DNA of 64,000 bases from contig JAPOXD010000021.1 in the NCBI GenBank assembly GCA_026707285.1, positions 2,559 to 66,558 on the forward strand, in the 5' to 3' direction. This document shows, in pieces, positions 1 to 64,000 of this stretch (positions within the stretch are counted from its first letter, which is position 1; the number at the start of each line of letters is the position of its first letter). The DNA comes from Chloroflexota bacterium. Lineage in GTDB: Bacteria > Chloroflexota > UBA11872. Made by a program: the position numbers and the translations under genes. A model generated the notes under the pieces. It made no database searches and was not told the origin of the DNA. It saw only the letters and a program-made list of their open reading frames with translations.

Positions 1-294
1 CAGTTGCAGGTGTTGCCGAACGGCGTGCTGGCGTGCTCATCCGGGCGCGGGGCCTACGGCCATCCCCAGGTGACGCACGTGATGATCAGCATCGACGGCA
101 CCGGGCAGCGCTGGGAGCCGCCGTTCTGCTTCCACACCGGCCCGGGCTGCTCTTACACGACCACCATGCAGCGCGACGGCAAGCTGCACGTGATCTTCTC
201 GGACTCCGACTTCACCCGCGACATGGGGACGCACGGACTCCCCGTGCAACGCATTCGCCGGGCCGTGATCGATATCTCGACCGACGCCGCATGA
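1..294 (+). CDS. BNR/Asp-box (sialidase-like) repeat protein, C-terminal fragment (5' end outside window); near-identical to the C-terminus of the next gene
   Basis: ORF 4..294 translation aligns residue-by-residue with aa 315-408 of the 314..1540 product (QVLPNGVLAC..GRGAYG.PQVTHVM..DGTG..WE.PF.FHTGPGCSYTTTMQRDGKLHV.FS.SDFTR.MGTH.LP). Confidence 0.6.
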   Translation, partial: QLQVLPNGVLACSSGRGAYGHPQVTHVMISIDGTGQRWEPPFCFHTGPGCSYTTTMQRDGKLHVIFSDSDFTRDMGTHGLPVQRIRRAVIDISTDAA

Positions 295-328
295 GCACCG
301 CTCATTCAGCCCCATGCAGGGAGCAGCC

Positions 329-1540
329 ATGATCAACCAGGCCAGCTACAGCGACGGCACCCGCACCGCCACCATCACCCTCGAGCGCATCGACACCTGG
401 CTCGAAGAGGACCAAACGGTCATCAACTTCCCCGGCGTCGTCCCGCTCGACGGCGACCGGCTGTTCATGACCATTCACTGGTCGCGGCACGGCGACGAGG
501 GCAAGTTTGGCGACCCCACCCGCGCCTACCTTTCCGATGACGCCGGCGAGACGTGGTCCGAAGCCCCGCGAGACTTCCCCATGGTCACCCGCGACCCCCG
601 CACCGGTTGGATGACCGAGAACTGGGACTCGGGCGCGTGGGGGTACCTGCGCGACGGCTCGATCGCCCGCGTCGATCACAACACGCACAAGCAGCACACG
701 CTGGGCCACGACCGCTCGCAGGGGCACATGCACGAGCGCTTCCAGCAGGAAGACCCGGAGTTTCGCTGGCACCGCTACGCCCGCGACGGCTCCAAGCTGG
801 AGCACTGGACGTTCAAGGTCGACGAGACGCCGCGCGAGCGGGCGTCCTACCAGTGCTATTCCCGCATCCTGGAGCTGGACGACGGCGACATCCTTGTGGC
901 GCTGGAGTGGGTCGACCTGCTGTCCGAGTCCGAGCAGCACATCGACGGGAGCGGGCGCGTGCGCAAGTTCCGTTTCGGCACCTTCATCGTGCGCTCCAGC
1001 GACCGCGGGCGGACGTGGAAATCAGTCGCGACGTTCGATCCGGCGGTGGTCAACCCGGTCTACGGCATTTTCGACCGCGGGGTGGACGAGGGCCTGGACG
1101 AGGCCGACCTGGCCGTGCTGCCGAACGGCGACATCCTCTGCGTGATGCGCACGGACTCGTATGCGCCGATGTTCCAGGCGCGCTCACGCGACGGCGGCCA
1201 CACCTGGAGCGAGCCGGAGTCGACCGGCTGGCAGGGCGTGAAGCCGCGGCTGGAAGTGCTGCCAAACGGCGTGCTGGCCTGCGCGGCGGGACGCGGCGCC
1301 TACGGCAACCCCCAGGTGACCCACGTGATGCTGAGCCTCGACGGCACGGGCAACCACTGGGAATCGCCGTTCTACTTCCACACCGGCCCCGGCTGCTCCT
1401 ACACAACCACCATGCAGCGCGACGGCAAGCTGCACGTGATGTTCTCCCACTCCGACTTCACCCGCGAAATGGGTACCCACGCCCTGCCGAATCAGAAGAT
1501 CCGACGGGCCGTGCTGGACGTGCAGCTGAGCGAGGGGTAG
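329..1540 (+). CDS. BNR/Asp-box repeat glycosidase-like protein (sialidase/neuraminidase fold), no signal peptide
   Basis: Asp-box motifs SDDAGETWSE, SSDRGRTWKS, SRDGGHTWSEP (S-x-D-x-G-x-T-W); gggag RBS 6-7 nt upstream of the ATG at 329 (the ORF opens at 314). Confidence 0.6.
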   Translation: MINQASYSDGTRTATITLERIDTWLEEDQTVINFPGVVPLDGDRLFMTIHWSRHGDEGKFGDPTRAYLSDDAGETWSEAPRDFPMVTRDPRTGWMTENWDSGAWGYLRDGSIARVDHNTHKQHTLGHDRSQGHMHERFQQEDPEFRWHRYARDGSKLEHWTFKVDETPRERASYQCYSRILELDDGDILVALEWVDLLSESEQHIDGSGRVRKFRFGTFIVRSSDRGRTWKSVATFDPAVVNPVYGIFDRGVDEGLDEADLAVLPNGDILCVMRTDSYAPMFQARSRDGGHTWSEPESTGWQGVKPRLEVLPNGVLACAAGRGAYGNPQVTHVMLSLDGTGNHWESPFYFHTGPGCSYTTTMQRDGKLHVMFSHSDFTREMGTHALPNQKIRRAVLDVQLSEG

Positions 1541-1550
1541 GACTAGCCGA

Positions 1551-2549
1551 CTACTGGATGAGTCCTGCTCCCGCGGCACCGGCAAAGTACGTCGGGAAGT
1601 ACCGGGCGCAGTGCTCCCCCAACCACTCGACACTGAGCCGCACCCAGAGCTGCGGGTCGCGGTCGGGGAGGCAGGGCGGCTCCAGGCAGACGGGAATGGC
1701 GTCGGGGTCGGGCGCGCCGGCTTGCAGAATCGCGAAGATTTCGGCGATCTCGACGCTGCCGTAGCCTACCGGCGCGTGGAAGAACTTGGGCTCGCCGGTG
1801 GTAGTGATGGATTGCACGCGCATGTCGCGCAGGTGCGCCATCGCGACATACGGCGCGGCGAGCCGGGCCGCCTCGACCTGGTCCTCGACAACCGCCAGGC
1901 TGTTGGCGAAGTCGTAGTTGATCCGCAGCCACGGCGACGCGACGCCTTGGACCACCGGCACGATCTCGCTGATGCGGTAGTCCATGTGGTTCTCGAAGGC
2001 CAGCACGATTCCCAGGTCTTCCGCGACGCGCACGAGGTCCCGCAGGTTCGCGATCATGCAGTCGATCTGGACGGCGATCGGCACTTCACGGCTGAAGTGC
2101 CCGAAGCGCAATCCGCCGTTGGGCACGGGCTGCCCGGGCGGTCCCGGCGGATCGGCGTTGACGATTTCGGTGAGGCGGCAGCCGCCGGCGTGCAGAATCT
2201 CGAGGCTGCGGACGGCCTCCGCGCGCACGGCCGGCCATTCGTCGGGTTCGACCGCCCAAGCGCCGCTGACCGACCCGACCCACTCGAGACCGCGCTCGGC
2301 CATGCGGCGCCCGGTGGCTGCGCTGGCCTCGGTGTCGTCGAACCAGCTGCTCCCCATGTGCAGCGCTTCGAACCTGTGCTCCACGCAGCGGTCGATCCAC
2401 CAGTCCACGTGGTCGTCGAGCCCCGCCGGTCCCACGGTGGTGGTGCCGTAGGGATAGCGCATGCCACGGAAGCCGAACTCGGGCCGGTCGATGCGCAGGC
2501 CCGGATAGGACACCCAGCGATAGGCCGCCTGCGAGCCGCCGAGCCTCAT
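1551..2549 (-). CDS. sugar phosphate isomerase/epimerase (xylose-isomerase-like TIM barrel)
   Basis: LAFENH metal-binding motif and overall AP_endonuc_2 / xylose isomerase-like pattern; most likely start at the internal ATG (MRLGGSQAAY..) at 2549. Confidence 0.65.
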   Translation of the reverse strand: MRLGGSQAAYRWVSYPGLRIDRPEFGFRGMRYPYGTTTVGPAGLDDHVDWWIDRCVEHRFEALHMGSSWFDDTEASAATGRRMAERGLEWVGSVSGAWAVEPDEWPAVRAEAVRSLEILHAGGCRLTEIVNADPPGPPGQPVPNGGLRFGHFSREVPIAVQIDCMIANLRDLVRVAEDLGIVLAFENHMDYRISEIVPVVQGVASPWLRINYDFANSLAVVEDQVEAARLAAPYVAMAHLRDMRVQSITTTGEPKFFHAPVGYGSVEIAEIFAILQAGAPDPDAIPVCLEPPCLPDRDPQLWVRLSVEWLGEHCARYFPTYFAGAAGAGLIQ

Positions 2550-2574
2550 GACCTGGCTCTCCGAATGGCGTTTC

Positions 2575-3621
2575 CTAGACCCACCCGTGATCGGGGTGAA
2601 TCGGCGTGCCGCTGGTTTGGTGGGTCCACTCCGTGCCGCCTTCCAGCACGACTTCCCGGCCCGTGATCGCGGACTGCTCGGCAGCGAACAGGATCTCCAT
2701 AATGTGACGCGCATACGGCCCGTGCGTGGGCGGCTCGATGTCGCGCGCGATGCTCTCGGCGAAGGTCCGCCATTCATCGGTGAACTCGGCGGGCGGGTGC
2801 GTGAACGGCACGTCTTCCCACACGTCGTCCTTGCCGACGCGCAGGTACTCCTCGTAGTGGTGGCTGAACTTCAGCGTGCCGTTGGCGCAGATCACGTGGC
2901 TCGAATAGTCCGACGCGCCGTCGGCAAAGCCCACGGCGACCGCCACGCCCGCCCGACCGTTCTTGTAGCGCACGAAGATCACGTCCGAGTCGTCGCTGGC
3001 CTGGTAGTGCGCGTGGGTGCCGACGGCTGCCGACACGGACATGGCCTGCGAGCCCATGAGCCACGTGAGGCGGTCGACGACATGCATGCCGTTTGCCAGC
3101 AACATGCCGCCGCCGTGGAAGCGGCTGCGGTATTGCGGCCGGCGGTCCGCATGGTTCCAGTTCTTGGACATGTAGCAGACCGCGGTGATGACTGGTCCGA
3201 GCTGACCCGAATCGAGAATCGACTTGGCGGTGATGCTGGTCGGATAGAAGTGCTGCGTGAGCCCGACCATGAGCTTGCGGTTGTTGGCGTCGGCGGCGGC
3301 GATCATGGCGTCGCACTGGTCCAGGCTGAGGGCCATGGGCTTCTCGACCAGCACGTGCTTGCCGGCGTTCAGTGAGTCGACCGTCAGGCGATGGTGCAGC
3401 TGGTGTCCCAGCACCACCGCCACTGCGTCGACATCGTCGTCCTGCAGCAGCTCGGTGTGTGAGACGTAGCCCCGGGGAATGTCGTATTGGCGCATGTAGC
3501 GCTGCCGCGGCTCTTCCAGCAGGTCGGCCACGGCAATGACGCGCACGTCGTCCAGCGTGGCGATCGCCTCACAGTGCGAGCGCGCGATGCCGCCCAGTCC
3601 GATGATCCCGACGTTCAGCAT
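2575..3621 (-). CDS. Gfo/Idh/MocA family NAD(P)-dependent oxidoreductase
   Basis: N-terminal Rossmann motif MLNVGIIGLGGIARSHCEAI..; EKPMALSLDQCDAMI core typical of the Gfo/Idh/MocA family. Confidence 0.85.
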   Translation of the reverse strand: MLNVGIIGLGGIARSHCEAIATLDDVRVIAVADLLEEPRQRYMRQYDIPRGYVSHTELLQDDDVDAVAVVLGHQLHHRLTVDSLNAGKHVLVEKPMALSLDQCDAMIAAADANNRKLMVGLTQHFYPTSITAKSILDSGQLGPVITAVCYMSKNWNHADRRPQYRSRFHGGGMLLANGMHVVDRLTWLMGSQAMSVSAAVGTHAHYQASDDSDVIFVRYKNGRAGVAVAVGFADGASDYSSHVICANGTLKFSHHYEEYLRVGKDDVWEDVPFTHPPAEFTDEWRTFAESIARDIEPPTHGPYARHIMEILFAAEQSAITGREVVLEGGTEWTHQTSGTPIHPDHGWV

Positions 3622-3681
3622 GGAGCCACCATCCCTAACCGCCCGGCCAACGCGCCGGACGGCTCAAGGATGCCCTCTCGC

Positions 3682-4989
3682 CTACTCCTCGTACCACCCC
3701 GACCCGAAGAGCAATCCGTCGTGCCGAATCACCCAGGAGTGCTTGACCTGGTGCCGCCCGGTATCCGGATTCACGAATACGTAGTCCACCCAGATACCGT
3801 GCTCGTCGGCCTCCAGCATCTCGAGACCATAGATGCGCCCCGTGATGTCCGTCCCCAACGGCCCCTTCAGGTCGTCACCGCGCAGACTCGGGTCCGGATG
3901 CGTCAGCATGCGGTCGGCTTCGTCGAAGATGAAGACGTACCACTGGCCCTCGAGGCTCTCGGGCGTGTTGTAGTGCGCCACGGTCGCGTCCAGTCCCTCG
4001 GCGTTGTAGCGGCTGACGGCACGGGCGACGAACGCCTGGGTAAACGTCGCCGGATCGTCTTCGCGCGAAATGGGCTCATACCAGCCGGAAGCGAACGACA
4101 AGCCGTCATGCTTGATGACCCACGTGTGCTTCCGCTCCGGCTCGCCGGTGACTGGGTTGACGAACACGTAGTCCACCCAGCGCCCGTTCTCGTCGGCCGC
4201 CACCACCTCCAGCCCATATGGCTTGCCGGTGATGTCGGAGCGCACGGCCGGCGTGGTCCCCACGAAGTCCGGGCGGGCGGGATTGGCCAGCACGTAGCCG
4301 TCTTCGTCCAGCAGGAACACGTACCACGGGCCGTCAATGCTCTCGGTGGACTGGTGATAGGCGATGGACGCTTCGCGCCCGCCGGCGTTGTAGCGACTGA
4401 TGGCGGAGGCCACCACGGCCTGCGTGTAGGTCGCCGGATCGCCCTCGCGCGAGATGGGTTCGTACCAGCCGGACGCGAACGACAACCCGTCGTGCTTGAT
4501 GACCCAGGTGTGCTTGCGCTCCGGCTCGCCGGTGACCGGGTTGACGAACACGTAGTCCACCCAGCGCCCGTTCTCATCCGCCGCCACCACTTCCAGCCCG
4601 TAGGGCTTGCCGGTGATGTCGGAGCGCACCGCCGGCGTCGTGCCCACGAAGTCCGGGCGGGCGGGATTGGCCAGGACGTAGCCGTTCTCGTCGAGCAGGA
4701 ACACGTACCACGGCCCGTCGATGCTCTCCTTGGATTGGTGATAGGCGATCGAGGCCTCACGCCCGTCGGCGTCGTAGCGATCGATGGCCTCCTGCACGAC
4801 GTGCTGGGTGTAGCCGGCCGGATCGGCCACGCGCATCACCGCGTCGTCGATCATCTCCTGGGACTCGTCGCGGCTAACCCCCGTCGTCCCGGCGATCGCA
4901 ATGATGAGCGCGACGATCGCGAGGATGCCGGCGACGGTCGCCAGGATCGAATCTCCGTTGGCCCTTGTGCGTTCCCAGATTTCCTGCAT
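3682..4989 (-). CDS. membrane-anchored extracytoplasmic protein with three tandem Cache (sCache-like) domains and no output domain
   Basis: N-terminal TM helix (ILATVAGILAIVALIIAIAG), then three ~125-aa repeats each containing Y.QSxESIDGPWYVF..DE.GYVLANP..PDFVG......D..GKPYG, a Cache-domain signature; gaggaa RBS before the ATG at 4989. Confidence 0.6.
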   Translation of the reverse strand: MQEIWERTRANGDSILATVAGILAIVALIIAIAGTTGVSRDESQEMIDDAVMRVADPAGYTQHVVQEAIDRYDADGREASIAYHQSKESIDGPWYVFLLDENGYVLANPARPDFVGTTPAVRSDITGKPYGLEVVAADENGRWVDYVFVNPVTGEPERKHTWVIKHDGLSFASGWYEPISREGDPATYTQAVVASAISRYNAGGREASIAYHQSTESIDGPWYVFLLDEDGYVLANPARPDFVGTTPAVRSDITGKPYGLEVVAADENGRWVDYVFVNPVTGEPERKHTWVIKHDGLSFASGWYEPISREDDPATFTQAFVARAVSRYNAEGLDATVAHYNTPESLEGQWYVFIFDEADRMLTHPDPSLRGDDLKGPLGTDITGRIYGLEMLEADEHGIWVDYVFVNPDTGRHQVKHSWVIRHDGLLFGSGWYEE

Positions 4990-5119
4990 CGCCCGTTCCT
5001 CACGCACTGGCCGGTCGCCGTCGACCGGAAGCCGAGTCATGCCGCCTATCTTGCCACCGAACGTCAACCGGGCGACGGGGCCAGGGTCGCGAAACTTGCC
5101 TTGATTCGGACGCTACGAG

Positions 5120-6418
5120 TCACTCCGGGACGGTCAGAGGCGCCAGCATCTCGTCGGTGATGTACTTGCCCAGCGAAAAGAGCTTGCGGTCGGTGTACCA
5201 GAGGATGCGGCGCCCGTCGCGCTCAGTGAGGCTGGAATACATCGACAGCCACCACATGAAGAGCGGAAATACGCCGACCTTCTGCGTGTCGAACAGCAGC
5301 AGCGGCTGGCTGAACCACACCGGCTGATTGGCGTTCGGCCGGTACTCGCCGACGGCCAGGAACTGCGGGCGGCGGCTCTCCAATGCCAGCGGACCCTTGC
5401 CGCCATAGCCCCAGCCGTCGTGGTTCTGGAAGAGCAGCAGGTAGCGCCCGTCCTCCATCCGATACATCGGCGACGGGGAGTTGGGGTTGAGCATGGGCTC
5501 GCCGCCGTCCTTGAAGCGCAGCACCTCCGTGGGACGCCAGGTGAGGGCCTCGGCGTCGTCGGACACCGTGTACCAGAGCTCGCCGTTGGCGGTGCGCATC
5601 TCGGCAAACAGTCGGCCGTCCGGCAACAGCACCAGCCCCGGCTCCTCGCAGAAGGTATAGCCGTCGGACGCCTGCGGCTCGAAGCTGACCGGCACCTGGA
5701 TGAGGTTCTCGTCCTCGGGCAGCCAGGTGATCTGGACGTCCTTGGGGTCGGGGCCGTCGTCGATGTTCTCGAAACGCAGGAACTCGCAGCGAAACTCGCG
5801 GAACATGCCGTTGGGCCGGTCGCCCATGTGCGGCACGTAGGGCTTGGGCGTGATGTATTGCGCGGCCCAGCGAGTGAGCGCCACGACGTGACGGCCCTTG
5901 GCGTCGCGAATTGGTTTCTGCCACACGATTCCCATGGGCGGCACCGCGGGGTCGGGGTGATCGATGGGCGTGCGGCGGTACTCGATGTCGACCGCGCCGT
6001 CGATCCAGGTGTGGCCGTCGTCGTCCGAGTAGCGGCAGCGCAGCACCGCGTTGAGGGCGTTTTCGCCGTAGCCGACCGAGCGGTTGTAGTAGCAATAGAT
6101 GCGCCCGCTGGACGCAATGACGGGAAATCCGAAGCTGCTGACCTGGCCGGCCGTCCCGGCCTCGTGAATCTGCGCCGGCTCGGTCCAGGTGTGGCCGTGG
6201 TCGGAGCTGCGGGCGAAATAGACGCCGTAGTCGCGCGCGTCGGGCTCGTAGGCCAGGGTCCAGATGGCGAGCAGGTCGCCGCCGGGCGTGTAGTCCACCA
6301 GCACGTGGTCCTGGTGCTCGGGGTGTTCAGGCACCCGCGTGGGCAGGTGAAGCACCAGGTCCGGGTCCGTGCGCCGCCAGTCCTTGCTGTAGCAGGCGTA
6401 GTCGCCTTCAACCGGCAT
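5120..6418 (-). CDS. BNR/Asp-box repeat glycosidase-like protein (second subfamily)
   Basis: Asp-boxes SSDHGHTWTEP, SDDDGHTW; paralog of 8703..10004 (MPVEGDY.C.S.DWRRT.PDLV...). Confidence 0.6.
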   Translation of the reverse strand: MPVEGDYACYSKDWRRTDPDLVLHLPTRVPEHPEHQDHVLVDYTPGGDLLAIWTLAYEPDARDYGVYFARSSDHGHTWTEPAQIHEAGTAGQVSSFGFPVIASSGRIYCYYNRSVGYGENALNAVLRCRYSDDDGHTWIDGAVDIEYRRTPIDHPDPAVPPMGIVWQKPIRDAKGRHVVALTRWAAQYITPKPYVPHMGDRPNGMFREFRCEFLRFENIDDGPDPKDVQITWLPEDENLIQVPVSFEPQASDGYTFCEEPGLVLLPDGRLFAEMRTANGELWYTVSDDAEALTWRPTEVLRFKDGGEPMLNPNSPSPMYRMEDGRYLLLFQNHDGWGYGGKGPLALESRRPQFLAVGEYRPNANQPVWFSQPLLLFDTQKVGVFPLFMWWLSMYSSLTERDGRRILWYTDRKLFSLGKYITDEMLAPLTVPE

Positions 6419-6439
6419 CGGCGTTTTCCCTTCCTCGGG

Positions 6440-8542
6440 CTAGGCCTCGTCGCAGTGGAACACGCCGACGCTCCAGGGCTCCATGGTGACCGGGAAGCCG
6501 TTGTCGTCGAGGGCGACCGGGGCATGCGCGATGAGGTCCGTGACCTCCGACACCGCCCACGCCGGACGCAGCGTGGCGGCGGCTTTCTGCCGCGCCAGGT
6601 TCTGCACGAAGACGAGCCATCCGCCCTGCCGCGAGCGCCGCAGCACCGGCACGATGGGATCGCCGTCGACCGCGACCGGAGCGCTGACTTCCGCGTCGTC
6701 GACCGCCGCCTGCACGACGGCGGGTATGGCGACATCGTCGAAGCCGGCCGACAGCGTGAGGCCGTACCACGTGATGCGGCCGTCGCCGCTGCGCACGGCC
6801 ACGGTGTGATTGCCGATTCGGGCGATGGCCTCGGTCGAGCCGTGGGGCTCGAGGAGGGCGTAGCCGCACGTCGTAGTGACGGGCACCGGGCCGTGAGGGG
6901 TCTCCAGGACGTTCCTCCCGTTCGCGATGTCGCTCTCGGTCACGGCCGAGAAGTCCGCCACACGCACGCCGATCCGGTCGGCGAAGCCCTCCGGCGGGTT
7001 GTAGCTGGACTGGCCGTCATGGGAGTAGGTCCCGAAGCTGCCCTCGATCAGCACCTGCACTTCCGGATTCTCGTCAAGCGTCCGCGCCAGGCGGTCGCGC
7101 GTCGCATCGTCCATCAGCGCCACGTTCGGCAGCACCAGCAGCCGGTAGCCGGACCAATCCATCTTGGGCGTCACCGGGTCCGCCGGGATGCCCCGCAGCC
7201 AGAGCGTGCGGTAGACGCCGCGAAAGTCGGCCATAAAGCGCTCGTCCTGCTGGCCGAACTGGAACAGCTCGTGCGCGTGGGCGTCGTAGACGATGGCTAC
7301 GTCGGCGCGCGGCACCTCCAGTGGCAGGTGGTCGCTCAGGCCCTCGATCTGCTCCAGGGCCTCAACCACCGCGCGGAACCGGGGTGTGGGTTCGCCGTCC
7401 AGGGCCACCATGTTGTAGCCGGGCGACTCGAAGCTCAGGTACTCAGGGCGGTACTGCCAGAACATGGCGCCGGCCGCGCCGCCGATGAGCGTCATCCAAA
7501 GCAGCATGGTCTGCTCGCACGGATGCGACTGCTTCTTCCAGGTCACGCCCCCGCGCGACATGCCGGCGTAGATCTCCTCGTTCCACCAGCGCCCGTTGCG
7601 GCCCACCTGGCGCGACCAGTCGAAGCCAAGGGCCCGGTCGGCGATGAGGTTCGGATCGTCCACGGTGAGCAGGTGGTTTGAGGCCATGGACATGCCCCAG
7701 CTGTCCACCAGTGGCGCGCAGTACTCGTCCTTGGGCTGCGGGCGCCAGCCGCCGTGGGCGCGCTTCTCGTGCACCGGGTCGATGGAGTTGGCCAGGTCCA
7801 TCATCCATTTCAGATAGTCGGCGATGTTCTCGTGATGGAAGCGCCGGTACCAGCGCATTTCGACGACGTTGCGGTTGGATCGCGGCGGCTCAACGTCTTC
7901 CCAGCGGCGGAAGCGGCGGTCGAACACCTCGTTGAGCTCATCCAGGGTGAACTGCTTCCGCAGCCACGCCTTGTACAACGCCAAGGTGTGCACGCAGTAG
8001 CAGGGGAAGCCTTCGCCCTGGGCCGCCCAGGCCGACGACAGGTTCGGCCCGTCCCAGATGCCCCAGATGAGCAGATTGGGCCGGTCCTTGTAGCGGTTGA
8101 TGGCGTGCCGCAGAAAGTCGCCCGCCAGGCGGCGAAACTCGGGGTGGTCGAAGCAATGGACCTGGGCGCCCTGGGCATACGCCGGGTGCGCGTCCTGCAC
8201 GACCAGCTCGTTGCGGTAGTTGACGACCTGCATGTCGGGGTAGTGACGCAGCAGCCAGTCGGGACCGGCGCCGTGAGTGGCCGTGGGCACGTCCAGCCAG
8301 ACGTAGAGCCCGTGCTTCTCGGCGGTGTCGAAAAGCAGGTCGATGTCGTCCATCTCGTAGTGGCCCGGGCTCGGCTCGAACCACTGCCAGTATGGAAACG
8401 AGCGCACGATGCGCAGCCCAGCAGCGCTCAGGCGCGCAAAGTCCTCATCCCAGACCTCGGGCTTGGGCGTGGGCGGGCGGTAGTACTCCACCCCGACGGG
8501 AAACGGCACGCCGGGGATGCCGAATCGGTTGTCCTGGGCCAT
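6440..8542 (-). CDS. beta-galactosidase, glycoside hydrolase family 42-like
   Basis: N-terminal TIM-barrel pattern GVEYYRPPTP.PEVWDEDFARLSAAGLRIVR...W..FEPSPGHYEMDDIDLLFD.AEKHGLYVWL; ~700 aa length fits GH42; alternative upstream start at 8581. Confidence 0.65.
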   Translation of the reverse strand: MAQDNRFGIPGVPFPVGVEYYRPPTPKPEVWDEDFARLSAAGLRIVRSFPYWQWFEPSPGHYEMDDIDLLFDTAEKHGLYVWLDVPTATHGAGPDWLLRHYPDMQVVNYRNELVVQDAHPAYAQGAQVHCFDHPEFRRLAGDFLRHAINRYKDRPNLLIWGIWDGPNLSSAWAAQGEGFPCYCVHTLALYKAWLRKQFTLDELNEVFDRRFRRWEDVEPPRSNRNVVEMRWYRRFHHENIADYLKWMMDLANSIDPVHEKRAHGGWRPQPKDEYCAPLVDSWGMSMASNHLLTVDDPNLIADRALGFDWSRQVGRNGRWWNEEIYAGMSRGGVTWKKQSHPCEQTMLLWMTLIGGAAGAMFWQYRPEYLSFESPGYNMVALDGEPTPRFRAVVEALEQIEGLSDHLPLEVPRADVAIVYDAHAHELFQFGQQDERFMADFRGVYRTLWLRGIPADPVTPKMDWSGYRLLVLPNVALMDDATRDRLARTLDENPEVQVLIEGSFGTYSHDGQSSYNPPEGFADRIGVRVADFSAVTESDIANGRNVLETPHGPVPVTTTCGYALLEPHGSTEAIARIGNHTVAVRSGDGRITWYGLTLSAGFDDVAIPAVVQAAVDDAEVSAPVAVDGDPIVPVLRRSRQGGWLVFVQNLARQKAAATLRPAWAVSEVTDLIAHAPVALDDNGFPVTMEPWSVGVFHCDEA

Positions 8543-8702
8543 CGCCGCACCCCCACAACGCCGCCACCACGTGCCGCGCATGGTACCCGCGTGGGAACGC
8601 GGGCGTGGGGCGCGCTGGAACGTTCGCGCGGGGGCGGGGGACGGACTAGGCTGCGGCTACCTGGGCGGTGCGCGTCCGGGGTGATGGCTAGCGGGGTGTG
8701 TC

Positions 8703-10004
8703 ATGCCGGTCGAGGGCGACTACGAGTGCTTTAGCGACGATTGGCGCCGCACGAATCCTGACCTGGTCTTCTTCCTGCCCAAGCAGCCGCCGGAGTGGGT
8801 GGAGGCGGTGGATCACGTGCTGGTGTCGGAGACGCCGGGCGGCGATCTGCTGGCGATCTGGACCTATGGCACCAAGGCGGACGCCTCGGACCACACGGTG
8901 CTTTACGCGCGCAGCGAGGACGGTGGGCGCAGCTGGTCCGAGCCGGGCGAGTTCGACCCGCCGGGACCCAAGCCCGGCCAGGCAAGCTGCTTCGGGTTTC
9001 CGGTGATCAGCCGCACGGGCCGCATCTATGCCTTCTACAACAAGGGGACGGGCATCGGGCTCAGCTATCAGACGAGTTTCCTGCGCTGCAGCTACTCCGA
9101 CGACGACGGACGCACCTGGACACCGGGCGGCGTGGACATTTCCTACCGCCGCACGATCCTGAGCCATCCCGACCCGAGCATTGGCACGAACTCGATCGTG
9201 TGGCAGAAGCCGATCCGGGACGCGCTGGATCGCGTGCTGGTGGGCTATACGGAGTGGGCCTCGCCGGCGGCGCGGCAGGTAACCGGGGTGCGCCGGCCGG
9301 ACGGCAAGGTGCAGTACTACCGCAGCGACTGCCGCTGCCAGTTCATGCGCTTCGACAACATCGACGAGGACCCGGATCCGAAGGACGTGCAGATCACCTG
9401 GCTGCCGGACCACGAAGAGCTGATCACCGTCCCGCTCCAAAGCGACCCGGAGGCCCCGGAGGGCTCGTCATTCTGCCAGGAGCCGGCGCCGGCGCTGCTG
9501 CCTGACGGCCGGCTGTTCACGGTGATGCGCACGCGCAACGGGCAGATTTGGTACACGGTTTCGGACGACCACGGCCGCTCGTGGCGGCCCACGGAGATGC
9601 TGCGCTACAAGGACGGCGGCGAGCCGATGGAGAATCCGGTGTCACCGACGCCGCTCTACCGCCTCAACGACGGCCGCTATCTCCAACTGCTCCAGAATCA
9701 CGACGGGTACGGCTACGGCTCGGTGGGCATCGGCGACTCGAACAGCAGCCGCCGGCCGCAGTTCATTTCGCTGGGCGAGTACCGCCCCGGCGCGCACCAG
9801 CCGATCTGGTTCAGCGATCCGGTGCTGCTCTTCGACACCAACTGCGTGGGCGTGCCGCCGTTCTACAAATGGTGGCTCTCGATGTACGCCAGCCTGACGG
9901 AGCTGAACGGCGAGCGGATCTTCTGGTACTCCGACCGCAAGGTGTTCGGGCTGGGGCGCTACATCACGGACGAGATGCTGGCGGAGATGCCGGTGCCGGA
10001 GTGA
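8703..10004 (+). CDS. BNR/Asp-box repeat glycosidase-like protein (paralog of 5120..6418, inverted orientation)
   Basis: Asp-boxes SEDGGRSWSEP, SDDDGRTWTPG, SDDHGRSWRPT; ~45-50% identity by eye to the 5120..6418 product. Confidence 0.6.
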   Translation: MPVEGDYECFSDDWRRTNPDLVFFLPKQPPEWVEAVDHVLVSETPGGDLLAIWTYGTKADASDHTVLYARSEDGGRSWSEPGEFDPPGPKPGQASCFGFPVISRTGRIYAFYNKGTGIGLSYQTSFLRCSYSDDDGRTWTPGGVDISYRRTILSHPDPSIGTNSIVWQKPIRDALDRVLVGYTEWASPAARQVTGVRRPDGKVQYYRSDCRCQFMRFDNIDEDPDPKDVQITWLPDHEELITVPLQSDPEAPEGSSFCQEPAPALLPDGRLFTVMRTRNGQIWYTVSDDHGRSWRPTEMLRYKDGGEPMENPVSPTPLYRLNDGRYLQLLQNHDGYGYGSVGIGDSNSSRRPQFISLGEYRPGAHQPIWFSDPVLLFDTNCVGVPPFYKWWLSMYASLTELNGERIFWYSDRKVFGLGRYITDEMLAEMPVPE

Positions 10005-10111
10005 GGTGAGGGGGCGGCGACGCCGCGCCCACAGTGGAGTCCTCGACCGATAGAGGTAGGGGCCGGTCGCGACCGGGCCCTATTCATGGGTTGACGGGTT
10101 GAGCGGCCATT

Positions 10112-10148
10112 GGATCCCCGCCTCCGTACGAATGACGGAGGGGATTCG
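10112..10148. repeat. short palindromic intergenic repeat, family B (GGATyCCCGCCTCCG...CGGAGGGGATTCGC), nested hairpin
   Basis: inverted repeats cctccgt/acggagg and ggatcccc/ggggattc; the same family recurs at 15077, 20601, 22364 and 62993. Confidence 0.6.
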
Positions 10149-10260
10149 CAAGAGTCACCAGCGCAGAAACCCGGCATCGAGTCATCCGTAGGGGCAGCCT
10201 GTCTGCACAGATTGAAAGTGCTACTTGCAATGTATGCACTTCACTGATAGCGTACTGTGT

Positions 10261-11445
10261 ATGATTGAACGCGAGATTGGCGATCAACTCGCGCGGCTGT
10301 TTGCGCAGTACCCGTTTGTGACGGTGACGGGACCACGGCAGTCGGGAAAGACCACGCTGTGCCGGGCGACCTTTCCCGACCTGGCCTATGTCAACCTGGA
10401 AGCGCCCGACCAGCGAGAGTTCGCCGAATCCGATCCCCGAGGGTTCCTGGCGCAGTTCCCCGAGGGCGCGATCATTGATGAGATCCAGCACGTTCCGGAC
10501 CTGCTGTCGTACCTGCAGGTGCTGGCCGACGACCTAGGCCGCAACAGCCTGTTCGTGCTCACGGGCAGCGAGCAATTCCGACTCCCGAGCAGCATCAGCC
10601 AGTCGCTCGCCGGGCGAACGGCGCTGCTGCGGCTGCTGCCGTTTTCCCTGGCGGAACGCCAACGCACCGGCGCGAGCGCGACAATTGACAACCTGCTGTA
10701 TACGGGGTTCTATCCCCGGATTCTCGACCAGCGGCTGGAGCCACGGCAAGCGCTGGGCGACTACTTCGAGACCTACGTGGAGCGCGACGTGCGCCGGATG
10801 GGCGAGATCCGCAACCTATCGAGCTTCCGGCGCTTCGTGCGGCTATGTGCAGGCCGCGTTGGGCAACTCGTCAACTTGAGCTCGCTGGGATCGGACGCCG
10901 GCGTGTCCCACTCCACGGCGCGACACTGGCTGACGGTGCTCGAAGCAAGCTACATCATCTTTCAACTGCCACCGTTTCACGCCAACATCCGAAAGCGTCT
11001 GATCAAGTCGCCAAAGCTCTATTTCTGCGACGTTGGACTGGCCAGCTATCTCATCGGCATCGAAGACCCGAAACAGCTCGTCACGCATCCGCTGCGCGGT
11101 GCGCTGTTCGAGAACTTGGTCGTGGCGGAGGCGCTAAAGCACCGTCTCAATCGAGGCCGCCAGCCAAATCTGTCTTTTTTCCGCGACGCCAGGGGCCTGG
11201 AGTGCGATCTCTTGTACGAGACCGGCCACGGTATTGGCGCCATCGAGATCAAGGCCGGATCAACCGTGCCATCCGACGCCTTCCATGCACTGAATCGCGT
11301 TGCAGACTTGATTCCGACCATCGCAGGCAAGGCGATGGTCTACGGCGGCGCCGATAGTCAATCCCGCACCGATGGCCAGGTCGTGCCATTGCCGGACCTG
11401 TCCGGCCTGTTGGAACGATTCGACCACGATTCATCGGCTGACTGA
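10261..11445 (+). CDS. AAA+ superfamily ATPase (COG1373 / DUF4143-type)
   Basis: Walker A TGPRQSGKTT; overall pattern of the predicted ATPase family with a C-terminal DUF4143-like region; start taken at MIEREIG (10261) inside ORF 10225.. Confidence 0.65.
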   Translation: MIEREIGDQLARLFAQYPFVTVTGPRQSGKTTLCRATFPDLAYVNLEAPDQREFAESDPRGFLAQFPEGAIIDEIQHVPDLLSYLQVLADDLGRNSLFVLTGSEQFRLPSSISQSLAGRTALLRLLPFSLAERQRTGASATIDNLLYTGFYPRILDQRLEPRQALGDYFETYVERDVRRMGEIRNLSSFRRFVRLCAGRVGQLVNLSSLGSDAGVSHSTARHWLTVLEASYIIFQLPPFHANIRKRLIKSPKLYFCDVGLASYLIGIEDPKQLVTHPLRGALFENLVVAEALKHRLNRGRQPNLSFFRDARGLECDLLYETGHGIGAIEIKAGSTVPSDAFHALNRVADLIPTIAGKAMVYGGADSQSRTDGQVVPLPDLSGLLERFDHDSSAD

Positions 11446-11451
11446 GTGGCT

Positions 11452-14070
11452 CTAGGCGGTGATGCGCAGCGTCAAGTGATCGCCCGCTCCGACTAGGCGC
11501 GCAGCGGCAAGCTCGGCGCATCCCACGTCGGTGAGTTCCAGGGCCCGCAACCGAACCTCGCCGCCGAGGATATCCAGGCGCACGTGCCAGCCGTGGGCGC
11601 TCGGGGTACGGGTGCAGGTGCCCCAGGCGGAGCCGTTGGACCAGAAGACCGTGCCGGGGGCGGCGGCGAAGCGCATCTCTCCGCGGACGGCGGAGTAGCC
11701 GAAGCCGGCGACGGCGACCACGGCGCCCCAGGCGGCCATGGCCCGGGCGTAGTGATGGCCGTATTCCGGCTCGTCGAACGGATTCCGCCGGGCGCCATCG
11801 TGGCGGGCGCGCACGGCCTCGATCACTCGTAGCGCGGCGTCGGGCTGCCCCTCCTGGAGCATGCCGACGGCGGCGGTGTATTCGAGGCCCGACCAGACTT
11901 CGTTGCAATAGGGGAATGGGCGCTCGGGGCGGTCGCCGTGGGGATAGGCGGCGATGACCAGGCCGGCCTCGTCGGCGAGGGCGTAGCTGCGAAAGTGGTT
12001 CACGTGGCCCCGCATGGACGGGCGGAAGTTGTGGCGCATGATCGACTGCAGCGTCGTCGCCACGTGGTCGGGATCGAGCAGCGGGCCGAGGCCACTGAGG
12101 CGGGCGGCGGCCTGGCCGACGAGCTGGCCCACGAGGCAGCCGCTGCCGACCTGGTGCTCGGGGGCTTCCAGGTTCTGGGCGGCGTACTTCTCGGGCCGGC
12201 GCAGCCCGGGGGCGATGCGCAAGCGCTCGGGCTGGGGCCGGATCTGGTGCTCGTAGTAGTCGCCGTTGAAGAGGCTGGCGTCGATCCAGGCACGGCCCTG
12301 CTCAAACAGGCGGCGGCACTCAGCGGCAAAGCCGGTCTCGCCGAGGTGGGCGGCCATCTCCTCCCCCGCGCGCAGCGCCGCCAGGTACCAGCCGCCGATC
12401 TCGGGGTTGGGGCCGAAGTACTCCACGTCCATGGTGTTGTGCTGGCAGCCCTCCATGACGCCGTCGCGGTCGGCGTCCCAGCCGCCCTCGATCCAGCAGA
12501 ACTCGAGCGCGCGGCGGGCGCCGGGCCAGACGCGCCGCAGAAAGTCGTCGTCGCCGCTGAGCTGCCAGTCGCGGTAGAGCTTGACCAGGCAGCCAAGCTG
12601 GCCGTCGGCCGCCGCCAGACCCCAGTCGGACGAGCGCCCGCGAGGGAGCGCCGCGCGGAACTCCATGTGACCGTCGCTGCCGGTGGACTCGTTGAACTCG
12701 ATCTCGCGCATGCCCCGCGCCAGGTCGCCAAAGAGAAAGCCCGTGACGTGCTCGTAGTTCCAGACGTGGGTGCAGGTGCCGAAGCCCGCGCCGGCGTCGT
12801 CGAAGCAGCCTTCGAAGCCGTAGAAGCCGCCGTCGGCGCTGCGAAAGGCGGTCTGGGAGCGCAGGGTGCTGAGGTTGAAGAGCGCGGCCTCCTTGATCGC
12901 GTCGGGGATGTCGGCAGCGCAGAACGCGCGCACGAACCGGACCGTGTCGCGCTCGAGGTCCGGCAGATGGGCGGCGGCGGCCTCGGCGGCGGCCCAGGCG
13001 TCGGGGACGCGGGTGGCGTAGTGATTGCCGACCCGGTCGGCGCGGGCGTCGCCGGTGCGCATGACGTCCCAGGTGAGGCGGTTGGGGAAGTGCCAGGCGA
13101 GCAAGAAGGTGACGGCGCGCTCTTCGCCCGGATCCAGGTCGACGGCAGCGGCCAGCGATGCCGTGGGTGAATCGGCGTCGCCGGGTGGGCGGTCCTCGAG
13201 CCGGCCGTCGGCGCTGAAGTCGTCCCAGAATTCGAGCAGGGCGTCGCCCCAGGGGACGTCGTACCAGGACGTGCGGGCGGTGACGGTCTGGTGGCGGGCG
13301 TCGAGGACCGTGAGGGCCAGGGTGCCCCACTGCTCGGCGTGGTCGGGCACGCCGTCGGAGCGCATGTCGAGGCCACGGAGGCCATTGCCCAGGCGCCAGC
13401 GGTTGACGTTGCGCTTGGGCTCGCCGTGCTTGCCGTCCGTGCCGATGAAGTTGGCCAGAGTCGCGCAGACGGCGACTTGCAGGGGAACGTCCGTCGGGTT
13501 GGCGGCCACCCAGCGCAGCACGGCCACGGGAAGGCCGCTGTCGTCGGCGCGGCCGGGGATGAGCGGGTTGAAGGCTTCGAGCCGCAGGTCGACCGGGACA
13601 TCGGGGTCCTCGAGACTCACTTGCGCCAGCGGATAGGCGGCGTGGAACGACGCGTCGGCGAATCGCGGCAGGCCGTGGTGGGGCGCGGGCGAGCCGAGAG
13701 TCCCCTCGTAATCGGCCCGGTCGAGATCGCCTTCGAGCAGCCGGGTGGCGGGCGGGCGGCCCTGGGCTTGTACGCGGACGGCGAAGAAGGCGCGGGGCTC
13801 GGTCATGTTGCGCGTGATCGGCACGTTGGGGACAAAGCCCTTGGCCGGGCGGTTGACGATTTCCCAATCGCGTAGATCGCCGCGTCCGCCCAGCGAGACG
13901 GTGCCCGTGCCGATGCCGCCGATGGGCATGGCCACGCGCCGCAAGTGCTCGCCACGATAGGCGCGCAGCACGGGCCAGGCGGGGTTGAGGCGGAGACGGT
14001 CGTTGGGCATGGACGAATCGTGCCTCACGTGCGCGGGCACGTCAGCATCAGCATTGGGCATGCGCGGCAT
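11452..14070 (-). CDS. glycoside hydrolase family 116 (GBA2-type beta-glucosidase/glucosylceramidase-like)
   Basis: N-terminal GBA2_N signature MPIGGIGTGTVSLGGRGDLRDWEI; ~870 aa with a C-terminal (alpha/alpha)6-type region typical of GH116; start could also be 14010. Confidence 0.7.
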   Translation of the reverse strand: MPRMPNADADVPAHVRHDSSMPNDRLRLNPAWPVLRAYRGEHLRRVAMPIGGIGTGTVSLGGRGDLRDWEIVNRPAKGFVPNVPITRNMTEPRAFFAVRVQAQGRPPATRLLEGDLDRADYEGTLGSPAPHHGLPRFADASFHAAYPLAQVSLEDPDVPVDLRLEAFNPLIPGRADDSGLPVAVLRWVAANPTDVPLQVAVCATLANFIGTDGKHGEPKRNVNRWRLGNGLRGLDMRSDGVPDHAEQWGTLALTVLDARHQTVTARTSWYDVPWGDALLEFWDDFSADGRLEDRPPGDADSPTASLAAAVDLDPGEERAVTFLLAWHFPNRLTWDVMRTGDARADRVGNHYATRVPDAWAAAEAAAAHLPDLERDTVRFVRAFCAADIPDAIKEAALFNLSTLRSQTAFRSADGGFYGFEGCFDDAGAGFGTCTHVWNYEHVTGFLFGDLARGMREIEFNESTGSDGHMEFRAALPRGRSSDWGLAAADGQLGCLVKLYRDWQLSGDDDFLRRVWPGARRALEFCWIEGGWDADRDGVMEGCQHNTMDVEYFGPNPEIGGWYLAALRAGEEMAAHLGETGFAAECRRLFEQGRAWIDASLFNGDYYEHQIRPQPERLRIAPGLRRPEKYAAQNLEAPEHQVGSGCLVGQLVGQAAARLSGLGPLLDPDHVATTLQSIMRHNFRPSMRGHVNHFRSYALADEAGLVIAAYPHGDRPERPFPYCNEVWSGLEYTAAVGMLQEGQPDAALRVIEAVRARHDGARRNPFDEPEYGHHYARAMAAWGAVVAVAGFGYSAVRGEMRFAAAPGTVFWSNGSAWGTCTRTPSAHGWHVRLDILGGEVRLRALELTDVGCAELAAARLVGAGDHLTLRITA

Positions 14071-14127
14071 GTTTTACATCGCGGGCCTTCGGTATGGACG
14101 ACTAGGGGGATGATCGAACGGCGGCGC

Positions 14128-14215
14128 AAACCCGTTGTGGTTCGACGGGATCACCACGAACGGTTGGACCGAGCCTGCCCTGAGCTTGCCGAAGGGCTCA
14201 CCACGAACGGGCTGG
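14128..14215. repeat. intergenic repeat, family A (..TCACCACGAACGG.. / CCTGAGCTTGCCGAAGGGCTCACCACGAACGG), two partial tandem units
   Basis: core TCACCACGAACGG at ~14150 and ~14198; reverse strand translates to VRGEPFGKLRAGS, a repeat type common in Chloroflexi genomes; second locus at 14906..14960. Confidence 0.55.
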
Positions 14216-14341
14216 CGGATCGCATGGACTGTGGTCACTGCCACGTTCCGATCGTGAACGCGTGGCGCAAGGACCCTGCGGCGCGTTCTACATGGGGATA
14301 GAGCTGCCGGGGCGCGGGAGCAATCGAAGGAGAAACGAGCA

Positions 14342-14854
14342 ATGCCCAAGCCAACCAAGAAGCTCAAGCTGCCGCATCCGGAGCTTCAAGAACTCGTGGC
14401 GGTCCTCCAGGCCAACGTGACCCGCGTGGGTGCCTGCGAGGTGGACGGGACCGAGGTCCGGTATTTCATCTGCGATCCGTGGCCTGAGTGGGCGGACCTG
14501 GCGATGTACGACGAGGATGGCAACATCTATCTCCCTGAGAGCTTCGTGAACGCCGAACCGGAGTTCGCCTACCTGGTGGTGCTGCATGAGCACGTTGAGA
14601 TCGGACATAAGCTGGCGGGGCGATCCCACGCCTACGCCCATCACCGGGCGTACCTGGCGGAGCTGTTGGCGGCGAAGGAGATGTTCAGCGGGCCGGGTGA
14701 GCTGCGGCAGTTCCTCAAGCGGAGGATCGGCGGATATCCCGACTGGAAGGTGCCAAACAAGGCTGAGGTCGAGGAGCGGCTCTACGAGCTGCTGCAAGCC
14801 CCGAGGCCGTTGCGGGGTCGACTGATTGAGGTGATGACCAAGGCGAGGCTCTAA
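14342..14854 (+). CDS. hypothetical protein
   Basis: clean 170-aa ORF with ATG start, flanked on both sides by family A repeats; contains LHEHVEIGH (H-E-x5-H), a possible metal-binding motif. Confidence 0.4.
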   Translation: MPKPTKKLKLPHPELQELVAVLQANVTRVGACEVDGTEVRYFICDPWPEWADLAMYDEDGNIYLPESFVNAEPEFAYLVVLHEHVEIGHKLAGRSHAYAHHRAYLAELLAAKEMFSGPGELRQFLKRRIGGYPDWKVPNKAEVEERLYELLQAPRPLRGRLIEVMTKARL

Positions 14855-14905
14855 GGCGGGCAACCGTGCCGCTTTCGAGCACTCATTCGGTGGCACCCAC
14901 CTGCA

Positions 14906-14960
14906 GTGGTTCGTGGAGCCTGTCCTGAGCTTGCCGAAGCGCTCACCACGAACGGGTGGG
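14906..14960. repeat. intergenic repeat, family A (palindromic: GTTCGTGG ... CCACGAAC)
   Basis: GTGGTTCGTGGAGCCTGTCCTGAGCTTGCCGAAGCGCTCACCACGAACGG; 8-bp stem gttcgtgg/ccacgaac. Confidence 0.55.
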
Positions 14961-15076
14961 CGGCGCGGCTGTGAACGGGCGAGTTTGAAACTCCCCCCTA
15001 TTGAGACCCCTGCGGAATCCAGCCAAGCTTGGGGATGACCGCGCGAATACTGTCCGCCCCCAGGTTCAATGCAGGG

Positions 15077-15131
15077 TGGATTCCCGCCCCGTATCAAGTA
15101 CGGGGCAGGCTCTTCGCGGGAATGACGAAGG
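15077..15131. repeat. short palindromic repeat, family B, with nested hairpin ccccgta-tcaag-tacgggg
   Basis: GGATTCCCGCCCCGTATCAAGTACGGGGCAGGCTCTTCGCGGGAATGACGAAGG. Confidence 0.55.
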
Positions 15132-15229
15132 ACAATGTAAGGGTCGCCTACGGGCGGCGCGGGCGCCGAGCGGATGGCCGATACTTGGCGGAGTCTTGCC
15201 AGACGCCGACGATCGCGGAGGAGTGATGC

Positions 15230-15778
15230 ATGGACAACGGCGTCTACATCGCGCTGCTGCGGGCCATCAACGTCGGCGGCACCAAGAAGCTGCTGATGGC
15301 CGACCTGCGGGCGATGTTCGAGGCGGCGGGGTGCACGGAGGTGCGGACATACATCCAGAGCGGCAACGTGGTATTCCGGGCGGACCCGGCGCTGGCGGAG
15401 CGTATTCCAGAACTCATTGAAGGGGAGATCGCCGCCAGCAAGGGGTTCCAAGTTCCCGTTGTAACGCGGTCGGCGGCGGAGTGGAGCGCGGTCGTGAGCG
15501 GCAATCCGTTTCTGGCGGCCGGCGCCGACCCGGCGCAGCTCCACGTGGGATTCCTGGCCGAGGAACCGGGCACGGCCCGCATCGCGGAGCTAGACCCAAA
15601 CCGCTCGCCGCAGGACGCCTTGGAGGTGAGAGGACGCGAGGTCTACCTGCACTTTCCGAATGGCACGGCGCGGTCGAAGCTGACGGTTGACTATTTCGAC
15701 CGCACCTTGGGAACGACGATCACGATTCGCAACTGGCGCACGGTCGGCAAGCTGCTCGCTATGGCTGGGGGCGACTGA
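15230..15778 (+). CDS. DUF1697 family protein
   Basis: N-terminal YIALLRAINVGG.KKLLMADLRAMFEAAG; typical ~180 aa. Confidence 0.7.
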   Translation: MDNGVYIALLRAINVGGTKKLLMADLRAMFEAAGCTEVRTYIQSGNVVFRADPALAERIPELIEGEIAASKGFQVPVVTRSAAEWSAVVSGNPFLAAGADPAQLHVGFLAEEPGTARIAELDPNRSPQDALEVRGREVYLHFPNGTARSKLTVDYFDRTLGTTITIRNWRTVGKLLAMAGGD

Positions 15779-16022
15779 GCCGGGGGACCAGCGGTTCGGG
15801 ATGCCGATGCGCCGAGTGGCTGGATTCCGGGCTCCGCCGAAATGACGTAGAGGTCGGGTGCTCGGTGCGACCCGGCAGGGTACGACGTGCGGGACTCCCG
15901 AAGTCAACAGCGTCGGATTTGTGCTGCGGGAACGGCGGGGCGTAAGGTGCGGCAATCTCCGTGGCGCCGGGGCCTGCCGCGCGGCTGGGGCCTGAGCGAC
16001 CGCGGTCCTTGCTGAGGGCGAG

Positions 16023-17795
16023 GTGCGTATGACGGACCGCATCGCCGACCGCGGGTTGGTCAACGACCCGGTCTACATCACCGACCTGAGCGCGGTGGAG
16101 CCGGCCGACGCCGTGGGTCCGGTGCCGGCGTTTCACCGCTGGCGCTCGATGGCCTACACCGCCGGGGAGCTCAGCGGCCGGATGCTGCTGGCGGGTCCCG
16201 AGACGGCCGCGCCGGACGTGACGCTGGACCTGAACGCGAGCGGGTGGCATGCAGTCACGCTGGGTCTGATGCCGCCGCCGGGTTACGAAGGCGCCCCATT
16301 GAAAGTGCTGGCGCGCCTGAGCGGCGACGCGACGCCGACGATGCTCACGGCGCAGCCGGCGCATCCCGAGATTGGGCATGACTTGCAACTCGTGGAGCTC
16401 TATTGGCGCACGGCCGATTTGACCGGCCGGCAGCTGGTGCTGGGGCAGCCGCAGTGGCAGACGGCGCCGGTGGACGCGGTGGGCGCCTGGCGGTCGGAGA
16501 TCGTGCGCATTGCTTATGTCAAGCTGGTGCCGTTGACCGACGCCGAAGTGGCGGAGGCGCAAGCCGAGCGCCGGCGCACCGACACCCGCCGGCTCTTCGC
16601 CCACCAGGACGCGCACGGACCGCACTACCTGTGGCGGTTGAACGATGCCGAGGGCATCCGGCGCGAGATCGAGCCCTATCGCGACAGCGACTTCTCCCGC
16701 ATGTATTGGGAAGCCGGCGAAGGCGACATCAGCTACTACTTCAGCAAGATTGCGCGCTGGTGCACGTTCGACGAGGCCGAGGACTTCGCGCGCGTGGGCG
16801 ACCGGCTGCACGCCGAGAGCTGGCGGGAGTTTCGCGACCTGGGCGTGGATCCGCTCGATGTCGCCATCGAGCACTGTCACGACGCCGGGCTGGAGATTCA
16901 CGCGTCATATCGCGTGGCGGGCTTCTGGTATCCGCCGCCAATCGATCATTTCAACCTGGGCGACACTTTCGCCGCGGCGCACCCGGAATGGCGCGGGCGG
17001 GACCGCAACGGCCAGACGACGCCGCGCATTGCCTATTCCTATCCCGAAGTGCGGGCCTACATAGTGTCGCTGCTGCGCGAGATGGCCGAGCGGCCCATCG
17101 ACGGGGTGTGCCTGCTTTACAACCGACGCCTGCCCCTGGTGGAGTACGAGCCGCCGGTGGTCGCGGCCTTCCAGGACGAATACGGCCTCGATCCGCACGC
17201 GCTGCCGGCGGACGACGACCGCTGGCTGCGGTTCCGCGCGCGCGAGCTGACCCAGTTCGTGCGCGAGGTGCGGCAGGCGATGGACGAGATGGGCGCGGTG
17301 CACGGCAAGCGGCTTGGCGTCTCCGCCGTGGTGATGAGCAGCGAGCAGGAGAATCTCCAAAACGCCATCGACCTGGGAGCGTGGGTGGAGGAAGGCATCG
17401 TCGACACGCTGATTCCCTACACCTCGGTCCCCGGCGGAGACTCGCACGCGGTGTCGTGGGAGGATCCGGCGGATCTGGCGTATTTCGTGGAGCTGGTGCG
17501 CGGGACGGATTGCGTGCTGGCCCCGGGGATGATGCCGCGGCACCGCCCGCCCGAGGACGTGCGCCGCCAGGCAGCGGGCATCTACGGCGCGGGCGCCGAT
17601 CACCTGTTTTTCTGGGACGCGGCGGGAGGCTCCGGGCGGGCGAACCACGGCGCGATGTGGAACGCGCTGCGGCGGCTGGGGCACCGCGACGAGATCGAGG
17701 CCTGGCGCGCGGCGGGGGAGCCCTCGCTGCAACCCACCGCCCACGACGTGGACGTGCTGGACGATTGGGACCTGTCCTACACGACGCCGGGATGA
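16023..17795 (+). CDS. uncharacterised TIM-barrel glycoside-hydrolase-like protein (paralog family 1 of 3)
   Basis: ~50% identical to the 17976..19775 product across the full length (..RRLFAH.D.HGPHYL.RL..EE..RREIEPYRD.D.SR.YWEAG.GD.., ..GVCLL.NRR.PLVEYEPPVV..FQ.EYGLDP..); family assignment is inference. Confidence 0.45.
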   Translation: MRMTDRIADRGLVNDPVYITDLSAVEPADAVGPVPAFHRWRSMAYTAGELSGRMLLAGPETAAPDVTLDLNASGWHAVTLGLMPPPGYEGAPLKVLARLSGDATPTMLTAQPAHPEIGHDLQLVELYWRTADLTGRQLVLGQPQWQTAPVDAVGAWRSEIVRIAYVKLVPLTDAEVAEAQAERRRTDTRRLFAHQDAHGPHYLWRLNDAEGIRREIEPYRDSDFSRMYWEAGEGDISYYFSKIARWCTFDEAEDFARVGDRLHAESWREFRDLGVDPLDVAIEHCHDAGLEIHASYRVAGFWYPPPIDHFNLGDTFAAAHPEWRGRDRNGQTTPRIAYSYPEVRAYIVSLLREMAERPIDGVCLLYNRRLPLVEYEPPVVAAFQDEYGLDPHALPADDDRWLRFRARELTQFVREVRQAMDEMGAVHGKRLGVSAVVMSSEQENLQNAIDLGAWVEEGIVDTLIPYTSVPGGDSHAVSWEDPADLAYFVELVRGTDCVLAPGMMPRHRPPEDVRRQAAGIYGAGADHLFFWDAAGGSGRANHGAMWNALRRLGHRDEIEAWRAAGEPSLQPTAHDVDVLDDWDLSYTTPG

Positions 17796-17975
17796 TGACG
17801 GGCGTGGGACTTGGGTCGGATCACCCTCACCCCAGCCCTCTCCCGTCAAGGGAGAGGGGGGCGGTCCCTGGTTCCGCCGCACCGCCGAACGACGCCAAGC
17901 GGGCGGCCACAAGGGCCGCCCCTACCCGGCTGGACGATGCGCGGAACCTCCGATGAGCGCTAGAAGGAGCTAGGC

Positions 17976-19775
17976 ATGACGGCAGCCACTACCGATCTCT
18001 TTGCCGACGGCTGGCTCAGCAGCCCGCCGCAATACCGCGCGGACCTGGATCGCTGCGAGCCGGCCTCGGCGCTGAGCGCCACGGGCAAGCGCGGACATTG
18101 GCGGACGATGTCGTTCGAGACCGACGACGTGGCGGGCACCATGATCGCGGCGGGGCCGGAGACGGCCGCGCCGGCGGTGAGCTTTCCGCTGCGCGCCAGC
18201 GGCTGGCACGCGGTGTCGGTGGGCATCGTGCCGAACTTCAAGTGCACCGATGACACCGCCACGGTGGCGGTACCGGTCAAGCTCAGCAGCGACGACACCT
18301 ACTCGTTGCTCACGCTGAACCTGTCCTCGCTGCAAACCCGGCTGCTGCCGGATTGGCACGGGCCGGCGGTGGCCGAGATGTTCTGGAAGATTGCCGACCT
18401 CACGGACATGAGCCTCGATATCTGCCAGATGGTCCGGCGGGTGGCGCCGGGGGACGCGCCGGGGTCGTTCAGCGGCCCGGCGGCGCGCGTGGCCTACGTG
18501 AAGCTGGTGCCGCTGACCGACGACGAAATCGAGACCTGGCAGGCGGACCAGGCGCGGACGGATACGCGCCGCCTGTTCGCCCACAACGACTCGCACGGGC
18601 CGCACTACCTGTTCCGCCTCACCACCGAGGAAGAGGTGCGGCGCGAGATCGAGCCCTATCGCGACACCGACGTCTCGCGCATCTACTGGGAGGCCGGCGG
18701 CGGCGACCGCACGCGCTTTTTCAGCCGCGTCGCCCGCGCCGAGGTCATGGAGGGGCAGGAGGATTTCGGGCGGCGCGGCGACCGCATGCACGCCGAAAGC
18801 TGGCGAGACTTCCAGCAGCAGGGCGTGGACCCGTTCGACGTGGCGTTGGCGCACACGCACGCGCTGGGCATGGAATTCCACGCGTGCTATCGCGTGGCGG
18901 GGTTCAAGTACCCGCCGCCGCTGGATGGCGCCAGCCTGGGGGAGGTCTTCTTCGACCGGCATCCCGAATGCCGCGGCGAGGACCGCGCGGGCAACCGCAC
19001 GCCGCGCATGGCCTACAGCTATCCCGCGGTGCGGGAGTTCGTGGTCTCGCTGCTGCGCGAGATCGTGGAGCGGCCCGTGGACGGCGTGTGCCTGCTGTTC
19101 AACCGGCGCATGCCGTTGGTGGAGTACGAGCCGCCGGTGGTGGAGGGGTTCCAGCAGGAATACGGGCTCGACCCGCGCGAGCTTGCGGCGGACGACCCGC
19201 GCTGGCTCGCCTACCGCGCGCGGACGCTGACGGGCTTCATGCGCGAGGTGCGCGCGGCAATGAACGAGGCGGGCGAGGCGCGGGGGTCGCGGATCGACGT
19301 GGGCGCCGTGGTGGCGGCCACCGAGCAGGAGAACCTGCAGGACGGCATCGACCTGCGCGCCTGGATGGACGAGGGACTGATCGACACGCTAATCCCCTAT
19401 AGCTCGGAGCCGGTCTACGACAGCCACCATCCGTCGTGGACGGATCCGTCACAGCTGGCGTTCTTCGTGGACCTGGTGCGCGGCACCGACTGCGTGCTGG
19501 CGCCGAACCTGATGCCGAGGCATCAGTCGCCGGAGGACTTTCGCCGCCGGGCGTCGACCGTCTACGAGGCCGGCGCCGGACACATGTTCTTCTGGGACGC
19601 CGCCGGCGGCTGCGGCCGGGCCAACCACCAGCCCATGTGGAGCGGCCTGAAACGCCTGGGCCACCAGGACGAAATCGCCGCCTGGCAAGCCGCCGGCGAG
19701 CCCGACCTGCCGCGCACCATCAAGCCCCTGCGCAAATGGGACGGCTGGGATTTCGCCTACGAGACGCCGGGGTAG
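17976..19775 (+). CDS. uncharacterised TIM-barrel glycoside-hydrolase-like protein (tandem paralog)
   Basis: tandem duplicate of 16023..17795; a third, more distant paralog lies at 31450..33048. Confidence 0.45.
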   Translation: MTAATTDLFADGWLSSPPQYRADLDRCEPASALSATGKRGHWRTMSFETDDVAGTMIAAGPETAAPAVSFPLRASGWHAVSVGIVPNFKCTDDTATVAVPVKLSSDDTYSLLTLNLSSLQTRLLPDWHGPAVAEMFWKIADLTDMSLDICQMVRRVAPGDAPGSFSGPAARVAYVKLVPLTDDEIETWQADQARTDTRRLFAHNDSHGPHYLFRLTTEEEVRREIEPYRDTDVSRIYWEAGGGDRTRFFSRVARAEVMEGQEDFGRRGDRMHAESWRDFQQQGVDPFDVALAHTHALGMEFHACYRVAGFKYPPPLDGASLGEVFFDRHPECRGEDRAGNRTPRMAYSYPAVREFVVSLLREIVERPVDGVCLLFNRRMPLVEYEPPVVEGFQQEYGLDPRELAADDPRWLAYRARTLTGFMREVRAAMNEAGEARGSRIDVGAVVAATEQENLQDGIDLRAWMDEGLIDTLIPYSSEPVYDSHHPSWTDPSQLAFFVDLVRGTDCVLAPNLMPRHQSPEDFRRRASTVYEAGAGHMFFWDAAGGCGRANHQPMWSGLKRLGHQDEIAAWQAAGEPDLPRTIKPLRKWDGWDFAYETPG

Positions 19776-19916
19776 GGATAGGTCGTTCGTCAGAAGGCGA
19801 TTCGGAACTTCGTTGATAGAGCCCACGCCGCGGATGATTCGCCGCGTCGCGATTGCAGCCCAATTGGCAGGAGTGTCAATTGACAAGCGACGGGCGACAC
19901 TTCACAATGATTTGGC

Positions 19917-20195
19917 GTGATCGTTTCGTTCAAGCACGGAGGACTTCGGGCGCTCTATCTTGGTCGAGGCGCACAGCGTGTGGCACCGGCTCACGTCCGC
20001 AAACTGCGGGACATTCTGGCGGTGCTGGACCAAAGTCGCGGGCCCCACGACATGGATCTTCCAGGGTTTCGGCTGCATCGATTGAAGGGCGACCTGCGAA
20101 ATCACTACGCCGTCTCGGTGTCGGGAAACTGGCGAGTGACCTTCCGCTTTGAGAATGGTCACGCGGTCGACGTCGACTACACGGACTATCACTGA
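19917..20195 (+). CDS. higB: type II toxin HigB (RelE/ParE superfamily, 'plasmid maintenance system killer')
   Basis: MIVSFKHGGLRALY...HRLKGDLRNHYAVSVSGNWRVTFRFENGHAVDVDYTDYH matches the HigB family pattern end-to-end. Confidence 0.8.
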   Translation: MIVSFKHGGLRALYLGRGAQRVAPAHVRKLRDILAVLDQSRGPHDMDLPGFRLHRLKGDLRNHYAVSVSGNWRVTFRFENGHAVDVDYTDYH

Positions 20196-20206
20196 AAGGA
20201 GAAGTC

Positions 20207-20512
20207 TTGACCATGCATGCGCCACCGCATCCGGGTGGGATTGTGAAGCGGCAGTGCCTGGAGCCCCTTGGGTTGTCGGTGACGCGAGCGGCTCTGGGCC
20301 TTGGCGTGACTCGGCAGGCACTGTCGGAGTTGGTGAACGAACGAGCGGGGATATCGGTGGAGATGGCGGTGCGGTTGTCCAAGGCATTCGGCTCGACGCC
20401 CGAGACGTGGCTGGGGATGCAGACGGCTTTCGACTTGTGGCAGGCGCGCGAGCGTACGGCGCAGTTGGAGGTTGAGCAGTTTGCGCCGGCGCTGGCCGAG
20501 GGCGGTGGCTAG
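20207..20512 (+). CDS. higA: antitoxin HigA (XRE-type HTH)
   Basis: HPGGIVKRQCLEPLGLSVTRAALGLGVTRQALSELVNERAGISVEMAVRLSKAFGSTPETWLGMQTAFDLWQA; 11-nt gap after higB. Confidence 0.8.
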   Translation: MTMHAPPHPGGIVKRQCLEPLGLSVTRAALGLGVTRQALSELVNERAGISVEMAVRLSKAFGSTPETWLGMQTAFDLWQARERTAQLEVEQFAPALAEGGG

Positions 20513-20600
20513 ACCGTCGGAGGCGGGGCGCTAGGCGCAGTCGCAAAAAGGGCAACGACTACGGTTGCCTATACGGCGGACACCCATGGACGCAGGGGTA

Positions 20601-20630
20601 GATTCCCGCCCTCGCGCGAATGACGGAGAG
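20601..20630. repeat. family B palindromic repeat (partial copy)
   Basis: GATTCCCGCCCTCGCGCGAATGACGGAGAG located where the toxin partner of the 20726..21028 antitoxin would be expected. Confidence 0.5.
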
Positions 20631-20725
20631 ACTACGCGCAGGTCTCCATCACGAGTGGAAGGTCGGGGCCCGAAGGGGGAGGGACTCGACCGGCAGCACG
20701 ACCAGCGCCGGCAAGACCAAACACC

Positions 20726-21028
20726 TCAGCGGCTCTGATCCCGCTCCTTCGCGATGGTGCCGCTCGCGCTGAAACCCTCGCCTAGCAGCGGCGCGGGTTT
20801 GGCTAGGAATCGCTCGACGTCGAGCACGGCCCGCGGCCGGTCCGCTACCTGCCGCCCTACCAGCCGCTCCGCCGCTTCATCCAGCCTCATCGCGGAGGCG
20901 AGATATTGCTCGATTCGCGCCACAGGTTCGCCGTTGTGCGTGACGATCACGGACTCACCGCGACGGACATCATCTACTAGCGCGTAGAGGTCGTTCCGAG
21001 CTTCGCTGTCACGTACGCCTCTCATCAC
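20726..21028 (-). CDS. Phd/YefM-family antitoxin, apparently orphan
   Basis: RNDLYALVDDVRRGESVIVTHNGEPVARIEQY.. is a classic Phd/YefM N-terminus; no downstream toxin ORF of 60 aa or more. Confidence 0.6.
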   Translation of the reverse strand: MMRGVRDSEARNDLYALVDDVRRGESVIVTHNGEPVARIEQYLASAMRLDEAAERLVGRQVADRPRAVLDVERFLAKPAPLLGEGFSASGTIAKERDQSR

Positions 21029-21057
21029 GCCAATCTGCTGAGCATTTACGGTTTAGC

Positions 21058-22269
21058 CTACCGCCACGAAAGCTCCCGCCTATCGGTAACGGTTGATTCG
21101 TCGATGTCGAGGCCGAGGCCTGGGGTGTTGGTGGGGGCGATGCGGCCGTTGACGGGTTGGGTCTTGTGCTCGAGGTGCAGCTGGCGGATGTCGTTCCACT
21201 TGATGAGGTATTCGACGTAGGGGCAGAGGGTGGGCGGCAGCGCGGCGCTGAGGTGGACGTTCACCGGCACGCTCGAACCGTGGAACACGATTGGGATGTC
21301 GTAGACCGAGCAGATGGTGGCCATCTTCATGGTCTCGCTGATGCCGCCGCACCACATGGTGTCGGGCTGGAAGACGTCGACGGCGCCGGCGCGCATGTAG
21401 TCGCGCGTACCCCAGCGGGTGTATTCGTGCTCGCCGCCGGCGATGGGGACCGGTGAGGCGGCCCGGATGCGGGCGTAGGCCGGAATGTCGTCGGGCTTGA
21501 CCGGCTCCTCGATCCAGCGGGGGCGGTATTCGGCCATACGGTGGGCCATGTCGATGGCGTAGCGCGCGTTCCAGCTATTCCAGGCGTCGAGCATCACCTC
21601 GACCTCATCACCCACGGCCTCGCGCACGGTGCGCGCAAGCTCCACGTTGGCGCGAGCGCCCGGCTCGCCGTCGTCGGGACCGTGGCGCATGAACCACTTG
21701 GTGGCGGAGAAGCCGGCATCCACGACCTGGCGCGCGCGGGCGGTGACGCGGTCGGGCTCCAGCGAATAGCCCAGCATGCTGGCGTAGGCCGGGATGCTGT
21801 CGCGCACCGGGCCGCCGAGCAGCCGGTAGACCGGCTGGCCGAGCCACTTGCCCTTAAGGTCCCACAGCGCCACGTCCAGCGCGCTGATGGCGAACATCGG
21901 CTGGCCCTTGCGGGCGTGGATGAGCTGGCGGTAGAGCTTGTCCCAGATGCGCTCAATGGCCAGTGGGTCTTCGCCGACAACGAGCGGCGCGACGTCAGTG
22001 TCGATGACGAAGGCCGTTTGCCGGTCGATGGTGCCCGCCAAACCGCTGACGCCCTCGTCGGTCTCGACCGAGACGAAGATCGACGAGACGGGGTAGGCAC
22101 CGCGCGCGTTGCGCTGCTGCCCGACACCGCCGCTGGCGATGGGATAGCCGCGCTCGTGCTTGTGCTCGGGATAGACGTCGATGGGACGGACGACGCGTTC
22201 TTCCCAGAGCTCGCCGTCGTAGTCCAGCTCGCCGTGAAGCTCGAAGAGCCGCACGCGGGTGATGCGCAT
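21058..22269 (-). CDS. enolase-superfamily enzyme (mandelate racemase / sugar-acid dehydratase-like)
   Basis: PMFAISALDVALWDLKGKWLGQPVYRLLGG; metal-ligand region EVMLDAWNSWN / WIEEP / DVFQPD typical of MR/MLE and D-galactonate dehydratase-like enzymes; start at the MRITRV ATG (22269). Confidence 0.7.
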   Translation of the reverse strand: MRITRVRLFELHGELDYDGELWEERVVRPIDVYPEHKHERGYPIASGGVGQQRNARGAYPVSSIFVSVETDEGVSGLAGTIDRQTAFVIDTDVAPLVVGEDPLAIERIWDKLYRQLIHARKGQPMFAISALDVALWDLKGKWLGQPVYRLLGGPVRDSIPAYASMLGYSLEPDRVTARARQVVDAGFSATKWFMRHGPDDGEPGARANVELARTVREAVGDEVEVMLDAWNSWNARYAIDMAHRMAEYRPRWIEEPVKPDDIPAYARIRAASPVPIAGGEHEYTRWGTRDYMRAGAVDVFQPDTMWCGGISETMKMATICSVYDIPIVFHGSSVPVNVHLSAALPPTLCPYVEYLIKWNDIRQLHLEHKTQPVNGRIAPTNTPGLGLDIDESTVTDRRELSWR

Positions 22270-22363
22270 GGCGGGGTCCAGGTGAGGCCCGAGGGCCGCG
22301 GGTGGGGTCCAGTCTATAGCGGGAGCGGGAAATGCCCGGTTGGCACGGAGGTCATGGAGGGGT

Positions 22364-22410
22364 GGATTCCCGCCTCCGCGGGAATGACGGAGGGGGCGCG
22401 AGAATGACGG
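22364..22410. repeat. family B palindromic repeat plus partial second unit
   Basis: GGATTCCCGCCTCCGCGGGAATGACGGAGGGGG then CGCGAGAATGACGG. Confidence 0.55.
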
Positions 22411-22457
22411 TCGAGCGCGGGCTACTTTCGGTGGCGGCGCTGCCGTATCCTTGCCGC

Positions 22458-23009
22458 ATGAAATCTCTGTTCGCTCTGGTTGCTCTCGCGCTGGTCGGCA
22501 GCTTGCTGCTGGCGTGCGGCGAGGAGGGTCCACCCGAGGGCGCGGAGATCGCGCCGGACTTCACCGTGCAGGACGCGCACGGGAACGCGGTGACGCTCTC
22601 GGGCCTGGTCGAGGACGGTCAGGGCGTCATTCTGGTGTTCTACCGGGGCTTCTTCTGAGGGATCTGCCGCGCGCAGCTCGTGGAGCTGCAGGGAGCCATC
22701 CCCCTCTTCGCCGAAGTGGGGTACCGACCGGTCGCGATCAGCACGGACGATGTCGAGGGGGCCGCGGATATGGCGCAGTACGTGCGAGCCGAATACCCAA
22801 TCCTCGCCGACCCGGATCACACGGTTGCCGAGAGTTTCGGCGTGTTCAATCTGCTGAACGACGATGTGGCCGCGCCGGCGGTGCTCCTGATCGGGAAGTG
22901 GCGCGTGGTGCACTGGCGGCAGGTGGGCGAGGGCATCGGCGACCGTCCGTCGCTCAACACGATTCTGGACGCGATTCTCGAGGTGGAGGGGACGCTGGAC
23001 GGGAGCTGA
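22458..23009 (+). CDS. thioredoxin-fold lipoprotein (TlpA/ResA/AhpC-TSA 'redoxin' family) with in-frame TGA at the first active-site Cys: candidate selenoprotein (UxxC)
   Basis: ORFs 22332..22658 and 22680..23009 are in the same frame, separated only by TGA at 22656..22658; joined product reads ..GVILVFYRGFF-U-GICRAQLVELQ.., the F/W-C-x-x-C position of thiol:disulfide oxidoreductases; signal peptide MKSLFALVALALVGSLLLAC; hairpin gcagctc-GUG-gagctgc ~13 nt after the TGA. Confidence 0.55.
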
Positions 23010-23246
23010 GGCGCGCGCAAGGGCGGGCCGTGCGTTGGTGCTGCCCTTCCGTGCGGCCGCGGATGAACGTCTGAGATTCCTCGCTGCGCTCGGAATGACA
23101 GACAGGGGGGCGCGGAAGGACGCGAGGACACGCACTTGGGTAGGTAGCGCTGGGTGGTGAGTAACCGTTGCTACATCTCAAGGCCGGTCCGTGCGGTACC
23201 GTCGCGCCTGGCTGCATTCTGAGGCCTTTGCCGAGCACGCAACCTG

Positions 23247-24434
23247 ATGTACGTGGTCCGCATTCTGCGCAACCTGACCCGCCGGAGATTCCGCACGGCG
23301 CTCACCGTGATTGGAATCACTATCGGCATATGGGTGCTGGTCGTGATGAGCTCGATGGCGAACCGGATCAACTTCATCGTGGACGGTGGTGCGACCTACT
23401 ACCAGGACAAGATCATCGTGAGCGACGCTACGAATCCCGCGTTTGGCCTCGGGTCCACGCCGATGCCGCTCAGCGTGGCCGACGAGATCGCCAGCGTCCC
23501 GGGTGCGGCGGTCGTAGTTCCCGAAGTCCAACTGCTGCTCGACCCGAACGAGGCGGGGGGCGGAGGATTCGGCCTGCCGGACTTCATCGTCGGCGCCGTC
23601 GCAGACGCCGACCAGGGGCGTGAAGCGTTGCAGGTCCGAGCGGCCCAAGGGCGGCTCACGACGCCAGACGACGAAGGAGCGAACGTGGTGGTCCTGGGCG
23701 CCGATCTGGCCCGCAAGTTTGGCAAGCGCGCCGGAGACTCCATCGAACTGCGCCAGGTGGAATTCGAGGTCATCGGCGTGCTCGAACCCACCCTGACCGC
23801 GCCGGACACCCTGGCGTACATCCCGCTCCAGGCGGCCCAGGCGCTGCTCACCGCCGACGCGCCCATCCTGGCCACGGCCGGTCTGGGGGCCGACCAATTG
23901 ATCTCCCAGGTGACGGTCTACCCAGAGGCGGGCATGGACACGGAAGTCCTCGCCGACGCCATCGAGGCGAGCGTGGCGCAAGTGGGGACGTTGACGGGGG
24001 CGGACTTCGACCGGGAGATCACCTCGGCAACGGAGATCTTCAACGCCATCGTGGTGGGCATTGGCCTCATCAGCCTAGTCGTGGGCGGCCTGTCGGTGAT
24101 CAACACCATGGCCATGAGCGTGGCGGAACGGACGCGCGAAATTGGCATCAAGCGAGCGATTGGGGCCACGCGCGGACGCATCATGCGGGAGATCGTTATC
24201 GAGGCCGCCAGCATCGGCCTGCTCGGGGGACTGCTGGGACTGGGGCTCGGCGCCCTCGTGGTGACCGTGGCGAACGAGCTTGGACGCGATTCGGGGAACA
24301 TCCTGTTCCAACTGACGGCGCCGACCGCGGTGGTGGCGCTGGCGTTCGCCACCGTGCTCGGCGCGGTGGCCGGGCTGCTGCCAGCCTGGAACGCCGCCCG
24401 GCTCGATCCGGTCCAAGCGCTCAGGTACGAGTAG
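23247..24434 (+). CDS. ABC transporter permease, FtsX/MacB family
   Basis: N-terminal TM helix, large periplasmic domain, C-terminal FtsX 4-TM region (..GLISLVVGGLSVINTMAMSVAERTREIGIKRAIGATRGRI..). Confidence 0.8.
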   Translation: MYVVRILRNLTRRRFRTALTVIGITIGIWVLVVMSSMANRINFIVDGGATYYQDKIIVSDATNPAFGLGSTPMPLSVADEIASVPGAAVVVPEVQLLLDPNEAGGGGFGLPDFIVGAVADADQGREALQVRAAQGRLTTPDDEGANVVVLGADLARKFGKRAGDSIELRQVEFEVIGVLEPTLTAPDTLAYIPLQAAQALLTADAPILATAGLGADQLISQVTVYPEAGMDTEVLADAIEASVAQVGTLTGADFDREITSATEIFNAIVVGIGLISLVVGGLSVINTMAMSVAERTREIGIKRAIGATRGRIMREIVIEAASIGLLGGLLGLGLGALVVTVANELGRDSGNILFQLTAPTAVVALAFATVLGAVAGLLPAWNAARLDPVQALRYE

Positions 24435-24440
24435 ACGCGC

Positions 24441-25139
24441 ATGGCATTCCTCGAAGCCCGTCACCTGCACAAGACCTATCGGCTCGGGCGCCAGAACCTC
24501 GTGCACGCGTTGCGGGGCGCCGACATCGCCATCGAAGCCGGAGAGATGGTGGGGATCATGGGGCCGTCGGGCTGCGGCAAGAGCACCCTGATGCACATCC
24601 TGGGTCTGCTGCACGCGCCCGACGACACGGACCCGCCGGCGAGCCTGGTGATCGGCGGCAACGACGTGGCCGACCTGTCGGACCGCGAGCGGACCAAGAT
24701 GCGGGCGGAGCGGATGGGCTTCGTCTTCCAGGCCTTCAACCTGGTGCCGACGCTGACGGCCATCGAGAATGTGGCGCTCCCCGCTGAATACGCGGGCCGC
24801 CGCCGCTCCGAGGCCATGAAAGCGGCGGCAGAGGCTCTGAATTGGGTCGGGCTCGCGGATCGCGGCGACCACCGGCCGACGGAACTCTCAGGCGGTCAGC
24901 AGCAACGAGTCGCCGTCGCTCGCGCCTTGGTGACCCAGCCCGACCTGATGCTGGCCGACGAGCCGACGGGCAACCTGGACTCGGAGAGCACGAACGAGGT
25001 GCTGGACCTGCTGCGCCGGTTCAACACCGAGCGCGGGCAGACCATCCTGATGGTCACGCACGACCCGCGCGTGGGTGAGGCGTGCGGCCGCATCGTCGAG
25101 ATGCTCGACGGCCAGATCACGAACGGTCAGGCGGAGTAG
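24441..25139 (+). CDS. ABC transporter ATP-binding protein (MacB/LolD-like)
   Basis: Walker [10 protein letters not shown], signature [15 protein letters not shown], Walker [13 protein letters not shown]. Confidence 0.9.
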
Positions 25140-25203
25140 GCAAGCCGTTCAGTCTGGCGCAGGCTGCGCGCCGGCCGGACCCGCTCGACCGCTAGACTTG
25201 GCC

Positions 25204-25279
25204 GGGTCGGTAGCTCAGTTGGTAGAGCAGCGGACTTTTAATCCGAAGGTCGTGGGTTCGAGTCCCACCCGGCCCACCA
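25204..25279 (+). tRNA. tRNA-Lys (anticodon UUU)
   Basis: GGGTCGGTAGCTCAGTTGGTAGAGCAGCGGACTTTTAATCCGAAGGTCGTGGGTTCGAGTCCCACCCGGCCCACCA; cloverleaf with anticodon loop CUUUUAA; CCA encoded. Confidence 0.9.
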
Positions 25280-25594
25280 CCATAGGCCTTCCCACGGCAA
25301 AACTCACGGTAAGTGATAGCGAACCTCAGCGCCGAGTACCAAATCATCTATAGGCGACTTCAAACCGTCCAAGGCTGGACAGGATTCGGTGTCATGACCA
25401 TCCAAGCCCAACCGTCGGTCAACGATTGGCTTTCAGTTATTTCTGGTCCGGCTTGCGGCGCGGCCTCTTCACACGGGCACTCACCAACTACCAGTCTCCG
25501 GAGTTGTCCTGGCCCAGACTCGCTCTAACTGCGGCTCGTGTGCCGCCACCGTCCCCTGACCAGAGGCCGGCCGGCGGCAGGTCCCAGCTTCAGT

Positions 25595-26275
25595 CTATTG
25601 CCACAGCAGGGGATCGGGGCGCCTCATCAGTCCGAAGCCCAGATATCCGAACCAGATCACCAGGAGCACGTAGAAGCTCCGGGCCAACGAGATGAAGGTG
25701 TCGCGGCCGTCGTTGTGGAGTATGGCTATCGCGAAGAAGACCATGATGGCCAGGCTGACAAGGGCGGCCAACAGGGCGACGATCCGGTTGTGGTCGTCTC
25801 TCGTGGAGAGGCCCAGCGCGAAAATGAAGCCGCCAAAGCCAAGGGCAATTCCACCGGCGTAGACGAGCGCAGAGCCGGCGTAGTAGACGGGAATGCTTCC
25901 GCTGATCTGATCACTGGTTTCAGCATCGGCCAGTATGAAGTCCACGCCGCCGGAAAGAATCCAACCGGTCAGTCCGACGAACATCATGAAGAAGCCCATC
26001 TGAACCAGCGCCTTGCCATTGCCCTGCAAGGTCACGTTCCGCATGAGCGCATAGAGGCCCGAGAGAATGAGGCTCAGGCCAAGAATGATCCCGATGTTGG
26101 TGACGTTGGTGAGCGCGGCGTTGGCGCCTTTGGCCGTGACGGAGCCAACGGCGTCTGACACCGGGGCGCTGTCGATGAAGAGTCCGCCCGGCTCAATGAG
26201 AAAGAAGACGAAGGCGATTGTCGGGCCAAATATGAGGGACAGACCCGCCAGCCGGTTTACGGATATTGCGCCCAT
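25595..26275 (-). CDS. hypothetical integral membrane protein (6-7 TM)
   Basis: hydrophobic segments throughout; start at MGAISVNRLAGLSLIFG (26275); sits in a lower-GC patch just after tRNA-Lys. Confidence 0.5.
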   Translation of the reverse strand: MGAISVNRLAGLSLIFGPTIAFVFFLIEPGGLFIDSAPVSDAVGSVTAKGANAALTNVTNIGIILGLSLILSGLYALMRNVTLQGNGKALVQMGFFMMFVGLTGWILSGGVDFILADAETSDQISGSIPVYYAGSALVYAGGIALGFGGFIFALGLSTRDDHNRIVALLAALVSLAIMVFFAIAILHNDGRDTFISLARSFYVLLVIWFGYLGFGLMRRPDPLLWQ

Positions 26276-26618
26276 GTTCGAATCTCCTTTATGTGCTGCC
26301 CTGAGCAAGATCCATTGGGTTCGATCCCTCCTGGCAGACATCGTGACGCAAATGTTGTGGCGTGGCAATCGGGAAGCGACCTGCCCCCAAAGAGCTGCAT
26401 CACCCGCGACGTTCGTCTCGTGGGGCGTCGGTGGCCACTAACGTATCCCTCGCGCATCCTCTGAAATGCGACGGCTGAAGGCTCGATAAGGTCCAGAGTC
26501 GGATTCCTCATGTGGGGAGCTCCCAGCAAAGCGCTGTGAGCTCCGCCTTCCCTGCCCCACCAGCGTGCCGGAATTGGTCTTCGGCGCGGATGTCGGGGCG
26601 ACTTGACACTCCCGGCAT

Positions 26619-28154
26619 TCACCAGGGGTTGGTGGCGTCCATCTCCCACTTGACGAGGTTCGTGACCCGGACGGGCCGATCCTCGGTGAAGAGCTTGAAT
26701 TGCTTGCTGTCGTCCCTGGTTGGGTAGACCCGCTGGACGATGCAGATCCGCGAATTGACGAACATCTCGATGACGGAGCGGTCGACGAACAGGTCGATGT
26801 CGAGTCGGCCGCCGCCCTCCAGGGTGAAGGGCACGACTTGCCGGCGGACGCCCCTGGAGTACCGCCCGGCGTCATAGCCGTAGGTCAAGCCCTGGTCTTC
26901 GCTGGCCCGCTCGAAGTCGACCACGAACTGCTGCCGCTCGGCGTCGTAGGTCACCACCGTTTCCTCCCGGCCTCCAGGCGAGCACAGCACCTTGAGCCCG
27001 AACCGAGCGGCGTCGTTGGCCTCGATGGTCAGCTCGATCTCCATACAGTCCGACGCGAAGCCCTGGACCGTCCGTTCCTCGCCCTCAGACAGGGTGACGT
27101 CGACATGCCGCCGCTCGTCGCAGCGCAAGGCGCGAAGCTCGGTGACCGGATCGATGCGGAGGCTGTTGTCGGCCGCAGGCGTGAAATGCCAGGGCAGGGT
27201 CATGACGCCGGCCCACCCATGTTTCTCCCATTGGTGCTCCCGCGCGTCCCTGATCCAGCCCCAGAAAATCCTCCGGCCCCGGTCGTCCACCAGCGTCTCG
27301 GGTCCGGCGACCAGGCTGCCCAGATGGCTCAGTTGCCCGTGGATCTCGGGGATGAACTGCTCGTGCGCGTAGCGCCCGATGTAGTACTGGGCCTTGTTGT
27401 AGGGCCAGTGGGTATGCATCAGCAGCATGTGCTTGTCGCCGAACGGAAAGAAGTTGGAGCAGGCGCAGTCCTCGACTTCCGCCGTCCACCGTCGATCGGA
27501 CTTGTAGAAGGGACCGACGTACTCCCACTGCTTGAGGTCCTTGGACTTGAAGAGGCTTGTTGAGTCTCCCTCGTAGCCGGGGCGGTGGTTCTTGTTTCCG
27601 ACGAGGGCGAAGTAGAAATCGCCCTCTTTCCAGCCGCTGGGATCGAAGATCACGCACTCCGCGAATTTGCTGGAGGACTTGGGCGGTGCGCCCTCCCGGG
27701 GCGGGTCCAGGGGTATGACGGGGTTCTCGGCCAGTGGGACCCAGTGATCCAAGTTGTCGTCGTGGCACTGGTAGATGCAGATGCCCCGCGTGGGCATGTT
27801 GGTGATGATGGCGGGCGGGTCCGTGCCCTCCATCACATCGCCGCTGTTGAAGTAGTCGCCCTTGGCGCCCGCCAGGGGCTCACGCAGCGAGGCTTTGTGG
27901 AAGCGCCAGTGGAGCAGGTCTCGGCTGCTGATGTGCTGCCAGCTCGAGAAGTAGATCTGGCCCGGCCCATTGGCGATCTTCTGCAGGTAGCCGAGGTGAT
28001 ATCGGCCCTTCCAGTAGATGGCGCCGTTGATGTCGTTCCAGCGGCCTTCCGGCGGGACGAAGTGGTACCTGGGCCGGAATTTGTCCGCGACCAGCTTCTC
28101 CCGCAGCTCGTAGGACTCCATCAGGTAGTCGTCGAAGTCGCTCATCAGGTACAC
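26619..28154 (-). CDS. glycoside hydrolase family 32-like (beta-fructofuranosidase/levanase-type five-bladed propeller plus beta-sandwich)
   Basis: N-terminal YHFVPPEGRWNDINGAIYWKGRYHLGYL resembles the GH32 YHF.P..WMNDPNG catalytic block; WIRDARE ~ RDP region; no signal peptide. Confidence 0.6.
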   Translation of the reverse strand: MYLMSDFDDYLMESYELREKLVADKFRPRYHFVPPEGRWNDINGAIYWKGRYHLGYLQKIANGPGQIYFSSWQHISSRDLLHWRFHKASLREPLAGAKGDYFNSGDVMEGTDPPAIITNMPTRGICIYQCHDDNLDHWVPLAENPVIPLDPPREGAPPKSSSKFAECVIFDPSGWKEGDFYFALVGNKNHRPGYEGDSTSLFKSKDLKQWEYVGPFYKSDRRWTAEVEDCACSNFFPFGDKHMLLMHTHWPYNKAQYYIGRYAHEQFIPEIHGQLSHLGSLVAGPETLVDDRGRRIFWGWIRDAREHQWEKHGWAGVMTLPWHFTPAADNSLRIDPVTELRALRCDERRHVDVTLSEGEERTVQGFASDCMEIELTIEANDAARFGLKVLCSPGGREETVVTYDAERQQFVVDFERASEDQGLTYGYDAGRYSRGVRRQVVPFTLEGGGRLDIDLFVDRSVIEMFVNSRICIVQRVYPTRDDSKQFKLFTEDRPVRVTNLVKWEMDATNPW

Positions 28155-28339
28155 ACCATGCGATATAGCCGACGAACGCTGCGGCCGGCGTGGTTGGCCG
28201 TTATAGCGCCTCGGCCGGCTGTGCCGACCGGTGGGGCCGCCGGCGCCCGATCACCACCGGCCGCGCCGCGATAGTCCCCGACCCCGGCCGCGCGACGCGC
28301 GGCCGGGGTCGGAAGTGGACCGTGTGCGCTAGACCGGCG

Positions 28340-28846
28340 CTACATCATGTCCATCGACATGTCGCTCATCTTGTTGAGCTCGTCCTCCGAGGTCCCCACG
28401 CCGTAAATCACACCCTCGTCGGTGCCGGCCAGGAACTCGGCCTCGGTGCCGCGACTGATCACGTCAACCGCGATGCGGTGCGACAGACCCATGCCCATGT
28501 CGTCGTCCATGCTCATGTCGTCGTCCATCGACATGTCGTCGTCCATGGACATGTCATCGCCCATCATGGCCATGCCCGCAGCGATTCGAGCTTCGGCCAC
28601 GGCGACGATGCGGTCGTAGTACATGTTGTCGGTCGGGGAGTCCATCATCATCATCGCGTCGAGCTCGGCGTTGTGATCGTGGATCCACTGACCCGCGGCG
28701 TCATCGCCGTAGATCGCGCGGTAGGTCGCCTGCACATCCGCCGACTGGTCTTCGAGCCGCTGGCCATCCTTTGCGGCCGGATGCATATCCGCCAGTGCCG
28801 GCGACAAGGTGGCGAGGACCAATGCACTGACGACGACCAAGAGCAT
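28340..28846 (-). CDS. secreted Met/Asp-rich low-complexity protein (MrpX-like candidate oxidant sink or metal-binding protein)
   Basis: signal peptide MLLVVVSALVLATLSPALA|DM; mature region contains MMMMDSPTDNMYY..MAMMGDDMSMDDDMSMDDDMSMDDDMGMG..KMSDMSMDMM. Confidence 0.55.
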   Translation of the reverse strand: MLLVVVSALVLATLSPALADMHPAAKDGQRLEDQSADVQATYRAIYGDDAAGQWIHDHNAELDAMMMMDSPTDNMYYDRIVAVAEARIAAGMAMMGDDMSMDDDMSMDDDMSMDDDMGMGLSHRIAVDVISRGTEAEFLAGTDEGVIYGVGTSEDELNKMSDMSMDMM

Positions 28847-29221
28847 CAGCGCGCGCCACGGCGCGGGCACGGAACTGGTACGAATCAATGGAGCAAGCCT
28901 TTCTCCGGTTTCATCCGCCACCGTGGCGGGTGAGAAGGGACCATTAGTTTTCTACAGGGTCAAGAGACCGTCAAACCTGACGCGCGGACCGTGCAAAGAC
29001 TTACCGAAATGGGCTCGAATCGCTCGAATACACCATAAAATGACGTGGGGCTGAGAGGTCGCTTGCGGCGGCTGTGCATAAATTCGAAGGGCGGCGCCGT
29101 GCATCGACCCGGCGATGGGAAGCAGGGCAAGTTCTGCCCCGAACATGCGGCGCACTCGGCATCCGAGCCAACCGCATGCACGTATAGGTGGTTGGGAGCG
29201 CTGTGCGCCTAGGAGATACGG

Positions 29222-31369
29222 ATGGCTGACGAGATCGCCCGGCGGCTGGCCCGCACATTGAAGTCGTGGGCGCCCGCCGGCCTGGCGGGGGTCTTGTCCG
29301 GACTGCTGGCCGTGGGCGTGAGCGAGCTCTACGCCGGGATTTTCGGTGGTCTGCCATCGCTGCTCGTCTCCATCAGCGGCCGGATCGTCGACCTGAGTCC
29401 GCGGGCCATGGAAGAGTTCGCGATCAGCGTGTTCGGCACCAGCGACAAGCTGGCGCTCGTCATCTTCCTCGTGGTGCTCACCGCAATCTTCAGCGCCACG
29501 CTCGGCGTCGTGGCCCTGCGGTCTCGACCGGTGGCGGTGGCGGGCTTTGTGGCGTTCGGAGTCCTGGCAGGTCTGGCAAACGCCTTCGACGCCCAGTCAA
29601 CACCGGCCCATACCGCGGCGGCGGCGGCGATTTCGGTGGGGCTGCCGGTGGCGGCGCTCTTGTGGCTCATCCGCCTAATCCGGGAGCCCACGACGGCCAC
29701 GGTAGCGATGTCGGCGAGCCGGATGCGGCGACAGCGACGGCTCTTTCTTGGTACGGCCACGGTGGTTGCAGCGGCCTCGGTCGCGACCGGCATCGTTGGG
29801 CGCAATCTGATCGAGCGCGCCAAGGTCGTCGTGGCCAAGCGCGAGGATGTGGTGCTGCCGCCGGTGAGCGACCGCGCGGCGGTGACGCTGCCGGGGCCGG
29901 CGCCGACGATCACCGTCGCGGAGGCGCTCGCGCCCACGCCAACCCCCGAGCCCACGCCCACCCCCGCACCCGAGCCGACATCGACTCCTACACCCGAGCC
30001 GACACCCACTCCGACGCGGGAGCCCACGCCCACTCCAACGCCCGAACCCACCCCAACCGCCACGCCCGAGCCCACCTCGACGCCCACGCCGACGCCAACC
30101 CCCGAACCGACGCCGACGCCCACACCCGAGCCCACGCCAACTCCTACGCCCGAGCCCACGCCCGCAACCGTGGCCCGCGCGGAGCAGGCAGCCGCGTCGC
30201 AGGCAACCCCGACGCCCACACCCGAGCCGACACCCACTCCGACACCGGAGCCCACGGCCACGCCGACTCCAGAGCCAACGCCAACGCCTACGCCGGAGCC
30301 GACTCCCACCCCCACGCCGGAGCCCACGCCGGAGCCCACGCCCACGCCCACGCCCGAGCCAACCCCGACTCCCACGCCGGAGCCAACCCCGACTCCCACG
30401 CCGGAGCCGACGCCCACACCTACGCCGCCCCCCACGCCCGCGCCAGTTCAGCCGCTGACAACGACGACGGTTCCCGTGGACGGGATGACGCCGCTGGTCA
30501 CGCCGAACAACGACTTCTACCGGATTGACACCGCGTTCTCGATTCCACGCGTCGACGTCAACACCTGGCGGCTCAGCATTGGGGGCCTGGTCGAGCGTCC
30601 GTACAGCATTTCCTTCGACGAGTTGCTAGGGCTCTCGACGTTCGAGGAGTTCATCACGCTGTGCTGCGTCTCCAACCAGGTGGGCGGAAACCTGATCGGC
30701 AATGCCAAGTGGCAGGGCGTGCCGATTTGGCACCTGATCAACCACGCCGGGGTGAAGCCGGAAGCCACCCAGATCGTCGGACGGTCGGTTGACGGCTTCA
30801 CGGTCGGATTTCCGCGCGACGTGGCATTCGATGGACGTCCGGCGCTGGTGGCCGTGGGAATGAATGGCGAAGCGCTGCCGTTCAAGCATGGCTTTCCGGC
30901 GCGTCTCATCGTGTCGGGCCTCTACGGCTACGTCTCGGCCACGAAATGGCTGCAGGAGATCGAGCTCACCACCTGGGAAGGGTTCGACGGCTACTGGATC
31001 CCGCGAGGCTGGTCCAAGCGCGGTCCCGTCAAGCTGCAATCCCGGATCGACGTTCCCAGGCGCTCAGCGACGATAAGCCCCGGCCGGCAACCCATCGCCG
31101 GTGTGGCGTGGGCGCAGAACCGCGGCATCAGCAAGGTGGAGGTGCAGATTGACGGCGGCGACTGGAACGAAGCCAGGCTCGCCCTGCCGATCAGCAAGCA
31201 CACCTGGGTGCAGTGGGTGCACGAGTGGGACGCCACCCCCGGCTCGCACGTTGTCCGGGTGCGCGCCACCGAGGCCAACGGCGAAGTGCAACCCGAGGCT
31301 CCGAGGCCGCCGGCGCCGAACGGCGCCGAGGGCTGGCATCAAATCAGGTTCAACGTCTCCGACTCATAG
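29222..31369 (+). CDS. membrane-anchored molybdopterin-dependent oxidoreductase, sulfite oxidase / MsrP(YedY) family, with long Pro-Thr-Glu linker
   Basis: N-terminal ~5 TM helices; (PTPEPT)n linker; C-terminal Oxidored_molyb pattern ..[14 protein letters not shown]...SFDEL......E...TL.CVSN.VGG...GNA.W.GV......L..AG.... plus Mo-co dimerisation-like tail. Confidence 0.7.
29930..30450 (+). repeat. coding tandem repeat (18-24 nt units encoding PTPEPT / TPTPEPT), low-complexity linker
   Basis: ~25 iterations of cccacgcccgagcccacgcccact-like units; purely Pro/Thr/Glu/Ala translation. Confidence 0.8.
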
Positions 31370-31449
31370 CCGCCGCCGAATGAAGCACGTCGGGGCCGCT
31401 CGTCTTACCGCTCTCACGCGCACTGGCGCCAAGGCGCCGCGCGGAGGAA

Positions 31450-33048
31450 CTACGACGGGCCAGGCTGGTCGGCAGACTCCATCCGATAGCTGACGAGCAT
31501 CTCGACACTGGCGAGCGCCAGTTGGCAATCGACCATGGGGTTGCGCCCGATCAACTTCACGCGCAGCCGGTTCCAGCCCTGTCGCGCAAGGGGCGGGGAC
31601 ACGTCGAAGTCGAGCCAGGTGTCGTTGTAGAGCTGGCGCGCGCGGGCCTGGGACGTGTCGAGGCTGTGGCCGTTGAGGTCGAATTGAAGCTCGTCGGGCG
31701 CCGTGAGCTGCTCGATGAGCAGGCGCAAGGTGACCGACTCGAGCGCCCCGTCCTTCGCGGCTGCGTCGAGATCGTCCGCGACGTCGACCGAAACCTCCAC
31801 CTCGTCTCCGGGCTTCTCGAGCGTCGCCGGCAGTGGCCCCTCGCCCCATTCCCGCTGATCCACCAGGTAGTGCTTGTCCTTGCGCGCGATGAGGTCCGGG
31901 TCGGCCATCTCCTTCCAGGGCTGGCGGTCGTAGTCAAGATCGCGGGTGAAGGGGATGAGGTGGTTGTTGAAGAGGTAGATGCCATCGGCGCCGGCCCGCC
32001 AGTGGGCTGCGGCCACGGCTCGGCACATTTCCGTGGAGTAGTAGTTGCGCTCGTTCCACAGCATCGCCGCCGAAAACGATCGGTTCTGGCCGAACAACCC
32101 GAGGTTTTGCGCGATGACCTGCACGCCGGTACCCCGCGCGGCCTCGACATACCCCTCAACGGGAAGCCGGTGCCTGTTGCCCATGGCTTGGCCGACGACG
32201 AGGATATCGAGCAAGCCTTCGGCCAGCCACGCGCGCACGTCGATTCCCGCGGTCATGGCCTGGTCCAGCGAGCCTGGGATCCGGGCGGAGAAATAGACGG
32301 GTCGTCCGACCTGCCGGCGCTTGGCGTCGAGGGCGGCCTTGAGTTCGCGCATCAAATCGGTGAGCAGTACCGCGCCGGCCTGCTCCTCGCCGTCGCGGAA
32401 CAGCCTGGGGTAGCGGCAGAAATCCCAGTCAAGGCCGTCCAGGTCGTAGTTGGCGATGGCCTCCCGGGCCAGGGCCAGCTTGTAGTCCCGCACCTCCGGC
32501 ACGGCGAAGTCGTAGGCCGTCTTGGCCCGCTGTTGAACCCCGGCGTAGGGCCGATCGACCGCGCGCTCGGGAGCATCCTGCCCGAGAAGCCAGTCGGGAT
32601 GGGCGCGTTTCATGGGCGACATCAGCGGATCGTCCAGCCCACCGGGGAGCCTGAGGTCGTGCACGTCGTTGACGCGCATCGAGAGGAACACTTCCAGCCC
32701 GGCTCGGTGACCGTGCTCGATGACGACCGCGGCGGGATCCGCCCCCGCCTCGGTCATTTGCCGGGCGTTCTCGTAGATGCGCCAGTTGGAGGCGGTCGTG
32801 AACGGCGACCCGTCCTGTCCCCAGCGCGGACCCACCGCGGTGTCATGGCTGTAGTGGTCGGACAGGCGATGGGTCGGCGTGCCGAGGTAGGGATCGGTGC
32901 CAAGCTGCCAATAGATGGTGTCGACCTGGGTGCCGCGGAGGGGGTCGATCGCGAGCCGGGCCAGCCCTTCGGCGCCAATCGGCGCCTCCATGGTCGGAGC
33001 GACCAGCGTTCCACCGTCGTTACAAAGGATCAGTCGGTGCGGCTTCAT
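31450..33048 (-). CDS. uncharacterised TIM-barrel glycoside-hydrolase-like protein (distant paralog of 16023 and 17976) with C-terminal beta-rich extension
   Basis: shared blocks DTIYWQLGTDPY (cf. RMYWEAGEGD), EHGHRAGLEVFLSMRVNDVHD (cf. EHCHDAGLEIHASYRVAGF); start at MKPHRLILCNDGG (33048); the ORF upstream to 33678 is probably untranslated. Confidence 0.45.
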   Translation of the reverse strand: MKPHRLILCNDGGTLVAPTMEAPIGAEGLARLAIDPLRGTQVDTIYWQLGTDPYLGTPTHRLSDHYSHDTAVGPRWGQDGSPFTTASNWRIYENARQMTEAGADPAAVVIEHGHRAGLEVFLSMRVNDVHDLRLPGGLDDPLMSPMKRAHPDWLLGQDAPERAVDRPYAGVQQRAKTAYDFAVPEVRDYKLALAREAIANYDLDGLDWDFCRYPRLFRDGEEQAGAVLLTDLMRELKAALDAKRRQVGRPVYFSARIPGSLDQAMTAGIDVRAWLAEGLLDILVVGQAMGNRHRLPVEGYVEAARGTGVQVIAQNLGLFGQNRSFSAAMLWNERNYYSTEMCRAVAAAHWRAGADGIYLFNNHLIPFTRDLDYDRQPWKEMADPDLIARKDKHYLVDQREWGEGPLPATLEKPGDEVEVSVDVADDLDAAAKDGALESVTLRLLIEQLTAPDELQFDLNGHSLDTSQARARQLYNDTWLDFDVSPPLARQGWNRLRVKLIGRNPMVDCQLALASVEMLVSYRMESADQPGPS

Positions 33049-33231
33049 CCCGCCATGCGCTCCGTTTCCGCACGAGCGAAACCCGACGGTCCCGCGCCCA
33101 TAGGGTAAGGGCCGAAACGGAGATTCCGCATCGGGCCTCATTGGGCGGCCACGACCTACTTGCGGCCAGGCTCCCAGACCTCGACTACGCTGCGGACCGT
33201 CTCTCCGCACGCGAACGGCCGGTGAGAGCCC

Positions 33232-33873
33232 ATGAAGTTCGATGTCGTCCAGCACCTCGGTGCGATGGAGCGCTCGGTGTCTTTGCTGGATCGCGATGGA
33301 CTGCCCGCCAGCGCGGTCAGGCTGGCCCGCAGTTACGAGACGACGCTGGAGGACCTGTGGGACGCCACGACGAACGTCGACCGCATTCCGCGTTGGTTCG
33401 CTCCGGTGAGCGGAGAGCTCCGGCTTGGCGGACGCTATCAGGTGGCAGGCAACGCCGGAGGCGAGATCACGGCGTGCGAACGACATTCGCACTACGCGCT
33501 CACGTGGGTGTTTGGCGAGTGGGTGAGCTGGGTGGACGTGCGCGTGGCGGATGAAGGGTCGGGCCGCGCGCGGCTCGCGCTCACGCACACGGCGCATCTG
33601 TCGGAACACTGGGACACTTACGGGCCGGGAGCGGCGGGCGTCGGTTGGGAAATGGGTTTCCTGGGGCTCGCGCTGCATCTCGCGGAGCCCGACTGGCTGA
33701 AGCCCGACGAGATGGAGTTCGCCGCCTCGGCGGATGGCAAGGCGTTCATCGCCGGCAGTAGCGAGGGCTGGCGACGAGCGTCGGTGGCGGCCGGTACGGA
33801 CCCCGAAGCCGCGGCTGCGGCAGCGCGGCAGACGACCGCGTTCTACTCCGGGGAGGAGCCCGAGCCCATGTGA
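33232..33873 (+). CDS. SRPBCC-superfamily protein (AHSA1/START-like)
   Basis: ..SYETTLEDLWDATTNVDRIPRWFAPVSGELRLGGRYQ..GEITACE.HSHYALTW.. pattern of activator-of-Hsp90-ATPase-homolog / polyketide-cyclase-like proteins. Confidence 0.65.
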   Translation: MKFDVVQHLGAMERSVSLLDRDGLPASAVRLARSYETTLEDLWDATTNVDRIPRWFAPVSGELRLGGRYQVAGNAGGEITACERHSHYALTWVFGEWVSWVDVRVADEGSGRARLALTHTAHLSEHWDTYGPGAAGVGWEMGFLGLALHLAEPDWLKPDEMEFAASADGKAFIAGSSEGWRRASVAAGTDPEAAAAAARQTTAFYSGEEPEPM

Positions 33874-33914
33874 GGCCGAGGCCTCCCGACGTTACTTGAG
33901 GCCGGGCCTCTCGC

Positions 33915-34340
33915 TCAGCGCGGCGGACAGGCCGACCACTCGAGAAATGACATCTCTCCTCGCTCCCTCTGCTTGCGCCTCAACTCGGCGATCTCCTCGT
34001 CGGTCAGTCGCTCCTCAGCCGTCGACACCGTCTCTGCGATGAGCTCGAGCTTCAGCTCCCGTTCGGTCAGCCATTCCCAGCGATCGACATTCACCGGGTG
34101 CGGATGCGGGTAAACATCGTCAGGACCGATCTCTTCGGCCACCAGGTAGAGAAACCCCGGCGCCGCTCCGTCATGCCGAATCCGGGCTGTGCTGGACCAT
34201 GAGACGTGTGACGGTTGGTGGGAGAATGCCTTCGCGACATTCTTGTCTTTGGTGATCGAGCTTCCGGTTCTGAGCGTGGTCAGCATTTGATCGGATCCGT
34301 GATACCAGGGGCCACTATAGTCGTATTTGCTATCTATCAT
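33915..34340 (-). CDS. hypothetical protein
   Basis: 141-aa ORF with ATG, followed upstream by an AT-rich divergent promoter region; no family recognised. Confidence 0.35.
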   Translation of the reverse strand: MIDSKYDYSGPWYHGSDQMLTTLRTGSSITKDKNVAKAFSHQPSHVSWSSTARIRHDGAAPGFLYLVAEEIGPDDVYPHPHPVNVDRWEWLTERELKLELIAETVSTAEERLTDEEIAELRRKQRERGEMSFLEWSACPPR

Positions 34341-34550
34341 ATCTTCTAGACCTTATGAACATTTATTCTCTTATATCGGAGTTGTTCGTTGCCAATGAGT
34401 CACGAATCAAGTAGCGCACAATGTTGCGCCTTCCATAATCAATCCATGCGTGTAGTGTTATAAGATACCAGTTGGAGGTTAGGCCAACGAATCTCGATCC
34501 AATTTCAAACCGTGCTAGAGTGCGAGCGGCTCATCGCAGAGTCTTGACAG

Positions 34551-35627
34551 TTGGCGACCCGACGTAGGCGGATCGAGAACGCTCCCTTGCCCTCCCCATT
34601 TCCCGAGGGCTGGTATTTCATCGCCAGCCGGGCGGACCTAGTCAAGTCCAGACTCATCCAGCGGACGTGGATGGGCGAGAACATTGTCGCCTGGTGTGAC
34701 GCCGACGGGCGCGTCTGCGTCGCCGAGGCCTTTTGCCCGCACCTGGGAGCCGACCTGGGGCCCGAAGCCGGAGGCCGGATCTGCGACGGCCGGCTCGTGT
34801 GTCCGTTCCACGGCTATGAGTTCGACGCCGGCGGCCAGTGCGTCGCCACACCCTATGCCGATCCACCCAAGACCGCGAAACTGCGGGTCTTCGAGACGCA
34901 GGAAGTGATCGGCCTGGTCTTCGCCTGGTGGGGGATCGAGGGACGGGCGCCGCAATGGAGTCTGCCGCCGTACCCGCGGGAGGAGCCCGGCTGGACCAAT
35001 TTCAAGATCAGGACCCTGCGCTTCGCCGGCCACCCCCAGGAGACGACGGAGAACTCCGTGGACCTGGGCCACCTGCGGTACGTCCACGGCTATGACAACG
35101 TCGACCGGGTCGAGCGGTTGTCGGTCGACGGGCCCTGTCTGAAGAGCGACTTCGACTTCAAGCGGGTTCGGACGATTGCCAAGGTCGCCAAGCTGACGTT
35201 CGACATCACCGCCAAAACTCGGATCTTCGGGCTGGGGTATTCGTACGTGAAGATTCGCGAGCACTCCATCGGGATGGATTTACGGTTTTGGGTGCTGTCG
35301 ACGCCGGTCGACGGCACGCTGATCGACATGTCGTTGGTCTCGCAGATGCGGGAGATACGCAGACCGAAGCGCCGGATTGCCGGTCTGGGGTTTCTCCCGG
35401 TGAAGCTTCGCGCGCCCCTGATGAACAGATTCATCGCGGCCATGCAAAACCGGGATGTCTTGCAGGACGTGGTCATCTGGGAGCGCAAGCAGCATCGCTC
35501 CCTGCCCCGCCTGTGTCGTTCGGACGGTGAGATCATGCCGTTTCGAACGTACTGTGCGCAGTTCTATTCCGACTCGCCTGAGGTTACGACTTCACTCCCC
35601 AAGCAATCCGGCGAAACCCTACAATGA
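34551..35627 (+). CDS. Rieske [2Fe-2S] non-heme-iron oxygenase, KshA/SdmA/Neverland-like architecture
   Basis: Rieske motif CPHLGADL..(17 aa)..CPFHGYEF; mononuclear iron motif DLGHLRYVHGYD (D-x2-H-x4-H); ~358 aa single-subunit type. Confidence 0.8.
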   Translation: MATRRRRIENAPLPSPFPEGWYFIASRADLVKSRLIQRTWMGENIVAWCDADGRVCVAEAFCPHLGADLGPEAGGRICDGRLVCPFHGYEFDAGGQCVATPYADPPKTAKLRVFETQEVIGLVFAWWGIEGRAPQWSLPPYPREEPGWTNFKIRTLRFAGHPQETTENSVDLGHLRYVHGYDNVDRVERLSVDGPCLKSDFDFKRVRTIAKVAKLTFDITAKTRIFGLGYSYVKIREHSIGMDLRFWVLSTPVDGTLIDMSLVSQMREIRRPKRRIAGLGFLPVKLRAPLMNRFIAAMQNRDVLQDVVIWERKQHRSLPRLCRSDGEIMPFRTYCAQFYSDSPEVTTSLPKQSGETLQ

Positions 35628-35715
35628 CCGGCCAAATTGGCCCTGACTCCCAGGTACCGAATCGGGACGCCATGCGCAACGCTTCCCGAACCAAATCGAG
35701 ATTGAAGGGCAGGCA

Positions 35716-38208
35716 ATGAATCAGGTACTCGGCAAGCTGAGCTCGCTGGTCACGGCCCGCCCGTGGATCACGCTCCTCGTCCTTCTTCTCGTCACCCTCG
35801 CGCTGGGAGCCGGAGCGGTCGTCCGCGCGCCGCCTCCGACGACCGCCGAGACGCTCCCCGACAACAGTCCCATTTCCGACGCGATGGCCGAGATCAATGA
35901 GCTCTTCGGGGACCACGGCGAGATCAGCGCCGTCACCCTCATTTTCCGCGGAGACGCGCTCACGCCCACCGGGCTCGCCCAGATGGATGCACTGATCAAC
36001 GACATCGTCGGCGACGCGGGGGTGCAGGAGCTCCTGGCTCCGACCAATCCGGTCTTTGCGCCGTCGGGGCTGATCAAGTTCGCGCTCCAGACCGACAGCT
36101 TCGATGCGGTGACACAGGCCCAAATCGATGCCGTCCGCGTACTCCCGGAGATTCAACCGGCCCTGGCGGCAATGACCGGCACCGACACCGACGGCACGCG
36201 GGTCGCGATCGGCAGTATCAGCTTGCTCGACACCGGCGACGAGCGCCTGAAGACCGCCGAGCGAACGATCAATGCACTGTCTAAATCTTCTGAGGGTCCG
36301 CTAAGCGCAAGCAGCGTGTCGTTCATCATCCTCGAGGACGAGTACACAGAGGCCACGGAGACGGGAATGGGTCCCCTCATCGGCGTGGCGTTCATTCTGA
36401 TCGCGTTGCTGCTGGTGCTTTTCATGCGCACGGTGTCCGACATGTTGCTGACGCTGGGCGGACTACTCGTGTCGATCATCTGGATCATTGGCGCCGAAGG
36501 CTGGCTCGGTCCGAATGCGCTGGGGCTCATCGGCCCGCCGAACTCGCTGACCACCATGGTGCCGATCATCGTGATCGGCCTCACGGTGGACTACGCCATT
36601 CAGACCATCTCGCACTACCGCGAGCAACGTCTCGAGGGCGGCGAGGTGCGCGAGGCCATTCGCACGGGACTGCGCATTGTGTCCGTCCCGCTGATGCTGG
36701 CGGCCATCACGACGATCGTCGGAATGTTGGCCAGCCTGTTTTCCCCGATCGGTATCGTGCGTGACTTCGGCGTCGTCGCGGGCCTGGGCATCGCGATGAG
36801 CCTGATCGTCATGCTGACGCTTGTCCCGGCCAGCCGGACGATCATGGACCGGCGACGCGAGAAGAAGGGTACGTTGAAGCCGCCGCGTCCAATCGTGCAC
36901 GCCTTGCCGGGCATCGAGCGACTGGCCGGCCTGCTGGGCCGCAGCGTGACCCGCCGGCCGGCGTACTACATCATCGCCGTGGCCGCGGTCACGATCGGGC
37001 TCGGAATCGCGTCAACCGGGCTGAAGTCTGAATTCAACATCCGCGATGTGCTGCCCCGGGGCGGGGCCGTGCTGGCGGATTTGGACACCCTGGAAGCGGC
37101 CATCGGCGGCACGGCCGAGGTGACCAATGTGCTCATCAAGGCCGAGGCCACCGAGACACGCACCCTGCTGAACATGCAGGACCTGACGACCGCCTTCGCG
37201 GACGAGACCCGGCGCCCGCCGGCGGCCGCAGGGCCGATTCAGACCTCGTTTGAATTGCTGCTGCGCGACTGGACGACCGACAGCGGCGTGCCGGGCGACA
37301 AGTACGACCCCGAGATCGCCGCTCTCTTCCAGGAGGCCTCGGCGGGCCTGCAGCTCGATCCTGAGCTGATGCAGGAAATCCTCGACCGGCTCGAGGCCAT
37401 GGACCCGGCCGTTGGTCGCCTGCTGGTCAACGATCCGCAGGGCGTCGACTCCCTGCTGGTTCAATTTCAGAGCTACGGGGGCGACCCCAACCTGACGACG
37501 GCGCTGCAGCAGGACCTCGAGGACCTGTGGGCCGGCGACGACGAGGACATCACCGCAACATCGGAAAGCATCATCTCGATCACAGTCACGGACTCGATTA
37601 CCGAGCGACAAACCGAGGCGATCGCCACGACGGTCGCGGCGGCCCTCACGGTGCTGGCCGTCTTCTTCTACTTGACGGTGCGGCAGCCGGCGCTGGCGGT
37701 TGTCGCCGTCGGGCCCATCGTGCTCGTGCTGATCTGTGTGCTGGGCACGATGGCGCTGCTGGGAATCCCCTACTCGCTCATCACGTCGATCATCACCGCG
37801 CTATCGATCGGAATCGGCGTGGACTACACCATTCACGTGATCCACCGCTATCGGGAGGAATTCGCGCGTCTGCGCAACCCGGAGGAAGCGGCGGTGCGCA
37901 CGCTGGCGACCACGGGATCGGCGCTGCTGGGATCGGCGATGACCACGGCGCTCGGCCTGGGCGTCCTGGCGGCTTCGCCGCTCCTTGCTTCCCAGCAGTT
38001 CGGTATCACCGCGGCGATCACGATCGCCTACTCGCTCATCGTCAGCATCGTGCTGGTGCCGCCGGCCATGACGGTGTGGGGCGCCTATCAAAACATGCGG
38101 CTGCGCTCGATGGTCGAGCGCGAGTGGGCCGACCTGGACGTGGCTATCGAAGAGGTGTATCGGCGCCACGAGGACGACGAACAGGCTTCGCCGACGACAG
38201 ATTCATGA
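35716..38208 (+). CDS. MMPL/RND-superfamily lipid transporter (HpnN/BstA-like architecture)
   Basis: two blocks of ~6 TM helices each followed by large periplasmic loops; 830 aa; MMPL-type conserved membrane blocks. Confidence 0.8.
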   Translation: MNQVLGKLSSLVTARPWITLLVLLLVTLALGAGAVVRAPPPTTAETLPDNSPISDAMAEINELFGDHGEISAVTLIFRGDALTPTGLAQMDALINDIVGDAGVQELLAPTNPVFAPSGLIKFALQTDSFDAVTQAQIDAVRVLPEIQPALAAMTGTDTDGTRVAIGSISLLDTGDERLKTAERTINALSKSSEGPLSASSVSFIILEDEYTEATETGMGPLIGVAFILIALLLVLFMRTVSDMLLTLGGLLVSIIWIIGAEGWLGPNALGLIGPPNSLTTMVPIIVIGLTVDYAIQTISHYREQRLEGGEVREAIRTGLRIVSVPLMLAAITTIVGMLASLFSPIGIVRDFGVVAGLGIAMSLIVMLTLVPASRTIMDRRREKKGTLKPPRPIVHALPGIERLAGLLGRSVTRRPAYYIIAVAAVTIGLGIASTGLKSEFNIRDVLPRGGAVLADLDTLEAAIGGTAEVTNVLIKAEATETRTLLNMQDLTTAFADETRRPPAAAGPIQTSFELLLRDWTTDSGVPGDKYDPEIAALFQEASAGLQLDPELMQEILDRLEAMDPAVGRLLVNDPQGVDSLLVQFQSYGGDPNLTTALQQDLEDLWAGDDEDITATSESIISITVTDSITERQTEAIATTVAAALTVLAVFFYLTVRQPALAVVAVGPIVLVLICVLGTMALLGIPYSLITSIITALSIGIGVDYTIHVIHRYREEFARLRNPEEAAVRTLATTGSALLGSAMTTALGLGVLAASPLLASQQFGITAAITIAYSLIVSIVLVPPAMTVWGAYQNMRLRSMVEREWADLDVAIEEVYRRHEDDEQASPTTDS

Positions 38209-38226
38209 CAGGCCGGGCGCGCTCGC

Positions 38227-39327
38227 GTGTCCCCAGTCGCCGAGCCGCTGCTTGAACCAGGCGTGCAACTCCCGCTAGCCAAGGAGCTTGGACAGCTCCG
38301 CGACCTCTCCAGGGGGCTGAAAGGCGCGTACCGCGGGGGAGACGCCAACCGTCGGGTGCGGCACTTCAGCGGATGGCTGCGCCGAGCAACGGCGGATGAC
38401 GACGGCGCGAGCGGCTACGACCACGCCAAAACCGTGAAGGAGTACTACGACCTCTGCGGCGAGTTCATGGTGTTCGGCTGGGGCGAATCGCTCCACTTCG
38501 CGCCGCTGGCGCCTCACGAAAGCCTGCAGGACTCCAAGACCAGGCATCAGCGGTTGATGATCGCCAAGCTGGAGCTGCGCGAGGGCATGACGGTGATCGA
38601 CGTGGGCTGCGGCATCGGCGGCCCGCTGCGTCGGGTCATCCGCGAGGCCGGCGTGAGCGTCCTCGGGGTCAACAGCAACGAGATCCAGTTGGAGAAGGCC
38701 AAGTCGCTCGACGCCGACGCGGGGCTCGACCACATGGCCGACTACCTCGCGTGCAGCTTCATGGACATGGAGGCGATCGCGGACGACACGTTCGACCGGG
38801 GCTACGCCATTGAGTCGACGTGCCACGCCCCGGACAAGGCCGGCGCGTTCGCCGAAATTTGCCGCGTGCTAAAGCCCGGCGCGCTCTTCTGGGGACAGGA
38901 AATGTGCCTGACGGACGCGTTCGATCCTTACGACAAGCGACACCGGCACATCGAACAGGAGCTGAAGTACTCCATCGCGCTCAAGGACATCGCGACGATG
39001 GGCCAGGTCAACCGCGACCTCGAATCGGCGGGATTTCAGGTCATCGAGGGCCGGGATTTGGCGGTCGCGGGGAACGGTCCGACCACTCCGTGGTACCAGC
39101 CCATGGTGAATCGGCGCCAAACGCTCGGCAACGCCCTGCACCGGACGCCCATCGGCCGCAAGGCGTTCATGGGGGCGTCGAGGCTGGTCGAGGCGGTGGG
39201 AGTCTTTCCGAAGGGCGCCACCGACGTCGTCGCCCTGATGCATCGCACCGCCAACGCCTATGTCGCCGGCGGCAGGGCCGGGATTTTCACGCCGCTGTAC
39301 TGTTTTCTGGCGCGCAAACCCGGGTAG
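38227..39327 (+). CDS. sterol C-24 methyltransferase (ERG6/SMT family) homolog
   Basis: YYDLCGEFMVFGWGESLHFAP (cf. ERG6 YYNLVTDFYEYGWGSSFHF), SAM motif VIDVGCGIGGP, AIESTCHAPDKAGAFAEICRVLKPGALF (cf. [28 protein letters not shown]), C-terminal IFTPLYCFLARKPG (cf. LFTPMMLFVARKPE); GTG start. Confidence 0.8.
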   Translation: MSPVAEPLLEPGVQLPLAKELGQLRDLSRGLKGAYRGGDANRRVRHFSGWLRRATADDDGASGYDHAKTVKEYYDLCGEFMVFGWGESLHFAPLAPHESLQDSKTRHQRLMIAKLELREGMTVIDVGCGIGGPLRRVIREAGVSVLGVNSNEIQLEKAKSLDADAGLDHMADYLACSFMDMEAIADDTFDRGYAIESTCHAPDKAGAFAEICRVLKPGALFWGQEMCLTDAFDPYDKRHRHIEQELKYSIALKDIATMGQVNRDLESAGFQVIEGRDLAVAGNGPTTPWYQPMVNRRQTLGNALHRTPIGRKAFMGASRLVEAVGVFPKGATDVVALMHRTANAYVAGGRAGIFTPLYCFLARKPG

Positions 39328-39360
39328 GCTCGCCGCGTCACTCGGGCGAGGCTCGGCGCC

Positions 39361-41385
39361 TTAAGCGGTCAGTTCGCGTCGCTGCTTGGCAATGCGGAAC
39401 TTCAGCTTCTTGCTCGGTTTGCTCGACGGCAGCGGGCTAAACCCGAGCTCGAAGTTCGGCGGCGACACCTCGATATCGAAGTGGCGCGCGATCATCAGCA
39501 CGTTGGCCGCCAGTTGCAGTTCCACCCACCCCGTCCCGAGGCACCGGTGCGTGCCCAGCCCATACGGGGCGTAACCAGGACCGCGATGCTCATTGCGCGG
39601 CGGCTGGTAGCGGTCGATGTCAAATTTGAAGGGTTCGGGAAACACGCTTTCCGTGTAGTGCGTGGCCGTCTGGGCAATGTGAAGCCGGGACCCGACGGGC
39701 AGCTCGTAGCCTTCGACCACGCACGAATTCATCACGTTCCGAATGGACATCGGGACGATCGGGTAGACCCGCAGGCACTCCATGAGAAAGCGATGGGTGA
39801 CGTCGATCTCTCGTGGCCTGAATGCCTCTCCACTTGGGTCGCCGTTGGCGAACAACGCATCGGCTTCGTCGCGGATCTTCGCGTAGATCTCCGGCTTCGA
39901 CGCCATGGCATACAACACGAAGCTGAACATGTCGCCAAGGTAGACGCTCGCGATCAGCGCGGCTGACAGCGCGAAGGGCAGATTCGACTCCGGGACGAAC
40001 TGCGGATCGGTCGCGTGCAGGCCGAGAAGGTCGTCCGCAAGATCGCGCGGACATCCAGCCCGCTGCGCGGGCGTGTGGCCAATCCGCACCCGGTTCAGCA
40101 GTGTGTCCAAAGACCTCATCCGGCGTTTCATGCCTGGGGTCCGCAGCATGAACTTGGGCAGCACCTTTGCGACGTGAACGCTGAGCGCCCGTTCCTTGAA
40201 CCGCGCCAAATCCGCAAAGACATCCTGGGAATCAACGCTGATAAGGAGCGGCGAAAGCTGCGCGTTGATCATTCGCCGGCACATCTCCGTTGCCTGGTAA
40301 GTTTCCCCAACCTCCCAGTCCGCCATATAGCCCCGTGCATGCCGGTACACCTGGTCTAGCTGTCCCGCGAGCCTGCCGCGGGAATACCCCGGGCCCAACG
40401 ACTTGCGAAGCCGAAAGTGATCGGCGCCATCCAGGGACGGCAATACGCCCGAGGCGCCATAGACCTTCTCGAAGTCCGCAAAATAGTCCCTCGTCCGCAG
40501 GTACCTGCGCCCGCTCCGATGGACCCAGCGGTTCACCTCGAGGCCGCCAACGAAGATCATTGGTTCCACAAGAGGCGGACGGATCATGAACACCGGCCCG
40601 TACTCTTCGGTGAGCTGCGCGAATAGGGCGGGAAAGTTCCCGTTGCGAACGTGCCGATTCAGCAGCAGCCGCCACAGCGGGACGGTCGGAATCTTCTTGG
40701 ACAGGGCGGAATGCTGGAGCAGCGGTGCGGCAAGGCTCTGTGACACGGCATCGGCGATCGACCGGCCGATCAAGTCCATATTGCAGATGAAGTGAATGCG
40801 CTCCTCATCCTGTTCTTCAAGCTGGAAGATGAAGCGAAACACATCACAGGTATTGACCAGGCAGATGATGATCACGTCTCGCGGATCGGGAATTTCGTTG
40901 TTGAAGATCGCCTTGCCGATGCGGGTCTTCACAAACTGCGCCGCGGATCGCTCTGGGGAGCTTTCGAACATATCCCCCTGCCGCGCGGCCCGGGCAAGCG
41001 TCCAGAACCCGCCCTCGTGATGATCCAGAATCCCCATGTCAACCAAGCGATCCAGCGTGAGATCGATGATCGATTCGGCGCGGGGCGCCAGCCGTTCGAT
41101 CCAATACTGGGCGTTATGCCGGCCCGGCTCGCTCGCAATCTCCTCGAGGATGGGGTCCAGCGTCGGGTCGCCCGTTTCCGCCGCATCGACGAGAAACAGC
41201 GACTCGATATCCGTGTCGATGCGCGACATGAGCGAGAGCTCGGCGAGCGCCGCGCCGACGACGGCGCAGTTCAGACGCCATCCTGGAACCTGGTGAAAGT
41301 AGCCGCTCTCCTCATTGAGGAGCATCAGGAGAAGCTCTTCGGAAAGGCTTAACTGACGGGTCGACGTACTGTCTGCGACGGCCAT
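39361..41385 (-). CDS. fusion protein: N-terminal GOLPH3/GPP34-family domain plus C-terminal cytochrome P450
   Basis: N-terminus LSLSEELLLMLLNEESGYF...GAALAELSLMSRID matches the GPP34 signature; C-terminus carries EXXR and the heme-thiolate loop FDIDRYQPP...YAPYGLGTHRCLGTGWV; ATG at 41385 with aagga RBS, although the ORF opens with TTG at 41451. Confidence 0.7.
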   Translation of the reverse strand: MAVADSTSTRQLSLSEELLLMLLNEESGYFHQVPGWRLNCAVVGAALAELSLMSRIDTDIESLFLVDAAETGDPTLDPILEEIASEPGRHNAQYWIERLAPRAESIIDLTLDRLVDMGILDHHEGGFWTLARAARQGDMFESSPERSAAQFVKTRIGKAIFNNEIPDPRDVIIICLVNTCDVFRFIFQLEEQDEERIHFICNMDLIGRSIADAVSQSLAAPLLQHSALSKKIPTVPLWRLLLNRHVRNGNFPALFAQLTEEYGPVFMIRPPLVEPMIFVGGLEVNRWVHRSGRRYLRTRDYFADFEKVYGASGVLPSLDGADHFRLRKSLGPGYSRGRLAGQLDQVYRHARGYMADWEVGETYQATEMCRRMINAQLSPLLISVDSQDVFADLARFKERALSVHVAKVLPKFMLRTPGMKRRMRSLDTLLNRVRIGHTPAQRAGCPRDLADDLLGLHATDPQFVPESNLPFALSAALIASVYLGDMFSFVLYAMASKPEIYAKIRDEADALFANGDPSGEAFRPREIDVTHRFLMECLRVYPIVPMSIRNVMNSCVVEGYELPVGSRLHIAQTATHYTESVFPEPFKFDIDRYQPPRNEHRGPGYAPYGLGTHRCLGTGWVELQLAANVLMIARHFDIEVSPPNFELGFSPLPSSKPSKKLKFRIAKQRRELTA

Positions 41386-41593
41386 CCGACTTAGTCCTTG
41401 TGCTTGCCCTAAGCTCGCAAGGGCCTGTCGTCCCTGTATCGCATTATACAACCGCGACTGCCCAGCGGCAACGAGATATCAAAAGACGAATCAACGATAA
41501 AGCAGGATTAGTATTTCGACATATCTTCGGGAGTCACTTCAACAAAACTCATACACTCAAGCGACTCATATTCAGTCGACCGACGTTCGAGTA

Positions 41594-42961
41594 TTAGCCT
41601 TTTGCCTTCTTGAACCGCCAACCGTGCATGATGCTGCCGTAATGGTTGAATGACCGCCTTGCCCTGGCGTCGTCAAATGGATAGACGGCCCCGATCTGCG
41701 TTGCCGCGGCGAGACCACTCACAAAGCAAGTTTCCTGACTATTGACCAGCGTGTGCGCGCCGCAGTGCCACGTCCGCCTTCTGCCCTGAATGAACTGGAA
41801 GAGGTTCACAAGCCAGGCCACGTGGCGCACGTCGTGCACGATGTGTTGGAACCACCATCTTCCAACGATCTTTTGACCATCGATCTCGCTGATTGGATTG
41901 TAGGTAACCAGACACGGTTTGTCTGACCGATTGGCCCATGGTTGCTGGTTGTGCATGATGTACGTAATTTCATAGTTGTCGGGTCGCGCGCCATACTGCT
42001 CAATATGGTTGCTCCGCGTCTCCAGCGGTTTCACGGCGTTGTCCGGAAGCACTGAAGAATCCGAATGAATCACCGTGTGATTGTGGAGCTCGCTCTCATA
42101 TCGAATCGAAGACAGGATATAGCGCTCGAGCAGCGTGGGTTTATCGAGAATCATCAAGGTCTGGTTCGCATTGCACGCGAATACCACCTCGTCGAACGCC
42201 TCCGTCACGCCGCCTTCGTCCTCAACGACGACGCCCGAGGACTGCCGGTACACCTTTCTGACCGGACGGTTGAGGTAGAGCTTGTCTCGAAAACCCGCTG
42301 ACAAGTTCTCGTAGATGCGGCGCGTCCCCTGGTCCCATGTCTGCATTGGGGTGGCGGTTTCGATATCGAAGAAGTCGAGGTACCTCGCGAAGAGCGCGGC
42401 GGGCATGTCGAACACGTTGGTCGCCATCAGGAAATTGACGAACATGGGCTTGAGAATTTTGTACCGAAAGTCGCCGGAGAATCCCCCCAGATTCAGCACC
42501 GTGCCCATGCTGATGTAGTTGAACGGGTTGAGCGCGTTGAGCAACTTCGACTGGGTACGGCTCAGCCAGCCAATCCAGTGCAGGCGTCGCAAGAGGCGCT
42601 GGAACTTTGCGATCTCGACGTGCAGCTGGTCTCTGATCTCGGAGTCAAAGTCGTGGGCGTAGATTTGGCCGCGGTACTTCACGCTGTAGCTGAACCTGGT
42701 ATCGACCAAGTCGATGCCGAACTGCTTCATCAGCAGGACGATGTGGTCGTACACCGACGGAATGCAGGCGGTTACGGAAATGTCGAACGGAATCGAGCTG
42801 CCGTCATCCTGCGGCATATCGGCGGTGATCGCGTTTCCGCCGATCCGGTCCCGCGCTTCGAACAGACGGAAATCGAAGCGGTCCGGGTGGTGATGCAGGC
42901 CCCATGCGGCAGCTAGCCCTGAGATCCCTCCGCCGATGATGGCTATCCGCCGCAGCGTCAT
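41594..42961 (-). CDS. FAD/NAD(P)-binding amine-oxidase-like oxidoreductase (COG2907 type, usually partnered with cyclopropane-fatty-acyl/SMT-type methyltransferases)
   Basis: Rossmann IAIIGGGISGLAAAW..FEARDRIGGN; ..IPFDISVTACIPSVYDHIVLLMKQFGIDLVDTRFSYSV.. block characteristic of COG2907 proteins; noticeably lower GC than flanks. Confidence 0.65.
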   Translation of the reverse strand: MTLRRIAIIGGGISGLAAAWGLHHHPDRFDFRLFEARDRIGGNAITADMPQDDGSSIPFDISVTACIPSVYDHIVLLMKQFGIDLVDTRFSYSVKYRGQIYAHDFDSEIRDQLHVEIAKFQRLLRRLHWIGWLSRTQSKLLNALNPFNYISMGTVLNLGGFSGDFRYKILKPMFVNFLMATNVFDMPAALFARYLDFFDIETATPMQTWDQGTRRIYENLSAGFRDKLYLNRPVRKVYRQSSGVVVEDEGGVTEAFDEVVFACNANQTLMILDKPTLLERYILSSIRYESELHNHTVIHSDSSVLPDNAVKPLETRSNHIEQYGARPDNYEITYIMHNQQPWANRSDKPCLVTYNPISEIDGQKIVGRWWFQHIVHDVRHVAWLVNLFQFIQGRRRTWHCGAHTLVNSQETCFVSGLAAATQIGAVYPFDDARARRSFNHYGSIMHGWRFKKAKG

Positions 42962-43026
42962 CCTCTCCCGCCGGTTCGCGGCGCCGCCGAGCTCGCGGTT
43001 GCCGCGCTCTTCCGGTCTGAATACGT

Positions 43027-43070
43027 AACACGCCCGGAGGGATTCGAACCCCCGACCCCTGGTTCCGAAG
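43027..43070 (-). other. 44-nt duplicate of the 3' part of tRNA-Arg (anticodon loop to acceptor stem, no CCA): att-like remnant
   Basis: 43029..43070 identical to 44540..44581 of the intact tRNA-Arg; immediately followed by a 30-nt element (43071..43100) that recurs at 44474..44503. Confidence 0.7.
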
Positions 43071-43326
43071 GCCCGATCCGGCCATCTGATGAGGCTCGAT
43101 TGGACCCGATGTGAATCGGTCCAAACCTGTTAGCGAAGATCGTTCGCCCGATGGCGTGGGACCTCGTCCGGTCAAAGTCAATCCAAAACTAGCGCAAAGC
43201 CCGGGGGATCTCCGCCGGCTTGCTTCCAGGAGATCAGCGCTCTTCGAGAGCCTCAGCACTGGTCTGCAGTCGCCACCGCAGCGCTGGGGAATTGGCGCGG
43301 GCAGGGGGAATCTCAGACTTCCCCGG

Positions 43327-44274
43327 CTAGCGGTCGGGCCGCATCACGCGCAGGGCCTGGGGCACGACCGTGATCGTGACCGGCGGGTGTGCAACGAACT
43401 CACCGTCGGCCCAGACTCCGACCTTCCGGTTTGCCGCCAGCTGCACCTGCCGGATCCGGTGATACGCCACCGCGGGATGCCCCACATGCGATCCGGCGAG
43501 AGCGCGGGGCAGCATCCGAAGGATCTCCCACTTGGGCATGCGCCGGACCAGGCAGAGATCCAGGCGACCGTCGTCAGGACGCGCGTCCGGCGCGACCCGG
43601 ATCCGCCCGCCATAGCGGCTCGTGTTGCCCACGGCCGCCAGGAGGAGTTGCCCGCGGAAGGCGCCGAAGTCGCCCCGCACCGTGGCGTCGGGCCACGCGT
43701 AGGTGCGAAGCGTGACGGCTGCGCCGTAGAGGTACGCGCCCGACGCGCCCAGGATGGCTGGGGCCCGCCCATCCGCCACGAACTCCGCGACCTCACTGTC
43801 GAACCCGAACGTCGCGACCGTGATGAAATACGCGCTCCCGCGTTCCTGGCTCACCGGATCGCTGCCGACCACATGGCCCAGGTCCAGCGTCTGGGTCCGG
43901 TGGTGCAGGAGGCCCGTGATCGCCGCGTCGGGCCCTGCCGGCAGGCCCAGCGCGTGGGCCAGATCGTTACAGCGACCGGCGGGCAGGATGCCCAACTCGA
44001 GCTCCTGCCGGGACGACGCGGGCGCCGCCATGATGCCGTTCACGACCTCGTGCACGGTCCCGTCGCCGCCAGACGCCACAATCCGCGTCGAGCCCGCCTC
44101 GACGGCTTCCCGGGCCAGCCTCGCGGCCGCTCCCGGAGCGTCAGTGGCGCGCACGTCGGCCTCCGTGCCCTGTGCGTCCAGCCTGGACGACAGACTAGTC
44201 GCCCGCGCCAGGGCACGGCCGCGCCCAGCGCGTCCGTTCGCAATGATCGTCCACCGATCCTGCGAGCGATGCAT
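43327..44274 (-). CDS. diacylglycerol/lipid kinase catalytic-domain protein (YegS/DagK family)
   Basis: ..WTIIANGRAGRGRA..; ..RIVASGGDGTVHEVVNGI.. (GGDGT motif) and C-terminal pattern of DAGK_cat family. Confidence 0.8.
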   Translation of the reverse strand: MHRSQDRWTIIANGRAGRGRALARATSLSSRLDAQGTEADVRATDAPGAAARLAREAVEAGSTRIVASGGDGTVHEVVNGIMAAPASSRQELELGILPAGRCNDLAHALGLPAGPDAAITGLLHHRTQTLDLGHVVGSDPVSQERGSAYFITVATFGFDSEVAEFVADGRAPAILGASGAYLYGAAVTLRTYAWPDATVRGDFGAFRGQLLLAAVGNTSRYGGRIRVAPDARPDDGRLDLCLVRRMPKWEILRMLPRALAGSHVGHPAVAYHRIRQVQLAANRKVGVWADGEFVAHPPVTITVVPQALRVMRPDR

Positions 44275-44536
44275 CGTCTAGCGCCGCCGATCGTTCCGCC
44301 GCATGGCGACCCCGCCGACCCAGCGCCGGCTCGGCGCTCGCGTTCGTGACATCTGGATGGTGTCGCCCCTTGGTCCGTCCTGGCGCGCAATCTTTCCCCG
44401 GGCGCACGATCGTCGCAACCCGCCGATCGGCCTTACAACGATGGGGCCAAGTGGGAGAGTGACGCCTCAGAAGGCCCGATGCGGCCATCTGATGAGGCTC
44501 GATCACCGGATGGTCGCGCAACAAGTTTGGGACAAA

Positions 44537-44613
44537 TGGCACGCCCGGAGGGATTCGAACCCCCGACCCCTGGTTCCGAAGACCAGTGCTCTAATCCGCT
44601 GAGCTACGGGCGC
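44537..44613 (-). tRNA. tRNA-Arg (anticodon UCG)
   Basis: reverse complement GCGCCCGTAGCTCAGCGGATTAGAGCACTGGTCTTCGGAACCAGGGGTCGGGGGTTCGAATCCCTCCGGGCGTGCCA; cloverleaf, CCA encoded. Confidence 0.85.
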
Positions 44614-44643
44614 CTGGCGGCATGACGATTCTAGCGAGGCGCG

Positions 44644-46257
44644 CTATCCGGCGACGGGTGCGTCGTCGCCGATCGGGGCGGGGACATAGGATTCGGCGTC
44701 GCCCAGCATCTCGAAGGGGCCTTCGATCCACCGGACGGGATCGACGGCGGCGCCCGCGACGTACATCTCCCAATGGATGTGGGGACCGGTCGAGCGACCG
44801 GTTGAGCCCACCAGACCGACGGTGGCGCCGCGCTCGACCACCTGACCGAGCAAGACCGAGAAGTCGTGCAGGTGATAGAAGAGCGTGTAGACGCCGAAGC
44901 CGTGATCCAGGATCACCGTGTTGCCACGGATCGTGAGCGGCCCGACAAAGGCGACGCGTCCTCGATTTGGCGCGGGGATTGGAGCTCCGGTCGGCGCCGC
45001 GTAGTCGACGCCTTCGTGCACCGACATGAATGATCCGGGCTGCAAGGTGCGGCGCTCGCCGTAAGGCGAAGTGACCCGGCCGACGCCGGGCCGCTGGAAC
45101 GGCCCGGACCACAGCGGCCCCCCGCTCACCCGCTGCACGATGGTGTGGAGAAACTCGCGCTCTTCCTGTGCGACGGCCTCGTCGAGCAAGTCTTCGTGGC
45201 TTTCCGGAATATGGAACTCCGCCGAGGGGTACTCGCGCTCCGCAAGCTCGACCGAGATGTCGACCATGCGCTCGCCGACGCTCACTTGCAGGTCCTGCGG
45301 GCCTGTCATGGCCGTGGAGGCCGTCCCAACCATGGCGTGCCACGTGCCGTCGAGGCAGAGCAGCGGGGCGGCTTGCCCATTCCAGGTCACCGACACGCCG
45401 GGGGCCGCCGTGTGCACTTGGATGCCGATCGCGTCGCCCGGCTGCGGCGTCTCGGAGTTGATGGTCACAAGGTCCGCATCGGCGGGCGGCGCGTGGGGGT
45501 CGATGGGCGTGGTCGCCGCCGCCGGATAGAGGCCGGCTTCCTTGGCCAAATCACCCGAATTGGCGAAGACGACCTGGCCGGCGCGGGCCCACGGCACGTC
45601 CACCAGCCACTGCTGCAGCACGGCTCGCTGCGTCCGCATCGCCACCATGCTGCCGAAGTCGCCGTAGGCGATGGGCAGCCCGAGCCGCGTGAGCCAGCTG
45701 GGCACGGCGAAGTAGGCGTCGCGAATGGCCGGATTCACGTCCAGCAGCGCCAGGTGGTTCTCCATGATCTGGGAAAACGGCACGCCGGCGTCCTCGGGCA
45801 GCGTGGCGTGCCTGGGCACCTGCCGGAACGATTCCAGCCAATCGTCGTGGCCCTCTCGATTCATGACGTCCATGGTGTTGGCCACGTTGACGCCGTCCTT
45901 GGACGGGTCCCACTGCAGCACCATCTTTTGAAACGCTTGCACGAGAAAGCCATGCAGGAGGAAGCGGTGCGACACCGGGTAGCCGACCACCTGGATGCCG
46001 CCGAGCTCCTGAAACGCCGTCCAGAACTTGGCGGCGTCGTCATCCCGCACGGGATAGCCGCCGCCGGTGTCGCCGCCCGTCTGGGTAAAGAAGCGGCCAC
46101 CGTTGATCGGAAAGTCGGGCCCGAAACCGCAGGCCGTGCCGAACGGTACTTCGGGCACCTCTGCCGCCAGCGGCACGGGCAGCGCAGCCAGCGCGAGGGC
46201 GAGGACGAGAGCCACGGCCACACGGCGCATGGCGGACCGAGTGCGGGGGGATTTCAC
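44644..46257 (-). CDS. secreted M23-family metallopeptidase (LytM/lysostaphin-type) with large N-terminal domain
   Basis: signal peptide MRRVAVALVLALALAALPVPLAA; C-terminal M23 motifs HEGVDYAAP...HLHDFSV..G..VG.VGSTGRSTGPHIHWEM. Confidence 0.8.
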   Translation of the reverse strand: MKSPRTRSAMRRVAVALVLALALAALPVPLAAEVPEVPFGTACGFGPDFPINGGRFFTQTGGDTGGGYPVRDDDAAKFWTAFQELGGIQVVGYPVSHRFLLHGFLVQAFQKMVLQWDPSKDGVNVANTMDVMNREGHDDWLESFRQVPRHATLPEDAGVPFSQIMENHLALLDVNPAIRDAYFAVPSWLTRLGLPIAYGDFGSMVAMRTQRAVLQQWLVDVPWARAGQVVFANSGDLAKEAGLYPAAATTPIDPHAPPADADLVTINSETPQPGDAIGIQVHTAAPGVSVTWNGQAAPLLCLDGTWHAMVGTASTAMTGPQDLQVSVGERMVDISVELAEREYPSAEFHIPESHEDLLDEAVAQEEREFLHTIVQRVSGGPLWSGPFQRPGVGRVTSPYGERRTLQPGSFMSVHEGVDYAAPTGAPIPAPNRGRVAFVGPLTIRGNTVILDHGFGVYTLFYHLHDFSVLLGQVVERGATVGLVGSTGRSTGPHIHWEMYVAGAAVDPVRWIEGPFEMLGDAESYVPAPIGDDAPVAG

Positions 46258-46370
46258 AGGCGATTAGCCTAGCATCGGAACGGCGGCGGCACCGGTGATC
46301 AAACGCCGGCGCACGCCCGGTGTGACGCGCCGCCGCACGCCCGAAACTCTGGCACTCTTGGTCGCAGATC

Positions 46371-47396
46371 ATGGATGGCGACGCACCCGTGAAGCAGCGC
46401 GGATTCCGACGGCGGGTGGGCGGGCTGGCTCGGGCCGCGAGAACCATGTCGCGGAGCATTGCGGACACCGCGCGGCGCGCCCAGGATCACGTCGGCGAGA
46501 GCGTTGAGGCGACCACTCGCGCCACGATGGCGTGGATCGAAGCCCATACGCAGCTCCGCGTGCTGTACCTGACGGCGGACCGGTTTGGCACCCAGCAGCT
46601 TCCCACGTTCGCCGCCGCCATCAGCTTTCAGACCTTTGTCTCCCTGTTTCCGCTGATTGGCTTCGTCACCGCCATCGCGGCGTTCCTGGTGGAGCCCGAC
46701 GTATTGGTGCAATTCGTCGCGGATCAGTCCGGTGACCTGGCCCCCGGGGCGGAGGATTTTCTGGAAAGCACGCTGCCGTCGATGGCGGCCGTGCGCGAGA
46801 GCGTCGGCGTCATCTCGCTCATCGCGCTCCTGTGGACCGGCAGCAATCTCTTCGGCGCGCTGCGCCGCGGTCTCGACGCGGCAACCGGCGCGACGCGGCG
46901 GCGCACGTTCGTTCAGGGCCGCGCGCTGGATCTCGCCACCACCATGGCTACCGGCGTGTTGCTCGGCGTGTCCGTGACCGTGACCGCCGTGCTGACGTTT
47001 CTGCTGCAATCCGAGCTGCTCGGCGGCGGCTCGCCGTTTGCCTGGCTCGGGTGGCTGCTGCGCTGGCTTGGCGTGCTGCTGCCGATCCTCTTCGCCACCG
47101 GCGTGTTCGGTCTGATGTATCACCTGGTGCCGGCCGAGCGCCTGGCGTGGCGTCCGGCGCTGGCGGGCGGACTGGTGGGAGCCGTCGGGTTCGAGATCGG
47201 GAAGAACGCCTTCGTCTGGTACACGGCCAACTTCGGTTCGTTCAACGCGATCTACGGCCCGATTGCGACGGTTGTCCTGCTGCTGATCTGGATCTACTTC
47301 AGCAGCATGATCTTCCTGGCCGGAGCGGCGTTCGGCTCGGCGGTGTCCGCCGCGATGGCGCGCGGTGAGCCCCCTCGAGCCGGCGCGGGCGCCTAA
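46371..47396 (+). CDS. YihY/BrkB (ribonuclease BN-like) family membrane protein
   Basis: conserved FAAAISFQTFVSLFPLIGFV..; six TM segments; true start may be downstream (e.g. 46527). Confidence 0.7.
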   Translation: MDGDAPVKQRGFRRRVGGLARAARTMSRSIADTARRAQDHVGESVEATTRATMAWIEAHTQLRVLYLTADRFGTQQLPTFAAAISFQTFVSLFPLIGFVTAIAAFLVEPDVLVQFVADQSGDLAPGAEDFLESTLPSMAAVRESVGVISLIALLWTGSNLFGALRRGLDAATGATRRRTFVQGRALDLATTMATGVLLGVSVTVTAVLTFLLQSELLGGGSPFAWLGWLLRWLGVLLPILFATGVFGLMYHLVPAERLAWRPALAGGLVGAVGFEIGKNAFVWYTANFGSFNAIYGPIATVVLLLIWIYFSSMIFLAGAAFGSAVSAAMARGEPPRAGAGA

Positions 47397-47474
47397 GGCG
47401 CCGCAGGAACGTTACATTCGTCACCTGAGAGACACATGCGTCACCGGCGCGGCGTTGTAGGGTAGGCATCCGGG

Positions 47475-48620
47475 ATGGCTCACATCGCCCTCAACGCGCT
47501 GCCGGTATTCACCGAAGCCACATTTCGCAACGCCGGCGTGAGCCGCTTCAGCGCGCGCCTCATCGATGCCGTGCTTGAGACCGACGCCACGCATAGGTAC
47601 TCGGTCTTCCTCAATGACAGCGTGCGCGAGCCGCCGTTTCGTACCCGGCCCGGAGTCCGCCTGCGGCGCACGCGGCTCCCAACGTCGCGCACCTGGGTGC
47701 GGATTCTCTGGGAGCACCTGGTGGCGCCGGGGTACCTGGCCCTGGTCGGCGCCGACGTCGTGCATTCGTTTCTGAACGTGACGCCGCTGGCCGCGCCGGG
47801 ACGGCATGTGGTGGTGGTTCACGACCTGTCCTTTCTGCGGGCGCCCGAGACCCACCCGTCCCACCGACGGTGGTACCTGAATGCAGCCACCCGCTTGTCC
47901 ACCCGGCGAGCGAGCGCGGTGCTGGCGGATTCCAAGTCGACGCGCCGCGACCTCATTGAGCTGTTCGGCGTGCCGCCGGACAAGATTTCCGTGGTCTACG
48001 CCGGTGTGGAACCTCAGTTTCATCCGCGCCCCGAGGCCGAGGTCGAGGCGTTCTGCGCGGCGCACGGCGTGCGGCGGCCCTTCGTGCTCAGCGTAGGGAC
48101 CATCGAGCCCCGCAAGAACGTCGACGTACTGATACGAGCATTCGCCCGTCTGAGACGCGAGGGCCGTTACGCGGGCTCGCTGGTCATCGTTGGAGGACGT
48201 GGATGGATGGGCGTGGATGTGCCCGACCTTATCCAAGCGGCACAGGTGGGCGATTGCGCGCGCTGGCTCGGTTACGTCGATCAACGGGAGCTTCCCTTTT
48301 GGTACAGTGCAACTGACTTGCTGGTGTACCCCTCCAGCTATGAGGGGTTCGGCATGCCACCGCTTGAAGCCATGGCCAGCGGCGCGCCTGTGATCACGTC
48401 CAACCGGTCGTCCTTGCCGGAAGTCGTGGGAGACGCCGGGATCACGGTCGAACCACGGGATGAAGCCGCCCTCGCCGACGCCATGGCCCGAGTCCTGGAG
48501 TCACCCGAACGCCGCGACGCCATGCGCTCGCGGGGCCTCGTCCAAGCCCAGCGATTCAGTTGGCAATCGGCAGCTGAGACATGTCTCAACGCGTATCAGA
48601 GCGTCCTGAAATCGCGGTAA
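47475..48620 (+). CDS. glycosyltransferase family 4 (GT-B)
   Basis: C-terminal ..VYPSSYEGFGMPPLEAMASGAPVITSNRSSLPEVVGDAG.. EX7E-type motif. Confidence 0.8.
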   Translation: MAHIALNALPVFTEATFRNAGVSRFSARLIDAVLETDATHRYSVFLNDSVREPPFRTRPGVRLRRTRLPTSRTWVRILWEHLVAPGYLALVGADVVHSFLNVTPLAAPGRHVVVVHDLSFLRAPETHPSHRRWYLNAATRLSTRRASAVLADSKSTRRDLIELFGVPPDKISVVYAGVEPQFHPRPEAEVEAFCAAHGVRRPFVLSVGTIEPRKNVDVLIRAFARLRREGRYAGSLVIVGGRGWMGVDVPDLIQAAQVGDCARWLGYVDQRELPFWYSATDLLVYPSSYEGFGMPPLEAMASGAPVITSNRSSLPEVVGDAGITVEPRDEAALADAMARVLESPERRDAMRSRGLVQAQRFSWQSAAETCLNAYQSVLKSR

Positions 48621-50089
48621 CCGCACCGGCGCCCCCACCCGAATCCGTGGGCCGCGCCCGCGGGTCGCCGTGGCGCGTCCTCACGTCACCGTGGCTCACC
48701 GCCCTGGGCGACGTGGCCGTACTGTTCGGCGCCTTCGTGTTCGCGTACGCCCTGCGCTACGTCTGGAGTCTGGGCCCGGAGCTCAACGAGTTCCAGTTCA
48801 CGCCCATCGACGCCTACTGGGTCGTCGCCGGCCTCTTCATCCCCGTCACAGTGCTGAGCTTCTACGTGCTGGGGCGCTATTCGGGGCGGCGCAGCGTGTC
48901 GCTCCTGGACGAGTTGCCGCGGATTGCGGCGGGCGTGGTGATCGGCACGGCGGCGGTGGTCTTCGTGTTCTTCGTGTCGCGGCCGTTGTTCTTCTCGCGC
49001 CTGATGTTCATGTACCTCGGGGCGGCCGGGGCCGTGGGCACGCTGGTGTGGCTGGGATTGCGGCTGGGCCTGGTGCAGGTGGTGCGCCGGGCCGGCTTCG
49101 ACAACCAGCGCATCGTAGTCGTGGGCAGCGGGGTGGTGGCCAAGTACCTGATGCAGCAGCTGTCCGCGTCGCCGGCATCGGGCAACCGCGTGATCGGCTA
49201 CCTGGAGGAGAGCGACGACCAAGGCAATGGCTCGGGATTCGGCCGGTTTCAGCGACTGGGCGACCTCAACGACCTGGAAGTGCTGATCCGAACCGAGACG
49301 ATCGACGTGGTGTATATCGCGTTGTCGGCGACGACGCAGCACAACCTGGAACCGCTCATCGAGCGCTGCCGGGTCCACGGCGTGCGCTTCCGAGTGGTGC
49401 CCGACCTGCTGGAGGCGCAGTTTGGCCGCATGGAGATCCACCCGTTGGCGGGGATCCCCCTGGTCACACTGAGCGACAACGCCATCGTCGGCTTCAAATA
49501 CGTGCAAAAGCGCGCGCTGGACATCGTGGTGAGCCTGCTCGGGCTCATCATCAGCGCGCCGCTGTGTCTGGTGATCGCGATTGCCATTCGGGTGGATTCG
49601 CGGGGCCCGGTCCTGTTTCGCCAGACGCGCATCGGCAAAGACGGCGCCGAGTTCACCCTCTTCAAGTTCCGGTCGATGGTGGTGGACGCGGAGGCCTTGA
49701 AGCGCCAAATGATCGCCGGCGGCCCGCACCCCGCGCTTTTCAAGATTCGCGACGACTCGCGTCGCACCCGGGTCGGACGCGTCCTGCGCCGCATGAGCCT
49801 GGACGAGCTGCCGCAGCTCTTCAATGTCCTGACCGGCAGCATGAGCCTGATCGGACCGCGGGCGCAGGTATCCGACGAGGTGGCCCAGTACGACGAGTGG
49901 GCGCGACACCGCCTGCGCGTGCATCCCGGCCTCACCGGGCTGTGGCAGGTCAGCGGACGCAGCGACCTCCCCTTCGAGGAAATGGTGATGCTCGACACGT
50001 ACTACGTCGCCAACTGGTCGCTCGGCCTCGACCTGAAGATCCTGGTGAAGACTATTCCGGCCGTGCTGTCCGGACGCGGCGCATTCTGA
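48581..50089 (+). CDS. polyprenyl-phosphate sugar phosphotransferase (WbaP/WcaJ-type priming 'bacterial sugar transferase')
   Basis: N-terminal TM helices plus C-terminal ..PLCLVIAIAIRVDSRGPVLFRQTRIGKDGAEFTLFKFRSM..DELPQLFNVLTGSMSLIGPR.. Confidence 0.85.
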   Translation: MSQRVSERPEIAVTAPAPPPESVGRARGSPWRVLTSPWLTALGDVAVLFGAFVFAYALRYVWSLGPELNEFQFTPIDAYWVVAGLFIPVTVLSFYVLGRYSGRRSVSLLDELPRIAAGVVIGTAAVVFVFFVSRPLFFSRLMFMYLGAAGAVGTLVWLGLRLGLVQVVRRAGFDNQRIVVVGSGVVAKYLMQQLSASPASGNRVIGYLEESDDQGNGSGFGRFQRLGDLNDLEVLIRTETIDVVYIALSATTQHNLEPLIERCRVHGVRFRVVPDLLEAQFGRMEIHPLAGIPLVTLSDNAIVGFKYVQKRALDIVVSLLGLIISAPLCLVIAIAIRVDSRGPVLFRQTRIGKDGAEFTLFKFRSMVVDAEALKRQMIAGGPHPALFKIRDDSRRTRVGRVLRRMSLDELPQLFNVLTGSMSLIGPRAQVSDEVAQYDEWARHRLRVHPGLTGLWQVSGRSDLPFEEMVMLDTYYVANWSLGLDLKILVKTIPAVLSGRGAF

Positions 50090-50117
50090 GATCGCGCCGA
50101 GTCGCCGGAGTGCCGGA

Positions 50118-51227
50118 ATGAGCGTCGCCCTCGTCCACGACTGGCTCAATCAGCAGGGCGGCGCCGAAGTGGTGCTGGAACAACTGCACGCGATGTATCC
50201 GGACGCCCCCGTATACACGTCGTTCTATGCCCAGGACCTCGTGGACCCCGCCTTTCGTCAACTGGACGTTCGCACCAACTGGCTGCAACGCCTGCCCGGC
50301 TGGCGCACGCGGCATCAGGCCTTTCTCCCGCTCTACCCGCTCGCGTTTCAGTCGACGCGGGTCCGAGACGCCAAGGTCGTGGTGAGCAACGTGAGCGCGT
50401 TTTGCAAGGGCATTCAGACGCCGCCAGGGTCGATCCACGTCTGCTACTGCCTCACCCCGACGCGATTCATCTGGATGCCGGAGGCGTATCTGCTGCGCGA
50501 AGGCTATCCCGCCTGGCTGCCCCGCGCGCTGGCGCCGCTGCTCTGGTGGATGCGGCGGTGGGACCGCGCGGCGGCGCAGAAGGTGACGCAGTTCGTCGCC
50601 ATCTCGCAGGCCGTGGCCGAGCGGATCCGCCGCTTCTACGGGCGAGAGGCCATGGTCGTGCACCCACCGGTGCACACGACGCGGTTCGCGCCCACGACGG
50701 AGGTGGGCGACTACTTTCTGGTCGTGTCGCGGTTGATTCCCTACAAGCGCATCGACCTGGCCGTGCGCGCGTGCACGGAGGCGTCGCTGCCGCTTGTGGT
50801 CGTGGGCGACGGCCGCGACCTACACTCCCTGCGTCGGATGGCCGGGCCGACCGTCAGGTTCGCCGGCCGCGTGTCCGACGACGAAGTGCGACGGCACATG
50901 GCGCGCTGCCGCGCGTTCGTGTTCCCCGGTGAGGAGGATTTCGGCATCGCTCCGGTAGAGGCCCAGGCCGCCGGCCGCCCGGTGGTGGCATACGCCGCCG
51001 GCGGCGCGCTGGAGACCGTGCGCGACGGCGAGACGGGCGTGCTGTTTCCCGAACCGACCGTGCCCAGCCTGCTGCAGGCCCTGGAGCGCGTCACCGACAT
51101 GCCCATCGATGCCGCGCGTCTCGTGCGACATGCCGCGCAATTCGACGCCTCCGTGTTTCGGTCCAAGCTGCGGCGCGCCATCGAGCTGACCGTCGAGCGG
51201 GCGCGCGCGCCCGAGGCGGCGACCTAG
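50118..51227 (+). CDS. glycosyltransferase family 4 (GT-B)
   Basis: ..RCRAFVFPGEEDFGIAPVEAQAAGRPVVAYAAGGALETV.. Confidence 0.8.
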   Translation: MSVALVHDWLNQQGGAEVVLEQLHAMYPDAPVYTSFYAQDLVDPAFRQLDVRTNWLQRLPGWRTRHQAFLPLYPLAFQSTRVRDAKVVVSNVSAFCKGIQTPPGSIHVCYCLTPTRFIWMPEAYLLREGYPAWLPRALAPLLWWMRRWDRAAAQKVTQFVAISQAVAERIRRFYGREAMVVHPPVHTTRFAPTTEVGDYFLVVSRLIPYKRIDLAVRACTEASLPLVVVGDGRDLHSLRRMAGPTVRFAGRVSDDEVRRHMARCRAFVFPGEEDFGIAPVEAQAAGRPVVAYAAGGALETVRDGETGVLFPEPTVPSLLQALERVTDMPIDAARLVRHAAQFDASVFRSKLRRAIELTVERARAPEAAT

Positions 51228-51899
51228 GTGTCGTCGGCACGCTTCGGGCGAGTGGTGCAGCGCTGGTGGGTATTCATCGCCGCCGTCACCGGCGCCACGA
51301 TCATCGCCGCCATCGTGTGGCAACTCGTGGGACCGGTGGGGCTGCGCGCCGAGGCCGAGCTCGTCCTCACGCTGAACCTGCCGGAGGAAAGCCAGCGCCT
51401 GCAATACGGCGCCGAGAGCAGCCGGGCGCAGGCGGCGGGAATCGTGATAGAGGACCTGGCGCGTCTCACGCGCGGCCGAGAGTTGCTGCGGCTGGCGCAC
51501 GCGGAGGTGACCGACGCCGGCCACACCATGGACTTCCGGACCATGTTCGAGACCATCGACGTCTATCCGCTCTCGCGCGGGCTGCGCATCGAGCTGGATT
51601 GGGGCGACGGCCCGGCGGCGCAGGCGCTGATCGACAGCATCGTGACGCTGCTGATCGACAATCAGGATTCCTACTACCCCACGCTGGGCGAGATTGGCAC
51701 GCTGCGGCTGAGCGACAAGACTGACGAGCCCGAGCGCCCGCCGCGAGCGCTGGCGGCGCTTGACGTTGTGCTCAAGTCGGCGGTGGCGCTGATTCTTGCC
51801 GTTGCCGTAGCGCTGGTCGCGGATTGGCGGCTCAATCGGCTGCACGAGTCCGACGTGACCGACCTGATCGACGCGCCGGTGATCGGCCGCCTGCCGTGA
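51228..51899 (+). CDS. Wzz/polysaccharide co-polymerase-like protein (2 TM flanking a periplasmic domain)
   Basis: N-terminal TM (WWVFIAAVTGATIIAAIVW) and C-terminal TM (AVALILAVAVALVADW); immediately follows the GT genes; start overlaps the upstream stop. Confidence 0.5.
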   Translation: MSSARFGRVVQRWWVFIAAVTGATIIAAIVWQLVGPVGLRAEAELVLTLNLPEESQRLQYGAESSRAQAAGIVIEDLARLTRGRELLRLAHAEVTDAGHTMDFRTMFETIDVYPLSRGLRIELDWGDGPAAQALIDSIVTLLIDNQDSYYPTLGEIGTLRLSDKTDEPERPPRALAALDVVLKSAVALILAVAVALVADWRLNRLHESDVTDLIDAPVIGRLP

Positions 51900-51919
51900 C
51901 GGAAGCCCACCCCGGATCG

Positions 51920-52507
51920 ATGCGTTGGCCATTCGTCGCCATCGCGGGCGCGGCGGCGGCGGTGATCGCCGTGATCGTGAGCGCCATCGTGGTGGCGGTG
52001 GCCGAGCCGGTCTACCGCGCGTCGACGGACGTCTCGATCCGACCGAGGATCGCCGACCTGGGAGCCTCGGAAGCCGCATCACGTTTGATCCGCAACTACG
52101 CGGTCTGGGTCGACTCGGAGGGCTACGCCGCGCGGCTGAGCCCGGAGATTCGGGGCGGCCTGTCCGACGCCGAGATCGTCAAGCGCGTGCGGACCAACGG
52201 CGACTCCGACCGGCTGGTGGTGACCATTCAATCCGAGGACGAGGACGCCGACCGCGCAGCGGCGGTGGTGAACGGGCTGGCCGACGCGCTGGTGGCCGAA
52301 GTGGCCACGCCGGCGCGCTTGAACGACCCGGAGAAGGGACTCGAGGTCTCGGTCATCGACGCCGCGAAGGCGCCCGGCGCCCCGACGTGGCCGCGGGGCG
52401 AGGTGGTGATCCCGGTCGCGGCCATCGTGGGCGCCGTGGTGGGCGCCGCCGTGGCCTGGCTCATCGCCCCGGCGATGCCACGCGCGCGCAATGAAGGCGG
52501 CGCCTGA
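51920..52507 (+). CDS. second Wzz/polysaccharide co-polymerase-like protein
   Basis: TM MRWPFVAIAGAAAAVIAVIVSAIVVAVA, periplasmic region, C-terminal TM VVIPVAAIVGAVVGAAVAWLIA; start at internal ATG 51920. Confidence 0.5.
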   Translation: MRWPFVAIAGAAAAVIAVIVSAIVVAVAEPVYRASTDVSIRPRIADLGASEAASRLIRNYAVWVDSEGYAARLSPEIRGGLSDAEIVKRVRTNGDSDRLVVTIQSEDEDADRAAAVVNGLADALVAEVATPARLNDPEKGLEVSVIDAAKAPGAPTWPRGEVVIPVAAIVGAVVGAAVAWLIAPAMPRARNEGGA

Positions 52508-53034
52508 TGGGGCAGAGCGGCGGCGGAGCAGCCATGCCCGGCATCGACGAGCTGCGCACCAACGTGCTCGTGGCCCTGGCCGACACGCCGCATCCGCTCG
52601 TGGCCGTGACCAGCCCCCGCGCCGATACGCGGCGGCTGGACGTGGCAGCGGCGCTGGCGGCATCGGTGGAGCAGACCGGACGCCGGGTGGCGCTGGTGGA
52701 CGCGGACGTGTCCGAGCCGCGCGACGGCACGGCGGCGGCCGCAAGCACCGCGACCAAGACCGCGCCGGCGGTCTCCGAATCGAATCCAGCGCTGCTCGTA
52801 GCCGAGGCCTTTCGGGACCTGCTGGCCGACACCGCCGACGCCAACGACCTGGTGGTGGTGGCGTGCCCGCCGGTGCTCGACGTGGCCGAGACGCGCGCCA
52901 TCACCGCGGCGTGCACCGCCACCGTGCTCGTGGCCTCGCAGCGCACCTCACGTCGCGATTCGACGGTGCAGGCCGCCAGGGTGCTGCGCGAGGCTGGCGC
53001 GCGGCTGCTGGGCGTGGCCCTGCGACGCTCCTAG
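52507..53034 (+). CDS. BY-kinase-like (CpsD/CapB-type P-loop) domain protein with degenerate Walker A: probable pseudo-kinase or modulator
   Basis: ..LVAVTSPRADTRRLDVAAALAASVEQTGRRVALVDADV.. aligns to the BY-kinase pattern ..ITS..pgEGKST.a.NLA...A..G.rvLLiDaD.R.P but lacks GxGK[ST]; no C-terminal Tyr cluster. Confidence 0.4.
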   Translation: MGQSGGGAAMPGIDELRTNVLVALADTPHPLVAVTSPRADTRRLDVAAALAASVEQTGRRVALVDADVSEPRDGTAAAASTATKTAPAVSESNPALLVAEAFRDLLADTADANDLVVVACPPVLDVAETRAITAACTATVLVASQRTSRRDSTVQAARVLREAGARLLGVALRRS

Positions 53035-54047
53035 GCGTTCCGGCGCAGCGGACCGAGGTCGGCCGGCGGTAGCTCGTCCGCCAGCATGCGCTCGTAGGCC
53101 GCGCGCGTGGCGGCGTCGGCTTCCTCCATGACGGCGGCGGGAATGTCGGCCTCGGCTGCAGCCACCGCCGTGGCGACCTCGTCCGGATTGCGGAAACCCA
53201 CCAGCGCGGTCGAGACGGTCGGATTCTCGATGACCCAGCGCAGCGCCAGTTGCGGCAGGTCCAGTCCGGCCTGCTGCGCCAGCGCGCGCACCTGGTCCAC
53301 CACCTCGAGGTTCCGCGGCAGGTGATCGGCGCGAAACAGCGGGAGGCCGAAGGCATAGCCGGTGCCCCGCCAATCCTCCTCATCGAGCTTGGTGTCGGCG
53401 GTTAGCTGCCCGGCGAGCACACCGTGCGCCAAGGAGCCATAGGCCATTACCCCGACGCCATGCTCCTCGCAGGCGGGAAACCTGCGCTCGGCGTGGCGCC
53501 GGTCGAGCATGTGATAGCCGACCTGGTTGGCGACCATGGGCAGGACGGCCGAAGCCTCGACCATCTGCTCGGGCGTGTAGTTGGAGACGCCGACGAACCG
53601 GACCTTGCCCTCGTCGACAAGCTCCTTGGCCGCGCCCATGGTGTCGGCGATGGGCGTATCGGGGTCCGGCCAGTGGTGCAGGAACACGTCGACGTGGTCC
53701 ATGCCGAGGTTCCGCAGGCTGCGCTCGCAACTGCGGCGGACCGTCGCGGGCCGGGCGTCCAGCCGGTTGGCCTGCACGGACTCGTCGTACTCGATGCCGA
53801 ACTTAGTGACCACGATCGCTTCATCGCGTCGTCCGCGCAGGGCCGCGCCTAGCAGATTCTCGGAGTGCCCGAAGCCGTAGCCGGCGGCGGTGTCGAACAG
53901 ATTGACTCCCTGGTCGAGCGCGGCGTGGATCGTGGACGTGGCCTCGTCGTCCATGGCCGCGCCGTAAAAGCGCCCGCCCATGGGCCAGCCCCCGAATCCG
54001 ACCACGCTCACGCGCAGCTCAGGCGTCCCCAGCTCGCGGTATTGCAC
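53031..54047 (-). CDS. aldo/keto reductase
   Basis: ..GTPELRVSVVGFGGWPMGG..LFDTAAGYG.GHSE..LG.AL.....VVTKFG..; GTG start. Confidence 0.85.
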   Translation of the reverse strand: MQYRELGTPELRVSVVGFGGWPMGGRFYGAAMDDEATSTIHAALDQGVNLFDTAAGYGFGHSENLLGAALRGRRDEAIVVTKFGIEYDESVQANRLDARPATVRRSCERSLRNLGMDHVDVFLHHWPDPDTPIADTMGAAKELVDEGKVRFVGVSNYTPEQMVEASAVLPMVANQVGYHMLDRRHAERRFPACEEHGVGVMAYGSLAHGVLAGQLTADTKLDEEDWRGTGYAFGLPLFRADHLPRNLEVVDQVRALAQQAGLDLPQLALRWVIENPTVSTALVGFRNPDEVATAVAAAEADIPAAVMEEADAATRAAYERMLADELPPADLGPLRRNA

Positions 54048-54055
54048 GCCCGCGC

Positions 54056-55072
54056 CTAAGCCTCCCGTCGCAGCGGACCGACCCCGGCCGGCGGCTGCTC
54101 GTCCGCCCGCATGCGCTCGTAAGCCGCGCGGGTAACGTCCTCAGCCTCTTGCATGACGGCAGCAGGGACGTCCGCATCGGCCGCGGCCGCCGCCGCGGCG
54201 ACTTCGTCTGGATTGCGGAACCCAACCAGCGCGGTCGAGACGGTCGGATTCTCGATGACCCAGCGCAGGGCCAGCTGCGGCAGGTCCAGTCCGGCCCGCT
54301 CGGCGAGCGCCCGCACCTGGTCCACGACATCCAAATTCTGCGGCAAGTGGTCGGCGTGAAAGATCGGCAAGCCGAAGGCATAGCCCGTGGCGCGCCAGTC
54401 GTCGTCGTTGAGCTTGGTGTCGAGCGTGAACTGCCCGGCCAGCACGCCGTGCGCCAGCGACCCGTAGGCCATCACCCCGACGCCGTGCTCCTCGCACGAC
54501 GGGAAGATCCGCTCGGCGTGGCGCCGGTCGAGCATGTGGTAGCCGACCTGGTTGGCGACGATCGGCAGGACCGCCGACGCCTCGGCCATCTGCGCGGGCG
54601 TGTAGTTGGAGACGCCGACGAACCGGACCTTGCCCTCGTCGACCAGCTCCTTGGCGACGCCCATGGTGTCGGCGATGGGCGTATCGGGGTCCGGCCAGTG
54701 GTGCAGGAACACGTCGATGTGGTCTATGCCCAGGTGCCGCAGGCTGCTTTCGCAGCCCCGGCGGACCGCCGAGGGGCGCCCGTCGCGGCGGTAGGCGTGC
54801 ACGGACTCATCCCGGTATATGCCGAACTTGGTGACCACGATCACCTCGTCGCGCCGCCCGCGCAGCGCGGCGCCCATCAGCGCCTCGGAGTGCCCCATGC
54901 CGTAGCCGGCGGCGGTGTCGAACAGGTTGATGCCCTGGTCGATCGCCGCGTGAATCGTGGACGTGGCCTCGGCGTCCATGTCCGCGCCGTAGAAGCGCCC
55001 GCCCATGGGCCAGCCGCCAAACCCGACCACGCTGACCCGAAGCTCCGGCGTTCCCATCTCGCGGTACTGCAC
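54056..55072 (-). CDS. aldo/keto reductase (tandem paralog, ~85% identical)
   Basis: near-identical to 53031..54047 at nucleotide and protein level; GTG start at 55072 (the ORF extends artefactually to 55195). Confidence 0.85.
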   Translation of the reverse strand: MQYREMGTPELRVSVVGFGGWPMGGRFYGADMDAEATSTIHAAIDQGINLFDTAAGYGMGHSEALMGAALRGRRDEVIVVTKFGIYRDESVHAYRRDGRPSAVRRGCESSLRHLGIDHIDVFLHHWPDPDTPIADTMGVAKELVDEGKVRFVGVSNYTPAQMAEASAVLPIVANQVGYHMLDRRHAERIFPSCEEHGVGVMAYGSLAHGVLAGQFTLDTKLNDDDWRATGYAFGLPIFHADHLPQNLDVVDQVRALAERAGLDLPQLALRWVIENPTVSTALVGFRNPDEVAAAAAAADADVPAAVMQEAEDVTRAAYERMRADEQPPAGVGPLRREA

Positions 55073-55209
55073 GCCCACACCCTTTCCCCGACCCGTTGCG
55101 TGCGAAGCATGCGCCCGGCACCGGCGCGGGTCAACCGCGACTGATACCATATGCACGGCGCGCCTTGCCCGGCATCCGGCGCCCGCCCCACGCATCCACG
55201 AGGAGTCCT

Positions 55210-55539
55210 ATGTCGTTCGCGGTGATCCGCTCGGGTGGCCAGCAGTTCCGCGTGCAGCCCGGAGACGTGATCGACGTGGAGCTGCGGGACGAGTCGTCCG
55301 GACCGGTGGCGTTCGAGGACGTGCTGCTGATCGATGACGACGACGGCCGGCACGTGGGCACGCCCACGCTGGACGGCGCGACCGTGCGCGGTACGGCGCT
55401 GGGCGAGGTCAAGGGGCGCAAGGTGCGGATCTTCACCTACCACGCCAAGAAACGACACCGGCGGCGCATGGGCCACCGGCAACGCTATACCCGGATTCGC
55501 ATCGACGGCATCGACCGAGAGGCGTCGGCGGGCGACTAG
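55210..55539 (+). CDS. rplU: 50S ribosomal protein L21
   Basis: [24 protein letters not shown]..; aggag RBS at 55201. Confidence 0.9.
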
Positions 55540-55559
55540 ACAGAGAAGCGGGGAACCTC

Positions 55560-55814
55560 ATGGCACATAAGAAAGGCCTCGGCAGCAGCCGCAACGGACG
55601 CGACAGCAACCCCAAGATGCTGGGCGTCAAGCGCTCGGACGGCGAGTTCGTGCGCCCGGGCGAGATCATCGTGCGGCAGCGCGGCACCAAGCTGCTGCCC
55701 GGACCCAACATCGGCGTCGGCCGCGACCACACGCTCTTCGCGCTCATCGAGGGCCACGTCGTCTTCGAGCGCATGCGCGGGCGCACCCGCGTGCGCGTGG
55801 CGGACGCGGCCTAA
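55560..55814 (+). CDS. rpmA: 50S ribosomal protein L27
   Basis: [44 protein letters not shown].. Confidence 0.95.
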
Positions 55815-55826
55815 ACTACAGCTTCA

Positions 55827-55902
55827 GGGCCGATAGCTCAGTCGGAAGAGCGCCGCACTCGCATTGCGGAGGTCGTGGGTTCGAGTCCCATTCGGTCCAC
55901 CA
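55827..55902 (+). tRNA. tRNA-Ala (anticodon CGC)
   Basis: GGGCCGATAGCTCAGTCGGAAGAGCGCCGCACTCGCATTGCGGAGGTCGTGGGTTCGAGTCCCATTCGGTCCACCA; G3:U70 identity pair; CCA encoded. Confidence 0.85.
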
Positions 55903-56037
55903 AGTGATGTCGTTTGTAGGCGCCAGAATCCATTCCGACGACCTTACGCGTATGCTTCTAAGGCGTGCACACATTGCGCTCGCTAGGCTGGGCCGCTCGC
56001 GTGTGCTACATTCCCGTACCACAGATACGGTCAGGAA

Positions 56038-56718
56038 ATGTTGCACATGCCAAGCGGACTCGAAGCACCCCGAGAATCCTCGGGGTGCATTGTGTTGACC
56101 GGCGTCGACGCCATCGCCGCGCTGGCGAAGTTGGGGCTCGACCATCCGGATGACGCTGATCGAATTCGGTCCTTCGTCAGGGTTGCAGTGCGCACGGCTC
56201 GGGAAAAGCAAGTTGGCTACGCCTCAAACTATGCGGGCATCGTCGCGCACAACGAAGTCCTCCACGGACTTTGCAGCATCCTACGCGACCGAGGTTGGAA
56301 TGAGCTTGAACGCAAGAATCACCTATTGATTGCCCATCCCGATTCGGGGGTTACTTTCGGCGTATCGTCGGCCGATCAAGACACCGGGATTCGCCAAGGG
56401 GACCCATGTACCCGGTACCCGAAAGGTCAAATGACCAGGCGGGTGGTGATCGCCAACCATCTTCGGTTTGATCAAACCACGCCGACATTTCCCAAGCCGG
56501 CACTGCTTCGGCGTAACACCTATCTGCTGCTGTTTTACGATGACATCGACCGGAAGCAGATTCGCTTAGAGATTTCACGACCGCTTTTCATGGGTTCCAC
56601 CAATCGCCTAGCCGGCTGGGATCGCCGGAACATTCTTCCTCCAATCGACCTGTCGGGTGCGCCTGCGATCAAACAGCCAGGACCCGTCAGCTTCGACGTG
56701 AGAGTGAGACGCAATTAG
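56038..56718 (+). CDS. hypothetical protein (islet cargo, no recognisable family)
   Basis: 226-aa ORF; lower GC than the genome average; lies between two tRNA-Ala copies. Confidence 0.4.
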   Translation: MLHMPSGLEAPRESSGCIVLTGVDAIAALAKLGLDHPDDADRIRSFVRVAVRTAREKQVGYASNYAGIVAHNEVLHGLCSILRDRGWNELERKNHLLIAHPDSGVTFGVSSADQDTGIRQGDPCTRYPKGQMTRRVVIANHLRFDQTTPTFPKPALLRRNTYLLLFYDDIDRKQIRLEISRPLFMGSTNRLAGWDRRNILPPIDLSGAPAIKQPGPVSFDVRVRRN

Positions 56719-56977
56719 CGAATATACAGCTTCGCGGCTTAGCCCGACACGGCTGGAGGTCGCCCGCAAGCGGCGTGGCCTGACTAGCAAGGCCCTCGCA
56801 GAAGCTGTCAGTCTCTCGGCATGGAGTCTAAGGGCCTATCAGCGTGGTGAGCGTACGCCTACTGCCGACACGGTCCGGCGCCTAAGTGAAGCTGTTGATT
56901 TCCCGGAGGCCTTCCTGACGGCTCCTGAGATTGACAAACTCGCACCAAGGTCCATTAGTTTCCGCTCGCTGCATCGC

Positions 56978-57832
56978 ATGTCACAGCGCGTGCGCGACAA
57001 GGCAGTCGCGACCGCGACAATCGCCATTCAGTTGGCCACCTGGGTTGACGGGGAGTTTGTCTTACCGAAGCCCAAGATACCTGACTGGCAGTCTGTACCA
57101 CCGGAGGAAGCTGCGTTGGGGCTTCGCCAGAATTGGGACGTGGGGATGGACCCGTTGCCCAATATGGTCCACTTGTTGGAGTCACGTGGCGTAAGGGTGT
57201 TCTCGTTGGTCGAGGAGTGTCGAGACCTCGATGGCCTGTCGCTTTGGCACGATTCGACACCTTACGTATTTCTCAATACGACTAAACCAGCAGCCAGAAG
57301 TCGATTTTCTGCGGCCCACGAGCTTGGACACCTATTGCTCCATCGGGCCTTCGGTCCTTCCGGTCATCGGACGACCGAGGCGGAAGCTAACCGGTTTGCT
57401 TCCGCATTCCTAATGCCGCGAGACAACATCATTGATAGTGTGCCCAAGGACAGCACGTTGAAAGAACTTGAGCATCACGCACGCACGTGGAACGTTTCGG
57501 TTCAGGCTCTCATCTATCGTATGCACGAAATCGGCATGACGACCCGGTGGCGCTACCGGTCATTGTTTATCGGCTACAACCGACGCCCGTTAGACGACTC
57601 AGGGCCAGGCGAGACGTCCAAGGTTTATCGGCAGGTGTTTGACCTGTTGCGCGCACAGGGTCGAGACCGATCCGATGTGGCCGACGCCATTCACCTGCAC
57701 CTCGAAGATCTTCATGCGCTAGTGTTCGGCCTCGTCCCAACCATCCTTCCAGACGATCCAAGTCCCAGCCAGGTGCCCTATGACTCCATTCCGGAGACGG
57801 TGACCGGTACAGGTCCCCAACTTGTGCCCTAA
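56978..57832 (+). CDS. ImmA/IrrE-family (DUF955) zinc metallopeptidase domain; the open frame continues upstream into an XRE-type HTH domain (from ~56740) that has no canonical start codon
   Basis: HEXXH motif AAHELGHLLLH and typical ImmA/IrrE context; upstream in-frame translation ..LEVARKRRGLTSKALAEAVSLSAWSLRAYQRGERTPTADTVRRLSEAVDFPEAF.. is a classic XRE HTH. Confidence 0.65.
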   Translation: MSQRVRDKAVATATIAIQLATWVDGEFVLPKPKIPDWQSVPPEEAALGLRQNWDVGMDPLPNMVHLLESRGVRVFSLVEECRDLDGLSLWHDSTPYVFLNTTKPAARSRFSAAHELGHLLLHRAFGPSGHRTTEAEANRFASAFLMPRDNIIDSVPKDSTLKELEHHARTWNVSVQALIYRMHEIGMTTRWRYRSLFIGYNRRPLDDSGPGETSKVYRQVFDLLRAQGRDRSDVADAIHLHLEDLHALVFGLVPTILPDDPSPSQVPYDSIPETVTGTGPQLVP

Positions 57833-57906
57833 CCACTCTAGGCTGCTGGTTGAGGACGGTTGAGGCATCTACGGCGCTGTCGGAGATTTGTTCGGAGGGG
57901 CCAGGC

Positions 57907-57978
57907 GGCCGATAGCTCAGTCGGAAGAGCGCCGCACTCGCATTGCGTAGGTCGTGGGTTCGAGTCCCATTCGGTCCA
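57907..57978 (+). pseudogene. second, slightly degenerate copy of tRNA-Ala(CGC): probable att-site duplicate
   Basis: identical to 55831..55902 except G->T in the anticodon stem (C27:U43 mismatch) and an altered 5' end (GGCGGCCGA vs GGGCCGA) that disrupts acceptor pairing. Confidence 0.6.
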
Positions 57979-58130
57979 CCAGCACTTCTTGAACATGCCG
58001 TTGCAACACGCCAACGATTGCCCGATGCCACGGACCTCCCATGGGACGGGCTCCTTTCGTCAGTTCAGTAGGGTATTGGTACGATAGAGCCACATCGTAA
58101 AGGCTCTTAACTTTGCGGAGGCAATAGTCA

Positions 58131-59120
58131 ATGGAAAGCTCCATTTACACACCTGAAAGCTACACGGATCGAATACGACATGTACTCGGCAACTGCCTCA
58201 TCGAGACGAGTGTTTCTCAAAGTGAGAAGCTCATCGGCAAAGTACGTGATCGGTACGATCTCGGGGACCGTTTAGCACTCATCACCACCGACCGTCAGAG
58301 TGCCTTCGACCGGGTGCTGGCCGCTATCCCCTTCAAAGGCCAGGTCCTCAACATGACGAGCGCATGGTGGTTTGAACAGACCCGCCATATCGTGCCAAAT
58401 CACGTTTTATCCGTTCCCGACCCAAACGTCACAATTGCGAAGAAATGCACCGTTTTCCCAATTGAGTTCGTGGTGCGTGGATACATTACCGGAACCACCA
58501 GCACCGCCCTCTGGACGGTCTACCAGAGTGGTCAGCGGAACTATTGTGGAATCGACCTGCCCGAAGGCCTGGTCAAAAACCAGAAGCTTCCGACGAATTA
58601 TCTGACACCGACCACCAAGGCGGAGGATCACGACCGTCCGATCAGCCCGGACGAGATCGTGTCCGAGAACTGGATGACGGCCGATGATTGGGAACAATGC
58701 AGTCGCATCGCCCACGAGCTCTTCGCTTTCGGTCAAGCCAAGGCAGCCGAGCACGGCCTGGTTCTCGTGGATACCAAGTACGAAATGGGCCATGACGAAA
58801 ACGGTGAGATCCTTTTGATTGACGAGATTCATACCCCTGACTCCAGTCGCTACTGGATCGCCGACTCGTATCAGCATCGCATGCGCGAGGGACGGGAACC
58901 CGACAACGTCGACAAGGAATTCCTCCGGCTATGGTTCACGGAGAATTGCAATCCCTACGAGGATGAGGTCCTCCCGCCGGCGCCGGACGACCTTGTCGTC
59001 GAGCTTTCACGACGCTACATCTACCTGTACGAGAAGATCACCGGTCGCTCTTTCGAGTTTCCAGGGACGGACCAGCCCATCGACACGCGATTGGCCAGCA
59101 ACCTTCAAGGAATTGCATGA
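58131..59120 (+). CDS. purC: phosphoribosylaminoimidazole-succinocarboxamide (SAICAR) synthase, long eukaryote/ADE1-type
   Basis: block-by-block match to ADE1-type PurC: IGKVRDRYDL..LALITTDRQSAFDRVL, FPIEFVVRGYITGT, YLTPTTKAEDHDRPISP, LVLVDTKYEMGHDENGEILLIDEIHTPDSSRYW, DKEFLRLWF. Confidence 0.8.
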   Translation: MESSIYTPESYTDRIRHVLGNCLIETSVSQSEKLIGKVRDRYDLGDRLALITTDRQSAFDRVLAAIPFKGQVLNMTSAWWFEQTRHIVPNHVLSVPDPNVTIAKKCTVFPIEFVVRGYITGTTSTALWTVYQSGQRNYCGIDLPEGLVKNQKLPTNYLTPTTKAEDHDRPISPDEIVSENWMTADDWEQCSRIAHELFAFGQAKAAEHGLVLVDTKYEMGHDENGEILLIDEIHTPDSSRYWIADSYQHRMREGREPDNVDKEFLRLWFTENCNPYEDEVLPPAPDDLVVELSRRYIYLYEKITGRSFEFPGTDQPIDTRLASNLQGIA

Positions 59121-59149
59121 AGGTGTTCGGAGTGCAGTAGGGACCAACG

Positions 59150-59794
59150 GTGAAGAAATACATTCTCTTCGACCACGATGGGGTTCTGGTGGAAACCGAA
59201 TACTGGTATTTCAAGGCCGGCGAGCGCGCCCTGGCTGACGTTGGGTTTGCCATGGATCGAGACCAATACCTCCGAGACATGACCCAGGGAAATGCCACCT
59301 GGGCCCAAGCCATCGCGGCAGGTGTTGATGAACAGATCATCGACAGGCAGCGCGAGGTCCGTAACGCCTATTACCAGGAATATCTTCGAACCGAGGACAT
59401 CGAGATCGATGGAGTCTTGGAAACGCTGGACGTTCTCGCAGGTGCGTTCAGGATGGGCATCATTACCACGTCCAAACCAGATGATTTCGCCCTAATACAC
59501 AAGAGGCGAACCATCCTGGACTATATGGAATTCCATTTGGCTCGGGATGACTACGAACGAGCCAAACCACATCCCGAACCCTATCTGCGAGGGCTCGAGC
59601 GCTTCGGCGCCACTGCCGCTGAAGCGGTGGTCATTGAAGACTCGGCGAGAGGGTTGGAGTCGGCCATTGCGGCGGGTATTGACTGCATCGTGGTTGCGAA
59701 CGAGTTCACGGCATCTCACGACTTGTCCAAAGCAACCGCCAAGGTCGATACGTTTAGGGAATTGCCAACTGCTATAAAGGGATTAGCAAGCTAG
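59150..59794 (+). CDS. HAD-superfamily hydrolase (subfamily IA, phosphatase-like)
   Basis: motif I ILFDHDGVLVET; ..IITTSKPDD.. (motif II); ..KPHPEPY.. and ..IEDSARG.. (motifs III/IV). Confidence 0.75.
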   Translation: MKKYILFDHDGVLVETEYWYFKAGERALADVGFAMDRDQYLRDMTQGNATWAQAIAAGVDEQIIDRQREVRNAYYQEYLRTEDIEIDGVLETLDVLAGAFRMGIITTSKPDDFALIHKRRTILDYMEFHLARDDYERAKPHPEPYLRGLERFGATAAEAVVIEDSARGLESAIAAGIDCIVVANEFTASHDLSKATAKVDTFRELPTAIKGLAS

Positions 59795-59858
59795 CCAGGC
59801 GCTATTGCCGCCGCGCCAGACGCCTGCGCGATAGAGGCCGGGCGGCGAGACGGGAGCC

Positions 59859-61232
59859 GTGCACATGAGCACCGGGCGGGTCGTCATTGTTGGCGGGGGA
59901 TTCGCCGGGCTCAGCGCCGCCTACACGCTCATGAAACGGGGCATCACGCCCCTCCTGCTGGAAGCCAACGAGCGCGTGGGCGGACGCGGCCGCGGCGAGC
60001 GGGTGGACGGGTTCTCCCTGGACATGGGCGCCTTCGTCTTCACCTCCACCTACGACACCGCCTTCCGCATGTGCGAAGAGCTGGGCCTGCCGCTCGTGCC
60101 GTCGATGATGAAGTTCGGCCACCACCGCAATGGACGCTGGGTGACCACGACGCCGGACCAATCGCTCTGGAATTTCATCCGGCACCTGCGGACGGCCATC
60201 ACCATGGGCTTTCTCTCGCCCGCGGGCATGCGGGCGGGGTTCAAGGTGATGCGGGAGATCCATCGCCAGGCCGAGTACATGAGCTTCGCCAGCGACAGCC
60301 CTATCGCCGAGATCGACGACGACGAGTCTTTCGGCGACTACATGCAGCGGCTCAACGTGCCCGAGAACTTGCAGCTGACGCTCGAGGCGCCTCTCAAGAT
60401 GATTCTGGGCGATCCGCGGCCCGCGGGACAGGCGCTGATGCGGGCCTACATCGGCGAAACGATGCTGCACGAGGGCCAGGTTTCCATGCCCGAGCGAGGC
60501 ATCGGCTCCCTGAGCGAGACGCTGGCCACATACTGCGCCGACGCGATTCGCGTCTCGACCCCCGTCAGGAAAGTGGTCGTCGCGGACGGGTCGGCGACCG
60601 GCGTGGTCACGGACGGCGAGACGATCGAGGCGGACGCCGTCATCTGCGCCGTCCCCGGCACCAAGGTCGCGGACCTTATCCCCGACCTGCCGGCCGAAAC
60701 GCGCCGCGCGCTCGGCACCGTCAGCTACTCGACCGGTTGCCGGGTGGTGATCGGCCTCGACCGCTCCCCGCTCCCTCCCGGCTGGCACGGCGCGCTCTAC
60801 CCAGAGGACGACGACGCCCCGCTGCTGCTGGACCGGACCGCCTTCCTGCCGTCCTGCGCGCCGCCGGGCAAGGGCATTCTCGACCTGCTCATCGGGCGCG
60901 ACCGCGCCAAGGAGCTCATCCCGCTCGACGACGAGGAGATCAAGCGCGAGATGCTGGGCGCCGCTCGCCGTAACGCGCCGCCCGGCTCAGCGCTTCCCGG
61001 CGACGACGAGGGCCTCTTCTATCGGGTATACCGCTGGGAAGAGGCGCTGTGCATGGGCACGCCCGGCATGCTGGCGGCGGTGGCGAAGATCCCGGAGCAG
61101 CTCGCCGGACGCATCGACAACCTGTTCCTGGCGGGCGATTACATGGCCGTACCGTCGGTCAACGGCGCCCTCTCGAGTGGCCAGAGCGCCGCCATAGAGG
61201 TCGCGGACCTGTTGGCGGCTCACGTCAGTTAG
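59859..61232 (+). CDS. FAD-dependent oxidoreductase (amine oxidase / protoporphyrinogen-oxidase / phytoene-desaturase-like)
   Basis: N-terminal VVIVGGGFAGLSAAYTL..LLEANERVGGRG dinucleotide-binding motif; C-terminal ..NLFLAGDYMAVPSVNGALSSG.. typical of this fold. Confidence 0.7.
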   Translation: MHMSTGRVVIVGGGFAGLSAAYTLMKRGITPLLLEANERVGGRGRGERVDGFSLDMGAFVFTSTYDTAFRMCEELGLPLVPSMMKFGHHRNGRWVTTTPDQSLWNFIRHLRTAITMGFLSPAGMRAGFKVMREIHRQAEYMSFASDSPIAEIDDDESFGDYMQRLNVPENLQLTLEAPLKMILGDPRPAGQALMRAYIGETMLHEGQVSMPERGIGSLSETLATYCADAIRVSTPVRKVVVADGSATGVVTDGETIEADAVICAVPGTKVADLIPDLPAETRRALGTVSYSTGCRVVIGLDRSPLPPGWHGALYPEDDDAPLLLDRTAFLPSCAPPGKGILDLLIGRDRAKELIPLDDEEIKREMLGAARRNAPPGSALPGDDEGLFYRVYRWEEALCMGTPGMLAAVAKIPEQLAGRIDNLFLAGDYMAVPSVNGALSSGQSAAIEVADLLAAHVS

Positions 61233-61245
61233 GCCGGACGTCCGC

Positions 61246-61959
61246 TTAGGGTTGGCTCGCCCCGTCGTCTGTCGATCGTGCGAGCCCCCAGCCCAACAGC
61301 CCCATGTAGACGAGGCCGGCGATGGACATCAGGGCGAACACGGGCGCCAACGCCAGCTCCAAGGCGTTTGAATGCCACGCGGCGATGAACACCACCAGCG
61401 ACGCCACGGCCAGCACCGCCACGATGGGATGCAGGACCGGGGACAGACGAATGGGTTCAGGCCGGGCAGCCAGGCCCAGCGCGAAGATCGCCGTCCCGAC
61501 AGAGCCGACGACGCCGGACGTGAAGTGGAAGCCCCACACCATCCGCTGCATGGCCAGCGCCGAATCGAGCCATTCCTGCGACTTCGCCGCCTCGCTCTCC
61601 AGCGCCGCCAGTCCCATGCCGACGATCATGTAGTCGAGGCCCCGCATCATCATCTGCAAGGTCGCGGCAATGACCATCCCCAGCAGGCCGAGCCGAGCCA
61701 CCGGACCGGCATACCGCCGCAGCGTCAGGAGTCCGTGCAGCATCAGCAGCGCGCCGCAGATGATGACCACCGGCACGGTGTAGGACAGCGTCGCGTTGCG
61801 CGCCATCGCCAGCGTGAGGTCGCTGAGGCTCGTGCTCGGCACCGTGTCCACCGCCCCACGACCCGGCGAGAGCGCATAGCCCACCCCCACCACCACCATC
61901 CCCAGCAGCAACGACCAGCCGCCGAGCTGCTTATCGGTGAAACGTCCGAGGAAACTCAC
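61246..61959 (-). CDS. hypothetical integral membrane protein (6 TM)
   Basis: hydrophobic segments throughout; no motif recognised. Confidence 0.45.
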   Translation of the reverse strand: MSFLGRFTDKQLGGWSLLLGMVVVGVGYALSPGRGAVDTVPSTSLSDLTLAMARNATLSYTVPVVIICGALLMLHGLLTLRRYAGPVARLGLLGMVIAATLQMMMRGLDYMIVGMGLAALESEAAKSQEWLDSALAMQRMVWGFHFTSGVVGSVGTAIFALGLAARPEPIRLSPVLHPIVAVLAVASLVVFIAAWHSNALELALAPVFALMSIAGLVYMGLLGWGLARSTDDGASQP

Positions 61960-62183
61960 GTTATGTATCCACGGAGGCCGGGTGGATATTGCCCGGAGTC
62001 ATTGGAGTTCCTCCACCGGCGATGTTTGCGTGATGAGTCGACATAGCTCGCCCAAGGCTCGGATCAACCTCACCCTAGCTTGCTTTGCGCGCCACGGACT
62101 ACAGGCCCGCAGAGTCCACCAGATATGACCATGGTCATGACCATGGTAGGATAGTGTCCACCTATCCAGTCGAGAAGAGGGCG

Positions 62184-62465
62184 ATGACGACGGAAGCCCC
62201 TAGGAAGCCCGGGCCGCGGACGATCAAGGCGTCGGAGTTCAAGGCCAAGTGCCTGAAGCTCATGGACGAGGTGGCGGAGAGCGGCGAGGAGATCGTCATC
62301 ACCAAGAACGGCCGTCCGGTATCGCGGCTGACGCCCTACCGGGAACGGCCCGCAAGCCTATTCGGCATTGACCGAGGCCGGTACGAGATTCTGGGCGACA
62401 TCATCGAACCGATCGACGTCGAATGGGAGGCCCAGTCCGACCCGGACCGCGTGTTGAATCCGTGA
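62184..62465 (+). CDS. Phd/YefM-type antitoxin (VapB-like)
   Basis: ..IKASEFKAKCLKLMDEVAESGEEIVITKNGRPVSRLTPY..; start at the MTTEAPRK ATG within ORF 62085..62465 (coordinate approximate); stop overlaps the toxin start (GTGA). Confidence 0.7.
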   Translation: MTTEAPRKPGPRTIKASEFKAKCLKLMDEVAESGEEIVITKNGRPVSRLTPYRERPASLFGIDRGRYEILGDIIEPIDVEWEAQSDPDRVLNP

Positions 62466-62860
62466 TCCTGCTCGATACGCACGTCATGCTGTGGCTGCGA
62501 CTGGGCGATGCGCGGCTCGGAGCCGGCGCGCGCTCGGCCATCGACCGGGCCTGGCAGTCGGATGAGGTCTGCGTTTCCGCCGTCTCGTTCTGGGAAGCGG
62601 CCCTGCTCAAGGCGAAGCAGCGGATCCAGTTTCCCGAGGACGTCGGTCTTTGGCGCCGCGAGCAATTGGAGCAAGGAGTCGTCGAGATTCCCATGAACGG
62701 CGTGATTGGAATCCGCGCGGCGACGCTCCCGGAGTTCCACGCCGACCCGGCCGACCGCTTGATCGTGGCAACCGCGCTGGAGGGTCATCGGCTGGTGACC
62801 GCCGACCGGCGGATTCTCGAATGGTCGGGGCAGGTGAGCCGTCTGAACGCTACGCAGTAG
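62462..62860 (+). CDS. vapC: PIN-domain toxin VapC
   Basis: VILLDTHVMLWL...(D)...SAVSFWEAALL...RLIVATALEGHRLVTADRRIL: PIN acidic residues in canonical spacing; GTG start overlapping the antitoxin stop. Confidence 0.75.
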   Translation: MILLDTHVMLWLRLGDARLGAGARSAIDRAWQSDEVCVSAVSFWEAALLKAKQRIQFPEDVGLWRREQLEQGVVEIPMNGVIGIRAATLPEFHADPADRLIVATALEGHRLVTADRRILEWSGQVSRLNATQ

Positions 62861-62992
62861 GCCTCGAGGCGGACCCGGTGGGTGCCCGAGCGGGTTGTCT
62901 CCTTGGGGCGGCCTTTGGGAATTGGCGAATGGGCGGGTTTGAAACCCGCCCCTACATGAGGCGCCCTGCCCGGCATAAGGTTTGACTGGACT

Positions 62993-63024
62993 GGATTCCG
63001 GCCTCCGCCGGAATGACGGACAGG
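62993..63024. repeat. family B palindromic repeat
   Basis: GGATTCCGGCCTCCGCCGGAATGACGGACAGG. Confidence 0.5.
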
Positions 63025-63096
63025 CTTGCAGAGGTCTTGCTAGACGGACGGCCCCGAAATCGCTCCAACGATGGGGACGATTCCAGCCCCCCTCGG

Positions 63097-63996
63097 TCAT
63101 TCGAACAGGTGGTGAAAGGGCTTGGACGATGTCTCCGGCTCGGCTTCCTCCGTGAAGCCGATGTGGAAGAGTGCGTCGCCTTCGTGGGCGAGGGGGAGGT
63201 TCGTGCGGCCCACGATCACGCCGTCCATGGGCGATTTGATGTCGGTTTCCGTCTCGCCCAGCGGATCCGAGACGACGGCCAGCAGCGCTCCGTCCTCGAT
63301 CTCGGCGCCGATCGGCTGTCGCATCCTGATCACGCCGCTGGCCGGGGCCCGCACCCAGCTGCTCTCGCGCAGGATCACGGGAGCTTCCGTTTCGCTGACC
63401 CGCTTTTGCTTGGGCAACATGCCGAGATGCTCCATGACCCCGATCACGCCCCATAGACCAGTGCGTATCGCCGTTTCATCGAAGCGGAGCGCTTCGCCGG
63501 CTTCGTAGACGATCACGGGAACGTCTCGCTTGTCGGCCGCCTCGCGCAGGCTCCCATCTCGGGAGGCGGAATTCACCACCAGCGGAGCGCCGAACGCCCG
63601 CGCCATGGGCTCGGCCGCGGGATTGTCCAGATCGACGCGAATTTGCGGATAGTTCTCCCGGTGCACGGCGCCGGTGTGGAGGTCGATGCCGTGCGTGGCG
63701 CTCGAGAGGATCTGGTCGACGAACATCTCGGCGAGGCGGGCGGCCAGCGAGCCTTTGGCGGACCCGGGGAAGGAGCGGTTGAGGTCGCGCCGGTCCGGCA
63801 GGTATCGACTGAGATTCAAGAAGCCGGGCACGTTCACGATTGGAACGGCGATCAGCGCTCCCTTGAGGCGCCTCAAGGCGGCCAGCTTGATGATGCGCCG
63901 GATGATCTCGACCCCGTTGAGCTCGTCGCCGTGGATGGCAGCCGAGACGAACAAGACCGGCCCATCCTCGGCGCCGTTGATGACGTGCACCGGCAT
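63097..63996 (-). CDS. succinylglutamate desuccinylase / aspartoacylase (AstE/AspA) family zinc hydrolase
   Basis: N-terminal ..GPVLFVSAAIHGDELNGVEIIRRI.. (H-x-x-E zinc motif) and length ~300 aa typical of the family. Confidence 0.7.
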   Translation of the reverse strand: MPVHVINGAEDGPVLFVSAAIHGDELNGVEIIRRIIKLAALRRLKGALIAVPIVNVPGFLNLSRYLPDRRDLNRSFPGSAKGSLAARLAEMFVDQILSSATHGIDLHTGAVHRENYPQIRVDLDNPAAEPMARAFGAPLVVNSASRDGSLREAADKRDVPVIVYEAGEALRFDETAIRTGLWGVIGVMEHLGMLPKQKRVSETEAPVILRESSWVRAPASGVIRMRQPIGAEIEDGALLAVVSDPLGETETDIKSPMDGVIVGRTNLPLAHEGDALFHIGFTEEAEPETSSKPFHHLFE

Positions 63997-64000
63997 CGCC

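Follow-up and report, generated by a model that had tools for sequence, protein, structure and literature searches.

A tandem pair of TIM-barrel proteins from a Chloroflexota bacterium belongs to a sister clade of the GH156 sialidases

What do two adjacent genes for related TIM-barrel proteins, together with a third and more distant copy, encode in a Chloroflexota genome, and to which glycosidase family do they belong? The window analyzed here, that is, the whole 64-kb stretch of DNA, contains the following three genes:

16023..17795, + strand: gene A, 590 aa, GTG start; a cytoplasmic two-domain protein of what we call the A/B clade
17976..19775, + strand: gene B, 599 aa; a paralogue of A, with architecture and signature as in A
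31450..33048, - strand: gene C, 532 aa; a cytoplasmic GH156-type protein, barrel plus C-terminal beta-sandwich

The first-pass annotation had described a tandem pair and a distant copy, and the three ORFs are real at these coordinates. The public annotation of A begins two codons later, at ATG 16029, giving 588 aa; the start of B is preceded by an AAGGAG ribosome-binding site 7 nt upstream; and C is nested in a longer ORF reaching 33678, its MKPHRL start fitting 532-aa homologues. A and B are alike over their full length, as had been noted, at a measured identity of 56% (594 columns, 660 bits) in place of the earlier "about 50%". The pair is kept as orthologues in at least ten species MAGs; A and B go back to an old tandem duplication of which both copies were retained. 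A and C showed 26% identity over 371 columns (E 4e-16) and a profile-profile comparison of their families with hhalign gave E 3.3e-28, so by sequence comparison their relationship is far beyond chance. Among the blocks quoted for all three proteins, YWEAG/YWQLG and EHxHxAGLE...S(Y/M)RV were recovered, but GV.L.FNR is common to A and B only (GVCLLYNRR and GVCLLFNRR), C reading GLDWDFCRY there. Nor do A, B and C form one family at an equal level, because the architecture of C is GH156-like whereas A and B have an N-terminal sandwich and an altered active site.

Based on Pfam searches, A, B and C scored 49.0, 36.6 and 29.1 bits against PF02638 (GHL10), all above the gathering score of 27.9 bits, with partial matches covering about profile positions 53-259 of 311. 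C also gave a weak DUF4015 match, and the suggested likeness to GHL/DUF4015-type TIM barrels was thus well founded. Many members of the A/B clade score below the GHL10 threshold, and P0241, an orthologue of the GH156 founder, reaches 17.1 bits. The proposal that the family may not yet be described does not fully stand, since Pfam captures it and NCBI already gives A the product name "family 10 glycosylhydrolase". This public name is misleading, as the protein is not a CAZy GH10 (xylanases). A CAZy neighbour, which had been left unassigned, can also be named: by sequence and fold the nearest family is GH156, the inverting exo-alpha-sialidases that include EnvSia156 (PDB 6RZD/6S00; Chuzel 2018, PMC6254351; Bule 2019, PMC6811678). 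EnvSia156 was the best match in sequence and fold for A, B and C. Against PDB sequences the A-family profile found EnvSia156 first (E 1.1e-13) and Cwp19 second (E 1.5e-5), and hhalign of the A family with the GH156 profile gave E 9e-18. For A and B, identity to EnvSia156 is only about 25%, across 283 aa (E 5e-8), and the two scored 39.9 and 39.3 bits, in two fragments, against an HMM built here from GH156 orthologues.

C scored 134.5 bits against the same HMM. It matched PDB 6rzd with an E value of 1.1e-25 (phmmer), or 8.5e-37 when the C-family profile was used, and it is 31% identical to the EnvSia156 orthologue P0241 over 331 aa (E 4e-28). Alignment of the C family with the GH156 profile by hhalign (E 8.5e-38, 471 columns) placed the C-terminal 130 residues of C on the GH156 C-domain. 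Residues Asp11, Arg125, His130, Arg212 and Asn361 of C correspond to Asp14, Arg129, His134, Arg202 and Asn346 of EnvSia156, and all five are invariant in 42 C-family sequences. [quoted passage not shown] The gut GH156 proteins expressed by the same authors were 27-35% identical to EnvSia156 and one showed sialidase activity. By published criteria C is a divergent GH156 member, and its complete catalytic set makes it most likely an inverting exo-sialidase-type enzyme, in spite of a +1 pocket that differs from that of EnvSia156. Assignment to a known family, which the first-pass annotation would have taken as refuting its proposal, therefore holds in part, for C (GH156, five of five residues, 31% identity), while A and B fall only in a sister clade.

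The AlphaFold2 model of A (pLDDT 91.2, pTM 0.91, high confidence) bore out the predicted N-terminal beta-rich domain followed by a (beta/alpha)8-like core, with beta-strands at residues 17-170, a linker helix at 173-184 and, between 191 and about 535, a barrel of alternating beta and alpha elements. A and B share the order CBM6/35-like beta-sandwich, (beta/alpha)8 barrel and short tail. No signal peptide or lipobox was found in A or B, and a hydrophobic signal segment is absent from the N-termini of all three proteins; A and B are therefore cytoplasmic. The domains and the active-site positions of A, all on the + strand, are the following:

16023..16586: N-terminal beta-sandwich (aa 1-188), CBM6/CBM35/CBM36-like fold
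16587..17657: (beta/alpha)8 barrel, from the secondary structure of the model, with residues mapped by hhalign against the C family and the GH156 profile
16608-16610: codon of Asp196, after beta1, at the GH156 Asp14 position
16911-16913: codon of Arg297, beta3, at the GH156 Arg129 position
16926-16928: codon of Trp302, at the GH156 His134 position
17124-17126: codon of Arg368, beta4, at the GH156 Arg202 position
17613-17618: Trp531-Asp532, beta8, with Asp532 at the GH156 Asn346 position

In B, Asp205 occupies the Asp14 position and Lys311 that of His134. The Asp14 register reads LNEDNSH / LCNDGGT / AHQDAHG in the alignments. Positions 196, 297, 368 and 532 were Asp, Arg, Arg and Asp in 42, 43, 43 and 43 of 43 A-clade sequences, in 125, 126, 126 and 122 of 126 locus sequences, and in 108, 115, 114 and 108 of 115 representatives at 50% identity. 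These family-wide invariant residues map to GH156 Asp14, Arg129, Arg202 and Asn346, whose roles are taken from PMC6811678; their spatial arrangement in A and B is read from alignment only. Conservation thus lies in an Asp after beta1, an Arg on each of beta3 and beta4 and a Trp-Asp on beta8, instead of the catalytic Glu/Asp on beta4 and beta7 that had been anticipated. Position 302 varied in all three sequence sets: it is His in 69 of the 126 locus sequences, unconserved among the representatives, and His, Arg, Lys or Trp/Leu according to orthogroup, with Lys in 13/13 orthologues of B from other MAGs.

Cwp19 has Asn and Phe in the alignments at the positions of Arg297 and Arg368 (beta3/beta4 FNPYR; HFDDY, versus YRVAGF; LLYNRR in A and MRVNDVH; WDFCRY in C). 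The arginine pair is therefore common to the A/B clade and GH156, to the exclusion of GHL10 proper. As a sister group of GH156, the A/B clade belongs to a wider GHL10 / GH156 / GH153 TIM-barrel superfamily. No significant sequence similarity to the GH153 PgaB C-terminal domain was found. No characterised A/B-clade member appeared in the PDB or the literature searched. Some proteins of this kind may already be labelled GH156, because dbCAN-based papers report "GH156" in sponge Dehalococcoidia and SAR202.

The A/B clade comprises 576 clusters at E<=1e-30. Tandem arrays of 2-6 of its genes recur in Chloroflexota and Poribacteria MAGs, in agreement with the expanding family proposed earlier, and at least nine paralogues occur in a 3-Mb genome. 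Among relatives, fusions to a GDSL/SGNH esterase and to CBM9 occur. Many of the carriers in these two phyla look sponge-associated.

We then considered the surroundings of the genes. The spacer between A and B and the glycosidase-related genes of the window are listed below:

17796..17975, + strand: 180-nt spacer between A and B, containing two GC-rich hairpins and, ahead of B, its AAGGAG ribosome-binding site
17836-17858: spacer hairpin 1, CCCTCTCCC-GTCAA-GGGAGAGGG
within 17796..17975: spacer hairpin 2, GGCGGCC-ACAA-GGGCCGCC
6440-8581: GH42
11452-14070: GH116
26619-28154: GH32
314-1540, 5120-6418 and 8703-10004: three BNR_2 propeller proteins

The hairpin motif is unique within the window, the spacer fold was not significantly stabler than shuffles (z -1.28), and neither a T-tract terminator nor a sigma-70-like promoter was found between A and B. 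The GH42, GH116, GH32 and BNR_2 genes confirm the CAZyme-rich setting, and GH42, GH116 and BNR_2 are also among the neighbours of A/B-clade genes. These neighbourhoods are variable apart from one pairing. At 24 of 88 loci a gene for an aldolase of the DHDPS family ends -19 to +20 nt from the start of an A-clade paralogue, and at one locus, L052, there is a 4-nt overlap between the ORFs. The 24 loci come from 24 species genomes and from two orthogroups that share only about 54% identity; their conservation is partly shared descent among related Chloroflexota. PF00701 (DHDPS family) matched 17/17 members of the aldolase gene, and the aldolase profile matched structures of DHDPS, N-acetylneuraminate lyase and KDG aldolase, with the Schiff-base Lys in register. 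The enzyme is divergent (25 bits against the DHDPS Pfam for the first member, with TWGE in place of GTTGE). The aldolase-linked paralogues carry the entire HDEDHR.RRNRWD signature of A and B and differ only at position 302. No DHDPS-like gene occurs in the 64-kb window, and no aldolase stands beside A or B. Genes of the GFO/IDH/MocA family recur in 42/88 loci; YjhC and RgNanOx were among the PDB matches of one such neighbour but were not the top ones, and the recurrent gene is not specifically NanOx/YjhC-like.

Our overall reading, to which we give about an even chance, is that A and B are GH156-sister exo-glycosidases for ulosonic acids and C a divergent GH156. The aldolase gene abutting a paralogue in 24 species suggests that the A/B clade consists of cytoplasmic glycosidases releasing a 2-keto-3-deoxy (ulosonic) sugar acid. 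A and B would be exo-acting, removing a terminal sialic-acid-like sugar of this type from imported oligosaccharides. Asp196, like Asp14 of EnvSia156, would activate the water molecule that attacks, and Arg297 and Arg368 would clamp the carboxylate at the anomeric carbon in the manner of Arg129 and Arg202. The acid His134 of GH156 would not be used, position 302 probably tuning specificity, and the clade-invariant Asp532, which replaces the carboxylate-binding Asn346, is a candidate proton donor. Electrostatically, an Asp beside a bound carboxylate would be unfavourable in any but its protonated form, and the two arginines might instead be paired with Asp196 and Asp532 and not with the substrate. 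The released keto-acid could then be cleaved by the DHDPS / N-acetylneuraminate-lyase-family aldolase, judging from the neighbourhoods of the paralogues. The sugar is probably not plain Neu5Ac, because the contacts of EnvSia156 with the glycerol tail and the N-acetyl group are unconserved, and the paralogues probably differ in substrate.

These same unconserved contacts, the loss of His134 and the change of Asn346 to Asp would also suit neutral- or amino-sugar glycosidases on a re-tooled GH156-like scaffold, with structural or pKa-tuning arginines. According to Mann et al., the dyad or triad is missing from 19/51 GH156 sequences in CAZy, which "may target neutral sugars", and the neighbouring GH42, GH116 and GH32 act on neutral sugars. 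Yet both carboxylate-clamping arginines are near-invariant (115/115 and 114/115 representatives) and a keto-acid product accounts better than a neutral sugar for the close pairing with a pyruvate-aldolase-family gene seen in 24 species, so we regard this alternative as rather unlikely.

A second alternative is that A and B are not glycoside hydrolases but binding proteins, pseudo-enzymes or enzymes whose substrates are free sugar acids and which supply the adjacent aldolase and oxidoreductase, be they isomerases, lyases or formers of anhydro-sugars by a chemistry like that of intramolecular trans-sialidases or lytic transglycosylases. The GFO-family enzyme NanOx/YjhC processes 2,7-anhydro-Neu5Ac. 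The missing canonical acid catalyst, the GFO/IDH/MocA genes in 42/88 loci and the GHL10 relative Cwp19, a lytic transglycosylase and not a hydrolase, speak in its favour. We consider it improbable, since the polar active-site constellation is strictly conserved, unlike that of a pseudo-enzyme, the CBM9 and SGNH esterase fusions and the CBM-like N-domain point to polymeric or oligomeric glycans, and the GFO match to NanOx is unspecific. Least likely of all are GHL10-type cleavers of peptidoglycan glycan strands (as Cwp19, a lytic transglycosylase, or DigH, a denuded-glycan hydrolase) acting on wall-recycling products: the GHL10 scores above gathering, Cwp19 as the second-best structural match, the peptidoglycan activity of characterised GHL10 members, a class-A PBP gene just upstream in Poribacteria loci and a MurNAc carboxylate that the arginines could bind are outweighed by the absent signal peptide or lipobox, which puts the wall out of reach, by all measures placing A and B closer to GH156 than to Cwp19, by Asn/Phe at Arg297/Arg368 and HFDDY for LLYNRR on beta4 in Cwp19, by copy numbers unexpected for a housekeeping wall enzyme (at least nine paralogues in a 3-Mb genome, up to six in one array), and by an aldolase pairing that has no role in muropeptide recycling.

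Returning to ulosonic-acid-releasing glycosidases as the preferred reading, we put forward tentatively a more specific version. The A/B clade could be a distinct unnamed GH family, or a deeply divergent GH156 subfamily, with the Asp after beta1 and the Asp on beta8 as a catalytic pair without His and with non-Neu5Ac ulosonic acids (Kdn, Kdo, bacterial or sponge nonulosonic acids) as substrates. Its 2-6-paralogue arrays would form a specificity-diversified battery; position 302 and the sugar-tail pocket would be the sites of tuning, and a divergent pyruvate aldolase would serve the battery as its dedicated partner.

GH156, first described in 2018, is still young as a family: only a handful of its enzymes have been assayed, and its inverting mechanism, which uses Asp and His, is unusual. 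A sister clade of several hundred clusters that has kept the carboxylate clamp and lost the histidine would, if characterised, show how this scaffold varies its acid catalyst. It could also yield glycosidases for acidic sugars that are now without good enzymes (Kdn, Kdo, legionaminic and pseudaminic acids). The clade has multiplied in the dominant Chloroflexota and Poribacteria lineages of sponge microbiomes, for which automated counts of "sialidase" genes are used to argue for host-glycan feeding; the substrates of the A/B paralogues would test that argument.

Compared with known systems, the proteins of GHL10 / DUF187 / UPF0748 (Cwp19 of C. difficile, PDB 5OQ2, which has a 24-aa signal peptide, and DigH/YddW of E. 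coli) are secreted or lipoprotein peptidoglycan enzymes, whereas A, B and C are cytoplasmic. The GH153 PgaB C-terminal domain, a poly-beta-1,6-GlcNAc hydrolase, is located in the periplasm, and its substrate is a de-N-acetylated polymer, neutral or cationic. The sialic-acid scavenging module (sialidase and NanA, a DHDPS-family lyase, sometimes joined by a GFO-family oxidoreductase) resembles our loci in the coupling of a glycosidase-like gene to a DHDPS-family aldolase in 24 species, often with GFO/IDH/MocA genes near. It differs in that our aldolase is highly divergent, the GFO enzyme is not specifically NanOx-like, the pairing involves paralogues and not A or B, and no canonical nan-pathway transporter, kinase or epimerase was seen. 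A and B have the barrel of GH156, its catalytic Asp following beta1 and the two arginines that bind the carboxylate, but His134 is replaced by Trp (A) or Lys (B), Asn346 by an invariant Asp and Arg246 by Val, and the beta-sandwich, C-terminal of the barrel in GH156, is N-terminal and CBM6/35-like, with no more than a short tail after the barrel. The +1 aromatic platform (Trp164, Phe278, Trp279) and the glycerol-tail contacts (Asn15, Ser16) of EnvSia156 are unconserved in A, B and C, and many GH156 proteins carry signal peptides, unlike these three. C has in common with GH156 both the two-domain architecture and the five active-site residues.

Three open reading frames (ORFs) were found in the window (66% G+C) where the first-pass annotation, a reading of the sequence alone, had placed three copies of one family:

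16023-17795, plus strand: gene A, 590 aa
17976-19775, plus strand: gene B, 599 aa
31450-33048, minus strand: gene C, 532 aa counted from the Met of MKPHRLILCNDGG

A pairwise comparison showed A and B to be 56% identical over their full length (660 bits), while A and C share 26% identity over about 370 residues (E 4e-16) and the A-family and C-family profiles align with an E value of 3.3e-28. Most of the motif blocks in that annotation are present, except that 'GV.L.FNR' is common to A and B only. The high-confidence AlphaFold2 model of A (pLDDT 91.2) bears out the predicted architecture, in which an all-beta N-terminal domain (residues 17-170) precedes a (beta/alpha)8 barrel. The proposed GHL-like TIM-barrel type agrees both with this model and with the PF02638 ('glycosyl hydrolase-like 10') matches of all three proteins (A 49.0, B 36.6 and C 29.1 bits; Pfam gathering score 27.9), which span about two thirds of the profile only. 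NCBIfam searches with A, B and C gave no match.

The family had been taken as undescribed, yet it is already annotated, since A is identical to the public protein 'MAG: family 10 glycosylhydrolase [Chloroflexi bacterium]'. This product name, carried by the public record P0001 and its relatives, derives from Pfam 'glycosyl hydrolase-like 10' and is misleading because the family is not CAZy GH10 and the name wrongly points to GH10 xylanases. A CAZy assignment, previously considered out of reach, can be approached through GH156, the nearest family. The top PDB match of the A-family profile was EnvSia156, the inverting exo-alpha-sialidase that founded GH156 (E 1.1e-13), followed by Cwp19, a GHL10 member of C. 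difficile (E 1.5e-5). A fold search with the model of A gave EnvSia156 (1e-19, 29.4), Cwp19 (5e-14, 25.8) and the GH153 protein PgaB (3e-9, 20.4). In the PDB search C alone matched EnvSia156 with an E value of 1.1e-25, and the C-family profile with 8.5e-37. It is very probable that the group holding A, B and their homologues (the A/B clade, or A-clade) is a sister clade of GH156, with C falling under GH156 itself. No paper characterizing the A/B clade was found in the GHL10/PF02638/UPF0748/COG1649/YddW and GH156 literature, nor any solved structure in the PDB. Surveys based on automated CAZyme annotation already list 'GH156' alongside GH33 for sponge Dehalococcoidia and large-genome SAR202, so some of these genes have probably been counted as sialidases without active-site scrutiny.

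The comparison of C with GH156 relied on full-length orthologues, as the N-terminal part of EnvSia156 was missed when residues 1-131 of C were searched against the PDB with phmmer. Residues 98-405 of EnvSia156 were rebuilt from a printed alignment and used as the query; the orthologues fetched, among them P0241 with 96% identity to this fragment, supplied the Asp14 motif LNEDNSH. The C family aligned with the GH156 profile built from them over 471 columns, C-terminal beta-sandwich included (E 8.5e-38), and C and P0241 share 31% identity across 331 residues. The EnvSia156 active site consists of Asp14 as base, His134 as acid, and Arg129, Arg202 and Asn346 as the carboxylate triad (PMC6811678). 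Their equivalents in C are Asp11, His130, Arg125, Arg212 and Asn361, all five invariant across 42 C-family sequences. Mann et al. [quoted passage not shown] The five residues of C, together with its level of identity, place it by sequence within GH156 as published. Since its +1 aromatic platform and glycerol-tail contacts differ from those of EnvSia156 and it has no signal peptide, its exact substrate may be different. The surroundings of C-type homologues were uninformative, these being solitary genes amid transposases and unrelated genes.

A and B are more distant from EnvSia156, with only about 25% identity over 283 residues (E 5e-8), and scored about 40 bits each in two fragments against the GH156 profile, versus 134.5 bits for C. 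Profile-profile alignments gave the following correspondence of residues.

EnvSia156 residues and their counterparts in A
Asp14: Asp196, conserved
Arg129: Arg297, conserved
Arg202: Arg368, conserved
Asn346: Asp532, replaced
His134: position 302, Trp in A and Lys in B
Arg246: Val436, replaced
Asp132: Gly300, replaced

Asp196, Arg297, Arg368 and Asp532 are kept, respectively, in 42/43, 43/43, 43/43 and 43/43 close homologues, in 125/126, 126/126, 126/126 and 122/126 genomic-locus sequences, and in 108/115, 115/115, 114/115 and 108/115 full-length representatives at 50% identity. Position 302 varies in all three sets and is fixed within orthogroups (Trp or Leu in A-orthologues, always Lys in B-orthologues), and looks like a specificity position rather than a catalytic one. 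The earlier placement of catalysis on beta4 and beta7 was not supported. We tentatively propose that A and B are exo-glycosidases that would act on imported oligosaccharides and free from them a sugar acid of the ulosonic, sialic-acid-like type. In this scheme Asp196 would act as the general base, Arg297 and Arg368 would hold the C1 carboxylate, and the proton donor would be a residue other than His134, with the clade-invariant Asp532 as candidate. The paralogues would have diverged in substrate, as suggested by a sugar-tail pocket unlike that of EnvSia156 and by the variation of position 302 between orthogroups. The lack of signal sequences points to a cytoplasmic location for both proteins. 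The idea that A and B are neutral-sugar glycosidases on a re-tooled scaffold seems possible but rather unlikely.

The A/B clade is large. Its profile, searched against 1.84 billion cluster representatives, gave 4212 matches at E<=1e-3 and 576 at E<=1e-30, and the N-terminal domain is kept in 111 of the 115 full-length top representatives. Signal peptides or additional modules occur in some relatives; the GDSL/SGNH esterase of one Verrucomicrobiales protein and the CBM9 modules found in three other proteins lend support to a carbohydrate-active role for the clade. With one genome per species, GTDB yielded 288 relatives, of which the best 80 all belong to Chloroflexota/Dehalococcoidia and Candidatus Poribacteria MAGs; many of these 80 appear, from their isolate names, to come from sponge metagenomes. 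Poribacteria are a candidate phylum associated with sponges. The family expansion suspected in the first-pass annotation was recovered as tandem arrays and multi-copy genomes. Tandem arrays are 'the rule' in this clade: among 85 loci, 27 hold two A-clade copies, four hold three, one holds four and two hold five. Six copies lie within 14 kb in one Dehalococcoidia locus, and the 3.1-Mb chromosome OZ244806.1 has at least nine in retained loci. At least ten species-level MAGs retain orthologues of both A and B as a pair, so that the duplication is old and both copies have been maintained.

The spacer between A and B contains two GC-rich hairpins without T-tract (17836-17858 and about 17903-17922); the first motif occurs nowhere else in the window, the fold of the spacer has no significant stability, and neither a promoter nor a terminator consensus was found between the genes. 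The window is CAZyme-rich, as had been described, with GH42, GH116 and GH32 genes and three BNR_2 propellers. The propellers and further genes lie at:

314-1540, 5120-6418 and 8703-10004: BNR_2 six-bladed propellers, cytoplasmic, flanking the GH42 gene
10225-11445, plus strand: AAA_14/DUF4143 ATPase, between the BNR_2/GH42 genes and GH116, also in the identical contig
15230-15778, plus strand: DUF1697 gene, 245 nt upstream of A
about 19974-20189: HigB-like toxin, from the gene call at 13952-14167 of the identical contig L001
20207-20512: HTH_3 antitoxin
20726-21028, minus strand: PhD/YefM antitoxin
29222-31369, plus strand: molybdopterin-oxidoreductase-domain protein (PF00174)
34551-35627, plus strand: Rieske/KshA_C oxygenase
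35716-38208, plus strand: MMPL transporter with sterol-sensing domain
38227-39327, plus strand: methyltransferase with Sterol_MT_C domain
39361-41451, minus strand: GPP34-cytochrome P450 fusion
41594-42961, minus strand: FAD amine-oxidase-type protein

Synteny of the DUF1697 gene extends to the orthologous loci L001, L002 and L087, and the gene was not found beside other A-clade paralogues. The toxin-antitoxin genes (about 19974-21028) lie directly downstream of B. One BNR_2 protein matched GH33 sialidase structures weakly, through Asp-box repeats only (E ~1e-5), and these proteins were not counted as sialic-acid evidence; automated annotation would be likely to label them GH33 sialidases. A BNR_2 gene also adjoins an A-clade gene in one Poribacteria locus. 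The PF00174 protein begins with a membrane region, and TPEPTPTP repeats make up its low-complexity linker of about 200 residues. The stretch 34551-42961 looks like a sterol-modification gene cluster, and bacterial sterol methyltransferases in sponge-associated lineages touch on the interpretation of sterol biomarkers.

When all ORFs of 88 loci were clustered, only two non-shadow families recurred across orthogroups; one, present in 42 loci, is a GFO/IDH/MocA oxidoreductase and the other, present in 29, is a protein of about 310 aa. The latter is, by its sequence, a divergent member of the DHDPS/N-acetylneuraminate-lyase family of pyruvate-dependent class I aldolases: 17/17 members tested matched PF00701, its profile matches structures of DHDPS, N-acetylneuraminate lyase, KDG aldolase and 2-keto-3-deoxyarabonate dehydratase, and its invariant Lys184 (FKED) aligns with the Schiff-base Lys (GIKEA), with TWGE in place of GTTGE. 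Enzymes of this family act on 2-keto-3-deoxy acids. In 24 loci, each from a different species genome, the aldolase stop codon lies -19 to +20 nt from the projected A-clade start on the same strand, and in five more loci two or three aldolase genes stand in tandem, 2-6 kb upstream of two tandem A-clade genes. The aldolase-linked loci are among L028-L061, from Chloroflexota; in L052, for example, the aldolase ORF (7057-7977) lies upstream of the ORF of an A-clade paralogue, with which it shares 4 nt. The linked paralogues form two orthogroups, with mutual identity down to 54%, that have His in one and Arg in the other at position 302 and match A and B exactly in the rest of the signature. Neither A nor B lies next to an aldolase gene, and the window contains no DHDPS-like gene. 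The oxidoreductase was tested as an anhydro-sialic-acid oxidoreductase of the NanOx/YjhC type and the match was not specific, YjhC ranking 7th and RgNanOx 15th among generic GFO matches in the PDB; non-hydrolytic or anhydro-sugar chemistry is an improbable role for A and B. Peptidoglycan cleavage of the GHL10 type, the activity that kinship with Cwp19 would bring to mind, is more improbable still, as printed alignments put Asn and Phe of Cwp19 opposite Arg297 and Arg368, making the arginine pair common to GH156 by sequence and not to GHL10 proper. A and B are a good lead for enzyme discovery, for which our preferred reading, release of an ulosonic acid, supplies a concrete hypothesis, but they are not surprising in kind. 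A glycosidase-like gene translationally coupled to this aldolase family, as seen for the A-clade paralogues, is likewise the arrangement of a sialidase with NanA.

Follow-up and report, generated by a model that had tools for sequence, protein, structure and literature searches.

Locus organization and putative regulatory elements

Does a secreted protein rich in methionine and aspartate work together with the membrane-tethered molybdoenzyme encoded next to it and, if so, in what reaction? We studied this question in a Chloroflexota gene pair located in a 64,000-nucleotide stretch of DNA, called here the window. The Met-rich gene (minus strand) and the Mo enzyme gene (plus strand) faced apart over a 300-bp spacer, which agrees with a preliminary description of them as a divergent pair; their ORFs were 28340-28921(-) and 29222-31369(+), respectively, and the features of both genes are collected in Table 1. 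The mechanical ORF of the Met-rich gene extends to a GTG at 28921, and its probable start was a TTG at 28888 (MIRTSS...) with GGAGAAAGG upstream as Shine-Dalgarno sequence. This TTG is likely the true start, since it agrees with the starts of the homologues. The codon-position GC of the Met-rich gene (0.63/0.40/0.84) was typical of a coding gene, and a 247-aa ORF on the opposite strand was discarded as a shadow ORF. No regulator gene adjoined the pair in the window, and none of the ORFs from 23.2 to 35.6 kb, i.e., within 5 kb of the enzyme, encoded a CxxCH protein.

Table 1 Features of the Met-rich protein gene, the Mo enzyme gene and the DNA around them, in window coordinates
Feature	Position	Strand	Evidence
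GC-rich perfect hairpin between Met-rich gene end and GH32 gene	28276..28314	.	
Met/Asp-rich secreted protein gene	28340..28888	-	ORF, coding-type GC3, 26 homologues, Shine-Dalgarno
Met-rich C-terminal tail KMSDMSMDMM	28343..28372	-	Met-rich tail conserved among homologues; disordered in model
Met/Asp repeat MAMMGDDMSM(DDDMSM)2DDDMGMG	28487..28573	-	Predicted disordered, pLDDT below 50; length differs among orthologues
XXH amino terminus, then module DGQxLxDQS..VQ..Y..YG..A..W..HN	28670..28789	-	Columns invariant or near-invariant
Sec-type signal peptide: MIRTSSVPAPWR, hydrophobic core, ALA	28790..28888	-	Sequence, conserved in homologue alignment
Conserved palindrome CCGCCAnnnTGGCGG in Met-rich gene leader	28915..28929	.	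9 loci
Inverted repeat around -10-like TAGAAT; consensus CGCCATAGAATGGCG, window CACCATAAAATGACG	29031..29045	+	9 intergenic regions aligned
Membrane-tethered sulfite-oxidase-family molybdoenzyme gene, 715 aa	29222..31369	+	
TM helices 1-4 and conserved extracytoplasmic loop (PSL..D..P..AI..FG..DK)	29264..29686	+	Hydropathy, invariant columns
Twin-arginine motif RRLF, then weakly hydrophobic TM5	29735..29803	+	Family alignment, hydropathy
Pro/Thr/Glu-rich linker, ~190 residues	29891..30454	+	Composition
Molybdopterin-binding domain	30539..30997	+	Pfam PF00174 Oxidored_molyb, residues 440-592, E 3.9e-39
Predicted Mo-ligand Cys482 in TLCCVSN	30665-30667	+	Aligns with SorA C104 and Cys of MsrP RCVEAWS
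C-terminal Ig-like domain, equivalent to SorA/SO dimerisation domain	31037..31300	+	SorA alignment to chain residue 351

Pattern scans for sigma-70 promoters and terminators returned nothing; the hairpin beyond the Met-rich gene, which is probably a transcript end, went uncalled by the terminator scan because it has no T-run. An Rfam scan of 28100-29400 with E up to 10 gave only chance microRNA-type matches on this hairpin and no Moco riboswitch. The palindrome in the Met-rich gene leader gave five strand matches, which fall on three sites of the window, as compared with 0.13 expected; in four loci the palindrome is changed such that G-U pairs can form on the minus (mRNA) strand only. The inverted repeat of the spacer occurred once in the window and may serve as promoter/operator of the Mo gene. 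For the Mo gene leader (~180-200 nt), the consensus fold of 8 loci had -18.7 kcal/mol with a covariation penalty and so did not support a structured RNA.

The Met-rich secreted protein

The signal peptide cleavage site, ALA|DMH, was placed by eye from the AxA rule, with no computed prediction; it would leave the amino terminus D-M-H-P and a predicted mature protein of 149 aa with 22 Met (14.8%), 27 Asp (18.1%), no Cys and 29% charged residues. Among the 34 other ORFs of the window the mean Met content was 2.3 +/- 1.0%, with a maximum of 5.5%. Together with the signal peptide and the presence of MMMMD, this composition bears out the earlier portrayal of a secreted protein dominated by Met and Asp. 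Four DDDMSM repeats had also been reported; the core of the repeat reads GDDMSM-DDDMSM-DDDMSM-DDDMGM. The whole 29-aa repeat holds 11 Met and 11 Asp (38% each), and in the DNA TRF resolved it into 4.2 copies of an 18-nt unit, 87% of positions matching (28489-28564).

The protein was conserved in 26 homologues, and every orthologue stays Met-rich although the length of the repeat changes. Wherever the amino terminus is present, the aligned homologues have His as the third residue behind the predicted AxA cleavage site, and so do relatives at 37-44% identity; over both groups the first two residues vary (DMH, GMH, DSH, DGH, QGH, SGH, RGH and TGH). Pfam and NCBIfam searches of the protein gave no match, and hhalign of the homologue alignment against C3568, the MrpX homologue of UPEC, gave a probability of 0.3%. 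AF2 models reached pLDDT 57 (27 sequences) and 66 (46 sequences), good only for a description as "helical core plus disordered Met-rich segments", with pLDDT 73-87 in the N-terminal module. As modelled, the protein has a folded helical core common to Chloroflexota surface proteins. The same N-terminal module heads He_PIG, substrate-binding-like and dockerin-containing surface proteins that are not beside Mo enzymes; a further Met/Asp-rich relative, P0193, carries (MMDDD)8 and is encoded among transposase genes with no Mo enzyme adjacent. A b562-like haem carrier replacing SorB was also considered for the protein and rejected, given that there was no structural match and that the module sits on unrelated surface proteins.

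The tethered molybdoenzyme

The assignment of the enzyme to the sulfite oxidase family was sound, as judged from the Pfam match to its Mo domain (Table 1). That it is MsrP-like, as had been suggested, did not hold. The MsrP model NCBIfam NF003767 scored 37.1 bits against a cut-off of 207, with only residues 541-584 aligned, and the models of SorA, SorT and SoxC scored 123.8 (cut-off 600), 79.8 (cut-off 570) and 118.1 bits (cut-off 420). The best solved relative was SorA, with ~270 residues aligned over both domains; YedY (1xdq) gave only 25 bits. Pfam Mo-co_dimer scored 16.4 bits on the C-terminal domain, under the cut-off of 22.7, and relatives of the enzyme carry PF03404. By these comparisons the Mo enzyme is not an MsrP and has a SorA-like two-domain build. 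Nor, on the same kind of evidence, is it a true sulfite dehydrogenase, since it missed all the curated cut-offs and differs from SorA at the sulfite site: the segment SRGFVEPR, which holds R109, is deleted, an invariant Trp takes the place of Y236, and T or D aligns to H57. After a one-residue shift, the role of SorA R55 may fall to R254, which is K or Q in two relatives.

The Mo core was 33% identical to MsrP over 149 columns and 29% identical to C3567, the Mo enzyme of UPEC, over 147 columns, the three having FY-x and C-V in common. The Mo-ligand Cys was conserved in the enzyme family, as was a Tyr that aligned to the Tyr of the NNFYEF motif of MsrP. A cytochrome c or b5 partner, fused or alongside, was found neither in the window neighbourhood nor in related loci; no haem-b partner (MsrQ/YedZ) or other cytochrome gene was present near the Mo enzyme, and MsrQ-type haem ligands were absent.

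Hydropathy indicated five TM segments, and the single His of residues 1-200, H130, was unconserved, in keeping with the earlier account of an anchor of about five TM helices without the His of MsrQ. In the alignment of the enzyme family, none of the His, Cys and Met residues of the TM domain was conserved (His columns were checked over residues 1-215). The twin-arginine motif, RRxF, is internal and directly precedes TM5 instead of being N-terminal; R172, R173, F175, G193 and R194 were invariant, R199 was conserved at 90%, and basic residues follow TM5 at 194-207. This invariant motif had been missed in the preliminary description. We propose from this arrangement that TM5 and the C-terminal Mo domain are exported by Tat. 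The long PTPE linker was present as described (76 Pro, 61 Thr and 20 Glu) and contains tandem repeats at 29945-30444; the linkers of relatives have ~20 or ~80 residues.

The enzyme family was large, with over 8000 relatives among the Actinomycetota and Chloroflexota, and homologues were confirmed in Streptomyces and Rhodococcus. Database records label the Streptomyces homologues "sulfite oxidase". Rv0218 of M. tuberculosis, a possible member of the family, resembles it in domain layout. The literature searched gave no function for these membrane-anchored sulfite-oxidase-family proteins.

Gene linkage and recurrence

The Met-rich and Mo genes were adjacent in all ten loci examined that hold a Met-rich homologue, loci that represent one narrow Chloroflexota clade in which the pair is limited to enzymes of at least 82% identity. 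Three flanking contexts were seen: GHL10/GH32, rseP/ispG and GHL10/234-aa gene. The next-closest enzyme clade (~72% identity) had a DUF1761 neighbour instead, and most loci of the enzyme family had no Met-rich neighbour. In six of 163 distant family loci, the Mo gene had as its immediate neighbour, in the same orientation, a gene for a small lipoprotein of Met-plus-acidic repeats. The repeats were TTEHMMTE, DDEMS, DDDMSEDEEMT, DDMSDGSMVEDG, EEMDESE and MTED in loci L030, L033, L130, L133, L135 and L160, respectively, and these Actinomycetota-type lipoproteins were non-homologous to the Met-rich protein of the window. The rest of the flanking sequence, ~1.3 Mb in all, contained no further Met-plus-acidic repeat ORF; a "Met-rich" ORF in locus L041 was set aside because it proved to be a repeat read in antisense.

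An OmpR-type response regulator and a histidine kinase adjoined the Mo gene in all six lipoprotein loci, against a background of ~13-16 of 144 loci. NCBIfam typing of these adjacent two-component systems gave generic OmpR/PhoB-family matches, which speak neither for nor against a metal or oxidant sensor, with TIGR01387 and TIGR01386 well under cut-off and under the MtrA- and BaeS-type models. The lipoprotein loci may stem from few events, as a rough NJ tree places four of them in one cluster. Fasciclin (FAS1) lipoproteins were also among the recurring neighbours of the enzyme family. Of the MrpX/MsrP-like pairing put forward in the preliminary description, the functional pairing is supported by these ten close and six distant loci, and the MsrP identity is not. 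Recurrence of the pairing in distant bacteria suggests that the two proteins together trap oxidants on surface methionine and then repair it.

Proposed function and alternative explanations

Our preferred reading, held tentatively and with somewhat less than even confidence, is that of a surface module of Chloroflexota and Actinomycetota in which a Met-rich oxidant sink is combined with a tethered Mo enzyme that repairs methionine sulfoxide (MetSO), the window pair being a lineage-specific version. The Mo partner would be a polytopic membrane protein with a Moco-only C-terminal domain outside, and the Met-rich partner a secreted, strongly acidic protein showing regularly spaced methionines on disordered segments. 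The exposed thioethers would react first with surface oxidants (HOCl, chloramines, peroxides), so that other envelope proteins would be spared, and the tethered Mo enzyme would then reduce the sulfoxides to methionine, as MsrP does with MrpX. The electrons might come from quinol at the TM domain, or a second substrate might accept the oxygen atom; we infer the sulfoxide reductase activity, its direction and the inducing stress. In favour of this mechanism are the gene linkage, the distant lipoproteins with two-component systems, the likeness of their layout to the UPEC and Azospira clusters described below, the design that C3568 shares, the alignment of the Mo core to MsrP and C3567 and the absence of the SorA sulfite-site residues. 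Against it count the enzyme being nearer SorA/SoxC than MsrP by every score (124 bits on SorA, 118 on SoxC and 37 on MsrP) and having an extra C-terminal domain, and also the lack of haem ligands or an MsrQ-like partner together with the 190-residue linker, which leave the electron supply of a reductase unexplained. The DUF1761 gene in the next clade, the many loci without a Met-rich neighbour, the unlinked P0193, the window without an adjacent regulator and the possible few-event origin of the actinobacterial cases count against it as well. Rather doubtful, in our view, is an extension to the whole enzyme family, which would carry out surface MetSO repair with polyanionic Met-rich partners as a renewable sink and without a haem partner, either drawing electrons directly from quinol at its TM domain or handing the oxygen atom of MetSO to another substrate, e.g., sulfite.

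The Met-rich protein might instead be an extracytoplasmic copper (or silver) buffer, a Cu(I)-binding role having been raised in the preliminary description, with the Mo enzyme unrelated or keeping copper-exposed Met reduced, as MsrP does for CusF. Cu(II) would then sit at the XXH (ATCUN-type) site and Cu(I) on Asp-flanked MxM/MxxxM clusters. We consider this unlikely. The MSM/MDM repeats are reminiscent of the "Mets" motifs in copper transporters and in Met-rich copper proteins. The His at position 3 after the predicted cleavage, conserved in the subfamily and in relatives, also speaks for copper, as do the EHMM repeats of the L030 partner and the finding that MsrP of E. coli is copper-induced and repairs CusF (PMC9302797). 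The cleavage site, however, and hence the ATCUN reading, was predicted by eye only, most of the actinobacterial partners have no His, the adjacent two-component systems score as outside the heavy-metal subfamily (TIGR01387, TIGR01386), and no copper ATPase, multicopper oxidase, CsoR or CopY gene was found near any locus examined. Functional coupling might also be absent altogether, a Chloroflexota surface-family protein lying by chance beside a Mo gene and its Met/Asp runs being slippage-prone low-complexity inserts. Such a chance neighbourhood would agree with the N-terminal module on other surface proteins away from Mo enzymes, the position of P0193 among transposase genes, the confinement of the pair to enzymes of at least 82% identity and the highly variable repeat length. 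We judge it to have only a small probability, given that the pair persists although both flanks change, that the Met-rich composition is kept in all orthologues despite the change in length, and that the unrelated lipoproteins with Met-plus-acidic repeats were confined to positions directly next to distant members of the enzyme family; chance synteny in one clade cannot account for these lipoproteins.

The molybdoenzyme, in turn, could be an oxidase or dehydrogenase of a small extracellular substrate in the style of SorA or plant SO, passing electrons to O2 or a diffusible acceptor. Its best matches are sulfite dehydrogenases over both domains, the absent redox partner suits an O2-linked enzyme, the long linker sets the domain far from the membrane and the Streptomyces homologues are annotated as "sulfite oxidase"; but the sulfite-binding residues R109, H57 and Y236 of SorA are absent, and all the sulfite dehydrogenase cut-offs lie three to seven times above the scores obtained. 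An oxidase would also leave unexplained why a two-component system and a Met-repeat lipoprotein travel with the enzyme, as in known Msr clusters. It seems to us quite unlikely, and so does its corollary that the Met-rich protein is a peroxide shield, accessory or anchoring factor and not the substrate.

To return to the oxidant sink with MetSO repair, its interest lies in the thousands of membrane-anchored sulfite-oxidase-family proteins of Actinomycetota and Chloroflexota, whose recurring neighbours (Met-plus-acidic repeats, two-component systems and fasciclin lipoproteins) lead to the hypothesis of extracytoplasmic Met redox cycling in bacteria without MsrPQ. If true, the "sacrificial methionine" idea of MrpX would reach beyond Proteobacteria, a SorA-like fold could serve as sulfoxide reductase, and the question would be how re-reduction of a long-tethered Moco-only enzyme comes about. 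Should the hypothesis fail, surface copper buffering would still be a candidate role of the Met-rich proteins.

Comparison with known systems

The MxM/MxxxM clusters in disordered extracytoplasmic segments are like the "Mets" of Ctr1, CusF, PcoE/SilE and the Met-rich regions of CopA/CueO, and the possible XXH amino terminus has a parallel in the human Ctr1 ectodomain. Unlike such Met-rich copper segments, the repeats of the window are largely without His and far higher in Asp, and have no copper gene context. On the enzyme side, SorA/SorB, SorT and SoxCD share the Mo and Ig-like dimerisation-type domains and the Cys motif C-x-[SG]-N, but the window enzyme has no cytochrome c partner, and its anchor and linker are without counterpart in them. 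MsrP shares the Mo-ligand Cys and the Tat motif and is a single Mo domain, to which the window enzyme adds the C-terminal dimerisation-type domain. Sec/Tat dual-inserted polytopic MoCo proteins of the Sco3746 class, which occur in Actinobacteria and Chloroflexi, are alike by description: S. coelicolor Sco3746 has five TM segments, an RR motif before a weak TM5, basic residues after it and a C-terminal MoCo domain (PMC5449189). Sco3746 is, however, described as resembling a fusion of MsrQ with MsrP, in which conserved TM2-4 His bind two b haems (PMC5449189); the window family has no such His.

In UPEC CFT073, the histidine kinase/response regulator pair OrhK/OrhR is divergent from an operon of a Mo enzyme and a periodic-Met protein (C3566, cytochrome b; C3567, Mo; C3568), a three-part layout experimentally linked to oxidative stress (PMC8550376). 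Loci L030 and L160 have this exact layout, and the same divergent arrangement is seen in hprSR versus hiuH-msrPQ of E. coli K-12. In design C3568 is like the window protein, with Met recurring periodically between charged residues behind a signal peptide, but C3568 is Lys-rich and soluble whereas the Met-rich partners described here are acidic (D/E) and, in Actinomycetota, lipoproteins. The window also differs in having no adjacent two-component system, and the enzyme family in having no cytochrome b subunit.

The SigF/NrsF-YedY1Z1-MrpX cluster of Azospira suillum resembles the window pair in that a Met/charged protein with a signal peptide lies beside a Tat-exported Mo enzyme with a membrane component (PMC4436054). 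The genes of the window are divergent instead of forming an operon and have no sigma/anti-sigma pair, and the two-domain SorA-like enzyme on a haem-less 5-TM anchor contrasts with YedY and its separate haem-b YedZ. MrpX has 20% Met and 44% charged residues, as compared with a larger window partner (149 aa) with a folded core; the actinobacterial partners fit an MrpX-type composition better than the window protein does. A dedicated regulator lies alongside in Azospira as it does in distant relatives of the window enzyme, and the YedYZ-MrpX cluster, with the same three-part layout as that of UPEC, has likewise been linked experimentally to oxidative stress (PMC4436054).

The Met-rich gene and its product

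The preliminary description had drawn attention to a gene for a secreted Met-rich protein, transcribed divergently from one for a membrane-anchored, sulfite-oxidase-family molybdoenzyme (here, the Mo enzyme), and this pair was confirmed. In both reading frames the GC content by codon position followed the pattern of real genes (genome, 66% GC). Long overlapping ORFs at 28190-28933 (+), 29266-30528 (+) and 29329-30435 (-) were rejected as shadows of the repeats on the other strand or frame. The Met-rich protein probably starts at a TTG codon (28888, MIRTSS...), with GGAGAAAGG just upstream, as in its homologues. It carries a Sec-type signal peptide with final residues ALA, and the predicted mature form of 149 aa is dominated, as first described, by Met (22 residues, 14.8%) and Asp (27) and contains no Cys; the other ORFs of the window have a mean Met content of 2.3 +/- 1.0%. 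The Met residues form three clusters: MMMMD, a 29-residue repeat, (G/D)DDM(S/G)M x4 (DNA unit 18 nt, 4.2 copies), and the tail KMSDMSMDMM.

Features of the window
Feature	Position	Strand	Remarks
Met-rich ORF	28340-28921	-	193 aa; 300 bp from divergent Mo ORF
Mo enzyme ORF	29222-31369	+	715 aa
N-terminal module of Met-rich protein	28670-28789		about 45 residues
GC-rich hairpin	28276-28314		between Met-rich gene and downstream GH32 gene
Palindrome CCGCCAnnnTGGCGG	28915-28929	.	Met-rich gene leader; substitutions preserve pairing on mRNA strand only
Inverted repeat CGCCATAGAATGGCG	29031-29045	+	surrounds -10-like TAGAAT upstream of Mo gene; unlike the leader palindrome
Palindrome CCGCCACCGTGGCGG, exact copies	28915-28929, 18256-18270		second copy within GHL10 ORF
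Palindrome CCGCCACCGTGGCGG, looser match	61063
GH116	11452-14070
GHL10-like paralogues (three)	16023-17795, 17976-19775, 31450-33678
GH32	26619-28154
tRNA-Lys	25204
Sterol-type gene cluster	34551-42961
Two tRNA-Ala(CGC) genes and low-GC stretch	55827-59794		genes 2 kb apart

No match to the Met-rich protein was found in Pfam or NCBIfam. Its 26 close homologues came nearly all from Chloroflexota metagenome assemblies, and their alignment showed a conserved N-terminal module (DGQRLEDQS..VQ..Y..YG..A..W..HN), an invariant YY-R-VAVA-AR, a conserved segment RIA.DVI.RGTE..FLAGTD.GV.YG, a Met/Asp repeat of greatly varying length and a Met-rich tail. AlphaFold2 with a deeper alignment predicted a helical core (pLDDT 73-87) and disordered Met-rich segments (pLDDT below 50); a search for relatives of this fold returned none. 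In some long-read assemblies (L004, 3267-5791; L006, 38-1681; P0003 and P0014) the Met/Asp repeat appeared in another frame (TWIRTWT..., MTWAWT...) and the Mo gene was broken at the Pro/Thr linker, probably through frameshift errors of assembly within the repeats and not for biological reasons.

A search of 1.8 billion representative sequences with the Met-rich profile gave 204 relatives. The N-terminal module (DGQxLxDQ..VQ..Y..YG..A..W..HN), undescribed and without a Pfam family, immediately follows the signal peptide in many secreted proteins, most of them from Chloroflexota (for example P0147, P0156, P0158, P0159, P0167 and P0281). It also begins proteins of 450-520 aa with He_PIG Ig-like domains, one substrate-binding-like and one dockerin-containing protein, and is repeated in P0159 four times by profile match or five when read by eye. 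It may serve in surface anchoring or metal binding. No Mo enzyme gene adjoined those He_PIG, substrate-binding-like and dockerin relatives, nor that of P0193, a relative ending in (MMDDD)8.

The Mo enzyme is neither MsrP nor a sulfite dehydrogenase

The Pfam domain Oxidored_molyb covers residues 440-592 of the Mo enzyme (E = 3.9e-39). As described beforehand, hydropathy gave five transmembrane (TM) helices, and no conserved His, Cys or Met column was found in the TM region across 12 diverse relatives, so that MsrQ-type His ligands are absent. In the same relatives R172-R173-x-F175, just N-terminal to TM5, and basic residues past TM5 were invariant. Such features have been described for membrane proteins whose insertion involves both Sec and Tat, among them a five-TM MoCo class (PMC5449189), from which the Mo enzyme differs in that its TM region lacks conserved His, Cys and Met. 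The long linker from TM5 to the Mo domain was also verified: it spans about 190 residues, of which 76 are Pro, 61 Thr and 20 Glu. In relatives the linker is shorter, at about 80 or about 20 residues. The family is very large, with at least 8000 relatives (E < 1e-10 for all 8000 candidates scored). Full-length relatives of up to about 50% identity occur in Actinomycetota and Chloroflexota, and members in Streptomyces, Rhodococcus and Mycobacteroides are annotated as 'sulfite oxidase' or 'molybdopterin-dependent oxidoreductase'.

The YedY/MsrP-like assignment did not hold. Against curated models the Mo enzyme scored 37 bits for MsrP (cut-off 207), 124 for SorA (600), 118 for SoxC (420) and 80 for SorT (570). 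The closest solved structure was SorA (2blf, 1e-28), in an alignment extending through the C-terminal Ig-like domain, and YedY gave only 7e-5. Assignment to the bona fide sulfite dehydrogenases failed likewise: the Cys ligand is shared with SorA (C482 in the Mo enzyme), but the segment with R109 has been deleted, H57 is missing and an invariant Trp stands in the place of Y236. In profile comparisons identity was 33% over 149 columns with E. coli MsrP and 29% over 147 with C3567, the Mo enzyme of uropathogenic E. coli (UPEC). MsrP NNFYEF aligned with NDFYRI (Y253 invariant) and RCVEAWS with CCVSNQV; within NNFYEF, Asn and Tyr would correspond to active-site residues N45 and Y47 of YedY. The enzyme thus belongs to neither group, and its Mo domain forms a separate branch of mixed features.

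Conservation of the pair and distant counterparts

The Met-rich gene was divergent from a Mo gene of about 700 aa in all 10 loci with a Met-rich homologue (the window, L001-L006 and L008-L010). The outer neighbours differed: GHL10...GH32, rseP...ispG, or GHL10...a 234-aa gene followed by a substrate-binding-protein gene. Two palindromes are kept across loci in the intergenic region, and CCGCCACCGTGGCGG has five strand matches in the window against 0.13 expected. In the next enzyme clade, also of Chloroflexota (about 72% identity, 600 aa; L090-L092), a divergent gene for a 137-aa DUF1761 membrane protein occupies the Met-rich position (4242-4724), and none of 160 more distant loci had a Met-rich homologue. 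The pairing is phylogenetically narrow.

About 1.3 Mb of sequence from 163 distant loci was scanned for secreted ORFs rich in Met, and small lipoproteins with Met-plus-acidic repeats were found only directly adjoining the Mo gene and on its strand. Five lie downstream, with repeats TTEHMMTE x4 (L030), DDEMS... interrupted by the contig end (L033), DDDMSEDEEMT x4 (L130), DDMSDGSMVEDG xN (L133) and EEMDESE xN (L135); in L160, the gene for MTED x14 lies 42 nt upstream and has a Shine-Dalgarno sequence of its own. An OmpR-type response regulator and a histidine kinase adjoin the Mo gene in all six, against a background of about 13-16 in 144. At least two partner types, not homologous to each other, and two gene orders can be distinguished; how often the arrangement arose independently is uncertain because, in a rough neighbor-joining tree, four of the six enzymes group together beside Chloroflexota clades and those of L033 and L160 fall elsewhere.

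Fasciclin (FAS1) lipoproteins were a second recurrent immediate neighbour of the Mo gene, in metagenomic Actinomycetota (L117, L129, L149) and on Streptomyces and Rhodococcus plasmids (L176, 5020-5664; L177, 2444-3100). Among three N-terminal linkers read, those of the Rhodococcus protein and L129 had several Met, and the Streptomyces one had a single Met.

Other features of the window and related contigs

Glycoside hydrolase genes are dense between 11452 and 33678. The sterol-type cluster encodes a Rieske/KshA_C oxygenase, an MMPL transporter with a sterol-sensing domain, a sterol methyltransferase (Sterol_MT_C), a GPP34-cytochrome P450 fusion and an FAD amine-oxidase-like protein; sterol methylation in probable sponge-symbiont Chloroflexota may be relevant to sterol biomarkers. 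The tRNA-Ala(CGC) genes flank and precede a stretch of low GC (0.57-0.58 versus about 0.67), possibly an integrated element. The contig of the closest relative (L001, 9689-11287) has, beyond GH32 and a 226-aa gene, a large serine recombinase gene followed by a BrxC/BrxD-like gene, possibly a mobile or defence island; these are absent at that position in the window, where the tRNA-Lys gene lies.

Proposed function and comparison with known systems

The most economical reading is a surface methionine redox cycle, with the Met-rich protein as sink and the tethered Mo enzyme as recycler. Partner anchoring co-varies with the tether, a short linker going with a lipoprotein and the 190-residue linker with a secreted protein bearing a surface-protein module, which would fit two proteins that need to meet. 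Electron supply is the unexplained step, given no haem, no cytochrome (no CxxCH protein is encoded within 5 kb) and a long tether. As speculative options, the Mo domain might dock on the TM domain, at its conserved extracytoplasmic loop, with direct oxidation of quinol, or oxygen atoms might be transferred between two substrates.

A copper-related role of the Met-rich protein is a viable alternative: a His at position 3 past the predicted cleavage is found subfamily-wide, positions 1-2 being variable, and would match an ATCUN Cu(II)/Ni(II) site if that cleavage is correct. Also viable are an oxidase role for the Mo enzyme and chance synteny of the pair. The MrpX/MsrP-like pairing proposed in the preliminary description stands in part: the 10/10 adjacency and the six distant Met-repeat lipoprotein loci speak for it, but the enzyme is not MsrP.

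The Azospira protein MrpX, which has a signal peptide and is 20% Met and 44% charged, is oxidized by chlorite or hypochlorite; its re-reduction is ascribed to YedY1, and the system is controlled by SigF/NrsF (PMC4436054). In UPEC CFT073, H2O2 acts through the OrhK/OrhR two-component system to activate c3566-c3568, encoding a cytochrome b, a Mo enzyme and a Met-rich peptide (PMC8550376). In the CFT073 locus sequence, C3568 has a signal peptide and, after it, Met at regular intervals amid charged residues; our alignment of Met-rich homologues showed no homology to it. In E. coli K-12, hprSR is divergent from hiuH-msrPQ. The actinobacterial clusters repeat this layout of three parts, although their enzyme is built differently. 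The window has the enzyme and Met-rich partner and lacks the adjacent regulator. By analogy, its closest functional counterpart would be MrpX together with MsrPQ and a two-component system, although the enzyme is of different build and the partners are non-homologous.

Follow-up and report, generated by a model that had tools for sequence, protein, structure and literature searches.

The 64,000-nucleotide stretch of Chloroflexota DNA analyzed here (hereafter, the window) carries five intact open reading frames between positions 34551 and 42961, which encode a Rieske oxygenase, an MMPL/RND transporter, a methyltransferase of the sterol methyltransferase (SMT) family, a cytochrome P450, and an FAD enzyme. 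Pfam and NCBIfam matches agree with the family that an earlier sequence-only reading had given to each gene of this five-gene cluster. The first gene (34551..35627, + strand) encodes a 358-aa KshA-type single-component Rieske non-haem-iron oxygenase (Pfam Rieske 60.2 bits, KshA_C 83.2 bits), which among solved structures aligns best with KshA (4qdc, E 7e-26). Since that alignment begins at residue 6, the TTG start at 34551 is needed. The CPHLG...CPFHG cluster motif and the DLGHLRYVH iron motif are both present, and the Asp of QDV lines up with that of KshA. The broader KshA/SdmA/Neverland-type label proposed previously is correct in its KshA part and wrong in its SdmA part, as the protein reaches 37.5 bits with the SdmA model, whose cut-off is 600. 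In the same kind of profile search, NAD-binding proteins fell far under the SdmB cut-off, and the cluster contains no ferredoxin or reductase partner for either the Rieske protein or the P450.

The second gene (35716..38208, + strand) encodes an 830-aa MMPL/HAE3-type RND membrane transporter (Pfam MMPL 163.6 bits, Sterol-sensing 51.7, Patched 45.4) whose hydropathy profile shows about 11 TM-like segments forming two bundles, plus a pair of large external loops. It scores 221 bits with the HAE3 model TIGR00921, 114 with HpnN, and 25.5 with BstA, every one of them under its cut-off and the last two far under; the HpnN/BstA-type architecture suggested for it was therefore abandoned in favor of a generic HAE3/MMPL RND protein. 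Downstream lies the gene for a divergent, 366-aa SMT-family SAM methyltransferase (38227..39327, + strand, GTG start; Sterol_MT_C 57.6 bits against a cut-off of 21.7, Methyltransf_11 54.3 bits), which has the C-terminal end GIFTPLYCFLARKPG. The fourth gene (39361..41385, - strand) encodes a 674-aa fusion of a GPP34 (GOLPH3-like) domain with a cytochrome P450, termed GPP34_L (GPP34 105.7 bits against a cut-off of 29.1, p450 105.2 bits). Its open reading frame extends to a TTG at 41451 (39361-41451), and the gene call and the homolog N-termini indicate that the ATG at 41385 is probably the start. Over its whole length, the P450 domain best matches Methylococcus CYP51 in the PDB (E 2e-20). It contains ExxR and the haem Cys motif GLGTHRCLG, while its I-helix (SVYLGDxFSF) lacks the usual Thr and the enzyme may thus not be an ordinary hydroxylase. 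The N-terminal GPP34 domain and the sponge-symbiont context of the locus, both overlooked by the sequence-only reading, are its most informative features. The last gene (41594..42961, - strand) encodes a 455-aa FAD-dependent oxidoreductase of the amine-oxidase fold (Amino_oxidase 65.8 bits, NAD_binding_8 46 bits). Among solved structures, it is closest to LkcE (E 2e-31, full length), followed by the "putative aminooxidase" 2b9w (E 1.7e-12), which we take to be the fatty-acid double-bond isomerase of Propionibacterium acnes. FAD oxidoreductases are commonly paired with lipid methyltransferases, as in BfaB/BfaA and UfaM/UfaD.

To the left of the cluster, a 141-aa protein (33915..34340, - strand, GC 0.59) is encoded divergently from the Rieske gene. 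It has no match in Pfam or NCBIfam, is shared, among the loci fetched, by the five nearest relatives alone (L001, L005-L008), and is a doubtful member of the module. The AT-rich region between the two genes (34341..34550, GC 0.44) is presumably the promoter region of a Rieske-MMPL-SMT operon; a promoter scan found no promoter-like match within it. A second AT-rich region (41386..41593, GC 0.48) lies upstream of the GPP34-P450 start and includes a sigma-70-like site (41471-41443, - strand), which is only a lead as the promoter of that gene, the scan having returned 2 sites versus 1.6 expected by chance. These two stretches account in part for the lower GC that had been noted for the cluster. 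The dip is real but modest, both per kb (0.56-0.66 versus about 0.68 in the flanks) and per gene (0.57-0.66 versus 0.67-0.72). In GC3, the Rieske, MMPL, and SMT genes (0.83-0.87) match the flanks, and only the GPP34-P450 and FAD enzyme genes fall lower (0.77-0.78). What had been regarded as a tRNA-Arg fragment bordering the cluster on the right is a complete 77-nt tRNA-Arg(TCG) gene (44537-44613, - strand), located 1.6 kb past the cluster end behind a YegS/DAGK lipid-kinase gene. A search of the left cluster edge found no repeat of it, and the tRNA gene is not an island border. Base composition and the tRNA had been offered as signs of horizontal acquisition; composition is weak evidence, and the real evidence is the distribution of the module across phyla.

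When 80 GTDB species loci were fetched on the SMT and neighbors were counted within 10 kb, MMPL and GPP34-P450 genes were each found in 57, a Rieske gene in 51, and the FAD enzyme gene in 38, which excludes a chance grouping of these genes; in about 18 of the 80, the SMT occurs without the rest of the module. Of 43 loci from sponge metagenomes that span 9 kb or more, 24 also encode GPP34-P450. The reverse comparison, anchored on GPP34-P450 in four non-Chloroflexota genomes, yielded an adjacent Rieske gene in 4/4, SMT genes in 3/4, an RND pump in 3/4, and the FAD enzyme in 2/4, where it adjoins GPP34-P450 (L171 and L172). The GTDB scan matched at least 599 stretches, 589 of which encode a relative of the SMT, so that its clade is present in 589 or more GTDB species genomes. 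A search of 241 million metagenome records with the SMT gave 87 matches, and at least 62 of the best 80 of these derive from metagenomes of the sponges Aplysina aerophoba, Petrosia ficiformis, and Sarcotragus foetidus. The carriers of the module are likewise traced to sponges by the names of MAGs and by tables in the literature, and the bacterium that harbors the cluster is itself a sponge symbiont. Between records labeled as different phyla, identity reaches 70-77% for the SMT and 70-75% for GPP34-P450, and the GC of the SMT gene is steady at 0.57-0.66 in backgrounds of 0.49-0.70. To judge from these comparisons, the module has been passed horizontally among hundreds of sponge symbionts of several phyla, which bears out the horizontal spread proposed by the sequence-only reading. 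The cross-phylum conservation itself had escaped that reading. GPP34_L was described in 2025 as exclusive to sponge symbionts, present in 16 phyla, and expressed in A. aerophoba (PMC11706023).

Of the 25 residues conserved in functional SMTs, the methyltransferase differs at three (T78G, F89L, and L341M) and keeps the other 22, H90 and E195 among them; further substitutions are Y81M, E82V, Y83F, G218A, T219L, Y223Q, and D249I. None of the pocket residues that touch the sterol side chain in canonical SMTs is kept, and the substitutions at these positions (Y81M, F89L, Y223Q, and 249I) are fixed in its clade. The SMT phylogeny, which the sequence-only reading had proposed, places the enzyme within the SMT family, but in a separate, compact, divergent clade apart from the canonical SMTs. 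The clade lacks F89 and mostly lacks T78, which are invariant in all SMTs reported to methylate desmosterol or 24-methylenecholesterol, and it follows that any clade member tested was inactive on these two sterols. As every functional SMT reported carries both residues, the C-24 specificity of the enzyme appears doubtful; it is not the typical ERG6-type sterol C-24 SMT it was first taken for, and its substrate may be something other than a sterol. The accompanying view that sterol side-chain methylation is rare in bacteria needs qualifying too: the reaction has been demonstrated there since 2023 (PMC10070321).

In a number of relatives, sterol genes lie beside the module. ERG4/ERG24 reductase genes adjoin it in 7 loci, with the delta14-sterol reductase 4quv as their best solved match (E 2.5e-33). 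A second, canonical SMT lies beside the module in four GTDB loci (L015, L017, L023, and L037), in the Nitrospira locus (L169), and in L172. In the sponge symbiont Nitrospira sp. SB0662_bin_26, a squalene-epoxidase/oxidosqualene-cyclase (SE-OSC) fusion and a further P450 adjoin it, and two large contigs, paired up between searches by length (2258192 and 763155), each encode both the SE-OSC fusion and GPP34-P450. The search that had been recommended for squalene epoxidase and oxidosqualene cyclase found no cyclase, squalene synthase, or epoxidase in the window or its 114-kb contig flanks. Four related UBA11872 MAGs are scored "CSG present: No" in published tables, referring to the ERG24-CYP51-LSS cluster, and three of these four carry the module (L007, L008, and L014). 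The transporter varies as well. Three of the four GPP34-P450-anchored loci (L170-L172) encode a tripartite AcrB-type RND efflux pump in place of MMPL, a swap that points to export: L170 and L172 encode OEP, a membrane-fusion protein, and AcrB, while L171 encodes a membrane-fusion protein and AcrB together with LptD, such that outer-membrane genes are present in all three. LppX/LprAFG lipoprotein genes were found in 12 loci.

Taken together, the balance of this evidence tips toward a module that converts a sterol-type lipid to a more alkylated and oxidized product and moves that product out of the cytoplasmic membrane. On this view, the locus would represent the form that a horizontally shared module, so far found almost only in sponge symbionts, takes in the single-membrane Chloroflexota. 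The earlier proposal of sterol or triterpenoid tailoring and transport, with a substrate made elsewhere or obtained from a eukaryotic host, gains strength from the context in relatives. What follows on substrate, chemistry, transport direction, and GPP34 function is inferred. Firstly, a sterol with a side-chain double bond would be supplied by the cell's own cyclase pathway, where present, or by the sponge or neighboring symbionts; in this lineage, outside supply is more likely. The SMT-family enzyme would then move a methyl group from SAM onto the side-chain olefin, with the pocket changes at 81, 89, 223, and 249 presumably conferring a substrate or regiochemistry unlike that of tested C-24 SMTs. 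The FAD enzyme could reduce, isomerize, or desaturate at the new double bond, and the KshA-type oxygenase and CYP51-like P450 would introduce oxygen or take carbon away, with GPP34 serving as the membrane anchor of the P450 rather than as a PI4P binder. Finally, the RND transporter would carry the product outward, either onto the cell surface or into the sponge matrix. Several observations weigh against this reading: the loss of F89 and mostly of T78 in the SMT clade, the cyclase-free window and flanks, the negative scores of the related MAGs, the lack of redox partners in the cluster, the loci with an SMT by itself, the altered P450 I-helix, and the low scores with the SdmA, SdmB, BstA, and HpnN models.

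The most durable alternative, which we nonetheless consider unlikely, is that an SMT-like enzyme was recruited away from sterols to another lipid or terpenoid, such as squalene, another acyclic or partly cyclized isoprenoid, a sponge terpenoid, or an unsaturated fatty acyl chain. The Botryococcus SMT-like triterpene methyltransferases are, as we understand them, a precedent for such recruitment. The replaced and fixed pocket residues suit this explanation, as do the fact that no SMT of proven sterol activity can belong to the clade, the lack of a cyclase in the window and of the ERG24-CYP51-LSS cluster in the related MAGs' scores, the kinship of the FAD enzyme with 2b9w, and the common pairing of such enzymes with lipid methyltransferases. 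It is harder to reconcile with the retained Sterol_MT_C domain and 22 of 25 functional-SMT residues, with relatives' neighbors that are specifically sterol genes, and with the finding that, among solved structures, the two oxygenases stand nearest to CYP51 and KshA. Less probable still is that MMPL imports host sterols, which the KshA-like oxygenase and the P450 open or oxidize for catabolism or detoxification. Although KshA is the nearest solved relative of the Rieske protein, and a lineage scored as lacking the cyclase inhabits sterol-rich sponge tissue, a SAM methyltransferase builds rather than degrades, and the KstD, Hsa, Fad, and Mce4-type genes of steroid catabolism are absent from all loci inspected. 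Furthermore, the AcrAB-type pumps of L170-L172, with OEP genes in L170 and L172, are of a kind that exports, and the Nitrospira module adjoins genes for sterol biosynthesis.

Eukaryotic GOLPH3 binds PI4P through a pocket that we take to comprise W81, R90, R171, and R174, which have V, V/I, E, and I as their counterparts in the GPP34-P450 family, the C-terminal part of this alignment being of low confidence. That GPP34-P450 is instead secreted as a eukaryote-like effector, binds PI4P of the host, and keeps phagosomes from maturing (PMC11706023), beside unrelated neighbors, has in its favor the sponge-exclusive occurrence and expression of the fusion, but is quite improbable given the altered pocket, a hydropathy scan that found no signal peptide or N-terminal membrane segment, and the tight cross-phylum linkage to SMT, Rieske, FAD enzyme, and RND pump genes, the same report naming no methyltransferase, MMPL, lipid, or sterol beside it.

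A sterol-type substrate thus continues to be our preferred reading, in which case the module would tie GPP34-P450, a hallmark protein of sponge symbionts, to sterol chemistry. In comparison with the known system, its methyltransferase is 32% identical to ERG6 and carries M81, L89, Q223, and I249, whereas canonical SMTs carry Y81, F89, and Y223.

Based upon ORF listing and translation, the locus comprises intact genes in two convergent units. The forward-strand unit encodes a Rieske oxygenase (34551-35627), an MMPL transporter (35716-38208), and a methyltransferase of the sterol methyltransferase (SMT) family (38227-39327), and the reverse-strand unit encodes an FAD enzyme (41594-42961) followed by a P450 protein (ORF 39361-41451). 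For the latter, the N-termini of homologues and a public gene call place the start at the ATG of position 41385, which yields 674 aa. The Rieske gene must start at the TTG of position 34551, because the KshA alignment begins at residue 6. All five families named in the sequence-only reading agree with Pfam, which adds a feature absent from it: a complete GPP34 (Golgi phosphoprotein 3) domain on the P450 protein, hereafter GPP34-P450. It is likely that the locus serves as a lipid or isoprenoid tailoring-and-transport module, and we lean modestly toward the narrower interpretation of a sterol-type tailoring and export module. The window also encodes an AHSA1/SRPBCC-superfamily protein (33232-33873, 30 bits), which is found a few genes left of the module in nine Chloroflexota loci. 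Since members of the superfamily commonly bind hydrophobic ligands, it may be an accessory of the module.

The cluster had also been interpreted as a low-GC, horizontally acquired segment bordered on its right by a tRNA-Arg fragment. The GC dip is real, but it is small, and the GC3 of three of the five module genes equals that of the flanks; consequently, base composition alone argues little for a recent transfer. The border did not survive scrutiny, as the tRNA-Arg gene is complete and is separated from the cluster by 1.6 kb that include a lipid-kinase gene. A tRNA-linked island was likewise rejected, since the tRNA-Arg and the left border share no word of 11 nt or longer. The gene tables of the window and its flanks (~1.3 kb on the left and ~1.2 kb on the right) contain no integrase, and the flanks of the module are also kept in relatives (GTDB species loci L005-L008). 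The window matches ENA contig ERZ27276916 k141_28310 (114 kb) apart from one 24-bp gap, which falls within a molybdopterin-oxidoreductase gene (29222-31369) whose product is 715 aa long in the window vs 707 aa in the ENA contig; the composition around the gap is strongly skewed (30-31 kb: GC skew -0.18, AT skew +0.21).

Beyond the module, the gene tables of the window and flanks are populated by glycoside hydrolases, BNR proteins, toxin-antitoxin pairs, and cell-wall genes. Positions 1-33000 form a dense carbohydrate-degradation neighborhood with sialidase-like BNR_2 genes (314-1540, 5120-6418, and 8703-10004, and another two on the contig immediately upstream of the window), glycoside hydrolases of families GH42 (6440-8542), GH116 (11452-14010), and GH32 (26619-28145), and GHL10 genes (16029-17795, 17976-19775, and 31450-32991). 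Some of the BNR genes are paralogues with 78-86% identity. A HigB-like toxin gene and its HTH_3 partner, with an adjacent PhdYeFM antitoxin gene, lie at ~19980-21025, and a PhdYeFM/PIN pair is located near the right end (62184-62860). Two tRNA-Ala(CGC) genes (55827-55902 and 57906-57981), identical at 74 of 76 positions and 2 kb apart, mark the start of a low-GC stretch (~56000-60000, 0.55-0.58). The interval between them holds genes for a Peptidase_M78 (ImmA/IrrE-like) protein and for a 223-aa protein lacking a family assignment; the surroundings of the two tRNA genes are unrelated, and this region could be a remnant of an element integrated at a tRNA.

The window SMT contains a class I methyltransferase domain (Methyltransf_11, 54.3 bits) followed by Sterol_MT_C (57.6 bits against a cut-off of 21.7, model positions 5-65 of 66). 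It shares this fold and domain arrangement with ERG6 (32% identity) and the tested bacterial C-24 SMTs, and it also keeps their SAM motif DVGCGIGGP, H90, E195, G217, W286, and the C-terminal FTP...ARKP. The ERG6 match described from the sequence alone holds for motifs and domains, but the protein falls within a separate, divergent clade and has lost T78, F89, and L341. Residues were numbered with an ERG6 sequence verified at 31 numbered residues of Brown & Welander 2025. Among the 25 residues common to all SMTs of demonstrated function (Brown & Welander 2025), the window SMT retains 22, the departures being T78G, F89L, and L341M. Further changes affect sterol-binding Region I (Y81M, E82V, and Y83F) and Region IV (G218A, T219L, and Y223Q), and position 249 is Ile. 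The docking model of Brown & Welander 2025 places positions 81 and 249 alongside the sterol side chain, and the window SMT has M and I at these contacts.

A search of 1.84 billion cluster representatives together with a neighbor-joining tree revealed a compact clade bearing this signature, at ~40% identity to canonical SMTs, in which T78, Y81, E82, F89, and Y223 are nearly always found. Clade-wide, Y81M, E82V, F89L, G218A, T219L, Y223Q, and 249I are fixed, position 78 is mostly S or G, and 69 of 73 family sequences have L89. The clade motifs FMVxGWGESLHF, YAIESTCHAP, and KPGALFWGQEM hold even in two loci outside the Chloroflexota, L169 (Nitrospira sp. SB0662_bin_26) and L171. F89 and T78 are both present in every SMT active on desmosterol or 24-methylenecholesterol (Brown & Welander 2025), so that no clade member is among the active SMTs. 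None of the assayed SMTs with a legible contig name, as distinct from the MAG-derived ones (Nitrospira "2 of 2" and Chromatiales "2 of 2"), coincides with the 80 listed of the 87 clade metagenome hits. The altered pocket and the position of the clade outside the active SMTs are both what would be expected if the module acted upon a non-sterol lipid. [quoted passage not shown]

The Rieske protein carries Rieske (60.2 bits) and KshA_C (83.2 bits) domains, as do KshA and SdmA, and the cluster and iron ligands are present: its KshA alignment contains the CxH/CxxH motifs, HxxxxH, and the QDV Asp. KshA is a 3-ketosteroid 9-alpha-hydroxylase and SdmA is the oxygenase of bacterial C-4 sterol demethylation. 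KshA is the closest solved relative (E 7e-26, with the alignment mostly in the N-terminal half), so of the KshA/SdmA class originally proposed, the KshA-type domains stand, but identity with SdmA (4-beta-methylsterol monooxygenase) was rejected, as the protein scores 37.5 bits against the NCBIfam NF052579 cut-off of 600. A Dadabacteria homologue also falls below this cut-off. Unlike KshA and SdmA systems, no KshB-type reductase or SdmB gene lies near the Rieske gene. A 3-beta-HSD-like NAD-binding protein does occur near the module in Dadabacteria, and it was rejected as SdmB (42 bits vs 600). A KshA-type oxygenase might also belong to a sterol catabolic pathway, an interpretation that we find improbable given its poorer fit to the gene content and residue data. 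The FAD enzyme has an Amino_oxidase domain in Pfam, and its closest solved relative is LkcE (E 2e-31), followed by the "putative aminooxidase" 2b9w, the P. acnes fatty-acid double-bond isomerase. Another amine-oxidase gene in the window (59859-61232) was rejected as a paralogue (22% identity).

The transporter is an HAE3/MMPL protein of the RND type, with an MMPL domain (163.6 bits) as well as Sterol-sensing and Patched hits in Pfam. All of its equivalog scores fall below the cut-offs, including TIGR00921 HAE3 (221 bits vs 351.9) and the MmpL3 model (42.6 bits vs 1400). Orthology with HpnN (TIGR03480, 114 bits vs 751.85) and with BstA (NF045600, 25.5 bits vs 1400) was rejected, and the HpnN/BstA architecture ascribed to it earlier is therefore accurate as to MMPL/RND topology, but not as to either equivalog.

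GPP34-P450 contains a GPP34 domain (PF05719, 105.7 bits, residues 36-237) and a P450 domain (PF00067, 105.2 bits), the two-domain architecture of the published GPP34_L proteins. Homologues form more than 2000 clusters with 70-91% identity to the window protein, the same two domains, and a length of ~675 aa, and their records include the names Nitrospira, Rhodospirillaceae, and Dehalococcoidia. Neither a signal peptide nor an N-terminal membrane segment was found. Over its whole length, the P450 domain best matches Methylococcus capsulatus CYP51 among PDB entries (E 2e-20, 76 bits), and its next solved relative is a chain deposited as CYP51B1 (7tef, E 9e-19). The haem Cys and ExxR motifs are present. 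The I-helix (protein residues ~470-495) reads SVYLGDxFSF (SVYLGDMFS in the window), having a 5-residue deletion relative to CYP51, no Thr, and no AGxHTS-type signature, and this altered form is kept in 55 family members. Because the missing Thr and the deletion are family-wide, the P450 may not be an ordinary oxygen-activating hydroxylase. In human GOLPH3, the PI4P pocket is formed by W81, R90, R171, and R174. When 20 family members were aligned by profile to GOLPH3 (3kn1/9qpq), these positions corresponded to V, V/I, E, and I, with low confidence in the C-terminal part of the alignment; as aligned, the GPP34 domain lacks the pocket residues. A role for GPP34-P450 as a stand-alone PI4P effector is highly improbable, fitting less well with both these residues and the gene content. 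An AlphaFold2 model built from a 40-sequence alignment (mean pLDDT 59, pTM 0.54) was too poor for an analysis of domain packing or a fold search.

When the ORFs of all 80 GTDB species loci fetched around the SMT were clustered, four recurrent neighbors emerged. The SMT neighbors an MMPL gene in 57 of 80 loci (plus a variant MMPL in 5), GPP34-P450 in 57/80, the KshA-type Rieske gene in 51/80, and the FAD enzyme gene in 38/80, although the gene order is not constant. Sponge metagenomes provide 43 further loci, each 9 kb or longer and belonging to more distant lineages; 24 of these carry GPP34-P450 and 17 carry the Rieske gene. One Dehalococcoidia locus (L028) has two GPP34-P450 genes side by side (11091-13118 and 13909-16026). 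Other neighbors include genes for an LppX/LprAFG lipoprotein (12 loci), an MFS transporter (19 loci), and ERG4/ERG24-family reductases (7 loci), the best solved match of which is a delta14-sterol reductase (4quv). The reductase genes are in tandem in the UBA11872-like clade, where the pairs (copies ~70% identical) are located a few genes downstream of the module (L009 17535-19938, L013, L014, and L025), and single copies are found in L019 and in the Dadabacteria loci L048 and L058. Elsewhere in the window itself, a search for ERG4/ERG24, canonical SMT, LppX, and MFS genes found none. The glyoxalase, amidohydrolase, PPK2, rhodanese, and 2-hydroxyacid dehydrogenase genes neighboring the module in the UBA11872 clade were judged to be unrelated to it.

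Canonical SMT genes directly adjoin the module in several relatives (L015 17274-18302, L017 14453-15526, L023 14438-15454, L037 8804-9910, L169 12872-13951, and L172 7768-8793 and 12593-13702), and the divergent and canonical SMTs can therefore coexist side by side. These neighbors have T78, mostly Y81, E82, F89, and Y223, and all but the L169 copy (D249) have G249, a residue reported to be necessary for side-chain propylation. In the reverse test, four GPP34-P450 homologues were looked up in non-Chloroflexota genomes (L169-L172). In L169, the order is GPP34-P450, divergent SMT, Rieske, an outer-membrane protein, canonical SMT, a squalene-epoxidase/oxidosqualene-cyclase (SE-OSC) fusion, and then a P450. 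In L170-L172 (chromosome-size contigs of 4.9-6.6 Mb), GPP34-P450 is immediately preceded by genes for a membrane-fusion protein and an AcrB-type RND pump; all three loci also have the Rieske gene, two have SMT genes, two have the FAD enzyme gene, and L170 and L172 have an OEP gene. The transporter is thus of the MMPL type in Chloroflexota loci vs an AcrB-type pump in L170-L172, loci with OEP or LptD genes, and this exchange argues that the transporter is both a member of the module and an exporter.

As the sequence-only reading had noted, the window encodes no oxidosqualene cyclase, and the gene tables list no squalene synthase, epoxidase, or cyclase in the window, ~1.3 kb further left, or ~1.2 kb further right. 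Furthermore, four related UBA11872 MAGs, three of them with the module, were scored as lacking an ERG24-CYP51-LSS cluster (Kelly et al. 2022, PMC9531527). Based upon this scoring and the lack of a cyclase in the window and ~2.5 kb beyond, the sterol in this lineage probably comes from outside the cell. The SE-OSC fusion of the Nitrospira sponge symbiont (L169 13995-17465, 1156 aa) has homologues with 72-91% identity, among them records bearing the names Nitrospira, Acidimicrobiia, and Rhodospirillales, and it is as strikingly conserved as the module itself. Two large contigs, paired between the hit lists by their equal sizes, carry both the fusion and GPP34-P450; they are probably of the Nitrospira type, since their SE-OSC shares 88% identity with the Nitrospira query. 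No contig is common to the best 120 SE-OSC homologues and the listed Chloroflexota module contigs.

When examining the distribution of the clade, a strong association with sponges is apparent. Among the listed matching stretches of GTDB species genomes, at least 589 of 599 encode clade relatives. The best 80 matches are mainly from MAGs of Dehalococcoidia and other Chloroflexota, and they also include records labeled Dadabacteria, Alphaproteobacteria, Acidimicrobiales, Candidatus Poriferisocius, and Thermodesulfobacteriota (70-77% identity). From their names, we presume that the MAG series RHO, COS, APA, and SB06xx are published sponge collections. MPND bin90 comes from A. aerophoba. Across 241 million metagenome records of JGI and GenBank, the clade patterns yielded only 87 confirmed hits, and at least 62 of the 80 listed are from Aplysina aerophoba (MKWU, JGIcombinedJ30088, and Ga0209021), Petrosia ficiformis (LXNJ), and Sarcotragus foetidus (LXNI). 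The closest relatives include the MAGs RHO3_bin_74, jk18xAbins.3, and jk18x1bzbins.9. Kelly et al. 2022 list the jk18x and p16x bins among their Ircinia MAGs (Table S1; PMC9531527), and the two jk18x MAGs just named belong to Chloroflexota_B, class UBA11872, from Ircinia felix, with ~3 Mb, a GC content of 67-68%, and the entry "CSG present: No", i.e. without an ERG24-CYP51-lanosterol synthase cluster (PMC9531527). Across genomic backgrounds of 0.49-0.70, the GC of the SMT gene stays at 0.57-0.66, and it is this pattern, not the local GC dip, that provides the evidence for horizontal spread.

Several inferences can be made regarding the function of such a module. The remodeled SMT would carry out a methyl transfer, after which the FAD enzyme would process the double bond; the Rieske and P450 enzymes would perform oxidation, with GPP34 as a membrane-targeting part, and the RND pump would perform export. 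A more specific and decidedly speculative proposal is that the clade is an "unusual" sponge-type side-chain alkylase, e.g. a C-26 methyltransferase, working after a canonical C-24 SMT, with the product exported to the host. Such products could include aplysterol-type or 26-methylstigmastane-type side chains or cyclopropyl sponge sterols. This proposal stems from several observations: C-26 methylation enzymes are still undiscovered (PMC10070321), the side-chain-contact residues of the clade are all changed, the clade is often found beside a G249 canonical SMT, and it is abundant in metagenomes of Aplysina aerophoba, the main sterol of which is 26-methylated. Against it, the module is also found in symbionts of many other sponges, which are not known to have such sterols. 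If true, bacteria would be responsible for part of the "demosponge" sterane biomarker signal, and GPP34-P450, the hallmark gene of sponge symbionts, would encode a sterol enzyme.

Two lines of sponge-symbiosis research meet at this locus, namely bacterial SMTs, with their bearing on the oldest-animal biomarkers 24-isopropylcholestane and 26-methylstigmastane, and GPP34-P450. In most of the genomes inspected, the two genes are physically linked, together with the Rieske, FAD enzyme, and RND transporter genes. If this linkage is functional, GPP34-P450 deserves study as a membrane-lipid enzyme, the SMT clade with its remodeled side-chain pocket becomes a defined candidate for sponge-type sterol alkylations, and sterols modified and exported by bacteria become candidates for a currency or a recognition signal in the exchange between sponge and symbiont.

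The module exhibits partial parallels to several known systems. Pairs of a lipid methyltransferase and an FAD oxidoreductase include BfaB/BfaA (10-methyl fatty acids) and UfaM/UfaD (furan fatty acids), in which an olefin-attacking SAM methyltransferase operates with an amine-oxidase-fold FAD enzyme that reduces or desaturates the product. The same pairing is seen here, a likeness by description, although the window methyltransferase is of the SMT family rather than a CFA-synthase and the FAD enzyme is nearest to LkcE. The transporter resembles BstA (sterol, Methylococcus; PMC10942540), HpnN (hopanoid), and MmpL3 (mycolate) in its RND/MMPL topology and sterol-sensing-type transmembrane bundles. 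As with other lipid-exporting RND genes, it adjoins lipid-modifying genes, with LppX/LprAFG-type lipoproteins in related loci. Unlike the BstA system, the partners BstB and BstC were not seen. GPP34-P450 matches the published GPP34_L in both architecture and length. GPP34_L is described as exclusive to sponge symbionts of 16 phyla and as expressed (Microbiome 2025, PMC11706023), with PI4P binding and phagocytosis evasion proposed as its function and rare GPP34-Rieske fusions noted (PMC11706023). In contrast to this view of a PI4P-binding phagocytosis modulator, it appears here as a constant component of a gene module for lipid tailoring, and its PI4P residues are not conserved. That account nowhere mentions methyltransferase, MMPL, lipid, or sterol (PMC11706023), and a full-text literature search for GPP34, sponge, and sterol returned nothing relevant; given the silence of published accounts, the linkage between GPP34-P450 and the SMT seems undescribed in the searchable literature.

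The closest comparison is with the sterol gene clusters of sponge symbionts. Bacterial SMTs were demonstrated in 2023, including sponge-symbiont enzymes that make 24-isopropyl sterols (Brown et al., PMC10070321), and SMT1/ERG6 annotations are enriched in Ircinia symbiont MAGs, for which ERG24-CYP51-LSS clusters have been described (Kelly et al. 2022, PMC9531527). The module shares with these clusters its sponge-symbiont hosts, SMT-family genes, horizontal spread among phyla, and a putative action on sterols. In Nitrospira sp. SB0662_bin_26, it even directly adjoins a cluster of the published type (canonical SMT, SE-OSC fusion, and P450). However, the published clusters are de novo pathways with OSC, CYP51/ERG11, ERG24, sdmA, and sdmB (PMC10070321, PMC9531527), none of which is encoded in the window; the window module instead brings together a divergent SMT with GPP34-P450, an FAD oxidoreductase, an RND transporter, and a Rieske protein other than SdmA. 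Sponge symbionts were already known to carry sterol gene clusters, and what seems to be new is the composition of this module and the link of GPP34-P450 to a divergent SMT clade.
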